Shown here: in pieces, positions 1 to 64,000 of the stretch
How the letters are laid out: each line of letters opens with the position of its first letter
How positions within the stretch are numbered: the first letter of the stretch is position 1
NCBI RefSeq assembly: GCF_006345805.1
Contig: NC_043019.1
Location: 9,609,360-9,673,359, forward strand
Direction of reading: 5' to 3'
From: Octopus sinensis
Lineage: Eukaryota
Length of the DNA: 64,000 nt
Made by a program: the position numbers and the translations under genes
Notes under the pieces: generated by a model
Seen by the model: only the letters and a program-made list of their open reading frames with translations
Told to the model about the DNA's origin: nothing
The model's database searches: none

Positions 1-1274
1 ACTGCAGCCAAAAGACAATGTGAAGTTGTCAGACACACATTCATCCTCCAGAACACAAGTGAAAGAAACACAATAGTCACCATATGTAGACAACTAACAG
101 AGAATTTTGTGTTGCAGTATGGAAGGCTGAACAAAAGTGATTTATGGTCAGGGAACATCATAATGGACTAGCAAGTTCTACTGATTCCCAAGGACTACAA
201 AGACATAAATGAACTGTGCCTGGTAAAAGGTACCAAAGTAAAGAGTATGAGATTGATGATACTAAATAGAAATCCTAGTTGTATTTGTTGGAGCAAAACA
301 TAAGTGCCTTGAAGAAATGAAAAAAATGAAGCAAAAATAATGACAATGAACAGCAAGAAAAATAAACCTCAGTTTTCAAAGCACCACCAGCTAAAACACT
401 GGAGATTGCAAAGAAAATATCACAAATAGATGAGAAAATACTTCATCACCTAATGGTACCAGCCTGTAGTGCTACACCTACAACATGCAATATGAAAGAA
501 ATAATTACAGATGACAATATGAAAGAGAAAAAATGAGGAAAAAATATCAGGGTAAAAGAACTAGATCAAACAATGAAAACAAGAATAAAATACCTGATCA
601 GGAAAATAAAGAAAATGAAAATGGAGATGACCTATCAGTTCTTCAAAAATCAAAAAAGCAGTTAATTGATAAAATTGTGCATTTGTGGAGGAATTTCTGA
701 ATTTATAAAGACAAAGACATTTTGGTTCAGAATATAAAACAGCATGAAAAAGTTAGATGATTGCATTATATCAAACTTTAAAAAGAATAACCCCTAAGCA
801 TCAAATGTTTAAAAAATGCTCACTGGTGCATTCTGATACATTTGAGCACAATTTGAGAAATGGTAAAGTGAATGGAGACATGGAGTATCCAACTCAACTT
901 AACCAGAAAATCTCTCATGTTTTATTTCTTTAAATTCTATCTTGTTTTGATTGTGCTTTGTTTCATTTCCATGCAACTGTGTGAGTGTGTGTGTGTGTGT
1001 GTGTGTTTGCACACGTGGGTTGAGGGGAGGGGTACCTTTAAAATTCTTGATGCATTCATATAATGAATATATCTCTTACCTGCTCCCTTTCCATTTTTAA
1101 ACATGATTTTTAAGACTCCACATTATGCCTTCTTTGTTTCCCTAATGAAAGTTATGTATTTATCATCTCTTTAAGCCCTTGTGGCTTATAAAGAAGAGAT
1201 TAATGCTATGATTATTATTATTATCACGAAGGTGGAGAAAGCAAATTCCTTACAGTGTCAGAAAAATTTGCCTT

Positions 1275-1680
1275 GCAGTATTTACTTTCGATCTTTACAT
1301 TCTGAGATCAAATCTCATCCAAAGACAACTTTGTCTTTCATCCTTTCAGGTTTGATAGAATAAAGTACCATCAGCTTTTAGCTAATAGTATTGACTGAAT
1401 CCCTTCCGTTCATAATTAGTGGCTTTGTGCTTAAATCAGAAACCATCATCATCATTATTAGGATGATTGATTGGTAGTTAGAGGAAAACAATGATTTATT
1501 ACAAAACAATGATTTATTTGTTCCAGCTCTTCACATCCTAAGTCCAAAGTTAATCTTGCCTTTCAACTTTTCAGAGATGATAAAATAAAGTACCAGTCCA
1601 GTCCTAGGCTAGATGGCATCAACTAACCTCAATTCCCAAATATTGATGGCTTTGTGCCTAAATTAGAAACAATTATTCTA
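1275..1680 (+). mobile_element. Two decayed copies of a SINE family (Deu/Nin-like central domain)
   Basis: Two related units containing ttctgagatcaaat...tttgtctttcatcctttcagg...gatagaataaagtacca. Related copies near 28630-28800 (minus) and 49540-49640. The domain name is from recollection only. Confidence 0.45.
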
Positions 1681-2589
1681 ATAAAACTGCATTTATTTTT
1701 CATTTGTTAGGAAAGGGTGAAAGGAAAGGTTGTGTAGCTTACATCCTTCTGAAAGGCAATTCTTATAACTCACAACCAGTATTTTACTTTTTAGTAACAC
1801 CCCTCGCCACACATACATTACTCCATCCTAAGAGGGAAGATAGCTGTTAGTTCAAAGGAAAAATAAACATTGTTTTGAAGTGCCTGAGTCTATCACAAAT
1901 TACTCAGGAGTTCAAGTGTGTGTGTGTGTGCATATGTTCATATGTTTCTGTGTCTGTATTTATATCTGACATGCACACACACACACACACATTTGTGTCT
2001 TTATTACCTACTAAATACACACACTTTCACACATGTTTCTAAGTCTGTTTAAAAGTTTGTGTTTTTCTTTCCATTCTTAGTGAAGTAAAAGGAATTCTTT
2101 CCCACATGAGACAATTGCTTTAGCCTTACCATAATGCCATCAAATTTATAGATGAAAAGATGCACACACAAACAAACAAAAAAAAAGAAATTTAGCACAT
2201 ATATTTTAATGCTACATATTGATATTCATAATTTTTTTTATTCTATGTATTAAGTGATTGATAAAATACTGTACTTATATATGCGGTTGTGAGTTGTTAT
2301 ATGTGTCAATATTCCCTTGCAAAACTGGTACTGTTTAGCACAGCTAAATAGAGTTAGGCTCTTAAAAAGTGCCAAATTTATATTCTTGTGTTAACAGATA
2401 ATGAACAGAATGTCATGCAGTGTGTTATATATGCATTCTTATGTCTATTTGTGCTTGCATATACATTATATGCATGCACACACACGCACACAAACATATT
2501 ATTTATATAGTGTTATAAATTTATTCTCTAACAGCCAATTTATCCAATTCATTTTTCTCAAATGAAGTTCCAAATTATATGCTTAGGAT

Positions 2590-2706
2590 GTATATATATC
2601 TGTGTGTGTATATGTGATTGTGTGTGTATGTACATATATATATACATGCTTGTATATATATGTGTGTGTGTGTTTATGAACATAAATATATATGTGTGTA
2701 TATATG

Positions 2707-2771
<65 letters not shown>

Positions 2772-2811
2772 TCACATATATATTTATGTACATACAGATA
2801 TATATATATAT

Positions 2812-2865
<54 letters not shown>

Positions 2866-2970
2866 ACATACGTACATGCAGATATATATATGTATATATA
2901 TTTATACATACATAGAGATATATGTGTATATATATATTATATATATATATAATATATATATATATATATA
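2590..2970. repeat. Compound (TA)n/(CA)n/(TG)n microsatellite
   Basis: Read directly from sequence. Source of the YI-repeat ORFs. Confidence 0.95.
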
Positions 2971-3357
2971 GTTATGGTATATTCTGTTAACAACATAATA
3001 GAGTACAATATAAAGTTCATCCACCTTCGGATTTCACCCTGTGCTATCCAGTAGTAACATTATGCATACTTCCAGGTTTGCATTTGGGCTTCTGCATGTG
3101 TGAAGAGATAATTGAAAAAACTTGGAGACAACAAGAGCATGGTTGGGCATATATTGTTTGTAGTTCTCCAGGCATGCTGCTATTTGATTATGCAACTGTT
3201 TCCCTGCATTATGAGATCTAGTTGTGCTTCCTTAGGTGATATGTAAATATTGTCTCCGTAAGTTAAAACTCTCAGCTTCAAGAGCTTCCACTCTGTCTGT
3301 CGTGATCTGGAGTTAATAGTAACCATTTGCTTATCAAACGTGTGTTGTTGCTGATAT

Positions 3358-3401
<44 letters not shown>

Positions 3402-3956
3402 GAGAGAGAGAGAGAGATATAATGATAGAAAATAGAATGAACATTATTTATCTTAAATCGTTATAATTGTTTCTACACATTTTTACCCCTGTATAACATT
3501 GGTGAGAAGTGTAATCATTATCATACATCCAGGGTGCAAAATGATCGCATCATTGTTCATTTGTTTGCTTGGTTTCCCTGATGAGTTGAGAGTTGAATGT
3601 CATACATACTGAATACCTGACTGTACTATGCTTATGTTATAAAAATGAGTCTTCACAAAACAATTGTAACCATAACACATAACACATTAGTCATTTTGTT
3701 TTTTCTGTTTTTACACCGTAGTTAGGGTTCCAGTTAACGTTGGATACTTTTGGATACTACTAAAGTTATGGATTACCGTCCAGCAGTGAACTAACCTTTA
3801 TCAATGCATTCTGTGCTATGATAATGAATTAATTGTTTGTTTTGCATCATTCTGTCTAGCCAATTTGTGGCATGCTTCACTTTGACATGCCTCAATCCTT
3901 TATGGATCCCCTATAAAAAAAACTATATATATAGTACATGTGTGTGTATAGATATT

Positions 3957-4000
<44 letters not shown>

Positions 4001-4001
<1 letters not shown>

Positions 4002-4140
4002 TTTATTTAAAGCAGCAGAAAATTCAACAAAACCTGTTATTCTGAGTTTCACGTTGCCGTTCGTCGGACAGCATATTACTCTACCACTGGTATTTGAGTA
4101 CTCTTTTTTCCACCTTGTTTCACATTTATATGTTTACTCC

Positions 4141-4143
<3 letters not shown>
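4001..4143. mobile_element. Mini Penelope-like pseudo-LTR fragment with 5' inversion, inserted in (TA)n
   Basis: Flanked by (TA)n on both sides. 4001-4071 and 4072-4143 are homologous to the two adjacent segments at 39363-39495 but in opposite relative orientation. Contains a hammerhead motif. Confidence 0.6.
4034..4071 (-). ncRNA. Minimal type I hammerhead ribozyme variant or relic
   Basis: Minus strand CTGT-CCGACGA-ACG(GCAA)CGT-GAAA-CTCAGA-ATA-ACAG. Stem I is CTGT/ACAG, stem II is 3 bp with a GNRA loop, and stem III is near-palindromic (ACTC-A-GAAT, one mismatch). Core U4 is C. Confidence 0.55.
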
Positions 4144-4201
<58 letters not shown>

Positions 4202-4228
4202 ATATATATATGTATGTATATATGTATA

Positions 4229-4443
4229 CGAGGAGTGCTGAAAAGTTCCTAGCTTTAAGGGTATCACGAAAGCCTTGTTGGAGGCCCAACCTTCTGAGTT
4301 CTTTTGTGGGTCTTAGAAAAATTGAAGGACTGCTGCCATAAGTGTGTGAATCTGTGACGGGAAGATGTTGAATAAAGTTATAATTAACTGATCCTCCTGT
4401 ATTTTCTTTTACCCTAAAATCAGGAACTTTTCAGTACCCACTG
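4229..4443. mobile_element. Mariner-type MITE
   Basis: Imperfect ~29-bp TIRs (cgaggagtgctgaaaagttcctagcttta / taaaatcaggaacttttcagtacccactg), flanked by TA at both ends. Confidence 0.7.
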
Positions 4444-4892
4444 TATGTGTATATATATATATCATCATCATCCTCATCATCATTGAATGTCCATTGTTCA
4501 TGCTGGCATGGTTTGCTTGGTTTGACCATGGCTGGCAAACTGGAAGGCAGCACCAAACTCCAGTTTGATTTGGCATAGTTGCTACAGCTGGATGCCCTTC
4601 CTACACACATGCACATAAACATGCAGTTTTAATTATTCATATCTATCAGTATACAAATAATTATACATAAATAAAACTATGAGTCAACAGTATATTTTTT
4701 TATGTTTTTTCTTTCCTTTTTTTTTATTGTGAGTCTATGCAAAAGTTGAATACCACTTCCTAATTCGGAACAGGTATATTTCTCAGTGAATCATATTTGC
4801 TGATAAAAAAGACATGAGAAAAAAATATGTCTTTATTGTTAAATGTAACAAAATGCTAATCATGAATAAAAGTGAATTTATTAATTAGCATA

Positions 4893-4962
4893 TATTTTCT
4901 ATTTTCCTTGCAGGTAAGTTTCAGAATGAATTTTGCAATATTTCAACAACAGACAGGTAGGA
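4893..4962 (+). promoter_or_regulatory. Candidate recursive splice site (ratchet point) with 43-nt RS-exon 4914-4956
   Basis: tattttctattttccttgCAG|GTAAGTtt: pyrimidine tract and acceptor directly abutting a consensus donor at 4913/4914. A second donor CAG|GTAGGA follows at 4956/4957. Branch-like ttaat at 4881 and ctaat near 4856. Confidence 0.65.
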
Positions 4963-5766
4963 CTGACTTTTAAAGGCTTTGTTTTGATGAATATTTTGTT
5001 TGATTTTTAAAGTTTGATTGGATAGTTCAATTGTCTTTTGGGTTTTTTTCCCTGTAAATATATTAATATTGTTTTATAGAGATATAGTGACACAGGCAGT
5101 GCTTTCTTAAGGTATGTTATGGGTGTTGTAGCATAAAGATCCAGGTGGCTCATAAATGGTATAGTATCATCATATTTTAATGGTGTGGATGCCCACTTCT
5201 TTGATAAAGAATCAGGTCTATGAGCATCTAAAGATGGCTTTGAACAATGTTCACTGCAGAGCAATAATAATAGTATGCAGATAACTGGTTACATGATAGT
5301 TACAATGTGCATATGATGACTAGATAAATTATTGGATATAGAATGTCAAAAGTCCTTGTGTCCCCTGCCATAAAGCCGTTTTGTTTTGTTTTATTTTTAG
5401 TCATGTATGTTATATAGATGAGATGATAAAAGATTATAAATCCTGATAATTTGTGTTGGACTTGTCATCAGGCAAGTGTTATGAGTGAAAACTCAGGGTA
5501 GGCTGCTGCTATTAACAATATGAATTGTCAAAAGTCCTTATGAAAAAAGATACACAAACACACACACACATTCACACACACACACACACATAGACACACA
5601 CCCATGCACACAAACACACATATCAGCTGGGGGATGCAAACAGGAAAATAGAACTCAGACCATGAGTAGATATATACATTTTTCATTAATATTGACAGAA
5701 GTTACGGAGTGACTCAAGGACCAAGAGTTAATGTTTGTTGGCACTTGCCACTTTGATAAGTGCCAA

Positions 5767-5811
<45 letters not shown>

Positions 5812-8800
5812 TTTTGCTCCTGATCCTCACATTCCTTTTATTGTTGTTGGATATGTATTTATCAGTTGAAATACATAACTTTTGTAGGAAAATAATATGA
5901 TCCCCAAGAGATGCCTGACCAACCTGCCAGTGCTATCCATGCAATATACAAAGCTAATATGTACCCCCAGCCTGTGCTTTATGGTGTTTTGTGGATATGT
6001 TTTCTTTCATCTGTCACTACACCTTCAATACTGCCTTAGACAGGGGGTGAAAAATGCAAAGCCAAAGCAGCCTCACAACTATTTAGTAGGGATAATCCAT
6101 CTGCATGCTAAAGGGAAATACAGTTATCTATGCATATTCATGTTTTCAAGATATATCCAGCTGGATTATATATTTCTGAAAGTTGGATAATTTGCAGGAA
6201 CTAAAGAAAAACAGAAGTGGACACATTAATTTTGAGGTACTTGAGTCATGGCACTGTTTCCACTATTGTTATGCATCATGTTAGTCTGGATTTGTTTTGC
6301 TGACAGCAAAGAATTTCTGAACTTGCACCTATGACCAACTTGTTCTTTATAGGATTGAAAGATTTTGAGTTGTTCATTTTTGTTGTTGTAATACACACAC
6401 ACACACTCACACACATATGTGTGTGTGTATATGCATGTCTGTATTTGTATGTATGTACACATACTCAAACACAGGAAAATTCTTCAGCAAAGATTATAGA
6501 AACAAGAAATATGAGGAAATATTTAAATTTCAACAATTTAAATATAACTAAAGACACACACATAAAAAGATAAGCATACATATTCAAAATCACACACTCG
6601 TATACATACATGTGTGTGTGTGTAGTATCATGCTGTATATTACTGGTTATGGCATATAACTGGTCTGTTACCAACAATTTCATGCCAACTATTGCACTTG
6701 GAAATATCGATGAATCTGCAGACATTCTGGCTGGAAACACATTGCCTCTTTGATGCTGGAGGTATGCATAGTTCTGGTTGGCTCAATCTTGGGGGAAAGA
6801 ACTGGAGTGAAATGAAGGGAAAAGTTCTAACATTTTCCAAGAAAGATTTTCCCCACCTTTGTGTCAACCATGATGGTTGACACAACCAACATAACAGCTG
6901 TGTGTGTGTGTGTGGTTGTGCATGTACATGTCTATCATTCCTGCATCTGAAAATAGGGAGAACCATATAATCCTCTCAAATTTCCATTCACAAGGGCAGC
7001 ATTCAAATATTTTGTGTTTTGAATTCAAGACAGAATTTTGATTGTGTCCAATATTTTAGAATGGTTACTCTTTGCTAAGCAAGTCTTGCAACACCTACTT
7101 CCATTCAGATATACTCCAAGCTGTTGGACCATATTTTGCAGTGGACTACAAGCAAACAGTAACACTCAATGCCCCCAGCAAGACCATTGTTTAAATCAGT
7201 GAACACTCGTTTATATTAGTAACAGTTTTCTGTTATCAATATATCTTGATGAGATGGGTTAATACATCACATTTGAGTCAATTAAATGTCTATTATAATT
7301 GTGTAATCAAATAAACAATGATGTTGTATGCCATTGAAACAGATGTAGAGGTCACCTGGGCAAATTATGAATTGTATGTGAAATTCTTGCATTTCTTTTT
7401 TTATATCCTATATAAAGGCAGTGCTCCAGCATGACCACAGTCAAGTGACTGAAACAAATAAAAGAATAAAAGAATGTGTACACACTCACAAAACACACAT
7501 GCAATGGGCTTCTTTCAGTATTTGTCTACCAAATTGACTCACATCTATAACCCAAGGTCATAAATGTAGAGGTACATAAAGGTGGTTATGGTAGAGGTGC
7601 ATAGGTGTGATGGCAGATATGAAAGGATGTTGAGAATGATAGTAGATATGTGAGATATGAAAATGGAGTATTGCAAAGGAAAGTGGTTACTAAGGGAACA
7701 GAAAAGAAGTCGTCTATGGAAATAGCATTGGAGAAGAAAGGATAATGAAAATAAGGGATGGAAGTGGTTCCAGTGGGGCTGGAGGTAACTGATTGCACAA
7801 AGAAAGTGGAGCAGAGTAATATGTGTTAATTCTGTCTTCAAGTGATTACAGTTGCTAATTAGTGCCAGATATAGAGTGTTGGGTGAATGAAATGTGGCAA
7901 ATGTTCATGGGGCAGATTGAGTTACAAGCATAAACAGAATGCTTTTCGAATATCATTTTTTTACAATGATGGACAGGGTTTCTGAAGCACATTGAATCGC
8001 CAATCATCTCAGTTCCTTGTCATCTCCTCCATGGCTCAGATCTTGAAATCAGCCTTCCCTACTTTATTCCTGTACAAAAAAACACACACACACACACTCA
8101 TATATGATCATCACCACACACATATATATGTATGAAACGTATGTTTGTATGTATATATGTGTGTGTTTGTGTGTGTGTATGTAAATGTTTACCTATATAT
8201 TTTTAATTATCATTGTTTTAAAGTCTACTTTTCTGTTTGCATGGGTCAGATGGAATTTTTTTGAAGCTATAATACAAGTCACTTGTACAAGGTGCCATGC
8301 AGTGAGACTGACCCAGAGATAACATAGCTGGAAAGCAAGTTTTGTAACTATAGAGTTGCATCTGTGTGTGTGTGTATGTGTGTGTATGTGTGTGTGCACG
8401 CATATCATTATTATCGTTTAACATCTGTCTTCCATGCTGCTGTGGGTTAGACATTTTGGCAGGAGCTGGCAAACCAGAAGACTGCACCAAGCCCTACTAT
8501 CAGCTTTGACATGGTTTCTACATTTAGATGCCCATCCTAACACCAACCATTTTACAGGGTGTACTGGGTACTTTTTATGTAGCACCAGCATGATAAGATA
8601 ACCAGGGAAGTTGCAAGACAGAGATTCCCCAACTGAGAGGGGTTATTGGTATTGAGGGAGCATTTGTGCCAGGGGATGAGTTAAACTATTGCAGAGAGAG
8701 AGAAACAAGTGTCTTGCTGTAGAGGAGATACATGGTCACCCCAGTTGGAGGGAGGGAGGGAGAGAGAGAGAGAGAGAGATGGTGATGATATGTTAGGGCA

Positions 8801-8979
8801 TACCCTAGATGTACAAGGAAGTGAATGGAAATGGAGTGGTAGAGAGAAGAGTGGAAGGAAAGGGGAATGCAGTGAATGGTGAAACACAGGTATATAGGGA
8901 AGCAACAACATGGTAGCAAGGATACAGTTGACAAATACCTCAAGGGAATCTCCAGGGCATTTGGGAACATCTAATTCCT

Positions 8980-9545
8980 ATGTGTCTTTGATGTTTATTG
9001 TTCATGCGAGTCTGTCACTTTCTCCGTTAACTTACTTGTGATTCCACTGCACCTGTTATTTGTTCATAGCTTGCACTGAGTGCAATGAATGGAATTCCGT
9101 CCAACATCTTCCCCACATATTGAGCAGGATCTTTTACCTGACAGAAGGAGAGTGTTAACTGCTTTGTTGCTAACAACAACTTTGGTCTTCACTAGATCAA
9201 CTTTAAGGCCCTTCGGTTCCAGTTTTACTTCCATACATGGAATTTCTTTTCCAATTCTGATATAGGTTGTGCTACAAGAGTGAGGTCCTCTGCATATAGT
9301 AGCTCCTTTGGGTTCCCAGTTTTAAATTACCTTGTAATGACCTGGAAGTCTATGATGAATAAGACGAGACTGAAAACCAAATTCTGGTGAACTCTTACTT
9401 GTACACTAAATTCATGATTGTACTCAAGGCTGAATCTCGTGCAACTGACAGCAACCTTATACATAGATTGTACAGCACTAACAAGCCACTCGTGTCTAAT
9501 CTTGACTTCCTTAGAGCCTACTAGATAGCAGAATGAGGAACTCTG
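8980..9545 (-). pseudogene. Decayed RTE-clade LINE reverse transcriptase fragment
   Basis: Minus-strand translation gives VHQNLVFSLVLFII (cf. GVHQGSVLSPLLF), LLYAEDLTL (YADD-like) and GLKVDLVKTKV, with stops and frameshifts. Confidence 0.75.
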
Positions 9546-9554
9546 CCCACTCAC

Positions 9555-9705
9555 GGAGTGGTTGGCATCAGGAAGGGCATCCAGTTGTAGAAACCATGTC
9601 AAATCAGACTGTAGTCTGGTGCAGCCTTCCAGCTTGCCAGCCCTGGTCAAGCCGTCCAACCCATGCCAGCATCGACAGCAGACACTAAATGATGATGATG
9701 ATGAT
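9555..9705 (+). mobile_element. Representative of an abundant RTE-tail-like repeat ending in (ATG)n
   Basis: tggttggcatcaggaagggcatccag...aacccatgccagcat...ttaaatgatgatg. About 20 related copies on both strands, e.g. 4470, 8420, 12430, 13480, 18170, 23460, 23970, 41520, 46530, 50720, 61683. Confidence 0.8.
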
Positions 9706-10022
9706 ATATACATATATTTTCAGCTTGTCATCCTTCAATACGAAAAAACACCACAATCTTCCATCACAATAACCCACTATTGTCCCTGAAAGTTGATTTT
9801 TTATATTTACTATAGATAGCTTGAAGCTAACTTTCTTCCTACAGTTCTGCCCTCAAAGTGTGGAAGCTTTAGAAAACACATACCGGACTTGGGAGTATGA
9901 TGGTTCTTCTGGGGTTTATTGACCTTGATATTCTTCAGGCACCATTGTTTAGCTAAAGATGGGGTAGCTATTCAGGGTTAGGTCTCTGAGGAACTGTTTG
10001 GTGTTGACAGCTTTATCACATC

Positions 10023-10091
<69 letters not shown>

Positions 10092-11289
10092 ATATATATA
10101 TATGCATAAATGTATATGCAGAGATAGATAGACAGACGGACAGGCAGATGATGTATTTATATATAAAACCCATCTTATCTCTCAGTCCTCCCCTATCTTA
10201 TTAATTTCCAACACCAGTTCCTGTCTTTCTTATCCCTTCCTCTCACAATTTGCAAGATGCCCTCGTTAGTTCTTGTGCCACAAAGAACACATTCGGTATA
10301 TTCTATTGGCTGATTGCATTAGGAAGAGAAGTTATCTATGGAAATGGTACTGAAGCAGGCATTGGAGCATGATGTAGTCCTCTGACATGTTGGATCCTGT
10401 TAAACAGTTTAATTTAAGCAATCATTAGAGGCAGACGTTATATGTTGATAATGATGAAGACAGCAGTGGCATGCACCTATAGATGAACATGGAGATTTGC
10501 TTAGATACTGCCTAGTTTTACTTATCTAGTTTTCTTCCCAACACTTAATTTCTATTTTATGTGTCTTCAATAGGATTCTAAAGATATAATACTCAGAGCA
10601 TTTTTCAACAAAGGGCGTGCATTTGTGTAACAATACTGTGTCATCACCATTTATTGATTGCATCAACTATAAACAGCACTTATTCAGAAGAATGTGTAAG
10701 TTCTGCCATTGCTTGATGACAGAACAGTTATGAGATCTGTGCCTATAGCCGACTCGTTACACCACATGACAAGTCTTATTCTTGTTAGCTTGTTAGGTGT
10801 TATAACATGAGCTGATCAGCTAACTGGGGCTTGACATAATATCAACAGAATTACTGACAGGCTGTGCTTTTGTCTTTGATAGTCTTAGCGTGAGAGTAAT
10901 TAACTGTGCACTTATAAGCTACTCCATACAACTTAACTCTTTCATTCACATTATATAATTTCCTGTGTGATGGTTGGCATCAAATTTCATAATTTCAATT
11001 GCATTAGACATCATGTCTTTCCTATCAGTCAAACATCAAAATTAAAAATAAATTATAATGCTGGCCTTTGATTCAAAAAAATCAATTAAAGTTTCAAAAA
11101 TATAATTTTAGCGTCAAGTGAGGGGCATTGTAAAGTTTTGGGCAGCATGGTGTCTTAAGGTTGAGAAGTTTCTTTCACTTGACTTTGAGTGTAAATACAG
11201 CAAGAAGCTGTAATTTTGAGGTTTACTACTTAACTTGTTGAATCTCTCTTACTTGCTCCTGTGACCCAGCATGGTTTCTATTCAAGAAG

Positions 11290-12310
11290 AAGCTGCCTTA
11301 CACAGCTTTTGCTTATATGGGGATATGATATATCTTGACTTTGCAAAAGCTTTTGATAAGGTCAATCATGGGATGATATGTTACAGGCTACAGAGGCTTG
11401 GTATAGTTAGAAAACTGAGAATGGTTACATGACTTCTTAAAAGACAGAAGCCAGGCTGTGCCAGCCAGTGGAGCCCCGTCCAAGCAGACAGTAACAGAGT
11501 GGAGTGCCTCAAAGATCTTTCTTGGGGGCCTCTGTTGTTTATGGTGGCTCTTTCAGATATGCCATCATTTGCACAGACAACCACACTTACTAGCTATGCT
11601 GATGACGCAGGTAGTACAAGCAGTCAAGGAAACGTCTGATGCTGATCTTCTACAGAAAGAATGAGATGCCATATATAGATGGGCTGAAGAAAACAACATG
11701 CAAATAAATGCATGGAAATTCCAAGCCCTCTTGGATCAAAATCTATAGCAAGCCAGAGTCATGTACTGTACATGACTCTGGGAATTGATGTGAGCAACCA
11801 TGCCTCGTTTCATGTACACATCACCTAGATGGTGGCAATGTGTATGTGAATGACTGGATGGATTCTGAGGACTTTCGGAACAAGGGACCAAGAAACCATG
11901 CCAATTATATGGAGGACATCATACTCAGCTGTTTGGACTACTGCTCTCAACTGTGGTCACCCAACAGTGTCAAAGTGAAAGCAGAACTTGAGGCAGTTCA
12001 GTGGTGCTGCACCAGGAGGATTGCATCAATAGAGCTACAACTCTACTCCCCGGAGCAAAGACGGGAGAGATATGCAGTGATATCTATATGGAAGATCCTG
12101 GAGGGGTTGGCACCAAACTTTGGCATTGAGAGCTATACCAGCCTCTGAACTGGACGTTGCTGTACTGTCCCAAAGATCCCGGCTGTCCCATCTAGTGTGA
12201 GGACCATGTATTGCAGCAGTTTGGAATTCAAAGGCCCACAGTTACTTAAGGTTTTGCTGAAATATCTGAGAGCTCTTCATGGAGTAGGAGTAGATGTAGA
12301 GTATAGGTCT
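11290..12310 (+). pseudogene. Decayed CR1-clade LINE ORF2 (RT and C-terminal region)
   Basis: YLDFAKAFDKVNHG at 11331, SGVPQ near 11498, SYADD near 11592, then LDYCSQLWSP and EQRRERYAVISIWKILEGLAPNFGI. Frameshifted. Confidence 0.85.
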
Positions 12311-12959
12311 CTCATAAATATGGAACAATTTGACCTCAGATATTATCCCATAAACCGGCCTCCTCCAATAAAATATATATGTATACATACATATGTATAG
12401 CACCCATGCAATGCTACATAAAAGCACCCAGCATATTCTGAAAAGTGGTTGGTGTTAGGAATGGCAACCAGCTATAGAAATCGGAGTGGAGTCTAGTGCA
12501 GCTTCCCAGCTTGCAAGCTCTGGTCAAACTGCCCAACTCATGCCAGCATGGACAATAGACGTTAAATGATGATTATGATGATGATAATATATACATACAT
12601 ATATACATATATACACACACACATATATATGGTACTTATTCTATTGGCCCCTTTTGCCAAACCACCAAGTTATGGGTACATAAACACACCAGCACCAGTT
12701 GTCAAGCTGCAGAGGGAGCCAAATACAGACATAAACATACACGTGTGTGTGTGTGTGTGTGTGTGTATGAATGCATGCTTGTATGTATGTATGTATGTAT
12801 ATATATATATATATATATATAATTGTAGTGGCGGTTTTTTTGACTATTTATTAAAATTTTATGTATTGATTAAGTCTTTCCTTGTTTGTTTTGCAAAATA
12901 GTGGTTTTGTCTCTAATAATATTTTATATATATATATATACATATACACACACACATAT

Positions 12960-13115
12960 GACATGCTTCTTTCAGTTTCCGTCTACCAAATCCACTCACA
13001 ATGCTTTGGTCAGCTTGGGGCTATAGTAGAAGACACTTGCCCAAGGTGCCACTTAGTGGGACTGAACCCAAAACCATGTGGTTGGGAAGCAAGCTTCTTA
13101 CCACATAGCCACACC
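12960..13115 (-). mobile_element. tRNA-head SINE 5' part (copy 1 of an exact tandem pair)
   Basis: Minus strand A-box-like TGGCTATGTGG and B-box-like GGTTCAGTCCC, followed by ggcaagtgtcttctactatagc...gtagacggaaactgaaagaagc. Confidence 0.8.
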
Positions 13116-13123
13116 TATATATA

Positions 13124-13197
<74 letters not shown>

Positions 13198-13210
13198 CAC
13201 ACACACATAT

Positions 13211-13366
13211 GACATGCTTCTTTCAGTTTCCGTCTACCAAATCCACTCACAATGCTTTGGTCAGCTTGGGGCTATAGTAGAAGACACTTGCCCAAGGTGC
13301 CACTTAGTGGGACTGAACCCAAAACCATGTGGTTGGGAAGCAAGCTTCTTACCACATAGCCACACC
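13211..13366 (-). mobile_element. tRNA-head SINE 5' part (copy 2, identical, offset 251 bp)
   Basis: Base-for-base identical to 12960-13115 by eye. Confidence 0.8.
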
Positions 13367-13416
<50 letters not shown>

Positions 13417-15939
13417 TACTCACACATACACGTACACACACACACACACATACACACACACATATATATATATATAATTTTAATGTCCATTCTCTATGCT
13501 AGCATATGTTGGATGGTTTGATAGAAGGTGGCCAGCTGGAGAGATGCCCAAGTTCCAGTCGTCTGTTTTGGCATGGTTTCTGCAGCTGGATGTCCTTCCT
13601 AACACTGACCACTTTACAGAATGAACTGGATGCCTTTTACATGGCACCAGCATGGCTGCTTTAACATGGTTTCTGAAGTTGTATGCCATTCTTAATGCCT
13701 ACCACTTTACAGAGTGCACTGTAATATATGTAATATATGTATATTGTTTCCTTACTGCTTATTGTAGCTAACATTGCCAGTACATGATACCTGTTTAGTT
13801 ATTTAAAGCTAGTTGGCCTATGCTGGTGAAGTTTAAGCTTGTATATTAGAAACACGATGATATGTAATGCAGTGCAGATATCAGAATATAAACTGTTGAA
13901 CTCTGCAATTCAATAACCCTTATTGATTCAACAGACTTAAAAACTATCAGGTTATTGCAAGGAGTGTAAATCATATATCTCAGTTAATCATGTTCAAACT
14001 CAACATGTCTAAACTAAGACCATACAGTGTGTGTGTGTGTGTGTGGTGTGTGTGTGTGTGTGTGTGTTATTTTATAATTATTTAAGCTGAGAGGATGGAA
14101 CAAAGTTAAAGTGAAAGAGTGGCTATAAACTGAGGGAAAAAGAAGAGATAAACTAAAGAGAGATAAAATAAACAGGAGAAAAAAAGATCAAAGGAACCGA
14201 GCAAATAATGTTGGAGAGTGAGGGGGGATCGAAAGAAATGACAAAACATAGCATTTAAAGATATCATTAATTAATAATCTATACACTATGCAGATATTGG
14301 ATAGCTGAATGTATATATTTGACTAGCTATTTGTTGATATGCAGTTTGATTCCACTACAAGCTTTCTTTGTGTTTCTGAGCAGATCATCTGTCTATCAGA
14401 AGTTGGCACTACATCATCTAACGAATGGTATCTTTTGTAGACTGTCCAAGAGGAAATTTATCTTTTATCCACTTCCTACCATAAAACTGGACCTAAGTAT
14501 TAATACTTAAAAACTCAAGTGGGAAATATTTGCATTTTACTATACACAAGAAGTAGGTGCTCTGTACTGTGTGAAGGTGGTTAAACAGCCAGCAAAAATG
14601 GGGAAAGATATCAAGCTGGTTTCAAATCCAGGTTGAAGAAAATTTATTCACACATACATGTATGCACGCATACACACATGCACGCACACGCACACACACA
14701 CACACACACACAACACACACACACACACACACACACATACACACACACACACACACCAGCTCCAGGTTAAAATGCTAGATTACACTTTTGTCCTTTTGGT
14801 AGGAAGCTGAATCTTATTGCTGCCTTTAGATACATAGCTGTTGCCTTCATTTCACCTAAGATTATAAAACAGATTCTACAACCTCCTACTTCACATTTGG
14901 TTGGTTAAGTAGTAAGATGAATCATCATTTGGCAATTGATTCATTCAAAAAACCATCTCCTGTTTGCAAGTATAGAAAAAAAAACAACACCATAAAATCA
15001 TTTTTTTAAAATAGATAGAGTGAGAAATTGATAATGTGTACGTGTCACTGATACCAAGATACCTTACCCTCTGGTAGCTCTGTCTCCTTAACTCGGTATT
15101 GATACCACATTATATAGAGAAGTCATTGCTGTAAGCAACAGCTGTTGATCTATGATAGTGATTTTTTTTATATAAGCATAAGGGGATTGGATGCTGTCAT
15201 TCATATCAAGACCTGTATTTGACTGATACTTATTTCTACCCGAAAAGGATACGAGGTGAAACTGAATTCATTTGCATTTAACTTTGGAAGGTGAAAAATT
15301 CTAACTAAAAACCAAAAGATATTTGTTCAACATTCTAATTAATGATTCTACCACTCAACTACCGCTCAGACTGTTAATACTGAGGTTTATTATCTTGCAC
15401 ATTGGTAAGTTCTAATTATAGACCAGAGGTTTTCAGTCTAGATCTGATTACTGAAGTCCAGTTCATCACACTGGTGTCCACCACTCATTGGATATTCTCT
15501 AGCTAAGATCAACTGTATGACAGTCACATGTGTGCATCTGCCTATAAAAATATACTGATAGACAGACACAGAAGTATACACTCGGTTGCCATACAGAATA
15601 CAATTGATCACACTATTTGACACATAAGTGGTTAATAACTTTTTCTCTTTAAAGATCTCAAAAAATTGAACAAAATATTGTGTTGTTGGGTGAAGTGTAT
15701 GCATGTACATTTGGCTATGAGCATTGATAATGATAATGGGAATGAGAAGGATTTTCAGTGACTATAACAAATGCAAAAATAACAACAATGACCACAATTG
15801 GAATGAGGATAGCTATAATGATAATTATGATAACAGTATCGCATATGATGATGATGACATTGACAATTGAGCATACAGGGTGGAATAACAATGTTTTAGC
15901 TGATACACAATCTATCTTTTTTCATTATTCGTGGCACTC

Positions 15940-16290
15940 TGTCGGTTACAACGACGAGGGTTCCAGTTGATCTGATCAACGGAACATCCTGTTCGTGAAA
16001 TTAACGTGCAAATGGTTGAGCACTCCACAGACACGTGTACTCTTAACGCAGTTCTCAGGGAGATTCAGCGTGACACAGAATTTGACAAGGCTGGCCCTTT
16101 GAAATACAGGTACAGCAGAAACAGGGAGAAAGAGTGAGAGAAAGTTGTGGTGAAACAGTACAGCCACATTCGCCACCACCCCCTGCCAAAGGCTTGTGGA
16201 GCTTTAGGTGTCTTCAATCAATAAACACTCACAACGCCCAGTCTGGGAATCGAAACCATGATCCTATGACTGCAAGTCTGCTGGAGGCTA
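15940..16290 (-). mobile_element. tRNA-head SINE of a second family
   Basis: Minus strand B-box-like ggtttcgattccc near 16245 and a CpG-retaining body ending ...caactggaaccctcgtcgttgtaaccgacagagtgcc. I recognise it as a cephalopod SINE type. Confidence 0.55.
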
Positions 16291-17378
16291 GAGGACTCCG
16301 TGATGGCGTCAGCCCTTCTGGTGACGTTGATGATCGCCTGGGGCTAAATGCATCAGTAACACCCCCACTGCCCTGCCCTGTCCCTAGCCACATTCGGATG
16401 GCTAACGTCCCTTATGTTATAGAGCAGTTACTGTCTATACCTCGTTTAGAGAATTATTATTGCCTTCATTATTATTATTATTTATTTATGGTTTATGTGT
16501 ACTTGATTTTTTGTTTTTTATTGTGTTGAGTTTCTTATTCAAATCTTCTGTAAAAGTAGAAGAAAATGTGATAGAGAATGTGGCAGAGGTGGTGGCGGTG
16601 GGGATGAAGGCAGTGGCGGTGGTGGCAGTGGTTGGTGGTGGTGGTGGTGGTGGTGGTGGTGGTGGAGGTGGTTCTGGTTTTGCTAGTGTAAAGGATCAAA
16701 CGAGTGGTTGTATTACATGATGGGCTTGAAATAACCAGGTTAAGGGATGAATAAGGGGAATAAGTAGTGTGTATGTGGTGGTGGTGGTGGTGGTGGTGGT
16801 AATGACAATTGGTCATGGTGGTGAAAGTACTGATAGTTGGGGGTGATGGTAGTACTAGTAATAGTAGTTGTTATGGGGGTTGTAATGTTGAGGTGGTGGC
16901 AGTGGCACTGATGCTGTTCCCAGTGAGTTCTGCTACTGTGGTGGTGGCAAGTGTATAATGCTGGTGCTGGTGGGTTTAATTGTTGTGATGGTGGTTCTTG
17001 TGATCGTAGAAACCTTCTCAAACTGACGTTTACAGTAAAGTCATGTAAAGGTGAATGCAAAGGGGAGAGAGAGGAAGAAAGTGTGATAAGTGTGAGGTAT
17101 TGTGACAAAGAGGAGAAGTCAGGTGACATGTGCAGCAGGACAAAAGCATGTAGCAATCAAGGAAACGAAATGTGATTAACATATGTATCTAGTGTATGTA
17201 TAATATATATGTCTCTATGTTTGAGTGTTTCTGCCACATACACATAAACAGATGTGTGTATTTATATATCTACTTACAAATATACACAACCACCCATTCA
17301 CATGTATATGTGTATCTGTAACTGTGTACATGTATTTGTGAGTATGTAAACAGGTAATTGTCTGCATTGTGCTATTCA

Positions 17379-17414
<36 letters not shown>

Positions 17415-20400
17415 TGTATGTGTGTGTGTGTGTGTGTGCGCATGCGTGCACAAGTATGCATATGTATAAAGGTATTTCAAATATAATACAAGATAAATTT
17501 TTGATTTATTAAAATATCTTCCTGTTGTGTGAAAGATATGTAAAAGCTTTGTGGTTATTTTGATCAATTCCAATTAAGAAGAGGTATAATCTGAGGAATT
17601 AAGAGCTTTCAAAAATTACACCAGTAAGGTAAAAACAGACTGATTATTTGAGACAAGAGGACACCTTTTGATATGTTTCTACCTCAGCTGGTTTCATTAG
17701 CACAGCAGTTGTTTGATTTGTGTCCATCAGGAAAGATATTCAGGCACATGCAAAATGAGCTGAAAATATTTATGGATTACAAGTAATTCGCAAAATTTAG
17801 ATCAAAATGGACACAGGGAAATGACTGGGAGGTCATTGGCATACATATAAGCAATAAAGATGAACTCCCATTGTGAGGAATGGGTGTTCGAAGTATAGCT
17901 ATTTCCAAACTCCGCTGATTATTATTTATTCAATATATAAAGCTATATCAAATACCATACAGACAAATTCTTTTTAACCCTAGCAGCTTGATATTCTATG
18001 CAGTTAATTTGGGAAAGAAACTGGGTACATCTACTCTTAGGAATGGTCAACAAACCCTGAAATGGTCTATCAGAAGACACTCCACCTCTTTACTTCATTA
18101 ATCGCATTGGAAAACTGTGTTTATATTCTTAGTATTTCTGTCACAGGCTTTCTAATCATTATCATCCACATCGTCATCTAACCTCCGCTTTCCATGTTGG
18201 CATGGGTTGGACGGTTTGAAAGGAACTGGCTAGGCAGAAGACTACATCATGCTTACTGTCTGTTTTGGTACGGGTTTTACAGCTGGATTCCCTTCCAAAT
18301 GCCAACCACTTTACAATGTGGACTGTTGGCTTTTTATGTGACACCAGCACTGGCAAGGTCATCAAGTAACTTGCAAGACAAAAATCCTTTGAGAGGAGCG
18401 GGGGCTTGGAGGAGGTGGTCTTGTACCAGATGATGGAAGGTTAGAGTGTAACAGAGGGACAGAAACAACTGTCTTACCATAGAGGAAATACATGCTTACC
18501 TGGTGAAAGAGAGAGAGAGAGTGATCAAGACTGAGGCCAGTAACAGGTGTGTTGCTGTAGAGAAGATACATGGTTAACCAGTCAGAGGGATAGAGCAAGA
18601 GGAAGAGAGAGAGTGCAAGAGAAAGAGAGTGAGTGGAAGAGAGCATTCTTGTGAAGTCTCTACGCCCTATTCATGCACCTTGGCAATACCCTACCATTCA
18701 TATTCTGACCCCATATCTTGAGGGCATGTCCTTCCACTTTGCCAGTACTTACCTCTCCCTTGCTTTTCCTTAACATCCCATTTATATTCTGATCACCATT
18801 CATTGTGAGCATGCCCTGGCACTTTGCCACCATCTCTCTCCTGCTCTCTTGCTTTCTAATATTTAAATTTATTTCTATCCTTCTGATTTGTACTCTATTA
18901 TACATGAATTATATACATTGTAATTAATAACAAGCTGTCAAAAGCACAAATATGCAAATTAAACCATCCAGCACACTGTGAGCCTAATTTATGACTGTTA
19001 TATTACAGCTGAATATCTTGTGCTATATATTATGGCATGAAATTGGATGCGTTCTCTGAGGAGCACTCAAAGCTCAACAAACAGTGATACTGTCTATCAG
19101 GAGATTCCACAAGTCATTTTTCTGAGTATCAAAAGCTTACAAAAATATATATTTACATTATAAATGTTTCGCTCACAGCCATATTATCTAATATTTAAAT
19201 TAATTTCAATCCTTTTGATTCATGTTGTGCTGTGCATCAAACATATTGATAGACAAACAGACAACACCACTACTGGTTCTTCTAAATGTGAGTAGCTATG
19301 TGACTCCTCAACAACAAGTCTGCTCTGCACCATATCCTTCTCTAATACTTTATCCTCCATCTCCTAACATAAAGTAATAGTGATAACCACACTATTATTA
19401 GTGGCACTTTCCGTAAAGTGGTTAAGATTGGAAAGTGCAGCCAGCCATAGAAATCATGCCAAAGCAGACACTGGAGCACAGTGCAGTCCTCGGATCCATC
19501 AGATCCTGTCAAACTATGCAACCCATTCCAGCATGGAATATGGACATTAAATCTTCAGCTTGAAGTCGAAGATTTTAAACTAGCAGAGACAACTCTAGAA
19601 TATTACCTGAGGAAACACAAGATCTCATTATGCAAACAAACAGTTGCCTAATCAAATACCTGCATTTCTGGAGAACCATGTTGGGTGGAAAAATTGTAGT
19701 GATTTAAAAAATAACTGTCCAAATGTACTCCTCCTTGTTGACTCCACTTTCTTCAATATATATATATATGTGTGTATGTGTGTGTGAATGAGTGTACATC
19801 TGTAACAGCTCAGATGAATTTCCATGCATGTGTTTCAAGTTTTGTACCTTCAATGTCATTGGTTTATAATTTAACACCCCACCCAGGCCAGCAACACCAT
19901 TGCCACAGTCACAATTATTTTGCATGCTTACTGCTAACACCAACACCACAGTCATCGATACTTCTCCCTGGTGCTACCTTTTGCTGTTTCCAAACTTCAG
20001 GCACATGTTTCATAGCTACTGCTACCACCACCACCCTCAGTATCCATACTTTCAGCAGTTCCCCTCTTTATTATGACCATTGACAGCTTCTCCGCCATAC
20101 AAACACTAAACCCCCTTCATGACTTTATACATTACCATTATTGATATCATCAATGCCCACTTATACCACTTCTGGCACAATCACTAGCACCAACATCACC
20201 ACCCATTTGGGGTGCCCTTATATATATAATCCACACTACTGGTTTCCCTCAACCTATCCAGCCTTACCCGTTTCGTTTCTCCCCACCGCAAAGTAACTCT
20301 CTATATATGTTTTTCTACCTAGACTTTCTATATTATTAGTCTCATTAGATATTATAATTAGTGCCTGAGATGCCCACTTGCAAAACAGATCATACTTTGT

Positions 20401-20845
20401 TGGAATCATGGTTAGAATAAGTACTGAGGCCTATTTGATTAAATAAAATCCCTTGAAAAATTATTTGATTAAATAAAATCCCTTGAAAAGAAAGGTGCAG
20501 TTATTTGTGGAAATGCAGCTAACCTCTTCATGGTATGGTGAGATGAACAACTCAAACAGTACACAATAGAGGAATCCATACATTTAGTGCTATACTCTTG
20601 TTATGCAGATGTGATAAACATTGTAATTAAAACCACTCCGCAGGATGATACCCGGGAAATAGCAGAAAATATAGAAAATATCAAACACCATAAATGAAAA
20701 GATTAAAGTTACCATTGATTAACCAGCTAAACACCCCACCAAAATGCTTCCAGTCTAGATGTGGATACAAATGGCAAGAAACAAAATCTATACTCACTTT
20801 ATATGAAACCTCTTCCCAATAAGCACTTGTGTGTCATGAGCTTTA

Positions 20846-20995
20846 CACTGGCATAACTAGAGGTGATGGGCAGTCTGCCTTGGTGGCATTTTTATGAGGG
20901 CCCTTTTGAGTCTGCAATATGTATTTTTTGTGGGCACCCAGGGGCAGCAAACTAAAGGGCCACCCCAGGTGGCACACACTCTAGTTATTCCAGTT
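20846..20995. mobile_element. hAT-type MITE with perfect 8-bp TSD
   Basis: TIRs cactggcataactagag / ctctagttattccagtt (15 of 17 match). GAGCTTTA is duplicated at 20838-20845 and 20996-21003. Confidence 0.85.
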
Positions 20996-21376
20996 GAGCT
21001 TTATGACAACAAATGCAAATATCTTGATAGCAAATTTAGTAAGATTTATAAGAAATATGCTTCATATGTGTCCCCACTATGAACAAAGAAAACATCTACA
21101 GGGTTTCATCTGCTAGATGCCATTCTCCAAATCAAGGTATATAAAGTGTCCAGGAAAACTTTAAACCATCATCATCATGATACTAATGGAGTGTGCCCTG
21201 TGCACACACACACACACACATATAGGGAAAGAGAGAGAGATGTATATGTGTCTACGCATGTATTTATATATACACACATGAATATATATGTGTATATATA
21301 ATATTTATATATGTATAGAATGTAGTATTTCTCTCTCTCTCTCGTTCTCTCTTTCTCTCTGCATATAATATATATG

Positions 21377-22634
21377 CAGCAGTGTCCCTCCAAAATGTAT
21401 GCACCACAATTTAACAGCTGATAACGCAGTTTCAGTTTCTAAAAGAGTCTCAAGCACAACAAACTGCCAGACTTCCGAAGGTTTGCTGTATTTGAGAAGA
21501 CACATCAAGCTAACTAAAATCATGGCAGTCCATGCATGCAGGCATGTCCTCTACATGCCTCTCTCAGCCAAGAGATCCTAGTCTTGCAGGCTTGTGGGTA
21601 CTGGTGCCACATAAAATTACATGTGCCTGTGTCACATAAAAGCACCTGTGACAGTGCCATATAAAAGTACTCAGTGCACTTTGTAAAGTGGTTGGCATTA
21701 GGAAGGACATCCAAATGCTGATGATGATGATGAGGGGAGCTAAACCAAGCTTTGAACCAAAGAAATTTGTCCCAAAGAGTGAAAATGCAGTCAAAGTGCA
21801 AAGACAATTTACAAAGCAGTTTGAAACAGATCCATCTACATGACTTATCATTACTCAAATTACAGATAAGCTTGAAGTAGATGTAAGTTTTCAGAATGTC
21901 CATGAGAAATGTTCTGGAGACTGCAGACACTGAGAAGCCATACAAAGCAAGAAAGAGTAACAGAATCATACTGCTAGTGTTCAAGGAAATATATGCAACA
22001 ACCAAGTCATAAGATAGGAATTTCTAAAGCAAATGTCCACGTCAGTTTGAAGAACTTCATTGAATAAGTAACATTTCAATGGTGGTCCATGCTGTTCTGG
22101 ACCTAAGAGTGGAGTATTGTGAGTGATACTAGGCTATACGGGTAGAAGATTCACACTTTCTAACAAAGATTGTTTGGAGTGATGGCACTACATTTGCATT
22201 AAATGACTCAGTTAACTTGCAGTGTTGCACAGGCTGAGGAGCTGACAATCCACATATTACAGAAAAATGTCTTGTTAATTTAAACCTGGAGTAACAGTAT
22301 TCACTGAGCCTCACATGATTTAACATGTTTTTAGGGGAATGCTTCATAGATAAAGTTTATGGTACAAAACTAGCAACAGTGAATAGATTAAAGACAGATA
22401 TTGAATGAGAATGTGCACAAATGCCAAATGAAATGTTTCATGATGCTTGCAATTCCATTGCTTTGCCCTGTGAACAGTGCCTAAACCAGAATGGTCAGCA
22501 ATTTGAAAACCAGTGTTCATAAAGAAACTAAATTTTGTCTGTAGATTCTACTATGTTTTTAAAAGGAAAAATAATTTAATAAGCCCTGATCTTAAAATCA
22601 TTCAGTGTGTGTATACATTTTTTGGGACACTCTG
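21377..22634 (+). mobile_element. Internally deleted Tc1/mariner-superfamily transposon (DUF4817-type transposase relic)
   Basis: Degenerate TIRs (cag.gtgtccc..aaaatgtat / atacattttttgggacactctg-TA). Peptides [35 protein letters not shown] and DKVYGTKLATVNRLKTDIE...CLNQNGQQFE. A repeat insertion sits at about 21570-21740. Confidence 0.75.
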
Positions 22635-23141
22635 TATATATGTATTCCTCTGAATATATGGAGCAACAAATTAGTTCCTGAAGAGCTGAGTGGGGTTGTG
22701 ATATTGAGTGAGGAGTCTTTATGGCAAATGTTGAGAAGCTAAGGTGTGACAGAGGAATAGAAACAGGTGTCTCACCGTAGAAGAAATACATAGCAACCCC
22801 AGCAAGGAAGGTTAGTGGAGATGAGTTGTTAGGGCCTATTTTCAAGGTGAAGAAAGTGGATAAAAAGAAAATAAGGGCAAAGTATCAAGGATGGGAGTAT
22901 GGGTAAGTTTGTGGGGAGGGAAAAGAAGAGTGACAGACAGTTAGAGATGATGATTGAGGTGAATGTAGGGAATAGTGAATACAAGTAAAGGTGTGGTCAT
23001 TGGTAAATGTCAGTTTTGGGGGGAGTAAAACAGTGGGTGAGGGAGGAGGTGATAGGTGACAGTACATATTATAAAAGGTGGGGGGAGTAACAGTATAATA
23101 AAACTGTAGATAGATGAGAAATGAGATGTTGTGAAGTATGG

Positions 23142-23185
<44 letters not shown>

Positions 23186-24244
23186 GGCACAAGGACAGAG
23201 ATGGCAGTCAAAGGAACACAGGGATAATAAATATATTGAGAAACAAAGTTAGGATGGCAGATGTGAGAGGGTGATCAGAGGAAAGAGGTATTTTGTGGAA
23301 AATAAAGAGATAAGGGATGATGTTGAGGATGGGGGGCAGGTTAAAGACAGAGCGATCCTAATCTTGCAGGCTTGCAGGTGCTGGTGTCGCATAAAAAGCA
23401 CCTGTGCTGGTGCCCCAGAAGAGCACCGATGCTGGTGCTACTTGAAAGAACACAGTACAGTTTGTAAAGTGGTTGGCACTAGGAAGGACATCAAGCCATA
23501 GAAAACCATGCCTAGGTAGACATGGGGCCTGAGCGGCTCTTCAGCTGACCAGCTCCTGTCAGACTGTCCAACCCACACCAGTATTGGAAATGAACATTAA
23601 ATGATGATGATGATGACAAATATATATGTATGTTCTCTTCCTTTCTTCCTCTCCGTCTCTCCCTCTTCCTCTCTCTAGTTGGGTAACCATGTACTTCTTC
23701 TACAGCAAGACATCTGTTTCTTTCTCTCTGTCACACCCTAACCCTTCATCATCTGATACAAGATCATCCCCTTCAATGTTCCCTCCCCTCCCAAAGATTC
23801 TTTGTCTTGCAAAGTTACTTGGTGACCCTGCCAGTGCAGGTACCACTTAAAAAAAACACCCAGTCCATACAGTAAGGTAGCTGGCATTTGGAAGGGCATC
23901 CAGTGGTAAATACGATGACCTTAACTGTTTGAGTGGCATGTAAAAAGTACTCAACCCATTCTGCAGAGCAGTTGGTGTTAGGAAGGGCATCCAGCTGTAG
24001 AAACCCTGCCAAAACAGACACTGAAGCATTGTGCTGGCTCCTGCCTGGCCAGCTCCTGTCAAACCGTCCACTCCATGGCAGCATGGAAGAAGGATATTAA
24101 ATGATGATGATGTATGTATGTGCACAACTATTATATATCTTATACATATATATATATATACACACACACGCATATACGTACGTTATATATATATATATAT
24201 ATACATACATAAATATACACACACACATATACACAACACACATG

Positions 24245-24282
<38 letters not shown>

Positions 24283-24692
24283 TATATATTGTTATTGCTT
24301 ATCCTTCACCTAACTTGGAACCTGCAATTTGTTTGGATCTAGAGTCTATAGATGGCAGTGCAATAGTTGTAGTGAGTGTGTATCTGCGTGTGACCTTGAT
24401 GACTCGTGTATTCAGTTAGCTATTTGTGAATGTATGCGTAACTGAAGAACAAAGCCGTATTTACTTTAGAGAGTATTTTTTTTTGTACGCTGTTTGTACA
24501 CTATAGCACTATCACCAACCTGACCTTGGTGCTTTCACTTTTAAGTACCTGATACTCTTGAATCTGAAAATTTTATACATATATATATATATATCGTCAT
24601 CATCATCATTTAATGTATCCTCCATGCTAGCATGGGTAGGTATATATATATATATATATGCATATATGTATGTATATATATGTATACATATG

Positions 24693-24734
<42 letters not shown>

Positions 24735-24770
24735 CACACACACACTCACAGACACACATTTATAAGCACA

Positions 24771-25190
24771 GGTGTAGCTGGGTGGTAAGAACCTTGCTTC
24801 CCAACCACATGGTCCTGGGTTCAGTCTCACTGTGTGGCACCTTGAGCAAGTGTATCCTGCTATAACCTCTGGCAGACCAAACCTTGTGAGTGAATTTTGT
24901 AGACGGAAACTGAAAGAAGCCCATCTTACACACACACACACACACACACAGATATATGTATGTATGTATGTATGTGTGTATGTATGTATGTATGTATGTA
25001 TGTATGTGTGTGTGTTTTTGTGTCTGTTTGTCCCCCCACCATCGCTTGATAGCAAAAGAGACCGATAGAATAAGAACTAGGCTTACAAAGTATAGGGCCA
25101 GGGGTCGATTTCTTAAATTAAAAAAACCTGATAAGGCGGTGCTCCCGCATGGCCACAGTCAAATAGCTGAAATGTATAAAAAATAAAAGA
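24771..25190 (+). mobile_element. Near full-length tRNA-head SINE (same family as 12960)
   Basis: Head ggtgtagctgggtggtaaga...gggttcagtctc, internal microsatellite, tail gcatggccacagtcaaatagctgaa...aaataaaaga. Another copy at about 38948-39300. Confidence 0.8.
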
Positions 25191-25419
25191 ATATGTATAT
25201 ATGTATATGCACACATATGTATACATGTTATATATAATGCTGACATTATGAGAATTTCATAAACTTTTAAGAGAACATGGTAAAATAACACTTGTTTGGA
25301 ATAGATTTTGAAGCAGACAAAAAAACAATACAAATTTACATGCCGTTATTTATAGCTTTATGTGTGCTTCAAGATCCATTATTCCAAAGCAGAGTTTATA
25401 TAGCATATATAGATATATA

Positions 25420-25574
25420 TAGACACACACACACACATACATACACACATGCATACATACATACATGCATACATATATATGCACACTCCTATATCTACAT
25501 GTTTATATATATATATACATATATATATATACATATATATACACACATCTATATATATACATACATATACATAT

Positions 25575-25618
<44 letters not shown>

Positions 25619-25752
25619 ATATTTCGGAATGGTCATATTTAAACGTACTATATATATATATATATACATAACACATGCTAGCATGGAAAGCGGACGTTAA
25701 ATGATGATGATGATGATGCATATATACATACATATATATATATATACATGCA

Positions 25753-25784
<32 letters not shown>

Positions 25785-25882
25785 CACATATATATATATA
25801 TACACATATATATACACATATATATATATACATATATATACATATATGCATACATACATATATATACATATATATATACATA

Positions 25883-25918
<36 letters not shown>

Positions 25919-25920
25919 AT
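25420..25920. repeat. Compound (TA)n/(CATA)n microsatellite, left flank of the PLE
   Basis: Read directly from sequence. Confidence 0.9.
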
Positions 25921-26069
25921 GTGAAATAGAAAGATGAATAATCTTGTAGTAGATTAATCAAAAGTTTAACCGATACCTTAGTAGCAAAAATCACCGCAGT
26001 AAACAGCACGGTTGGAGGTACAACCATATGGTGTTGCAACCGTGCGTTGGTGCGGATAATTGAAATTAA

Positions 26070-26663
26070 AACATTATTGGTGAATTGAAGAAATGGAGCT
26101 GAACGCAGATTGAACAGAAATCGTTTTATTTCATTCTACACGTGTTTCGAAAGGCACAAATTACCAAAATCCGATTGAATAATGGGACCATATTGTGTCT
26201 TTCTCTTCAGGAAGAAAATAGGAAATCCGTTGGAAACAGAACAGAGGCGGAGCAAAAACAAATCGAACTATGCTCCTAAGAGCCCATGGCGAAACTGTTT
26301 ATCAGTGTATGTTGAGAACCGGTGGCTGAAGAATTTAACGGGTCAGGCATCGGTCAATCATGTGGGTGAGGGTGTGTGGGTGTTCTTTGTGACCGAGAAT
26401 AAAGTTCTGACTATTTAAAGAATATTGGATGTTTTATAAGGGGCGAGAAAAAATCTACTTAGAGACGTGTGTGTGTGTGTATACTGTTCTATATATGTGT
26501 GTGTTGGCGTAGGGGTAGAAAACATTTTTTGTGTACGTGTGTGCGTTTGATCGTTCGGCTGTCAGTGGCTACTGCCGCGAGAACCGTTGGGTGGCAGAAA
26601 AAAATATATATATTATGTTTTATGTGTGTGTGTGTTCATCTAAGCCTGCCTTGTCAAGGAAAC
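26070..26663 (-). repeat. Left arm of inverted repeat (sense 3' pseudo-LTR)
   Basis: Reverse complement of 27210-27801. Differences found by eye: two substitutions, one A-run indel, one GT-unit indel and a 1-bp indel at the inner end. Confidence 0.95.
26127..26220 (-). ncRNA. Type I hammerhead ribozyme (left pseudo-LTR)
   Basis: Exact reverse complement of 27651-27744. Confidence 0.85.
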
Positions 26664-26797
26664 CCCCCGCTGTGAAAAAACCAAGCCCCGTTTGTCTAAC
26701 AGGAGTAATTCCCCTTGCAGTGGTTAATCGTAGATATCTTAAAGGCTATTTCAGAATTTGTTACCAAGGGCTATGGGTGCCGGTATTATTATAAACG

Positions 26798-27250
26798 CTA
26801 TTTAAAAGCCAGATAAGTGTAACGCCGCCAATGGGGGCATCGAAAAGCCGACTGTAAAAGCCCGTTTACCATCCGGCCTCTGGCAAACAAAATATGGAAG
26901 AGTTCGGAGACACAAAGGTTGCACTGCCTTCTGCCCCTATCAAATGGGAGGGCCACCGACAAAATTGACCATTCCAGCCTGTAGCTTAAGTTCGTATCCT
27001 TCAGTCGCCATATTAGCTTACTGAGTCCCGTGGTCTGGCGCTTGTTCATGTCCCGAAAAGTTGCGTAATGGTTGGAGACACGCAAAAACAATCTTGAGGA
27101 TGAGGCCCCTACATAAGTGAAGACATCTGAGTCCGTGTAAACCTTGCATTGGTAGACGGCGTTTTTGATCTTGGAGTTCGCCGACGTGAATCTTATTCTG
27201 CTAGGATTAGTTTCTTGACAAGGCAGGCTTAGATGAACACACACACACAT
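26798..27250 (-). CDS. Penelope-type GIY-YIG endonuclease domain (150 aa from in-frame ATG; no RT)
   Basis: NAVYQCKV..TYVGAS (GIY-YIG motif), RVSNH (catalytic Arg), LSKLIWRLKD, CNLCVSE (catalytic Glu), MVN (Asn) and CPH. No stops. The ATG at 27250 is supplied by the inverted arm, so expression is unproven. Confidence 0.75.
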   Translation of the reverse strand: MCVCVHLSLPCQETNPSRIRFTSANSKIKNAVYQCKVYTDSDVFTYVGASSSRLFLRVSNHYATFRDMNKRQTTGLSKLIWRLKDTNLSYRLEWSILSVALPFDRGRRQCNLCVSELFHILFARGRMVNGLLQSAFRCPHWRRYTYLAFK

Positions 27251-27432
27251 AAAACATAATATATATATTTTTTTTCTGCCACCCAACGGTTCTCGCGGCA
27301 GTAGCCACTGACAGCCGAACGATCAAACGCACACACGTACACAAAAAATGTTTTGTACCCCTACGCCAACACACACATATATAGAACAGTATACACACAC
27401 ACACGTCTCTAAGTAGATTTTTTCTCGCCCCT

Positions 27433-27466
27433 TATAAAACATCCAATATTCCTTAAATAGTCAGAA
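27433..27466 (+). promoter_or_regulatory. Candidate TATA box plus initiator in the pseudo-LTR (mirror copy 26432-26438 on minus)
   Basis: TATAAAA at 27433-27439 and Inr-like TCAG with its A at 27463, 30 nt downstream. AATAAA at 27741-27746, just after the ribozyme cleavage site. Confidence 0.45.
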
Positions 27467-27650
27467 CTTTATTCTCGGTCACAAAGAACACCCACACACC
27501 CTCACCCACATGATTGACCGATGCCTGACCCGTTAAATTCTTCAGCCACCGGTTCTCAACATACACTGATAAACAGTTTCGCCATGGGCTCTTAGGAGCA
27601 TAGTTCGATTTGTTTTTGCTCCGCCTCTGTTCTGTTTCCAACGGATTTCC

Positions 27651-27744
27651 TATTTTCTTCCTGAAGAGAAAGACACAATATGGTCCCATTATTCAATCGG
27701 ATTTTGGTAATTTGTGCCTTTCGAAACACGTGTAGAATGAAATA
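27651..27744 (+). ncRNA. Type I hammerhead ribozyme (right pseudo-LTR)
   Basis: Stem I tattttcttc/gaatgaaata; core CTGAAGA 27661-27667; stem II GAAAGACACAA/TTGTGCCTTTC (10 of 11 bp); GAAA 27723-27726; palindromic stem III ACACGTGT; GUA triplet with predicted cleavage after 27734. Confidence 0.85.
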
Positions 27745-27799
27745 AAACGATTTCTGTTCAATCTGCGTTCAGCTCCATTTCTTCAATTCACCAATAATG

Positions 27800-27841
<42 letters not shown>

Positions 27842-29479
27842 GTATGTGTTCACATATATATATTTTCTATATGCAACTGTGTACTGAGGGATTTGTATGT
27901 GTGTGTGTGTGTGTTGTATGCATTTGTTTTGTGTGCAAAGCAGCATCCTCAGCATGTGCTTACATATGTATGTGTGTGCACACTGAAAAGAGCTGAGGGG
28001 AATAAAGAGAGGCAGTGGTAGAGTAAATCAGCACATCTGCCAGAAAATTCCAACAGCCACTCAATCACATCTGCCAACTGATACAGAATGCAGAGTTTCC
28101 TTGCATAGACTGATGATGGCTCACTTGCAGCCAAGCGGCGTCGTTGTTCTTCAGTGAAGATGGCAACAATAACCACCCCCTTTTCTTCATGTCTACCATC
28201 TCCACTATAAAAAAAAAAATTATTCTATTAACAGGAATGACATTCAATTACTCTAAGAGAAGAAAGAGCTAATGTTAAAAAAATGTGTGTGTGTTTATAG
28301 GTAGGTACTTTCTAGGTACGCGTGTGTGTGTGTGTGTGTTTATGTATTTATACATCTATAATCTGTATGTGTACAAGTAGATATATATGAGTATGTATAT
28401 GTGAGTAAATATAACTGCTTGTATAGACATATATATATAGAGGGAGAGAGACAGACAGACAGACAAAGATATGCATATATACATGTGTGTATGTATTAAC
28501 TTCAAAATCAACAATGTACTTTGGACTCAGACCTTATTGAAAAGTAATTAGATACTGTTGGCTAGGGTTAGGGTTACCTTATGACTTTTGGCCTTTTATA
28601 TTGTTAATAATTGTTTCAAATTTAAGTACAACTACAGTCATTTTGATAAAAGGGGTTTAGTTTATGTCATTGATCCCCATACTTAACTCGTACTTTATTT
28701 TATCAATCCCAGGTATATTTAAGGAAAAGTTGACCTCCGCAGGATTTAAACTCAAAACAGAAAGAACTAAAAATACCACAAGATATTTTGTGTATCATTC
28801 TAATTATTTTGATAATATATCACACTTTTAATATCCTTAATTATGGTTTAATTACTGGTCTCAAAGAATCTTTATGAAAATTCAGTACAAAGATTACAAA
28901 TTTGTTTTGTGCCCATATACAGTAAAATAGAGGAGGGGTAATTAATAAAGACAATATGAAACAAATAAAATATAGAAATACCTCTAAATAAAAAACAAAC
29001 AAGAGCAGCCATCACTTGTTGAAGAGAACTGCCATCTACAGAGGATCGGTACACCTCAAAGGATATCTCTTCCTCTTCAAGCATTTTTCTTCTTTCATCT
29101 CCAAACTCCAGGCCTTTTCATATGTACCATTTTAATAACTCATACTGCTTTTATCAAATTTAAGATAATAACTCCCTCTCTTCCAACATCTCCTGAAACT
29201 TGAAGTTGATGTGGGTTTCATCAGAGAGATAGCTCTACCCACAACTCGTTCAAATGTATCCACATCTCAGATATCCACTTTAAGACACTACCCTGCCTAT
29301 CAACCTCATCTCAAACTGAAAATGTTTCTAGTATAATAACCATGTCAGAAATTTCTGGAAGTTATCTATAGTCTCTAGCCTGAAGACTCTCTTGAATGAA
29401 CAAGCTACTTGACTATTGTCTCCTCTACTATTAACTTCTATGGAATACTAGTGTGGAAGTACCACCAGCCACATTGCTC

Positions 29480-30260
29480 TACTGGTTGATGGTGAAAGCA
29501 CTAATATTTCAGATACTATGTACCCAGTCTTTTAGTATGTTAGCTGCAAATAGTCTGCCTGACCATTAGAATGCATCCATGCCACAGGAAGTGAAAATAT
29601 TGATGCTTTGATTTAAGCAAATAATATCTTGTTGAGATATAAAAGTAATATGCAATGGGTTCTACTCAACATAAACCTCCTTTCAGTTCATTTCTGACAG
29701 CAATTAGCTACCTTCCTTGTAATTTCCTCTTAGTTCCTCTCTTCTCGAAGATCCAAATTAAACTAGATACCAAGCAGCTTATGATGTTCATCAATCCAGC
29801 AGCCAACAATGCTGGATAAAGGCTTGAACTTGCCTTTCCAGGTGCCATACTGCAGGCCCTACTCCCAACTTGTTTGGATAAATTTTTCTTTATGTCACTA
29901 CTTCATATACTTTTAGAAATTTTTGTGATAGTCAACACTATTATGAGTAATGTCAACTGCATCACTATTCAAACAGAATATCTCCCAAAATTGACAGTTT
30001 CTAAATCTGCTACTACCTTGACCAAATTCTTTGACCCTACATTTGTCAGAAGTTATAGACCAGAAATTATCAATAATATTTGTCCTTCCCCAGCAACACT
30101 ACCACTTCCTAAGACACAGAACAGGAGTGTTTCCTGTTCTGCTGTTAGTCACGTACCAAGACAATTGGTATATATATATAAAGCTTATAAAAAAGCCTAT
30201 CCAAACCCAGGTGGTAAGGCACCTTTCATGCAACCATTTACCACCAACTGCATTACAGTT
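29480..30260 (-). pseudogene. Heavily decayed L1/Tx1-like LINE ORF2 fragment (probably extends further on both sides)
   Basis: Minus-strand peptides KVYEVVT*RKIYPNK, KLLGI*FNLDLREERN*EEITRKV and FHFLWHGCILMVRQTICS, which resemble the region after the RT core of L1/Tx1 ORF2. Confidence 0.5.
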
Positions 30261-31549
30261 GCTCTTTACAGCGATTTTTGTTGCACTTTTTTGCAATTCT
30301 TTGCCAACAACCACAATTGTCTCTCAAAGCAGACATTAAAATCTATTACCATCATTAAGCCTTGAACTGTTGAACAAAATTCTGCTTGAAAGCTGCATAT
30401 GTTTGTTTGGAATTGTGCTACACATGCCCATCCCATTCCATCAAAGAATGAATTATGGATTTGTTGCTATGTTGTTGCATCTCTTACACCTCATCCATCA
30501 AATGGCTTTCACTTCCTCATATGCATTAGTTCTGACAATGCAGTCATTGTGTTTCACATTGAAAAATTGGTTGTAGCACTACTAGTAGTACATCAGTTGC
30601 AATATCATTTCTAATTTCCTCACTAGCCCCTTCTCTAAGCTATTGCTTAGCTGCTCTAATCCCTCTCTGCAGAGTACACCATCACCAGTTGTTGATGCTC
30701 GTTACAAACTGCCACCTAATTGATTAATCAAATCAGAAAAGATTTTATATCGTATAAAAGTTCATTCAAGATCCAGAAACTAAGTCCTTGTCTATGCATC
30801 AAGATTGATCATACAATCTACAAATTTGTGGTCTGTATGGCTGACTGGTTAGAAATGGGAACATCCTACAACATCTCTGCTGACCTAACAAATAACTTAT
30901 TTAAATAAGATCTGGATGACTCAAACAGGTTACTCTATGTCCTTACAAATGCTTTTCAGAAAACCTGTCAGAACTATCTGAGCAGGTTTCAAAAGTCTTT
31001 TCACCTCTCTTGCTGGCTAATCTCACACAGTTTCAATGTACATCTAAAATGCCATTCTACCAAAGAGCAGGACATTCCCCATAATATTTCTCCTCCAATT
31101 GGAAAATGAATGGCCACAGTTTGAATGTACAGCTTTCCTTCCTGCTGTCCCCATTCAACATCACTAATTTCCCACCAGAGTAGATTGGTCTTTTACCTTG
31201 AAATCTAAACCTTTCAAAACAAGACTGCCATCATGCTCTCTGATCTAGGCTGACAACAAGACATGCATACTTTGTAGTCACTTAAAGATGTCAAGCTATA
31301 TTCTTACTACAGTGGGAATGGCTTAAATGTCATCTCTGCTGGATTCCTGCTGAAGTGGTAATGAACAACGCATATAGGAAAAGAAGATAAAATTCTAAAA
31401 TTGGACAACTTATCGCATTGCCAGTTTGTAGTCAAGTGTGTCTATGACTCATTATTAATAGTGTCCCTCATAGCTGTTGTTTACCTTTGTTTTTAATTGA
31501 ACAAAAACAAACGAGTTTGTGATGAAGCAAGTGTGTGATGAACTCAGCA

Positions 31550-31893
31550 TTTCATCTTGTAAATGAGCAAGACCTAGACTTCTTGCAGTTGAGGAAATTC
31601 TTGATATTTATTCTTTGGACGAAGAGTTTACAATTACACTGGCAATGAGAGTGATTCAAGCAATCAAGCTGGTGAAAGTAATGAAGAAAGTAGCAATTTA
31701 GGTGAACAGATGGCAGTTGAGATATAGGCCCACTTTTTTCTATTCTCCTGAACTTTTTGTGATTCTGTCCATTAGTTTGCCTGCACTCATTACTATTGAG
31801 CTGTATATGCAACTGTTCATATATATTTTTTTTTTTTGCTCAGGAGCTCAGATGGAGGGTTAAGTTAGATACAGGCGCCCAGATCTGAAAGGG
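31550..31893 (+). mobile_element. Possible non-autonomous piggyBac derivative
   Basis: Acidic LAVEEILDI...GNESDSSNQAGESNEESS-like stretch and a right end gaaaggg-TTAA. Left TIR not found. Confidence 0.3.
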
Positions 31894-33072
31894 TTAAGAT
31901 GAGCATATGTGTGCATTCTGGAAATTCTGGTTTTATTGATGGTTATCACATCTATATCTAGTGATCTGAGGTTACTGAGCCAGTGACTTTGCTCTCATGC
32001 CACGTACTTTTGTAAATCCTCCTCTGAGTGTGCCATGTTGGATGGAAAAAGGAAAGTAAGTGAAGTGTCTTATTTTGGACATGAGGAAGGATAAACAATT
32101 TGGTATTTTCAGAGATGTAGAATTCCTTGATACGCACTTCCAAAAGACTTTTGCCCACTCTGTTAGAGAAAATTCTTGTGTATCATAGAAATTTTGTCCT
32201 TGGGGATATATAGATATCTAACAACATCATTATCAGAAACTTTGGTTTTAAAAACATCTCGCTGAAGATGAAACTTGGGAGATAAGCTCTTTAAAACTTA
32301 ATTTTTGTTTGTATTTGTGGGGGATGTTACTCTATGTACCTCAACAGCTCACAGTTTCTACTTAAAACAGTCAAGTTGATGAAGACTTATCCTTGTGTGC
32401 TTGTTGTTTTTGTTTGCTGTTTTTCTGTGGATGTTTTTTTTTAGTTTTCCTGTTGTTGCTAGCACCAAACATGTAACCCTACAAATGTAGAATTACTCTC
32501 ACATGACAAACTCTCTGTATCTCAATGTACTGGGCCTTAATGCTTTGTTTAGGAAGGCAAAACAGCATGAATATATCTCAGTTCTCCATGTCCCCTAAAA
32601 TATATGGCCTTCATACCTTGTCTCAAAATAAACCAATATATATATATATGGAAACTAACAAGGGAGCATATATACAGTTGTTTCACATGCTAAAAATGGC
32701 AGCCAAATTTCAAAATCACACCTTACTGTCTTTAAAAAAGAACACTTTGGATAATATAGTCCTAGACACATTATGCATGAAATTAAACTGAGGTTATTCT
32801 GACTGGAATGCTTTCAATGATAGTCTGATGGGTCACAACAGCAACAATCAGTACACAAGGTTTTGCCTCAAAGTATTGGGTACCAGACAACCAGCTGTGA
32901 AGTTTACCATCTTCTGTGTCCAACCACTGGTGTTGTAGATATCAAGAACTAAGAAGCTTAACTTTATAATGCCTCAGTTTTATCTATCTCACAGAGCAAC
33001 AATAATTATCTTTTATTATGCAGGCCTATGAATAAAGTGGTTTCAGATATGATCATGTCTTTTTCTCTGTGT

Positions 33073-33125
<53 letters not shown>

Positions 33126-34029
33126 TGTGTGTGTATGTGTGTGTTTGTATATATATATAATGTATGGATGATGACAATGTCAAATGCATAATTTAAGGGA
33201 GAAGGTGTGGCTGATATTTCTAGCAAATTCAATAATCATAAAGTACAGCACTCCTAATTCTAAGAAGATACTATTGGGTGCTGTAGTACATATAGCCATA
33301 AGGTACCATGAGGGTGGATTATGCTCAACAACTGTAAGCAGTTACAGTGCTGTGAAAATGAGTGGATTGTGGGCACCAAGATCAGAGACCAATCCCCTAT
33401 GAAATAAACTATCTAGACCTCCATCATATGAAGTGGAAATCTCTTTTGCTTACCATTATGGGAAGTGAAGAATCAGACTATAACTAGTTTATGCATAAAT
33501 GTATGGACAGTAAAGTGGTGGTGAGTGGTGGCAGCGACGGCAATGATGGTGATTATGAGTTGGGGGAAGAGGAAAGTATTGATGACTATAATTGCTGCAG
33601 AATGAACAAGATCTGTTTAATTACAGTGGAAGACAATGTTTAAAGTAAACCATGGAAGGCTTGAAAAAGTATGAAGGTTAGGTCTGGAGATACGGTCCCA
33701 TTCAGATGATATGCAATACAGCATTGAGAGGAAGAGATGATATGGTGTATTGTGGACTTATCCAACCTACTTGTTTGTCTATATATATATAACTCAATAT
33801 TCAGAATGGGTGTGATATGTCACTATATATGCTACAGTATAGAGAAGAGGGCTGATAGAGTGCATTGAAAACCTAACCATCCCCTGTTAATGTAAAAGAA
33901 TGAATGATAAAATTGAAGAGATGATGATGATGATGATGGTATTACTAGTGTCTGTGTATACTTTTTAGTCAAAATTTGCAAATCTTAAGAGTGTTATTTA
34001 TATATGTCTTCCACCAGATATTATATTTT

Positions 34030-34100
34030 CGTCTTCCCTTCCTTTCTTTCACATTTTTCAGTTAAGTACCTTAACAACCAGAGGTCAATTTGAGGTATGA
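34030..34100 (+). other. Candidate 33-nt micro-exon 34062-34094
   Basis: Strong pyrimidine tract ending ttttCAG at 34061, then 33 nt (open in phase 0, LSTLTTRGQFE), then GAG|GTATGA. Confidence 0.3.
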
Positions 34101-35689
34101 ACTAAACATTTATATTATCGTTGTTGTTGTCACTGTCTGTTGTTGTCATTGTATAGGTATTGGTACTGATTGTTGGGATGGTATTGATGGGGATTTTTGT
34201 CTTCATCGGTGTGGTAGTAAGGAAATAACGGTTGGTGTTGCTGTTGTAATAGCTGCAACGGTGCCAGTGATGATATCAGCAGGGAATTTTATTGCTATTT
34301 TTTACTATTGTTGTTGTAGCTGTAGCAGTTATTGTTCTTGTGGTGGTAATAGTAGTTGGTACTAGTGTTGTTGTCCATATTGTTGTGGTAATGGTGTTAG
34401 TTGCTGCAGTGGTGGTAGTTATGATTGTGATCATGGCAGCAGTTGATGTTATGGCAATGGTGGTATTTGTGCTTATATTTGTTGTTGTGCTTCTGATGGA
34501 AGTTATTGTTGTTACTTGAGTAACCTAAGACAAAATCAAGCTACAGAGTAACCAAATTTTCATGTTTACATATTCTTCAAGATTTTTGTTTTTTAATATT
34601 AACTGTAAATTCACCTTTCAAAATAATCCAGTGTGAAATTGGAGTGGAGCCTATAAAGAGCCAAGCAGTTTGAGGCTTTAAAAAATGTACATAACCTAAT
34701 GATTGTTGTAAACATTCAATTCACAATAATGTTGTTAATGTTGCAAATCAGGAAGAGAACTTTTTGTCAGCCAAGCAGACTGTAGCATGCATCATAGTAA
34801 TGTTCCTTGTCAGTGGAAAAGTCAAAATATAAAGGGTGAATTTGTAAGCATGCATCCATGAGATTAGGTTACCATAAATTATATACCCTTTGCATGTACT
34901 TACATGTTTCATTACCAGTGTGTGTGTGTTTGTGCACGTACACATGCATATTTAAAATTTTTCCCCATGTATTTGTATATGTATATCAACATCATCATCA
35001 TTTTATGTCTGTCCAGTCATGGGTAGGACAGATCTACTCACCTAGACAGATCCAGACCTCATCTCACATTACATTTTCATTTGCTCTCTGTGGCTGGATG
35101 TTCTACCTAACATCAACTATTTTACAATGTGCAAAGGGGGCATTTTTCTTGTGCTACCAGCACTAACAGTGTAGTTATGGCTTCATCATGACTCTGCTTC
35201 CGCTCACTCACCCACCTGCATTCAGAATGAGAAGCATGAGTAACAGAGGCCAGAATGATAGTGATCAGAGAGACGGGTAACCAAGGAATGAGAGATAGTA
35301 CTTGTATTCTGAGACAGAAATGAGTAGTCAAGGCAATATGACTGAGATGGCAAAACTGCAACAGAAATGTATGTGATGCAGAGAGTAGTGGCAAGAGACC
35401 AAGATATGTCGGTTTGCATGGCACCAATGTCTGTCATGACTATGATTTCACTTGGCTTGATGGGGATCTTCTTCTCGAGCACAGCAAATTGCCAAAGCTC
35501 TTGGTCATTTGTCATTCCCTCCACTCAGAAGGTGCATTTCAAGATGGAAAGGAAACAAATGTTTCTTTGGTCTTAATTGATTTATCTAATTAAGATATTG
35601 CCTTTCATTATTGATAACATAATCTGATCTGTTTGGCAAATTGATGATCCACTGGGCTTAAAATTCTTCAGGTTCCCAGCAAAGAAACA

Positions 35690-36460
35690 CTCAGTATCAT
35701 ATTTACCTCCTTATAATGAATAGATTGTTTTCCCTCTCAGTAATATTGCAATGCTCTAAAAAGATGACAGTCAGATAAAAGAAGGTCAGAAGAGTAAGGA
35801 AGATGAAACAAAACTTCCATATCTGGTTCCATAATCTTGTCCTGATTGACTTGAGCATCATGTAGTCTTTCATTACCACATAAGAGCAACATCCCTTTAT
35901 GGTTGACCAATGGTGGATACTTTTTTGTACAATGCTTCTAAATGATGACAATAAGTCTCCACATTGTTTCATTTTGGTTTATCATTTTATGATAGATGAC
36001 ATCTTTTATGTCCCACCAAACACAGAGTATAACTTTAGTCAGGTGTTTAGAGAGGGATTCCTCTCAATGGATTCCAACCATTGTTATTTTCACTGGATAT
36101 GATTATAAGGAGCCCTCTTTTCATCACTTGTGATAATTGTACCCAGGAAAGGTTTGGTAGCAAGTCTACTCTTCGATGATGAGCAGAGGGCAACATTTTC
36201 ATTAAGCTGAGAAGTAGTCAAATGCTTAGAGACCAAATGACCAAGTTGAGATATTTTACCAAATTCAAGATGGAGTTTTATAACCAAAGTTTAACTTGAA
36301 TTGAACTGTTTCACTAATTCTCAATATTTTGCTTTGGATTCTCCTCAACTTGGTTTTCAGAAGTTTATACTGACAGAACATGGTCATCTGGATTAGGGGG
36401 AGTTTACAAGTGAAAAATTTCTTGAGTGAAATAGCCAAACTATGTCTGGACACTTAAAGC
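35690..36460 (-). pseudogene. Decayed mariner (DD34D-type) transposase
   Basis: GHLVSKHLT...ALCSSSKSRLATKPFLGTIITSDEK matches the mariner WVPHEL...PFL.RIVTGDEKW region. Confidence 0.7.
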
Positions 36461-36722
36461 TTCATTTCTTTAGACATAAGGCATATTTCTTGCTGCTTCC
36501 ATTGCTAAAGAGGTCCTTTTAAATTCATAAAACATGCAGTGTCTGACATGGGTCTGATCTAAACTCGTTTTAAAAAGAATGAACATGAATTTGATTATTA
36601 TGGTATAAAGTAATCTGCAAAGAAACAAATAAAATATTAGAATGTAAAAATTAATTCTTGTTTTACAGTAAATGATGAAAAAGTATGATCAAAATGATTG
36701 TGACATCACTTTCTTTCCAATC

Positions 36723-36767
<45 letters not shown>

Positions 36768-37707
36768 TTGCCAAGCTCACTTTATCATCCCACGATCTTA
36801 CACATCCACTTTCCATAATTCCCTTACCTTTATCACTCAGGCACATTCTCACATGAGTTACCTTTATTGGCATCCAACACCACCCCTTACTATCATCTCA
36901 CTACCTGTCCTTATGGCTTTTGGATACCCTCTAGCTTTTTCTTCCCTCACTGCTTTTCCTTCCCCTCTCTCTTTCTATATCTTCTCTGTTGCCTCTCATC
37001 TTGGAAAATTTCCTGGCATTTCTTTTTGATATTTCACTTCCTCCTAACCTTCAATGTGTCCTTCTATCTCTCCTCACTGCACTCATTCACTGTATTTCTG
37101 GCATATCCCAACAATTTCTCCCCCACATCCCTCTTTCTTTCAATGGCTTTCAGGATTTCTTGCCTCCATAATCTATTTCTCCCTTCCTGTTCCCTTTCCC
37201 TTCTATCCTTACTCAACATTTATATTGGGTACCACTAGACCTCACCTTACACACACACACACACACAAACACACGCAAGCAGAATTGACACAACACCTTT
37301 CAACTTTATTCCCATCATTTTCAAAATAACCCTTATCAATAATCCCTTCCCTCTCCACTGTTCCCTACTATACTCCCCCTATACACTTAATGACAACTCT
37401 ACTACTCTCCCATCCTATTGCAGCAGCCCTCATCTGTCCACCTAAAATTATCCCCAATACTTTCTTCCAATCTTCTTCAGTTACAAGGATCACTTTAGGC
37501 CCTCCACTTTGCAAGTTGCAAAGCAATGTTCACTGGTGCTGGTGCATACAAACCCATACAAATCATGTGCCAAAGTAAACATTGGAATATGATATCATTC
37601 ACCAACTCATCAAATCTTGTCAAACCAATCAGCCCATATCAAGCCTGGAAACTTGACATTAGATGATGATGATGATGATGATATGCAGGAGGGTGTATGT
37701 AAATATA

Positions 37708-38630
37708 TTGGGTCATCCCATATATAATGTGGTTTTATCAATTGCATGAACTAAAAGTCGGACGGGAATGGGACAAACTACCTGCATCAACTTGCTATAA
37801 AAGCAGGTAGTAATTTTATCTTGACCTTATTCTTAGTGCCAATTTTGAAGAGTGCAGTTCGATTTTAACAGTTATTTTTTCAACGCTATAATGGAAGTGA
37901 CAAAGGAGTTCAGTAAAGGCAACAATGCAATAGAAAGTGCAAGGAATATTAATGCAGTATATGGGTATTGGACAGTAAGTGTAAGTCAGTGTTAATGGTG
38001 GTTCCAGAAATTCTGAGCCAGAAACTACAGCCTAGATGATGTGCCTTGTCCTGGAAGATCTTTAGGTCTTGACAAGGATGTCCTGCAAACCCTGGTGGAA
38101 CAAAATCCCATCCCAACTGTTGAGGAACTAGCAGAGAAGCTTGGATTCAGTCATTCATCGACACCTGCATGTCATCCAGAAAGCTTAATCACACGCAGAG
38201 AGTGAATGCGTGCTCTTCTTTGCTGTCACATCTCACAAATGAACCTTTTTTTGGACCAAATAGTGACTGGAGACAAGAAATAAATTCTCTATAATAATGT
38301 CAAGTGCCAAAGGCAGTGGATAGAGAAAGGAGAAGCACCAGCACCCCAGGCTAAAGGTCTTCACCCATGTAAGGTGATGTATTTTGTTTGGTGGGATATG
38401 GAAGGTTCAGTCCACTTCGAACTTTTAAACCCAAACCAAACGATGATGAAGGAGATCTAATGTGAGCAGCTTGAGGGGCTTCAACCAGTGCCAGAAGAGA
38501 AACAACCATCTTTGGTTTCAAGACAAAAGATGTTCTTCCATCAAGATAATATTTGGCCAGGATAACACTCCAAAAGCTGGAGCAGTTTGAATGGAAAATG
38601 ATGCCCCACCCACCATATTCGTCAGACATT
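37708..38630 (+). mobile_element. Decayed mariner transposon with left TIR
   Basis: TA-ttgggtcatccca TIR and ATG at 37891. Peptides WWFQKF, LDDVPCPGR, LDQIVTGDKK*ILYNN, LHPCKVMLFVWWDMEG, FHQDN and HPPYSSD. Confidence 0.85.
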
Positions 38631-39301
38631 TGGTGTATTATTTACTCATAATACACCAAAAAGGATTCCTGACTTGTCGGACATCCTAAAGTATACCCAA
38701 CTTGAAAGTGTGAAATTCTCTGTATATATAACCTGAATATTTCACTGGATGTGCTTCAGTACCCATGATATTCAACTAAAGCGGGTGTTTACAAATTGAT
38801 TTGACCCAATGTGGTGCCTATCATTTAAGTACCTGATTCTCTCCTGAATCCTTAATATTGTATGTATGTATATATACATACATATATATATATATATATA
38901 AATATAGGTGCAGGCATGGCTATATAGGTGCAGGTATGGGTGATATAGGTGTGGGTGTGTAGCAAGTAGCTTGCTTCCCAACAACATGGTTTTGGGTTCA
39001 GTCTCACTGCATGGCATCTTAGGCAAGTGTTTTCCGTTATAGTCTCAGGCTGACTGAAGCCTTGTGAGTAAATTTGGTAGATGGAAACTGAAAGAAGCTC
39101 ATTGTATATATGTGCATGTGCGCACACATGTCTGTGTGTTTGTACTCAGTGTTGCCCTGTTTACGCACTGCTAACTTAGCAGTTTGGTAAAAGAGACTAA
39201 TAAAATAAGTACCTGGCTTTAAAATAATAAGTACATTTGACTAAAAATTCTACAAGGTATGGCCGCAGTCTAATGAGTGAAATAAGTAAAAGATAAAAGA
39301 T

Positions 39302-39362
<61 letters not shown>

Positions 39363-39366
<4 letters not shown>

Positions 39367-39905
39367 AGAGTAAGCGCAAATATGAAACAAGGGGGGAAAA
39401 ACTATTACTCAAGGTAGAATAATGCTTTATTATTCAAGCTGCAAAAACATCGCAAGAAATCACAAAAGAGTTTCATGTTTCTGTTCATTAGACAGTTTTG
39501 ATTGAGAATAGAACAAAATTAAGATTAGTAGCAGTTTTTTGTGATTTTTTGTGATGTTTTTGCAACTTTAATAACAAAGCTTATATAGTAATATATGTGT
39601 AAAAAGGTTGAATTAGATTCGGCCTTTAATTTGGAGGTTTCCATAAAAAGATTTCTAATATACATTCTTCATATTTCGCTGGTAGCTTACTGGCTTAAGC
39701 CTGCAAAAATGAAAATAATACTTGTATATGGTGTGTTGTGAATTAAGGGAAAGGAATCTCATACAACTCAACACTTTTGTTAAAAATGGAGAAGAGATGT
39801 TAAAATATAAGAGAATTTTAATTTAAATTTTAAAATTCTCTTATATTCTAACATCTCTTCTCCCTTTTTAAAAAATTAATGAGTTGTATGGGATTCACAA
39901 CACAC
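39363..39905 (-). mobile_element. Decayed Penelope-like 3' fragment with hammerhead relic and foldback inversions
   Basis: (TA)n-abutting tail homologous to 4072-4143. Hammerhead relic at 39468-39495 (CTGT-CTAATGA-ACA GAAA CAT-GAAAC). Inverted repeat 39424-39467 / 39537-39580, and a hairpin spanning 39731-39905. Confidence 0.6.
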
Positions 39906-39940
39906 AATATCTATCTATCTATCTATCTGTCTATCTATCT

Positions 39941-40165
39941 AGAACCCCCTGTACGGATAAGTACTGTACTGTATGTAGATTTAGCCCACAAACAAACTGT
40001 AAAGCCAGAAATGTAGTCTATAGTATAAGATGTATAGAGGGACGATGCAGTAACAAGACAATGACATACATAGGGGAAACGGCAAGAAGCATAGGAGAGC
40101 GGGTAAATGAACATTGGAGAGAACTCAAGGAAGGTAAAAGCTCATCGATTCTGAACAGGAACATG
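39941..40165 (+). pseudogene. Second Penelope-type GIY-YIG fragment (Cys-containing type)
   Basis: CTDKYCTVC...NCKARNVVYSIRCIEGRC..TYIGETARSIGERVNEH. It begins right after (TATC)n and is truncated. Confidence 0.8.
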
Positions 40166-43100
40166 GGGGATCAATATTACTAAATAATGATGATTATGTC
40201 AGTATATATAAATGTGTACATGAGTAAATATATATGAACTTGAATATATATCATCATTACCATTATCATCTTTTTTTCATACTTGCATGGGATGTATGTG
40301 TTATAGTTTGAATCCACACACATTCAGAAGTGACATTTAAGTTTCAACTCCCATGTTAATTTTATTAAACTCCCACCATCGCTTGTACACTCAGGTCATC
40401 CACATACAAAGAGCACAACAATAATAAGAGGAAAGAACATGGCCACTGACTTGGTAGTAGTCCTTTATTTTAACTGTTACATATGTTTCAGTATTCAGCA
40501 ATGCATGGCATCACACTTTAAATGTAACCAGCAGATGCACCCTACAGGACCAGCATGGTGAGCAAACACATCATCAAGCAGTTAAAGAGAAGATACAAGT
40601 ATGAAACTAGCAGCAACAAAATTTAAATACATTGTGGGTGGATGGGTTACATACACACACACACACACACTCACACACACACACACAGCAGAGATTGCAC
40701 CCCATTATCTTGCCAGCATGCAATCTTTCTGCTTACCCTTGCCCTTTCATAGTTCAAGTATAAGTAACTTAAGCCCCCATTCTACGCCCAGTGACTAACC
40801 CCCTACCCTTACAAACACCAGTCCATTCTATGGTTATGTTAGTCAGTTTCTCAATGTACCTCTTCTGTCTCCCCCCCCCCCTTCTGGCTGGTATCCCCTG
40901 TGGGTTTAAATTTCATTGCTGTTGTTGGCACATTTTACTTCCCCACTTTCTTTGCACCACCTGTTTCTCTTCCCCATTATCTTCCCTTCCCCACCCATGC
41001 TTTTTCATGGATCACTGCTTTTCTCTACTTTCAGTTATGTACCTTAAATCTCCTTCCCTTCCACTCCTTCTCTTCGCACTTCAGCTCCCACTACCTTCTG
41101 AGCCATCCTTCCTCAGCTATTTCCATTTCTCACATTACCCTATCTTCATAGATATTTCCCACCAAACATACTGCTTCTACCCCATCTCTAATCATGTTAC
41201 TCTCCTCTCACCCACTTATAAAAGTACCCTCTCTCTCTTCCCCTCCTCTGACCCACTGTCTGTGTTCTCTTTTAGTTCACTTTCCTGTACCTTGAGAGTT
41301 TGCTCTGACACTACACCACTTTCATCTTTATCCCCTCCCAACTCCTCCCACACACATATTCCCTCTGTAACAAGACACCTAGACTTGTCTCTCTATCATA
41401 ATTTAACTTCAGCATAAAGCCATCTCTTTCACTTAGTAGTAGGAGATTTTTTTCCATAGTTACTCGGCAACTTTGCTAGTGCCAGTGACACAAGAAAAAG
41501 AGGTACCCAGTGCACACTGTAATGTGGATGACATTGGAAGGGTATTCAACCAAGAAACCATGCCAAATCTAACACTGGAGCTTGGCATTGCTCTGTGACT
41601 CACTGAAACCAGTCCAACTGTCCAATTCATCCAAGCATGGAAAATGGACATTAAATGATGATGACGACGACGATGACGACAATGACGATGATGATGATGA
41701 TGATTTTGTATGTATGTGTGTGTGTGTATGTGTGTGTGTGTGTAGTATCCTCTGTCTTGAAATGTCGTGATACCACCATGATATTGTGACGGATGGTTTA
41801 GATACACTCTAACAGTAAACAAGATAACACAGCTGTAATAACAACGATCTAACAATCTCTTCACAAACCAACAATCAATATTCCAAATGAACAAACCAAC
41901 CAACACCTTCCAACCTCACTGTGAACTCAACTCGAACTAACACACAAACTTCACTCCAATCACTACTATTTGTAATCGCTTGGTCCAGTCTATTTCTTGC
42001 AAGGGGGTATCAAGACTCTCACCACAACGGTGTGTATGTGTGTGTGTGTGTACATATGTATGCAATTTAAACTTGTCTGTTGGAAAATTGGTGACCAGAT
42101 AAAGCAAAATATTGTTTAATACACTTGCTTCTACTATTAGAAATATTATAAAATTTATTGTAAGTTACTTCATAGGTAGAAGAATACTGTTGTTCTTAGC
42201 TAGCCCCTATATTATGCATAAAAAGAATGGGATTGATTGTGAGTGATATCTATCCCACCTATACTTATAGTATTTGATTCATTGTTCTCTCATATTTTTG
42301 CATAAATGTATACATTTTCAAAGCTACAGAGTTAACACAACCTTCCTATCAAGAGTTCCCTAAAATAATTCCAAGATAGGCAATGGGAGCCATATTCACA
42401 GCAAAATAGAAACCAAAGCAGATATCACACATCTAGAAACCTAGTGATAAATTAAGAAAAATTACTGACTATTGTAAGTCACATAGAGTTAACACGAAAA
42501 TTCTTCTTGACTCTGTGATGATGTTCCATTGATAAATGACATTATTGCCATGGTTCTCTACCAACTACCATTTACACCCACAATTTTGAGTGAAGAGCTC
42601 TAGAAATATGGATAGATCTCTATAAACACAGAAGGTAACATTGTACACATTGAACTGTGACTATGCCAGGGTACTTTATTTGAGGGTTTTACTCACTCAT
42701 TTTGCACAAATACTTTGTTTAGTACTTATTGATTAAGGGAAAAAGAGGGAAGTCAACCTGGACATAAATTAACAAAATCAAGATATTTTTGCTCAACCCT
42801 TTTTATGTCATCCTCCATCAGTATATGCCTGTGGTCATGTCATCATCCTCATTGTTCTCAAAGTTTATTGAGGCAGATTTTCTGTGACTGGATGCCCTTC
42901 CTGTTGCCCACCCTTCCCTACTGCCAAGCAAAGTAATATTTCCCCATGGCAAGACATGCTTTCACTGAACATTGAAAATGAATGACAATGTTTGTATGAC
43001 AGCGACACTTATTTACAACTATCACACAATAAAAAGTGGTTGGTATTAGGAATAGCATCCAGCCATAAAAACCATACTACAGCAGACATTGGGTTCCAAT

Positions 43101-43277
43101 GCAACCCTCTAACTCATTGGATCCTATTGAACTGACCAACTCATGCTAGCATGGAAAATGGTGATTACATGATGACGATGTGTGTGTGTGTGTGTGCATG
43201 TAGGCATATATGTGCATGTTTGTGTATGTATATAACATGAATATATATAAACATATCTCTCTATGTATGTTTGTGTG

Positions 43278-43320
<43 letters not shown>

Positions 43321-43395
43321 ATATATATCATCATCGTTTAACGTCCGTTTTCCATGCTAGCATGGGTTGGACGATTTTGACTGAGGGCTGGCGAA

Positions 43396-43434
<39 letters not shown>

Positions 43435-43757
43435 CACATACATATATATATATTTATTTATTTTTCATTCCCTTCGAAATTGCTCTTAAATGTGGTTTTG
43501 GTCGTTTTGACTGCTTCTTCTAGTGTGTAGAATTACCTGTTAAAGGTAATTTCTCTTGTGTTTAAAAGTACACTATTTTATATTGAGAATATGTTGTCTA
43601 TTGACTTTTTATACATGCTAGGCCACTGGTAGTGAAATTTCTATAAATATTCGCTACCCTATATATTTTATATATATATATATATGCACACACATACACA
43701 TAGATATATGTATATATATATATATAGATATATGCATGTATTTATATATAGATATAC

Positions 43758-43812
<55 letters not shown>

Positions 43813-44315
43813 CCACCATATATTTCATCATCCCTTTCTATGTTACCAGTTATCCCTTCTTTTTGACACCTACCCCGTATTGTTAACATTATCATCCCAC
43901 ACTTCTCATATTTTCCTTGGAGCACCGTTTCTGTGCTCTCCTCAGCTACGTTCTAGTAACACACATTCCTCATTCTTAGCACCATCACATATCTACTCCA
44001 ATCACCCAACCTTTTTGCCCACTCATTACATTCACCCCTACATTGACTGAAACAAGTAAAAGAATAAAAGAATATATAAATTGTAGTCCAGCTCCGTCTT
44101 ATCGACATGTAGATGATCACTTGTCAACTTCTTTCAAACCTGCAGGCTTCACTTATTTCTCCTGGCTCTGATAGTTGTCCCCCTTCCTAACACTTGTTAC
44201 TCTCTGTTACTTCCCCTTTCTCCTTCTTTATTATTATTTAAGTTTCCATGTTTTTCCTCACCCCCCCCCCCCCATTACTCATTACATGTTTTTCCTGCAA
44301 AGCCATTCCGCATTT

Positions 44316-44351
44316 CATCTCCGATGAAGGATTCTACTCCAAACATTAGAT
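44316..44351 (+). ncRNA. Degenerate hammerhead relic in a probable PLE 3' end
   Basis: ATCT-CCGATGA-A-GGA(TTCTAC)TCC-AAAC-ATT-AGAT. Stem I is ATCT/AGAT and stem II is GGA/TCC. G12 is missing, so it is probably inactive. Confidence 0.4.
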
Positions 44352-44989
44352 CTCTCTTCTTTCTCATTGTGATTTTTTTGTCTTTCTCTGTTTGGATTAT
44401 TTGTATTAATATTTTCCAATGCAGAACATCGCTTTGTTACTTTACATTCTGCTGTTTTACATTTTACTACGACTTTCACTGACATACTTTGTCCCCACTT
44501 CTCTCTCTCTCTCTCTCTCACTCAACAATGTATAGGTAATGGCCTGTGATTTCTCCAGTACCAAAATCTTCCCTGGAGGATTCTATCCAATCCTCCCACA
44601 CCAGCATTTGCTACATTTATCTAGATCTTCGTTCCTTCCTACTTGTTTTTCCCAATAGACATCTGTTCCAGCCGATTCTCAACTACATCAACCTCTCCTT
44701 GTTTACAAGTGCTGTTGATACTCACTCTCACTCTAAAAGTAAATAATAAACACACAAGCACTCACAAATTATCAATGGTGATTATTAGACATTTAGAAAA
44801 TAGATTGTCGTTGCATTTGTTATCACTACCAATATGCTTCTAGTTTTCCATATTCTACATCACCATCTTCATCACAACCACCACCATTCTCTTCTGCATC
44901 ATCATCATTACCGTTATTGTTGCCCATCGTCATCTCTACCAGTGCCATCATCACTGTCATTATGATCTTCCTAACCAGGATTTCCATTA

Positions 44990-45720
44990 CAACTGAGAAA
45001 TAGGATCACGCTTGGTCGTATCGCGTAGGAAATACGATTGCACGCGGTTCTACTCTTAACGAATTATTCAAAAGCCATAAAATACATATAACGACGATAG
45101 GACATAAGTGAATTGACGCAAGTCTTCTGTTGGTAGATAAATATTATTTATTTTACATATTTTATAATCATGTGGATTTTTAGAGTTCGTAAGCGTAAGC
45201 CCGTTTTGTGTCGGTGTGTTCGTGAGGCGTGAAGCAAACCCCAAAGGTACTGAACATAGAATTAACAATGGCATTCAGTTTACCGTTCATAGGGCAAGAT
45301 GCTGGAATCTACTCGAGGGCTTTCAGTAGTTGTATAGATTAGCGTAGCAAGAGGTAGTAGCAGAGACAATCGCATATCTGTAAGTTGAGCAGCAGGGGTC
45401 TAAGTTAGCTCTTAGAAGAACTGGAAACCGAGATAAAAGTGTCTGTGAAATCCTGCTTTATATACTGTTTGGTTGGCTCACCGAACCCCAGAAAATGGAA
45501 TTTTAACCGAAAGTCTTGATTGGCTGATTCGCAATTATGGCGCGAAATAAGTCGAGACAATTCGCGTCACGTGTCAATCAGTGGCGCGGACCTCGTAGGG
45601 ACCCTCGTGTCACATGTCACCCAGTGACGCGAAACACGTAGAGACCACTCGTGTCCTGTCAGCCAATCAAGTTAGTGTTTAGAACCAGAACAGGTTGACC
45701 AAAGATGGTTGTAACCTCAA
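44990..45720. other. CpG-rich insertion or island with promoter-like motifs
   Basis: About 40 CpG in ~720 bp by hand count. Inverted CCAAT 13-mers, a CACGTG E-box and a minus-strand TATA-like tatataaag. No TSD found. Confidence 0.45.
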
Positions 45721-46899
45721 ACGAGATCATTCCTGCCTCGCCTTTCACAGTGAAGATATTAGCCATCGCTATAGCCATTTTTCACCATTTCTGAAACTGC
45801 CACGCTACACAACCATCATCATCTTCACCACACCTATTGCCATCATTTTCAGCCCAACACATTTTTTTTCTGCCTCATATTGTTTTATCTATATTGGTTT
45901 CCAACCAGCCACTTCAGAACATGTTCACTTTATTATTAATAGCTATACTCACTTCAGAATACCTATTCTATTCTATTAGAATACCACTCTGCAATTTTAA
46001 CACCACTACATTCAAGCACAACAATCTGCTAAATGTAGCCAAATTTCCCTAATATCACACTTTGCTGTCTTAAAAAAGGGGAAGATGCATTCAACAGCTG
46101 AACTGCCTTTGAACATATTTCAGCTCAATCAAGGTTGACTTATGGCTACGCAATACCATTGTGACTATTCACCATCCTACCAGTTCGCTACAACCATCAT
46201 TCACCACCATCACTTAACAATAAACAAACAAACAAATGAGCTTTGAGCTGGTGTGGAGCTTCATCAACAGAGTCTTTATGTAGTCACTCAACTTGTAAGA
46301 AATAGCAACTAAATTTACATGACACCTTACTAGTTTCAAGTTGACAATACACTACTATGTACCTGTTTATGATGATACGCTAACAGTTGTTCACCAAGTG
46401 TTGTCCTGAAACTATCACACCACAGTCTCCTAAGTCCATGACCATTACACTCAGTTGATGGTTGCTGACATATCTGCCAGCATGCATTTGTAGTCTGCCA
46501 ACATGCATCAGTAGTCTTATTAAATGATGATGATGATCATCATCATCATCCATTTTCCATGCTGGCATGGGTTGAACAGTTCGACTGAGATCTGGTAAGC
46601 CATGGAGGCTGCACCAGGTTCCAGTCTGATCTGGCAGTGTTTCTACAGCTGGATGCCCTTCCTAACACCAACCACTTCGAGAGTGTAGTGGGTGCTTTTT
46701 ATGTGCCATCGGCACAGGGGCCAGATGGGACTGGCAATGACCACGATTGGTTAGTGCTTTTTATGTGCCACCGGCACAGGGATCACAACTACAATTTCTA
46801 TTTGATTTTGGTTTTGATGTACTTGACTCAACAGGTCTTCTCAAGCACAGCATGTTGCCCTACGATCCAAGGTACTTTTGAGTGGGCTGGTTATGTGAC

Positions 46900-47860
46900 A
46901 CTGGTGTAGGTTACAGCTGTGAACTCACTTTATTTGTCAGGACTTCTCAGTCACAGCATATCTCCAGAGGTCTCGGTCTTTTGTCATTGCCTCTGTGAGG
47001 CCAAACATTCAAAGGTCATGCTTCACCACCTCACCCCATGTCTTCCTAGGTCTATCTCTACCCCAGATTCCTTCCACTGTTTAGGAGTGGAACTTCTTCA
47101 TACAGATCTCCTCATCCATCCGTAGTACATGACCATACCAATGTATGCCACATTGGATGCTTCTTATGTCCAACATTTCTCTCAGGGCATTAACACTCTG
47201 TCGTGCATGCACACTGACATTACACATCCAGTTGATCATGCTAGCTTCAGTTCTTTCGAGCCTACACATGTCTTCAGCAGTCACGGCCCATGTTTCACTG
47301 CCATGAAGCATGGCAGTTCACACGCATGCATCGTACTGTCTACCTTTCACTCTGAGCGAGAGGCCCTTTGTCGCCAGTAGGGGTAGGAGCTTTCTGAACT
47401 TTGCCCTGGCTATTCTTATTCTAGTGCTAACACTCTCTGAGCATCCACCCCACTACAGACTTGGTTACCTAGGTAGTGGAAGCTATCAACTATTTCTAGT
47501 TTCTTCCCCTGGCATGTGATGGGATCTGTTTTCTGAGCATCTGTGGTGTTTATTGTCCCTGTGCATCTGCCACACATGAAAGCTATCTTCTCGGTTAATC
47601 TTCCTTTGATGTTGCTGCACCTCTAATGTGTCCATAGCTTACACTCGGTATTTCTTATGGAGTTTCTACCTACACCTTTTCTACAGATCGAGCAGGACCA
47701 CCTACCTGAAGGGGTGTGTGATGTGTTGGTCTTTGCAACATTGACTCTAAGGCCTTTCGATTCTAAACCTTGCTTCCACACCTGGAATTTCTTCTATAGT
47801 TCTAGTTGTGATTCTGCTATGAGGGCCAGGTCATCAGCATAGAGGAGCTCCCAGAGGAGC
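46900..47860 (-). pseudogene. RTE-clade LINE 3' half (RT C-terminus to 3' UTR)
   Basis: ELLYADDLAL, GLRVNVAKT, IVDSFHYLGNQ and MLHGSETWAVTAEDMCRLERTEASMINWMCNV...WYGHVLRMDEE. Confidence 0.9.
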
Positions 47861-48399
47861 TCCTCTATGCTGATGACCTGGCCCCGTGACTACAAATCTA
47901 GCCCCACCTCCCCTTCCATTAGAATGGGCCACCAGTCACTTAACAGAAGTACTGCAGGACACATTAAAGCAATGAACCATCTCCTTACACGTCTCTTGAC
48001 CTCCAAAAAGCAGAAAGAGAGCCACACTGTGTCACCCTAGCTGATGCTGGACTAAAGCAAACACTACATCTAACAGCAGTACACTTGCCGTAATAACAAG
48101 GCTTGAGACGTCAGCTACACCACTAATGCTACACATCTAAACTAGTTCAGTTCACTGCTTTGCGTAAAGGTGTGTTCCTACCATGAAGCTCACATTTTGA
48201 TGGAGAGATACACAACCTGACTGATGTTGCTTTTTTCCAAAGACAATCTATTTTCTGTCATTCCTTCTCTACATTGGCATAATCAACAAGAATCAACACA
48301 CTTTTGACATCTGTTGCAAACAGGGTGTACAGAGCTCCCAAATAGCTGCAAAGGATTATGGATGTGGGCATGTCTACAAAGTCAGAAAACAGCATAGCT

Positions 48400-48520
48400 C
48401 CTATAACTTTTGGAAACATTTTATCACACTCAGAGTTGCTGAAGCATGGAACAATCCACCTGCATCAGTTGTTTGTTGCCAAGACATTGCTTCCTTTAAA
48501 ACCTCCATGCTTCCTGGAAT
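48400..48520 (+). pseudogene. CR1/L2-type ORF2 extreme C-terminus
   Basis: TLRVAEAWNNPPASVVCCQDIASFK (cf. RVVNAWNSLP..VV....FK). Confidence 0.6.
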
Positions 48521-50203
48521 TCACCAACACTACACCTGATATCATCCACTCCATATGCATGCACACATGTATATCATGACTCTTACACTGTTCACTTCCT
48601 TCACTTTTGCACATAATTCTATGTACTGTACATGCACCTTTGATGAGTTGTAGTACACCTGAACACTATATACAATCATTTCATTATTTTATTTTCCTTT
48701 GAACTTTTCCAGTATTGTTGAGAGACCATTCAATGACACCTGTGTTGCAGTGCTCATTGGGGCTTGAATCAATAAAAGAACTCTACATGATTATAATCCC
48801 ATGAAAAAGAGCAGCTAAATCTCACTCAAATTGCACTCTACAGTACATAAATGTAGTTCTAGATATAATATATCTGAATAAAAGACAGGATGGTTATGAT
48901 GGTTATCACATGTTTGCTACACCAGGGCTAACCTGGACTAAGCAACAACAATTTTTACTATCATCAATCTCCATATTCACTCCATGTGAAAGAAGAATTG
49001 TTTTACCATTGTGAACTGGAAAGAACATGTCATCATGATACATCATTGTCTTGCGAAGGTGGTTGTAGTGTGATGTAGAAGTTAGGTCAAGAGGATGATT
49101 ATGTGTGTGTGTGTGTGTGCTCGTATGTGAGGACATGGGCACACTACTTTTCAGTTATTGTTTCATAGCTTTTCCTCCACTTTCATTTACCCTCCACTTC
49201 TGCCTGTATTATATACATATATGATCTATTCTATTTCTCTTCAATGCTATATTATTTTCAGTGTCTGTCTCCCTGTATGCATATATGTATACATGCATGC
49301 AATTCACATGCTGCTGTCTCCGAAAATCCTCCTCACATCACAACTTACTCTAGCAGAAAAGAATCAAGCATTGCAGAATATAGTTCTAAATATACATTAT
49401 GTCTGAAAAAATAAAACAGGATGATCATAGCTGCAACACCTTTCATCAAATGTCTACTCATTCATTACTGACTTAGGCTTAATAACAGTATTAGCCCACT
49501 TGAGCTAATCTAAGATATTTTATTATCTGTATGACATTACTGAATACTTTGCAATGTGCTTCTACATTCTGAGTTCAGATCCTTTCACATTCTCTCTGCC
49601 CTTTTGCCTTCTCACAATTTAATAAAATATTTGCCAAGAGTCTATGATATTCTCTGATATCCTCCTCCTGCTTCCAGCATGGTAACACTTCATTTCATTC
49701 TGTGTTAAATTTTCAACAAGGCTAAATTGGCCTTTCATTTTTTTGGTGTCACTAAAATAAGTCCTTGTCAATTACTTGCATAATTGTTGCCTTCTCTAAA
49801 CTTTGTGGCCTGGTATTATTAAGATTGATGTATGGCAGAATTAGTAACTTTGCAGTATTTAGTTACATTTCTTAATTTTTTGAGTTCAAATCTTATCAAG
49901 GTTGATCTTACATTCCATTCTACACATACATCAGCATTCTTGTCTCCCCAACACACACTTATATATAGCATATACACATAACACAAATATACATCATATT
50001 GATCTCTTATTATCAACGCAATTAATTTTTACTGTAAAAATTTCTTACAGATGAATAAATGGAACGTCACTGTTTTACTTGTGGATATAGTAGTAGTGGT
50101 AGTAGTAAGGGGAGAAGTAAGTCAATCTCATATATAGGCTGTGTGTTTGTAGAGATATATGTGCATTTAATTTTTTGCATCTTGGGAGGGTCAGTATGCT
50201 AAT

Positions 50204-50240
<37 letters not shown>

Positions 50241-50265
50241 CATGTATGTATGTATATATATATAA

Positions 50266-50299
<34 letters not shown>

Positions 50300-51295
50300 C
50301 TAAATGCACATACCACACCACACTTATACACAAATACACACAGATAAAAATATACATTCATGCATGGGCATTGTATGTATGCACTTAGGTGTATGAGGGC
50401 ATATATATATACACTATGTATATATATGTATATATATTCATTTCATCAGTGCTGTGAGAAAGCTTTCACACAAACATACACACATGCACACTTAACAAAC
50501 ATAAATTGTGCCTGTCCTATTTCCAGCAAGGGTCTTTCATTTAACATATTTTTGTTTTGTGGAAGTGGTCTGTAGGGGTATACAAACAGTTATGAGGAGA
50601 GCATGTCATGTTGTTTTGTATTCTTTGTAATTTATTGTAATTTGTTGTGGAGAGATTGCATATCTAAGTAGAACTAACATGCATAGTCCAAGATGCGTCT
50701 AATATACACCATTTATATATCACCAGCATCATCATTTAACATTTGTTTTCTATGCTGGCTTGGGTTGGACTGTTTGACTCCCTCCAATGAGCTGCAGGAC
50801 TGCATTGAGCTCCAGTTGTCTGTTTTGGCATGATTCCTGCAGCTGGATGCCCTTTCTAATGCCAACAACATTACGGTGTGTACTGAGTATTTTTTGTGTG
50901 TCACCAGCACTAGTGAGGTCACCACATAACTTTCAGGGCTGGAAAAGAAACAAGAAAATGAAAAATCCCACTTTGAATTAGTGGGTGAGTGAGGGGAGAA
51001 GTAGGTGTATGCCAGGTGTTAGGTGGCTAAAGTATGGCATAGGGACAAGCACAGGTGTTCTGCAATAGAGAAGATATGTGGCTCCCATGCATTATACCAG
51101 GGTGGATGTAGCTGAGAAGAGGGTAAGCAAACAAGAAAAACCATCGATGATCAAGAGAAGATGTGGAGAGTGGATCAGGAGTGGGTTGAGATGTTATAAA
51201 AGTGTGAAGAGAGACTAAGAGAAGGTTAGGGCTGGGGATAGAAGTGAATGTAGTAAGTGATGGGCAGGAGTGGAGGAGTACTCGTGTCTGTGTTT

Positions 51296-51330
<35 letters not shown>

Positions 51331-52479
51331 TTCATATTTCCCTCATCTTCACATGTGTTTGCTCACTGGTTGTAAACAATGGCTTTGCTGACAGTGTCAT
51401 TTACTTGTAATCCACCACAAGAGCATGTTTAGGCTTCTTGTCATGTCCTGGCATGTTGCACAATCCATGTAAACAAAAGAATCGTTTATACAGTTTCATT
51501 TGTTTCCAGTTCTTTGCATAAAAGGTGTCCAGTTTATTTGTTTCTTGTTAGACTGAGAGAGATTATTATTTTGCTTGGAAACAAGGGAGGATTGGTGACA
51601 AGAAGGGCGTGCAGCTAGACATAACTCTGCTCCAACACATTCTCATCTGCCCCATGCAAGCAAACTTGGAAAATTAGACGCTAAAAAGTTGATGATGATG
51701 ATATATATATATAGACACACACAAACACAGATATACTTTCTCACACACATTATTTCTGTCATATATTTGATATCCTTTTGATTTTGCATGTCTGTTTTCC
51801 TGTCCTTTTCTTCCTTTGCCAATTACTGTGTATTTTTGTTATCCCCCACATCACCATCATCATCATCATAACTTACACCATCATTGTCATCATCGCCAAC
51901 ATCATCATTTTAAAACCATCATCATTTTTAATCTATTTTATCTATATATTTAGTAATTTATTTATTGCTAAACTTGAGTGATTCTTTTCTGAAAGATTTC
52001 TGCTAAGCTTCCATTAATTCAATCTAATTCTCCCTTTATTCTTCTTTCAGTAATTTATGTATGGAGTGTGTGTGGGTGTAAAGGTGGTTGTTGTTGTTTG
52101 TGGTGATTATTGTTATTGGTGGTGGTGATGGCAGTGGTGGTGGTGTTTTTTTATTTAGCTGTTTTCTTTCCTTGTTGCTGTTCAACTTGTCGTTATTACT
52201 GGCTGCTGTTTCATTGTTGTTGTGGTGGTGGTAGTGGTGGTGGTGGTGGTGGTTGTGGTGGTGGTGGTACTGCTGCTGCTGCTGCTGGCAGTGCTGTTGT
52301 TGCTTCTGTTGCTATCATTGCTTACTTTATTTTATTGCTGGTGTTCATTTTGTCGTTGTTGTCTTTTTTCCCTCTGATGTCACCATCATCATGCAAATGG
52401 CATCACGCAGCAAGTAGGCAGGAACTATTCAATGCTGCATAATGACTGCAAACAAAGGGTGCATAACAATGTGCATTGA

Positions 52480-52740
52480 GAGGAGGAGGTATCTTTGGCA
52501 GATGAACACGGAACCTGAACTTAAAGGTGCACCAGATGCACTAGAGTAGCTAACTGCAAGAACAGTGAAGTAATGGGGAAATCATGGATTGATTGCTTGG
52601 ATGGCTCAGAAGGAAGTAGGAGATAAGTTCTGTTGCCTAGGTGACATAATTGTTTATTGGAGGTGGAGCTATTATTAGCTGCGGTATGTGCTTAGGGTGT
52701 GAACAGTGTAGAAGAGGTTTAAAGAACTACCCGTTCTATT
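52480..52740 (+). pseudogene. RTE LINE RT fragment
   Basis: DKFCCLGDI (cf. DSFCYLGD) with downstream similarity to the 47400 copy. Confidence 0.5.
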
Positions 52741-54849
52741 GGCAATAAAAAGTTTATACACGCACGTGCACACACACACATGCATTTACACATATATAAA
52801 TATGGTGCCCCAGCATGGCCGTGGCCTTCGGGCTAAAACATTTTTAAGGATTTAAGGATTTACACACATAAAGAAGTTTTACTATATGATGTATTCCTGT
52901 GCCTGAAGAGTGATGTTATATAGCAATGAAACATGGGACAGCATATCTATGATCAAAACTTTCCAGCTTTGACTATTTGTTCATACACACACACAGGGCT
53001 GCATTGTCCAATGTATCCTCCACTTTTTAAGAGGTTAGTGGTAGCATGTGCTTGGCAGAGATTCACCTCCTATTTCTAGCAAACTGAGTTACTGTATAGG
53101 GACTCCTTTATTGTGTCAAACTATTCATAGAATATGCAAGATGTTTGATCCAGTATGGTAGTGAAACATTGACAGCAAATGCAGAAAACTTACGTGTGGT
53201 TGTGTATAAGATTTGTAAGAGTGTATGATAGTGGAGCAGGGAGAATGAATGAAGGAGAGACTTTATTTGCTGTGTTCAGTCTGTTATGTGAATCATACTG
53301 TTTTGTGTTCTCTGTAGTTCATGGCGCTTTACTATGGATAGATTGGGAGCATAAACAAGACGGGCATAATCTATACACTCACTTTGTGGGTGCCCTATGA
53401 GTGTTTGTACGTTGTATTTATTTTCCTACTTGAACAATAAATGTTGCAGAGAAATTGTCCTTCATTCCTGATACATTTATCTTGGGTGTGTTTCTGATAT
53501 GTTTATGCTGTTGTTGAGCTTGATATTTGGTCATGATATGATAGATGTTTGTTTTAGCTTATTTGTTTGATGTAGGTTTGAATAATTGTGTGGATGTATC
53601 TGAGAAATGAATACTTTTATAGCTGAGTGATAATTGTGTTGTAGTGAGTGATGTTGTAGTGTTGGTGTAGAGATGTTGCTAATGTTATTGTAGCTGTTGC
53701 TATTGAGGTGCTCATGATAGTTCTGTAATTGCTTGTAGAATTAAGGTTGAGATGATTTTATTATTGATATGGTCTGTTATGGTCACAGTACTGAAGATAT
53801 TATTGTGGCTGTTAGATAAGAGATAGTGGTATTATTGTTGCAGAATTGAAAGAGTATCAAATAAATTATGTAAGAGTATTTCATTTTCCTTCTCTAAATT
53901 TTCGCATTGTCTTTCACCTACACCATGCTATGGATTAATAAAATACTCCCTATTTACTATGGTAAATCTGCTGCCCCCTCAAATAAGGCCTTCTGCTTAT
54001 ATTAAAATATTAAAGTTATTTTTTAGTTTCATCTCGCAATATTCACACATAAATGTTAGCAATATCAATTTCTTCATTAACCACAAATACTGCTGACATA
54101 CAAACATCAGTTCTTAAAGCTAAGTAACAACAACATTCATATTCTCCATCTAAGTCCATTTTGCCTTCCTAGGCTGTGACCACCACTGCAAAATAATAGT
54201 CAGGGCAATGGAAAAAGCACAACATGTCCAGACTACTATACTACATTATATGCTTGTTCATTCATTTGATGCCTGTTTTTTTCAGGCTAGTATCGCTTAG
54301 GTGGTCAAGGTACTTATGGCAGTATTTCCATGTCCAGGTGCTCTACCTGTCACCAAACACTTGCCTGTTTTTCAAGGAATTCTTTATTTCAGGGAGAAGC
54401 ACAGTGCTAACAGACAATTTTTGGACAACAAGTGTCACAAATGGTGATGTCACTATCTAGTGGTAAGAAACTCAAGAGTTGGACAGCAGAAGATCTTCAG
54501 AGAAGAAAACTCGCTCAGACAAGTGTTTCATCCCTTAACTTCTTACACTTTAAAGGGGCCACATCCAGGTCATGACACCTGGGTACCCTTTTGCTGACAC
54601 TTATTAGCCACTTGAATATTGGACTTGTGCATTGAAACTACTTGGAGATCTCATCTAGTTGTAATTCTTCTCCGTTGACTGACTCAACTTTCAAAGTTAT
54701 ACTTAGAGAAAAAAATATTGGTTGTCATGGTAGCAATGCAGCATCAACACTATCCCAATGACTCACTCAGAGTTGCTTCAGTCGGCACCAAAATACAAAA
54801 ATATTCAAATGGTATGAGGTCGCTTTGTCCCTCCTTGACTGGATCCAGC

Positions 54850-64000: not shown

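What the first reader, a model, noticed from the sequence alone, without database searches (positions are those of the whole stretch)
4893..4962. Recursive splice site 1 with a 43-nt RS-exon
Seen: a long pyrimidine tract with CAG directly joined to GTAAGT, in non-repetitive sequence, and a second donor 43 nt downstream. Known: this acceptor-donor fusion followed by a short cryptic exon is the ratchet-point architecture of long introns in Drosophila and vertebrates. Inference: recursive splicing in a cephalopod long intron, which I am not aware has been characterised in this lineage. Inclusion of 43 nt would shift the frame if the site lies within a CDS.
Basis: partly seen in the sequence, partly recalled or inferred. 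Interest (0 to 1): 0.8.

Follow-up and report, generated by a model that had tools for sequence, protein, structure and literature searches.

The report
Two predicted recursive splice sites
The reported acceptor-donor fusion is real and far from chance, and a second site 53.6 kb downstream on the same strand has the same layout, so this looks like stepwise ("recursive") removal of a very long intron; no RNA or cross-species evidence could be obtained.

Summary
A pyrimidine-rich tract (4893-4909) is followed by CAG (4911-4913), fused to GTAAGT (4914-4919). A second donor, CAG|GTAGGA, has its GT at 4957, which gives a 43-nt RS-exon (4914-4956).

A second site on the + strand has the same layout. 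A 23-nt pure pyrimidine run ends in CAG (58470-58472), fused to GTAAGT (58473-58478). Its second donor, CAG|GTAAGA, has its GT at 58515, giving a 42-nt RS-exon.

These are the only two CAGGTAAGT on the + strand; the - strand has none. They are also the only two top-scoring donors on the + strand. Both have TT at -6/-5, a yUnAy branch-point candidate near -30, and a downstream donor weaker than the fused one. They are single-copy in the window and are not copies of each other. In 300 dinucleotide shuffles, none gave two fusions and none gave a fusion with a downstream donor.

This is the ratchet-point plus cryptic RS-exon layout described in Drosophila and vertebrates. I could not test + strand transcription, intron context, conservation or cephalopod origin. 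The held literature has no paper on recursive splicing in molluscs. My verdict is a well-supported sequence-level prediction of a known mechanism in a possibly new lineage.

The parts
4881..4885 (+). Candidate branch-point sequence TTAAT for site 1, with the branch A at 4884 (-30). A second candidate, TTTAT, has its A at -34.
   Evidence: yUnAy scan. The position matches the -30 peak of recursive lariat branch points in Drosophila (10.1101/006163). Inferred, not shown.
4893..4909 (+). Pyrimidine-rich tract of site 1 (16/20 Y at -23..-4; TT at -6/-5).
4911..4919 (+). Ratchet-point core of site 1: CAG|GTAAGT, with the junction between 4913 and 4914.
   Evidence: Donor PWM score 12.8 bits, the maximum seen in the window.
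4914..4956 (+). Predicted cryptic RS-exon 1, 43 nt. Two frames are open and TAA stops the third. Its length shifts the reading frame.
4957..4962 (+). RS-exon 1 donor, (CAG|)GTAGGA. It scores 9.5 bits, weaker than the ratchet-point donor.
58442..58446 (+). Candidate branch-point sequence TTTAT for site 2, with the A at 58445 (-28). An alternative, TTAAT, has its A at 58432 (-41).
   Evidence: Inferred.
58448..58470 (+). Polypyrimidine tract of site 2: a 23-nt uninterrupted Y run, 20/20 Y at -23..-4, TT at -6/-5. No other AG lies in the 60 nt upstream.
58470..58478 (+). Ratchet-point core of site 2: CAG|GTAAGT, with the junction between 58472 and 58473.
   Evidence: 12.8 bits.
58473..58514 (+). 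Predicted RS-exon 2, 42 nt. It preserves the frame; two frames are open and TAA stops the third.
58515..58520 (+). RS-exon 2 donor, (CAG|)GTAAGA, 11.3 bits.

Best explanation
Positions 4913|4914 and 58472|58473 are recursive splice sites (ratchet points) on the + strand, inside one very long intron or two long introns of a + strand gene.

Proposed mechanism, inferred from the known pathway:
1. As the intron is transcribed, U2AF and U2 recognise the branch point (about -30), the pyrimidine tract and the CAG. U1 bound at the donor 42-43 nt downstream defines a short cryptic RS-exon.
2. The upstream exon is spliced to the RS-exon. This removes the first intron segment as a lariat and places the upstream exon directly in front of GTAAGT, which regenerates a strong 5' splice site.
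3. That regenerated donor outcompetes the weaker RS-exon donor. The RS-exon is therefore removed together with the next intron segment and leaves no trace in the mRNA.

What is shown: the motifs, their strengths, their spacing and their non-randomness. What is inferred: transcription of the + strand, the intron context, and actual use of the sites.
For: (1) The motif is exact at both sites: Y-tract, CAG|GTAAGT, then CAG|GTRRGA 43 and 42 nt downstream.

(2) These are the only two CAGGTAAGT on the + strand and there are none on the - strand. They are also the only two donors of at least 12 bits on the + strand.

(3) Non-randomness. Shuffles gave a mean of 0.023 fusions per window and none with a downstream donor. 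From the window's own densities (36 strong acceptors, about 3e-4 donors of at least 9 bits per base), about 0.01 coincidences are expected and 2 are seen. Each site then also has a donor of at least 9 bits in a 56-nt span, with a chance of about 0.02 each.

(4) Published background for such motifs on the non-transcribed strand of long introns is 0.07-0.12 per 100 kb in 12 of the 13 animals tabulated (0 in mosquito). In fly long introns the sense-strand figure is 2.2 per 100 kb (PMC2773006). Here it is 3.1 per 100 kb on the + strand.

(5) Finer features match Drosophila ratchet points. TT at -6/-5 is seen in 99.5% of fly ratchet points and the branch-point peak is at -30. A short cryptic RS-exon of about 50 nt with its own donor is typical (PMC8605326), and most fly sites have a 5'ss less than 100 nt downstream (PMC6224609). 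The ratchet-point donor is stronger than the RS-exon donor: 12.8 against 9.5 and 11.3 bits.

(6) The two sites share no homology beyond the motif and are single-copy in the window, so they are not two copies of a repeat.

(7) The spacing of 53,559 nt lies within the range of fly recursive segments, 2.6-63.6 kb.
Against: There is no direct evidence that the + strand is transcribed or that the sites lie in an intron. I found no convincing exon on either strand. Strand-asymmetry proxies were uninformative: AATAAA 53 on + against 67 on -, and SINE-like copies 9 on + against 7 on -.

Conservation could not be tested. The splice-site PWM is a generic human-like one, not trained on this species. The donor score uses the genomic CAG at -3..-1, whereas the real regenerated donor would carry the unknown upstream exon's last three bases.

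The site 1 pyrimidine tract is interrupted and an AG lies at -27; it would have to be bypassed, being only 3 nt from the -30 branch candidate. The 53.6 kb spacing is near the top of the fly range. RS-exon 2 is 42 nt and open in two frames, so it could be an ordinary included exon.

Thresholds and distance windows for the statistics were chosen after seeing the sites, so the very small probabilities are only orders of magnitude.
Confidence: 0.7

Rival explanations
1. The two sites are ordinary expressed micro-exons (cassette or constitutive, 43 and 42 nt) of a + strand gene that happen to begin with GTAAGT. These would be 'annotated-type' RS-exons that are mostly included in the mRNA, not silent ratchet points. 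Recursion would then be a side reaction or a way of regulating skipping.
For: Both have a strong acceptor and a strong downstream donor, and each is open in two of three frames. Exon 2 is 42 nt and preserves the frame. In deuterostomes, hundreds of annotated exons begin with a 5'ss-like sequence and are kept in by the exon junction complex (PMC6224609).
Against: A perfect GTAAGT at the first six exon bases has a chance of about 3e-4 per site from base composition, and it occurs at both. The fused donor is stronger than the exon donor, which favours skipping. Exon 1 is 43 nt, has low GC (0.30) and shifts the frame. Neither translation looks like protein.
Confidence: 0.12
2. Chance or non-functional sequence. 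The window is not transcribed on the + strand, or the motifs are never used, and the resemblance to ratchet points is coincidental.
For: No exon, transcript or conservation evidence could be obtained. AT-rich, microsatellite-rich DNA produces pyrimidine tracts readily: 36 strong acceptor-like sites on the real + strand against 8.7 in shuffles. One lookalike exists on the - strand at 18499.
Against: Two full matches on one strand have a joint expectation well below 1e-4 from the window's own motif densities. Published background on non-transcribed strands is about 0.1 per 100 kb. The - strand lookalike lies at the edge of a repeat copy next to a (CT)n run and has only a weaker donor 22 nt downstream. 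The two + strand sites are unique sequence.
Confidence: 0.12
3. The sites are U1-binding or decoy elements that act without recursion. For example, strong intronic 5'ss motifs might recruit U1 to suppress premature cleavage and polyadenylation in a long intron, or the pairs might act as decoy or poison exons that trigger transcript decay when included.
For: Each site carries two strong U1-complementary motifs within 45 nt. Exon 1 would shift the frame, and both exons carry TAA in one frame.
Against: U1 recruitment alone does not explain why a strong branch-point, pyrimidine-tract and CAG acceptor is fused exactly to the first donor at both sites, nor the TT at -6/-5.
Confidence: 0.04

Closest known systems
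Drosophila intronic ratchet points with cryptic RS-exons (Burnette 2005; Duff 2015; Joseph 2018; Joseph and Lai 2021, PMC8605326)
   Same: A juxtaposed strong 3'ss and 5'ss around AG|GT with consensus (Y)n-CAG|GTAAGT. TT at -6/-5 and a branch-point candidate near -30. A short cryptic exon (about 50 nt in fly; 43 and 42 nt here) ending in its own, weaker donor. RS-exon 1 is out of frame. Density is about 3 per 100 kb against 2.2 per 100 kb in fly long introns. Segment length lies within the fly range.
   Different: Here the sites are only predicted from sequence, with no junction, lariat, sawtooth or conservation data. The 53.6 kb segment is about three times the fly mean of 18 kb. RS-exon 2 preserves the frame.
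Vertebrate recursive splicing through RS-exons in long neuronal genes (Sibley 2015, as summarised in PMC6224609)
   Same: An RS-exon defined by a downstream 5'ss. Efficient recursion needs the regenerated RS-5'ss to outcompete the RS-exon 5'ss, and that is the order of strengths seen here. The sites lie in very long introns.
   Different: Only about 10 efficient intronic sites are reported for human, and vertebrate long introns show little sense-strand enrichment of the motif (ratio 1.5 or less). Two sites in 64 kb is a fly-like density, not a vertebrate-like one.
Computationally predicted RP-site enrichment in long introns of non-model invertebrates (sea urchin, mosquito, bee, beetle; Shepard 2009, PMC2773006)
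   Same: The same kind of evidence: the motif on one strand far above its frequency on the complementary strand.
   Different: That study covered no mollusc or other lophotrochozoan, and it did not consider the downstream RS-exon donor. Here only one 64 kb window is available, not a genome-wide count.

Membership tests
Recursive splice site / ratchet point with cryptic RS-exon | A 3' splice site and a 5' splice site juxtaposed around a central AG|GT | tested here: met
   CAG|GTAAGT at 4911-4919 and 58470-58478. Both combine a strong acceptor with the top-scoring donor in the window.
Recursive splice site / ratchet point with cryptic RS-exon | A prominent pyrimidine tract with TT at -6/-5, and a branch point about 30 nt upstream (Drosophila ratchet points) | tested here: met
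   16/20 and 20/20 pyrimidines. TT at -6/-5 at both sites. yUnAy candidates at -30/-34 and -28/-41. Criteria from 10.1101/006163. The branch point itself is only predicted.
Recursive splice site / ratchet point with cryptic RS-exon | A 5' splice site less than 100 nt downstream that defines a short RS-exon | tested here: met
   Donors at +43 (9.5 bits) and +42 (11.3 bits). Criteria from PMC8605326 and PMC6224609.
Recursive splice site / ratchet point with cryptic RS-exon | The regenerated ratchet-point donor is stronger than the RS-exon donor, so the RS-exon is skipped | tested here: inconclusive
   12.8 against 9.5 and 11.3 bits with a generic PWM. The true -3..-1 bases of the regenerated donor come from the unknown upstream exon.
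Recursive splice site / ratchet point with cryptic RS-exon | Location on the sense strand inside a long intron | not testable with these tools
   No annotation or transcripts were available and no exon was recognised in the window. Strand is inferred only from both motifs lying on the + strand.
Recursive splice site / ratchet point with cryptic RS-exon | Splicing intermediates: junction reads from the upstream exon to the site, lariats from the site, and sawtooth nascent-RNA coverage | not testable with these tools
   No RNA-seq access.
Recursive splice site / ratchet point with cryptic RS-exon | The core is conserved above its flanks in related species | not testable with these tools
   Four attempts to reach orthologous DNA failed. 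Exact look-up of 10 ORFs found none in the collection. A homology search with the open frame spanning site 2 found nothing. Two exact-pattern scans of metagenome contigs found nothing.

The most novel reading that the evidence does not exclude
Recursive splicing through cryptic RS-exons would then be documented in all three bilaterian super-clades and would probably be ancestral. Cephalopods, with their very long introns, would use it the way flies do and not the way vertebrates do.
Probability: 0.5. Interest if true: 0.6.

Novelty: new member of a known kind. Interest (0 to 1): 0.5.

Why it matters
Recursive splicing has been shown experimentally in flies (about 200 or more intronic sites) and in vertebrates (about 10 efficient intronic sites, plus many annotated RS-exons). 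Motif enrichment has been predicted in a few other invertebrates. The held literature has nothing for molluscs.

Animals with very long introns in neural genes must solve the same problem of splicing across tens of kilobases. Confirmed ratchet points in a third bilaterian super-clade would bear on two questions: whether the cryptic RS-exon pathway is ancestral, and whether the fly pattern (many silent ratchet points) or the vertebrate pattern (few) is the derived one.

In practical terms, such sites are points where a single base change in GTAAGT would force in a frame-shifting 43-nt exon, so they matter for gene annotation and for interpreting variants. The claim can be tested directly with existing kinds of data: total RNA-seq and genome alignments.

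Tried and rejected
(1) Reaching orthologous loci through spurious ORFs next to the sites. An exact look-up of 10 window ORFs found none in the collection. A homology search with the 164-codon open frame spanning site 2 found no hit.

(2) Identifying the organism or host gene through transposon proteins. The reverse-transcriptase tail 11789-12145 gave only distant hits of 49% identity or less, mostly unnamed metagenome proteins. The intact 162-aa ORF 26798-27286(-) gave nothing. The taxon is therefore unverified.

(3) Exact-pattern scans of metagenome contigs for both site cores gave 0 matches.

(4) Rfam and tRNA scans of the window found nothing.

(5) Exon hunting. I examined all stop-free stretches of at least 45 codons in six frames and all open acceptor-donor pairs. 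Apart from transposon fragments nothing looked protein-like, so I could name no host gene.

(6) Strand-of-transcription proxies were uninformative: AATAAA 53 against 67, poly-T against poly-A runs 39 against 25, SINE-like orientation 9 against 7.

(7) The idea that the two sites are copies of one repeat is rejected. They share only a 27-nt, 85% match across the motif itself.

(8) The - strand lookalike at 18499 is rejected as a ratchet point. It lies at a repeat edge next to (CT)n, and its only downstream donor is 22 nt away and weaker.

(9) A literature search for the SINE-like core as a text string found nothing useful.

Full report
**Observation.** The sequence at 4893-4962 reads TATTTTCTATTTTCCTTGCAG|GTAAGTTTCAGAATGAATTTTGCAATATTTCAACAACAGACAG|GTAGGA. 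The acceptor AG is at 4912-4913 and the fused donor GTAAGT at 4914-4919. The tract upstream has 16 of 20 pyrimidines at -23..-4 and is interrupted by three A's. The 600 nt around the site have no other copy in the window.

**A second site.** CAGGTAAGT occurs only twice on the + strand and never on the - strand. The second occurrence, at 58470-58478, has the same anatomy in a cleaner form. A 23-nt uninterrupted pyrimidine run ends in CAG. GTAAGT follows from 58473. A second donor, CAG|GTAAGA, has its GT at 58515, which gives a 42-nt interval (58473-58514). The two sites lie 53,559 nt apart. They share no similarity beyond the motif itself, only a 27-nt match at 85%, so they are not two copies of a repeat.

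**Is it more than chance?** I scored donors with a generic metazoan 5'ss weight matrix. I called an acceptor strong if it was YAG with at least 16/20 pyrimidines at -23..-4.
- The + strand holds 36 strong acceptors and 19 donors of at least 9 bits.
- Only two donors reach 12 bits. Both sit exactly on a strong acceptor, and each has another donor of at least 9 bits 42-43 nt downstream.
- In 300 dinucleotide-preserving shuffles the mean number of acceptor-donor fusions was 0.023. No shuffle had two, and none had a fusion with a donor 25-80 nt downstream.
- Shuffles under-represent pyrimidine tracts (8.7 strong acceptors against 36 in the real sequence), so the window's own densities are the fairer null. 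36 acceptors times about 3e-4 donors per base gives about 0.01 expected fusions, against 2 seen. The downstream donors add a factor of about 0.02 each.
- The thresholds were set after I had seen the sites, so these are orders of magnitude. The conclusion is still robust.
- An external yardstick agrees. Ratchet-point motifs occur at 0.07-0.12 per 100 kb on the non-transcribed strand of long introns in 12 of the 13 animals tabulated (0 in mosquito), and at 2.2 per 100 kb on the sense strand in Drosophila (PMC2773006). Here the + strand has 3.1 per 100 kb.

**The - strand control.** The only comparable motif on the - strand is CACCAG|GTAAGC at 18499. It lies at the edge of a repeated element, with other copies at 23682-23834, 22725-22791 and 8701-8776, and it abuts a (CT)n run that supplies its 'pyrimidine tract'. 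Its only downstream donor is 22 nt away and weaker. I treat it as a by-product of the repeat.

**Fine anatomy against the known system.** The comparison draws on four published descriptions:
- Drosophila ratchet points have an unusually prominent pyrimidine tract. They carry TT at -6/-5 in 99.5% of cases, against 44% of ordinary introns, and their lariat branch points peak at -30 (10.1101/006163).
- They are followed by a short cryptic RS-exon of about 50 nt with its own donor. That exon is poorly conserved, is usually out of frame, and must be recognised and then skipped (PMC8605326).
- Most fly sites have a 5'ss less than 100 nt downstream.
- In vertebrates, efficient recursion needs the regenerated donor to outcompete the RS-exon donor (PMC6224609).

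Both window sites have TT at -6/-5. They have yUnAy candidates at -30/-34 (site 1) and at -28/-41 (site 2). They have a donor at +43 or +42, and the fused donor is stronger than the RS-exon donor: 12.8 against 9.5 and 11.3 bits. At site 1 an AG lies at -27, only 3 nt from the -30 branch candidate. From general knowledge of 3'ss selection, an AG that close to the branch is normally bypassed. Both RS-exons carry TAA in one frame and are open in the other two. Exon 1 (43 nt) shifts the frame and exon 2 (42 nt) does not.

**Mechanism proposed.** The upstream exon is first spliced to the RS-exon, which is defined by its acceptor and its downstream donor. This puts the exon end in front of GTAAGT and recreates a strong 5'ss. 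That donor is then used in place of the RS-exon donor, so the RS-exon leaves with the next intron segment. The motifs and their relative strengths are shown. Their use is inferred.

**What could not be established.**
- No exon. I found no convincing exon on either strand among all open stretches and all open acceptor-donor pairs. The recognisable coding remnants are transposon pieces: mariner transposase at 38017-38457 (PF01359, E = 1.2e-16), a non-LTR reverse-transcriptase tail at 11265-12145, and a weak GIY-YIG match at 39884-40183. The intron context and + strand transcription therefore rest on the two motifs alone.
- No informative strand proxies.
- No related sequence. I could not reach sequence from related species or confirm the organism.

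**Comparison and novelty.** By every sequence-level criterion that I could test, the sites match ratchet points with cryptic RS-exons, and the density is fly-like. The three defining functional criteria (sense-strand intron location, splicing intermediates, conservation) are untested. In the held library no paper pairs recursive splicing with octopus. The three that pair it with cephalopod or mollusc are not about it: I read the cephalopod one (incidental, in the reference list) and judged the two mollusc ones from title and abstract only. The one multi-species motif survey covers insects, sea urchin and vertebrates only. If the taxon is right, this is a new member of a known kind: the same mechanism predicted in a lineage where it has not been described.

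**Verdict.** I put about 0.7 on functional recursive splice sites, about 0.12 on ordinary included micro-exons that begin with GTAAGT, about 0.12 on non-functional coincidence, and a few percent on U1 or decoy roles without recursion. Interest is moderate. A specialist would not be astonished, because the mechanism and its motif are well known and already predicted in several invertebrates. It remains a clean, directly testable prediction that would extend recursive splicing to a third bilaterian super-clade.

Noticed in passing
window 58448-58520 (+): A second recursive-splice-site candidate with the same layout as the reported one: a 23-nt pyrimidine run, CAG|GTAAGT at 58470-58478, and a 42-nt RS-exon ending in CAG|GTAAGA.
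   Followed up: yes
window 26067-26661 and 27211-27804: A large, near-perfect inverted repeat. The arms are about 595 nt and 98-99% complementary, in three gapless blocks, with a spacer of about 549 nt. A 162-aa ORF (26798-27286, - strand) in the spacer and right arm has no homologue and no Pfam match. It could be a foldback-type element, a long intronic hairpin or an assembly artefact.
   Followed up: partly
window 18478-18524 (-): A ratchet-point lookalike on the - strand, CACCAG|GTAAGC (donor G at 18499). It lies at the edge of a repeat copy next to a (CT)n run, and its only downstream donor is 22 nt away. I judged it a by-product of the repeat.
   Followed up: yes
window 4474-4608, 8393-8577, 9561-9700, 12420-12629, 13459-13647, 18169-18306, 19433-19552, 23472-23612, 23901-24180, 41536-41664, 43039-43190, 46536-46708, 50724-50866, 61689-61829 and others: A SINE-like interspersed repeat family with a core of about 140-190 bp and 67-78% identity between copies. 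There are at least 16 copies in 64 kb, in both orientations (9 on + and 7 on -), often followed by TA/TG/CA-type microsatellites. One copy ends about 300 nt upstream of site 1.
   Followed up: partly
window 38017-38457 (+): Frame-broken mariner-type transposase remnant (Pfam PF01359 Transposase_1, E = 1.2e-16, for the piece at 38284-38457).
   Followed up: partly
window 11265-12145 (+): Frame-broken tail of a non-LTR retrotransposon reverse transcriptase. The only homologues found are distant (49% identity or less), almost all unnamed ENA metagenome proteins, plus one hypothetical protein from the crab Chionoecetes opilio.
   Followed up: partly
window 62000-64000, also 2558-2971, 3958-4341, 25292-26039: Extensive AT-rich compound microsatellite fields of TA/TG/CA type, which read as YIYIYI... 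in translation. GC falls to 0.18 in the last 2 kb of the window.
   Followed up: no
window 39884-40183 (+): A 99-aa ORF with a weak GIY-YIG nuclease match (PF01541, 20.4 bits, below the 22.6-bit cut-off). It may be a Penelope-like or other GIY-YIG element remnant.
   Followed up: no

What the first reader, a model, noticed from the sequence alone, without database searches (positions are those of the whole stretch)
25921..27801. Young Penelope-like cassette: inverted pseudo-LTRs, two hammerheads, endonuclease only
Seen: ~590-bp arms about 99% identical in inverted orientation, each with a complete hammerhead, TATA box and AATAAA. They enclose an uninterrupted GIY-YIG domain with no RT, inserted in (TA)n, with ATAATGT at both outer ends (25916-25922 and 27794-27800). 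Known: PLEs carry GIY-YIG nucleases and pseudo-LTRs with hammerheads, and 5'-truncated copies can have inverted pseudo-LTRs. Inference: a very recent insertion from an active family, formed by template switching. The unit may be a one-off truncation or a non-autonomous ribozyme-plus-nuclease element that propagates as such.
Basis: partly seen in the sequence, partly recalled or inferred. Interest (0 to 1): 0.85.

Follow-up and report, generated by a model that had tools for sequence, protein, structure and literature searches.

The report
Truncated head-to-head Penelope-like element insertion
This is a young but dead copy of a known kind of retrotransposon, a Hydra-clade Penelope-like element of octopuses. 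It landed in a (TA)n microsatellite as two truncated copies joined head to head, which is an ordinary outcome for this element class and not a new kind of mobile unit.

Summary
Two inverted arms (26070-26658 and 27211/27215-27801) differ by 2 substitutions and 2 small indels. Each arm carries one complete type-I hammerhead, found by my own motif scan but not by Rfam. Between the arms lie 137 open codons of a GIY-YIG-type nuclease that run to the natural stop codon. No reverse transcriptase (RT) is present, and both outer ends abut (TA)n.

The closest proteins come from Octopus sinensis and Argonauta. There the same nuclease follows a YRDD reverse transcriptase in one reading frame. The family motifs match the published Hydra clade of Penelope-like elements (PLEs), which targets (TA)n.

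The 147 bp at 25923-26069, which the right arm lacks, is element sequence. It is a conserved 3' "tail", present in O. sinensis copies.

The best reading is one integration event with two converging reverse transcriptions. One began at the long 3' site and the other at the short 3' site, and the two cDNAs joined at a GGAAAC microhomology. The "pseudo-LTRs" are simply the overlap of two 5'-truncated copies.

The two hammerheads lie on opposite strands, so no single transcript can be cut to unit length. An O. sinensis composite of the same family has a different junction. A propagating ribozyme-plus-nuclease unit is therefore unlikely.

ATAATGT is not a demonstrable target-site duplication, and the TATA and AATAAA strings occur at chance frequency.

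This is a new member of a known kind, of modest interest.

The parts
25886..25922 (.). Left flank: the (TA)n microsatellite that served as target
   Evidence: Sequence read directly. Related copies in O. sinensis abut (TA)n in the same way.
25923..26069 (-). Tail of copy A: the element's 3' extension between the short (site 1) and long (site 2) 3' termini. It is absent from the right arm.
   Evidence: It lies outside the inverted repeat. It aligns at 74-75% with O. sinensis elements downstream of their hammerheads (L004 10311-10446, L007, L008b) and at 94% with L008 3457-3524. All of these end at the homologous position against (TA)n.
26070..26658 (-). Left arm: the distal 3' UTR of copy A, including its hammerhead
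   Evidence: Inverted repeat with 27215-27801; 2 substitutions and 2 indels.
26131..26216 (-). Hammerhead ribozyme of copy A: type I, long helix II, helix III reduced to A-U plus the palindromic loop CACGUG. Cleavage after 26137.
   Evidence: Own scan. Covariation across 6 family sequences: 87.5% of cells paired, against 33-50% for slid controls, and 8 pairs changed on both sides.
26659..26797 (-). Proximal 3' UTR of copy A; the unique, non-repeated part
   Evidence: It lies between the stop codon and the inner end of the arm. The distance from stop codon to hammerhead, 588 nt, matches the 579-612 nt seen in relatives.
26798..27214 (-). Remnant of the element ORF: the last 137-138 codons plus the TAG stop. 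This is the complete GIY-YIG-type endonuclease core, cut off just upstream in the linker (E-T-N-P...).
   Evidence: Open frame. There are 2611 homologues at E<=1e-3. Identity is 65-68% to the O. sinensis nuclease ORFs, which end at the same stop codon. AF2 model pLDDT 88.7; the best PDB fold matches are T4 EndoII, Hpy188I and I-TevI.
27210..27214 (.). Junction of the two copies, GTTTC on the + strand. Both parent sequences read GGAAAC here, so this is microhomology with one G lost.
   Evidence: The arm parent is read at 26658-26664. The nuclease parent is inferred from O. sinensis relatives (...TCGGAAACCAATCC).
27215..27801 (+). Right arm: copy B, a 5'-truncated copy consisting only of distal 3' UTR and hammerhead. 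It ends at the short 3' terminus (site 1), without a tail.
   Evidence: The same terminus is used by L005, by the L004 inverted piece and by L008a.
27655..27740 (+). Hammerhead ribozyme of copy B; cleavage after 27734
27802..27829 (.). Right flank: (TA)n, followed by (TATG)n

Best explanation
The region 25923-27801 is a single, recent, non-functional insertion of a Hydra-clade Penelope-like retrotransposon (an octopod subfamily) into a (TA)n microsatellite. It consists of two 5'-truncated copies joined head to head.

- Copy A (minus strand, about 1.29 kb) holds the last 137 codons of the RT-EN reading frame (the whole GIY-YIG nuclease core), the 3' UTR, the hammerhead and a 147-nt tail. It ends at the long 3' terminus (site 2).
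- Copy B (plus strand, about 0.59 kb) holds only distal 3' UTR and hammerhead. It ends at the short 3' terminus (site 1), 67 nt past the ribozyme cleavage site.

The likely mechanism is inferred, not shown. The element's nuclease cut both strands of the (TA)n target. Each 3'-OH primed reverse transcription of element RNA, one at site 2 and the other at site 1. The two inward-growing cDNAs stopped early, annealed through a GGAAAC microhomology, and were filled in. This is twin priming as described for L1.

The 'inverted pseudo-LTRs' are therefore just the stretch that both copies share. The nuclease frame is open because the insertion is young, not because the unit is functional. It has no native start codon and no RT. 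Its two ribozymes face opposite ways, so no transcript contains two sense hammerheads.
For: **Anatomy.**

**Hammerheads.** They are real and family-conserved, with compensatory changes in helices I and II and a palindromic helix III loop that is maintained (CACGUG, CAUAUG, CAUGUG).

**Nuclease family.**
- 2611 homologues.
- The nearest are O. sinensis XP_029649382.1, XP_029632940.1 and XP_036366068.1, and an Argonauta hians protein.
- XP_036366068.1 and the L004 ORFs carry a YRDD RT upstream of the same nuclease.
- A profile of 31 full-length relatives hits a solved reverse transcriptase, retron Ec83 RT, at E = 0.0065. Its consensus shows RxRW, ADKT, CNCRxKxxC, CxLC..E, LN and CxH.
- These are the features PMC8557442 lists for the Hydra clade, together with canonical hammerheads and (TA)n insertion.

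**Tail is element sequence.** The termini are shared with O. sinensis copies L004, L005, L007 and L008.

**Head-to-head composites recur.** They have different junctions: L004 has a 42-bp inverted piece, L008 3457-3726 belongs to the same family at 92-95% identity, and Argonauta L009 638-965 is a fourth case. In each, one copy ends at the short site and the other runs on.

**Literature.**
- An inverted 5'-truncated copy next to PLE insertions, and a tail at one end only, are described in PMC8557442.
- A PLE protein cleaves and extends both DNA strands and initiates at two internal RNA sites that define the tail (PMC11167929).
- Dual hammerheads on opposite strands, 100-700 bp apart, were already noted in PMC4209133.

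**Junction microhomology.**
Against: - No other copy from the source genome could be examined, so the uniqueness of the 27210 junction is inferred, not shown.
- Pfam and PDB sequence searches do not recognise the nuclease, and the Foldseek E-values are weak (0.12-1.8).
- This octopod subfamily lacks the cysteines of the CxCX5C linker listed for the Hydra clade.
- The tail is 136-147 nt here, against the 30-40 nt described for other PLEs.
- Twin priming is inferred from the end points. The nuclease-side parent sequence at the junction is inferred from relatives that are only about 70% identical at the DNA level.
- The site-1/site-2 pairing rests on four composites.
Confidence: 0.8

Rival explanations
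1. Template switch or snap-back. After copying RNA up to the nuclease region, the polymerase jumped onto its own nascent cDNA through the GAAAC microhomology and copied it back, creating the right arm.
For: Microhomology at the junction. The arms are nearly identical.
Against: A copy-back on the nascent cDNA should run on through the 147-nt tail to the cDNA's 5' end. The right arm instead stops at 27801. That is the short terminus used independently as a 3' end by L005, by the L004 inverted piece and by L008a.
Confidence: 0.15
2. A non-autonomous 'hammerhead - nuclease - hammerhead' element that is transcribed, processed by its ribozymes and mobilised as a unit, in the manner of a retrozyme.
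For: The nuclease frame is intact and two complete ribozymes are present. Animal retrozymes are proposed to derive from PLE pLTRs (bioRxiv 10.64898/2026.07.22.740005).
Against: - The ribozymes are on opposite strands, so any transcript carries one sense and one antisense copy and cannot be cut to unit length.
- The ORF has lost its start and begins mid-linker.
- There is no second copy in the window.
- The same-family composite in O. sinensis has different break points.
- Single direct copies without inverted arms exist (L005, L007).
Confidence: 0.04
3. Two separate insertions of an active family into the same (TA)n hot spot at slightly different times.
For: The family targets (TA)n. The two arms differ at 2 sites.
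Against: No (TA)n remains between the two copies. Their 5' ends meet at a microhomology. The same head-to-head arrangement recurs at other loci and in another family.
Confidence: 0.06
4. Assembly artefact: a fold-back chimera of reads.
For: Long, near-identical inverted repeats are a known source of misassembly. PMC8557442 also notes this for PLEs.
Against: The arms are not identical (2 substitutions, 2 indels). The structure is not a true palindrome, because a unique 552-bp centre and a 147-bp tail occur on one side only. Homologous architectures exist in independent assemblies.
Confidence: 0.03
5. A DNA transposon or fold-back element with about 590-bp terminal inverted repeats that encodes a nuclease.
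For: Superficial shape only.
Against: The left repeat is not terminal. In relatives the ORF is the 3' end of an RT-nuclease fusion. The arms carry PLE-type hammerheads. Related copies occur without inverted arms.
Confidence: 0.01

Closest known systems
Hydra clade of C-terminal EN+ Penelope-like elements (Craig, Yushenova, Rodriguez & Arkhipova 2021, PMC8557442)
   Same: - The nuclease has no CCHH motif.
- CxxC and CxH flank the conserved E and N.
- Relatives show the RW(K) and DKT motifs and a divergent RT motif B.
- A canonical-core hammerhead lies downstream of the ORF.
- Insertion is into (TA)n.
- Mollusca is among the reported host phyla.
   Different: - The octopod subfamily has replaced every cysteine of the CxCX5C linker (NPNRIRFLSSNSK).
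- It carries a long N-rich low-complexity linker.
- Its unit is about 3.65 kb (L004 6799-10446), against the 'generally <3 kb' reported.
- Its tail is 136-147 nt.
- The window copy itself has no RT.
Generic PLE insertion architecture: an inverted 5'-truncated copy next to the 5' end, and a tail at one end (PMC8557442 Fig. 2; Evgen'ev & Arkhipova 2005, as cited there)
   Same: Head-to-head inverted copies, heavy 5' truncation, and an extension present at only one end of the composite.
   Different: Here the 'main' copy is itself truncated down to the nuclease. The tail is about four times longer than the 30-40 bp described.
Two internal RT start sites and cleavage of both strands in Poseidon of Anolis (Frangieh et al. 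2024, PMC11167929)
   Same: Two alternative 3' termini that define a tail, an AT-rich target, both DNA strands usable as primers, and a hammerhead close to the termini.
   Different: The clade is different, and the sites here lie 147 nt apart rather than 30-40 nt. In L004 site 2 lies upstream of the ORF start, not inside the ORF. The termini resemble the TA-rich target, whereas the Anolis study saw no homology.
Minimal dimeric PLE hammerheads (Cervera & de la Pena 2014, PMC4209133)
   Same: Type I, a long helix II, a short helix I, a helix III reduced to a small palindromic element, and dual copies on opposite strands a few hundred bp apart.
   Different: Helix II here is 11 bp and encloses a 33-nt insert. 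That is probably why no Rfam hammerhead model scores it.
L1 twin priming (Ostertag & Kazazian 2001; from my own knowledge)
   Same: A 5' inversion generated by priming from both strands of the target, with the inversion junction resolved at a microhomology.
   Different: In L1 the inverted segment is a different, more 5' part of the RNA. Here both copies start in the same 3' region, so they overlap and form inverted repeats.

Membership tests
Penelope-like elements (EN+) | A reverse transcriptase of the PLE/telomerase-related type in the same ORF as the nuclease | tested here: inconclusive
   The window copy has no RT. Relatives (P0151, L004 7053-9056, P0029) have a YRDD RT upstream of the same nuclease. 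The family profile hits a solved RT, retron Ec83, at E = 0.0065. Local Pfam gives no hit. No RT phylogeny was run.
Penelope-like elements (EN+) | A GIY-YIG endonuclease domain | tested here: met
   The motifs (V)Y20, Y33-x-G35, R44, H48, E103 and N116 are conserved in 95 homologues. The AF2 model has pLDDT 88.7. The three best distinct PDB folds are all GIY-YIG nucleases (T4 EndoII, Hpy188I, I-TevI; TM up to 0.60), but E is 0.12-1.8. Pfam and PDB sequence searches are negative.
Penelope-like elements (EN+) | A hammerhead ribozyme motif in the terminal repeat region | tested here: met
   Rfam is negative.
Penelope-like elements (EN+) | Insertion architecture: 5' truncation, an adjacent inverted copy, a tail at one end | tested here: met
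   compared with the description in PMC8557442.
Hydra clade of PLEs | The nuclease lacks the CCHH motif. CxxC and CxH flank the conserved E and N. | tested here: met
   The window nuclease reads C97-N-L-C100, E103, N116, C125-P-H127. These columns are at least 90% conserved in 95 homologues.
Hydra clade of PLEs | A CxCX5C linker upstream of GIY | tested here: not met
   The motif is present in wider relatives (P0016 'CNCRNRQSC'; A8 consensus CNCRxKxxC). In the octopod subfamily the aligned positions read NPNRIRFLSSNSK, with no cysteine. I read this as a derived loss within the clade. The window copy is truncated 3 codons upstream of this stretch.
Hydra clade of PLEs | RT-side motifs: RWK present, and DKG changed to DKT | tested here: met
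   Tested in relatives only. L004 has 'QSDKTRN' and the A8 consensus has 'RxRW' and 'ADKT'. This cannot be tested in the window copy.
Hydra clade of PLEs | Insertion into (TA)n | tested here: met
   The window has (TA)n at both ends. So do L004, L005, L007 and L008a.
Hydra clade of PLEs | Short elements (generally <3 kb) | tested here: not met
   The nearest full-length-like unit, L004 6799-10446, is about 3.65 kb. Most other relatives sit on 2.2-3 kb contigs and encode proteins of about 700 aa. The paper gives this as a tendency, not a definition.
Retrozymes (non-autonomous hammerhead elements) | Two sense hammerheads on one transcript that delimit a unit excised and circularised as RNA | tested here: not met
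   The two hammerheads are on opposite strands.

The most novel reading that the evidence does not exclude
In this octopod PLE family the two ends of a head-to-head composite are not equivalent. In all four composites seen (window, L004, L008a, Argonauta L009), one copy ends at the short 3' site and the partner at the long one. This would mean that the element's (probably dimeric) RNP primes the two target strands at two different, fixed RNA positions 136-147 nt apart. The PLE 'tail' would then be a strand-specific signature of a concerted two-strand integration. A further point follows from the loss of every cysteine in the linker: (TA)n targeting would not need the Zn-linker that has been proposed to guide it.
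Probability: 0.25. Interest if true: 0.5.

Novelty: new member of a known kind. Interest (0 to 1): 0.25.

Why it matters
On its own this is one more dead retrotransposon copy. It has three uses.

1. It shows that a Hydra-clade PLE family has been active very recently in an octopod genome. The clade was described mainly from cnidarians.
2. It provides a clean, almost unmutated example of a head-to-head PLE composite, with both 3' termini, the tail and the inversion junction all readable. That bears on the still unresolved integration mechanism of PLEs.
3. It documents a hammerhead variant that current Rfam models miss. Genome annotations that rely on Rfam will under-count these ribozymes.

Tried and rejected
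- **Rfam.** Searches at the gathering score and at E<=10 gave only microsatellite-driven miRNA noise and no hammerhead.
- **MFE folding.** Folding the ribozyme region alone gives z = -0.09. It recovers only helix II and is uninformative.
- **Sequence searches with the nuclease.** Pfam, PDB by sequence and the word-indexed protein search were all negative. A profile search with the 7-sequence subfamily alignment returned only two distant Logan proteins. Their contigs (L001-L003) have no hammerhead and almost no DNA similarity.
- **Exact-protein look-ups.** Look-ups of window ORFs (the 78-aa arm ORF and the 162-aa ORF) to find the source genome found nothing on record.
- **Collection scans.** Scans of viral contigs and metagenome contigs for relatives found none. 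Two alignments were too diverse to make search patterns.
- **The tail as start of the next ORF.** I considered that the tail encodes the start of the next tandem ORF. It contains an ATG at 26030 that is open to the tail end. In the L004 relative, however, the ORF start lies downstream of site 2, so I dropped the idea.
- **ATAATGT as a target-site duplication.** I considered and rejected this as not demonstrable. The right copy is element sequence, mirrored at 26071-26077. The left copy straddles the tail end. The same-family O. sinensis composite shows TTTTGT at its left end and lacks the motif at its right end.
- **TATA and AATAAA as functional signals.** They occur at chance frequency and are not conserved.
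Full report
**1. What is in the sequence**

The inverted repeat is real. Region 26070-26658 pairs with 27215-27801; BLAST extends the match to 26067-26661 against 27211-27804. There are 596 aligned columns at 98.8% identity. The only differences are two substitutions, a 2-bp (GT)n length change and a 1-bp A-run change. The window holds no other copy. Every other repeat pair in the window is 92% identical or less, so this is the youngest repeat present.

That start includes 147 bp (25923-26069) with no counterpart in the right arm. Both outer ends touch (TA)n.

**2. The hammerheads**

Rfam reports no hammerhead at the gathering score or at E<=10. A descriptor I wrote required CUGANGA, a helix II closing onto GAAA, A15.1-U16.1, H17 and at least 7 of 8 helix I pairs.

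- It finds exactly two sites in 64 kb, one per arm. One is on the + strand in the right arm (cleavage after 27734). The other is on the - strand in the left arm (cleavage after 26137).
- It finds none in 100 composition-matched random windows.

The motif is type I. Helix II has 11 bp and encloses a 33-nt insert. Helix III consists only of the A-U pair plus the palindrome CACGUG.

Five homologous ribozymes from Octopus sinensis loci align with it.

- On this alignment 87.5% of cells pair, against 33-50% when partners are slid by one to three columns.
- Eight pairs change on both sides, against 0-2 in the slid controls.
- The core nucleotides are invariant.
- The helix III loop stays self-complementary (CACGUG, CAUAUG, CAUGUG).

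The structure was derived from one of these six sequences, which favours it somewhat. This architecture matches what PMC4209133 describes for metazoan PLEs: a long helix II, a short helix I and a small palindromic helix III that implies action as a dimer. That paper also notes dual motifs on opposite strands 100-700 bp apart.

**3. The protein**

On the minus strand, 27211->26801 is open for 137 codons. Pfam, PDB sequence searches and the word-indexed search do not recognise it. An exhaustive phmmer search finds 2611 relatives at E<=1e-3.

Ninety-five of them share the conserved residues Y20, Y33-x-G35, R44, H48, C97-x-x-C100, E103, N116 and C125-x-H127. An AlphaFold model built on this alignment is confident (pLDDT 88.7). 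Its best PDB fold matches are T4 EndoII, Hpy188I and I-TevI. All three are GIY-YIG nucleases, though the E-values are weak (0.12-1.8).

The nearest named relatives are O. sinensis XP_029649382.1, XP_029632940.1 and XP_036366068.1, and an Argonauta hians protein. The source is therefore most likely an octopod. The window was not found in the collections I could query.

In XP_036366068.1 and in the O. sinensis locus L004, the same nuclease follows a YRDD polymerase domain and an N-rich linker. A profile of 31 full-length relatives, mostly about 700-aa proteins on 2.2-3 kb contigs, weakly hits a solved reverse transcriptase (E = 0.0065). Its consensus contains RxRW, ADKT, CNCRxKxxC, CxLC..E, LN and CxH.

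These are the traits PMC8557442 lists for the Hydra clade of Penelope-like elements, together with canonical hammerheads and near-universal insertion into (TA)n. One listed trait is missing in the octopod subfamily: the linker cysteines are all replaced (NPNRIRFLSSNSK).

The window ORF ends at the same stop codon as the O. sinensis ORFs. It begins three codons upstream of that linker stretch. It is therefore the intact 3' end of an RT-EN frame, not a separate nuclease gene.

**4. The extra 147 bp is a conserved tail**

Window 25900-26213 aligns at 74-75% with sequence downstream of the nuclease in three O. sinensis elements (L004 10168-10465, L007 7410-7720, L008 7331-7642). The tail end alone aligns at 94% with L008 3457-3524.

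All these copies end at the homologous position directly against (TA)n. I call this terminus site 2.

The right arm of the window ends 147 nt earlier, at site 1. Site 1 is also the 3' end of the direct copy in L005, of the 42-bp inverted piece in L004 and of the direct piece in L008 3540-3726.

Two alternative 3' ends that define a tail are a known PLE signature. They have been traced to two internal start sites of reverse transcription (PMC8557442; PMC11167929). Here the tail is 136-147 nt rather than 30-40 nt.

In L004 the motif CCATTTCAATAAA occurs both at the tail end and at the 5' start of the unit. This shows the tandem-derived, permuted nature of the template.

**5. How the composite arose**

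The structure reads as (TA)n | copy A on the minus strand (tail, hammerhead, UTR, nuclease) | junction | copy B on the plus strand (UTR, hammerhead) | (TA)n. The 5' ends face each other and the 3' ends face outward.

Three other head-to-head composites were seen.

- L004 has a full-length-like copy plus a 42-bp inverted piece that is 100% identical to its partner.
- L008 3457-3726 belongs to the same family as the window (92-95% identity) and has different break points.
- Argonauta L009 638-965 is an unrelated PLE with 99% identical arms.

In each, one partner ends at the short site and the other runs on.

At the window junction both parents read GGAAAC and the composite reads GAAAC. The nuclease-side parent is inferred from relatives.

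It stops instead at an independently used terminus. I therefore favour two primings on opposite strands followed by microhomology annealing of the two cDNA ends. This fits the in vitro finding that a PLE protein cleaves and extends both strands. The mechanism is inferred, not shown.

**6. Age**

The two arms differ by two substitutions in about 589 bp (K about 0.0034). PMC13282606 uses a copy-to-consensus scale for O. vulgaris in which JC 0.09 corresponds to about 25 My. On that scale the age is of the order of half a million years.

This is a rough inference. It assumes an Octopus-like rate, a single template and no gene conversion. The same paper reports 31 recently active PLE families in O. 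vulgaris, so a young PLE copy in an octopus is expected.

**7.

- *ATAATGT.* The 7-mer is present at both stated places. The right copy is element sequence, mirrored at 26071-26077. The left copy straddles the tail end. The same-family O. sinensis composite has TTTTGT at its left end and lacks the motif at its right end. With (TA)n on both sides a target-site duplication cannot be established. A 7-bp duplication combined with microhomology priming is not excluded.
- *TATAAA and AATAAA.* Both occur on the sense strand of each arm. They occur about 0.5 times per 590 nt by chance here, and they are absent at the corresponding place in relatives.
- *A propagating ribozyme-plus-nuclease unit.* This is unlikely. 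The ribozymes are on opposite strands, the ORF has lost its start, related composites have different junctions, and plain direct copies exist.
- *An assembly artefact.* This is unlikely because the arms differ and the structure is asymmetric. Long reads should still confirm it.

**8. Verdict**

This is a well-preserved, recent, dead-on-arrival head-to-head insertion of an octopod Hydra-clade Penelope-like element. It is a new member of a known kind.

The points of some interest are secondary:

- the long conserved tail;
- the recurrent pairing of a short and a long terminus in composites;
- continued (TA)n targeting although every cysteine of the linker has been lost;
- a hammerhead variant that Rfam does not detect.

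Noticed in passing
window 4451-4608, 9555-9717, 12416-12600, 18155-18375, 23934-24126, 46524-46718, 61683-61851; also 12925-13210 / 13176-13465: The window is packed with 130-290-bp dispersed, SINE-like repeats at 70-92% identity. Several also match O. sinensis locus L004 (15610-16320) at 79-85%.
   Followed up: partly
window 24600-24640 and 25678-25719: A shared motif (TCCATGCTAGCATGG next to (ATC/ATG)n) sits beside the microsatellites on both sides of 25 kb. It looks like the tail of a SINE-like repeat. The (TA)n that received the PLE may belong to such a repeat, since 25670-25871 matches 24074-24289 and 43138-43368.
   Followed up: no
L004 9074-9559, L007 6400-6810, L008 6342-6752; window 27170-27211: The octopod subfamily has replaced all cysteines of the Hydra-clade CxCX5C linker (NPNRIRFLSSNSK). 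Every copy examined still abuts (TA)n, so the Zn-linker may not be what directs (TA)n targeting.
   Followed up: partly
L008 3457-3726 (O. sinensis CM016874.1): This is a 270-bp composite of the same family as the window element (92-95% identity). It comprises about 50 bp of inverted tail end joined to about 190 bp of hammerhead-to-site-1 sequence, with (TA)n on both sides. It shows that the family is shared with, or present in, O. sinensis.
   Followed up: yes
L009 638-965 (Argonauta hians BAAFZT010000061.1): Another PLE family forms a head-to-head pair with 146-bp arms that are 99% identical, each with a CUGACGA...GAAAC hammerhead. The left copy ends against (TA)n and the right copy runs on further.
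   Followed up: partly
L004 6799-10446 and 10502 onward: This is a near full-length O. sinensis element, with one frameshift between the RT ORF (7053-9056) and the EN ORF (9074-9559). A second element, 77% identical, starts immediately after the intervening (TA)n, so the two form a chain of insertions in one microsatellite. NCBI names the fragments 'myb-like protein I', 'dyrk1' and the like, which are low-complexity artefacts.
   Followed up: partly
window 27248-27286: The nuclease frame runs on by chance for 25 codons into the antisense right arm and picks up an in-frame ATG (27250-27248). A 150-aa nuclease-only product is therefore formally possible, but there is no evidence of expression.
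   Followed up: no
window 62400-64000: A microsatellite tract of (TA)n/(TATG)n type, more than 1.5 kb long, lies at the end of the window.
   Followed up: no
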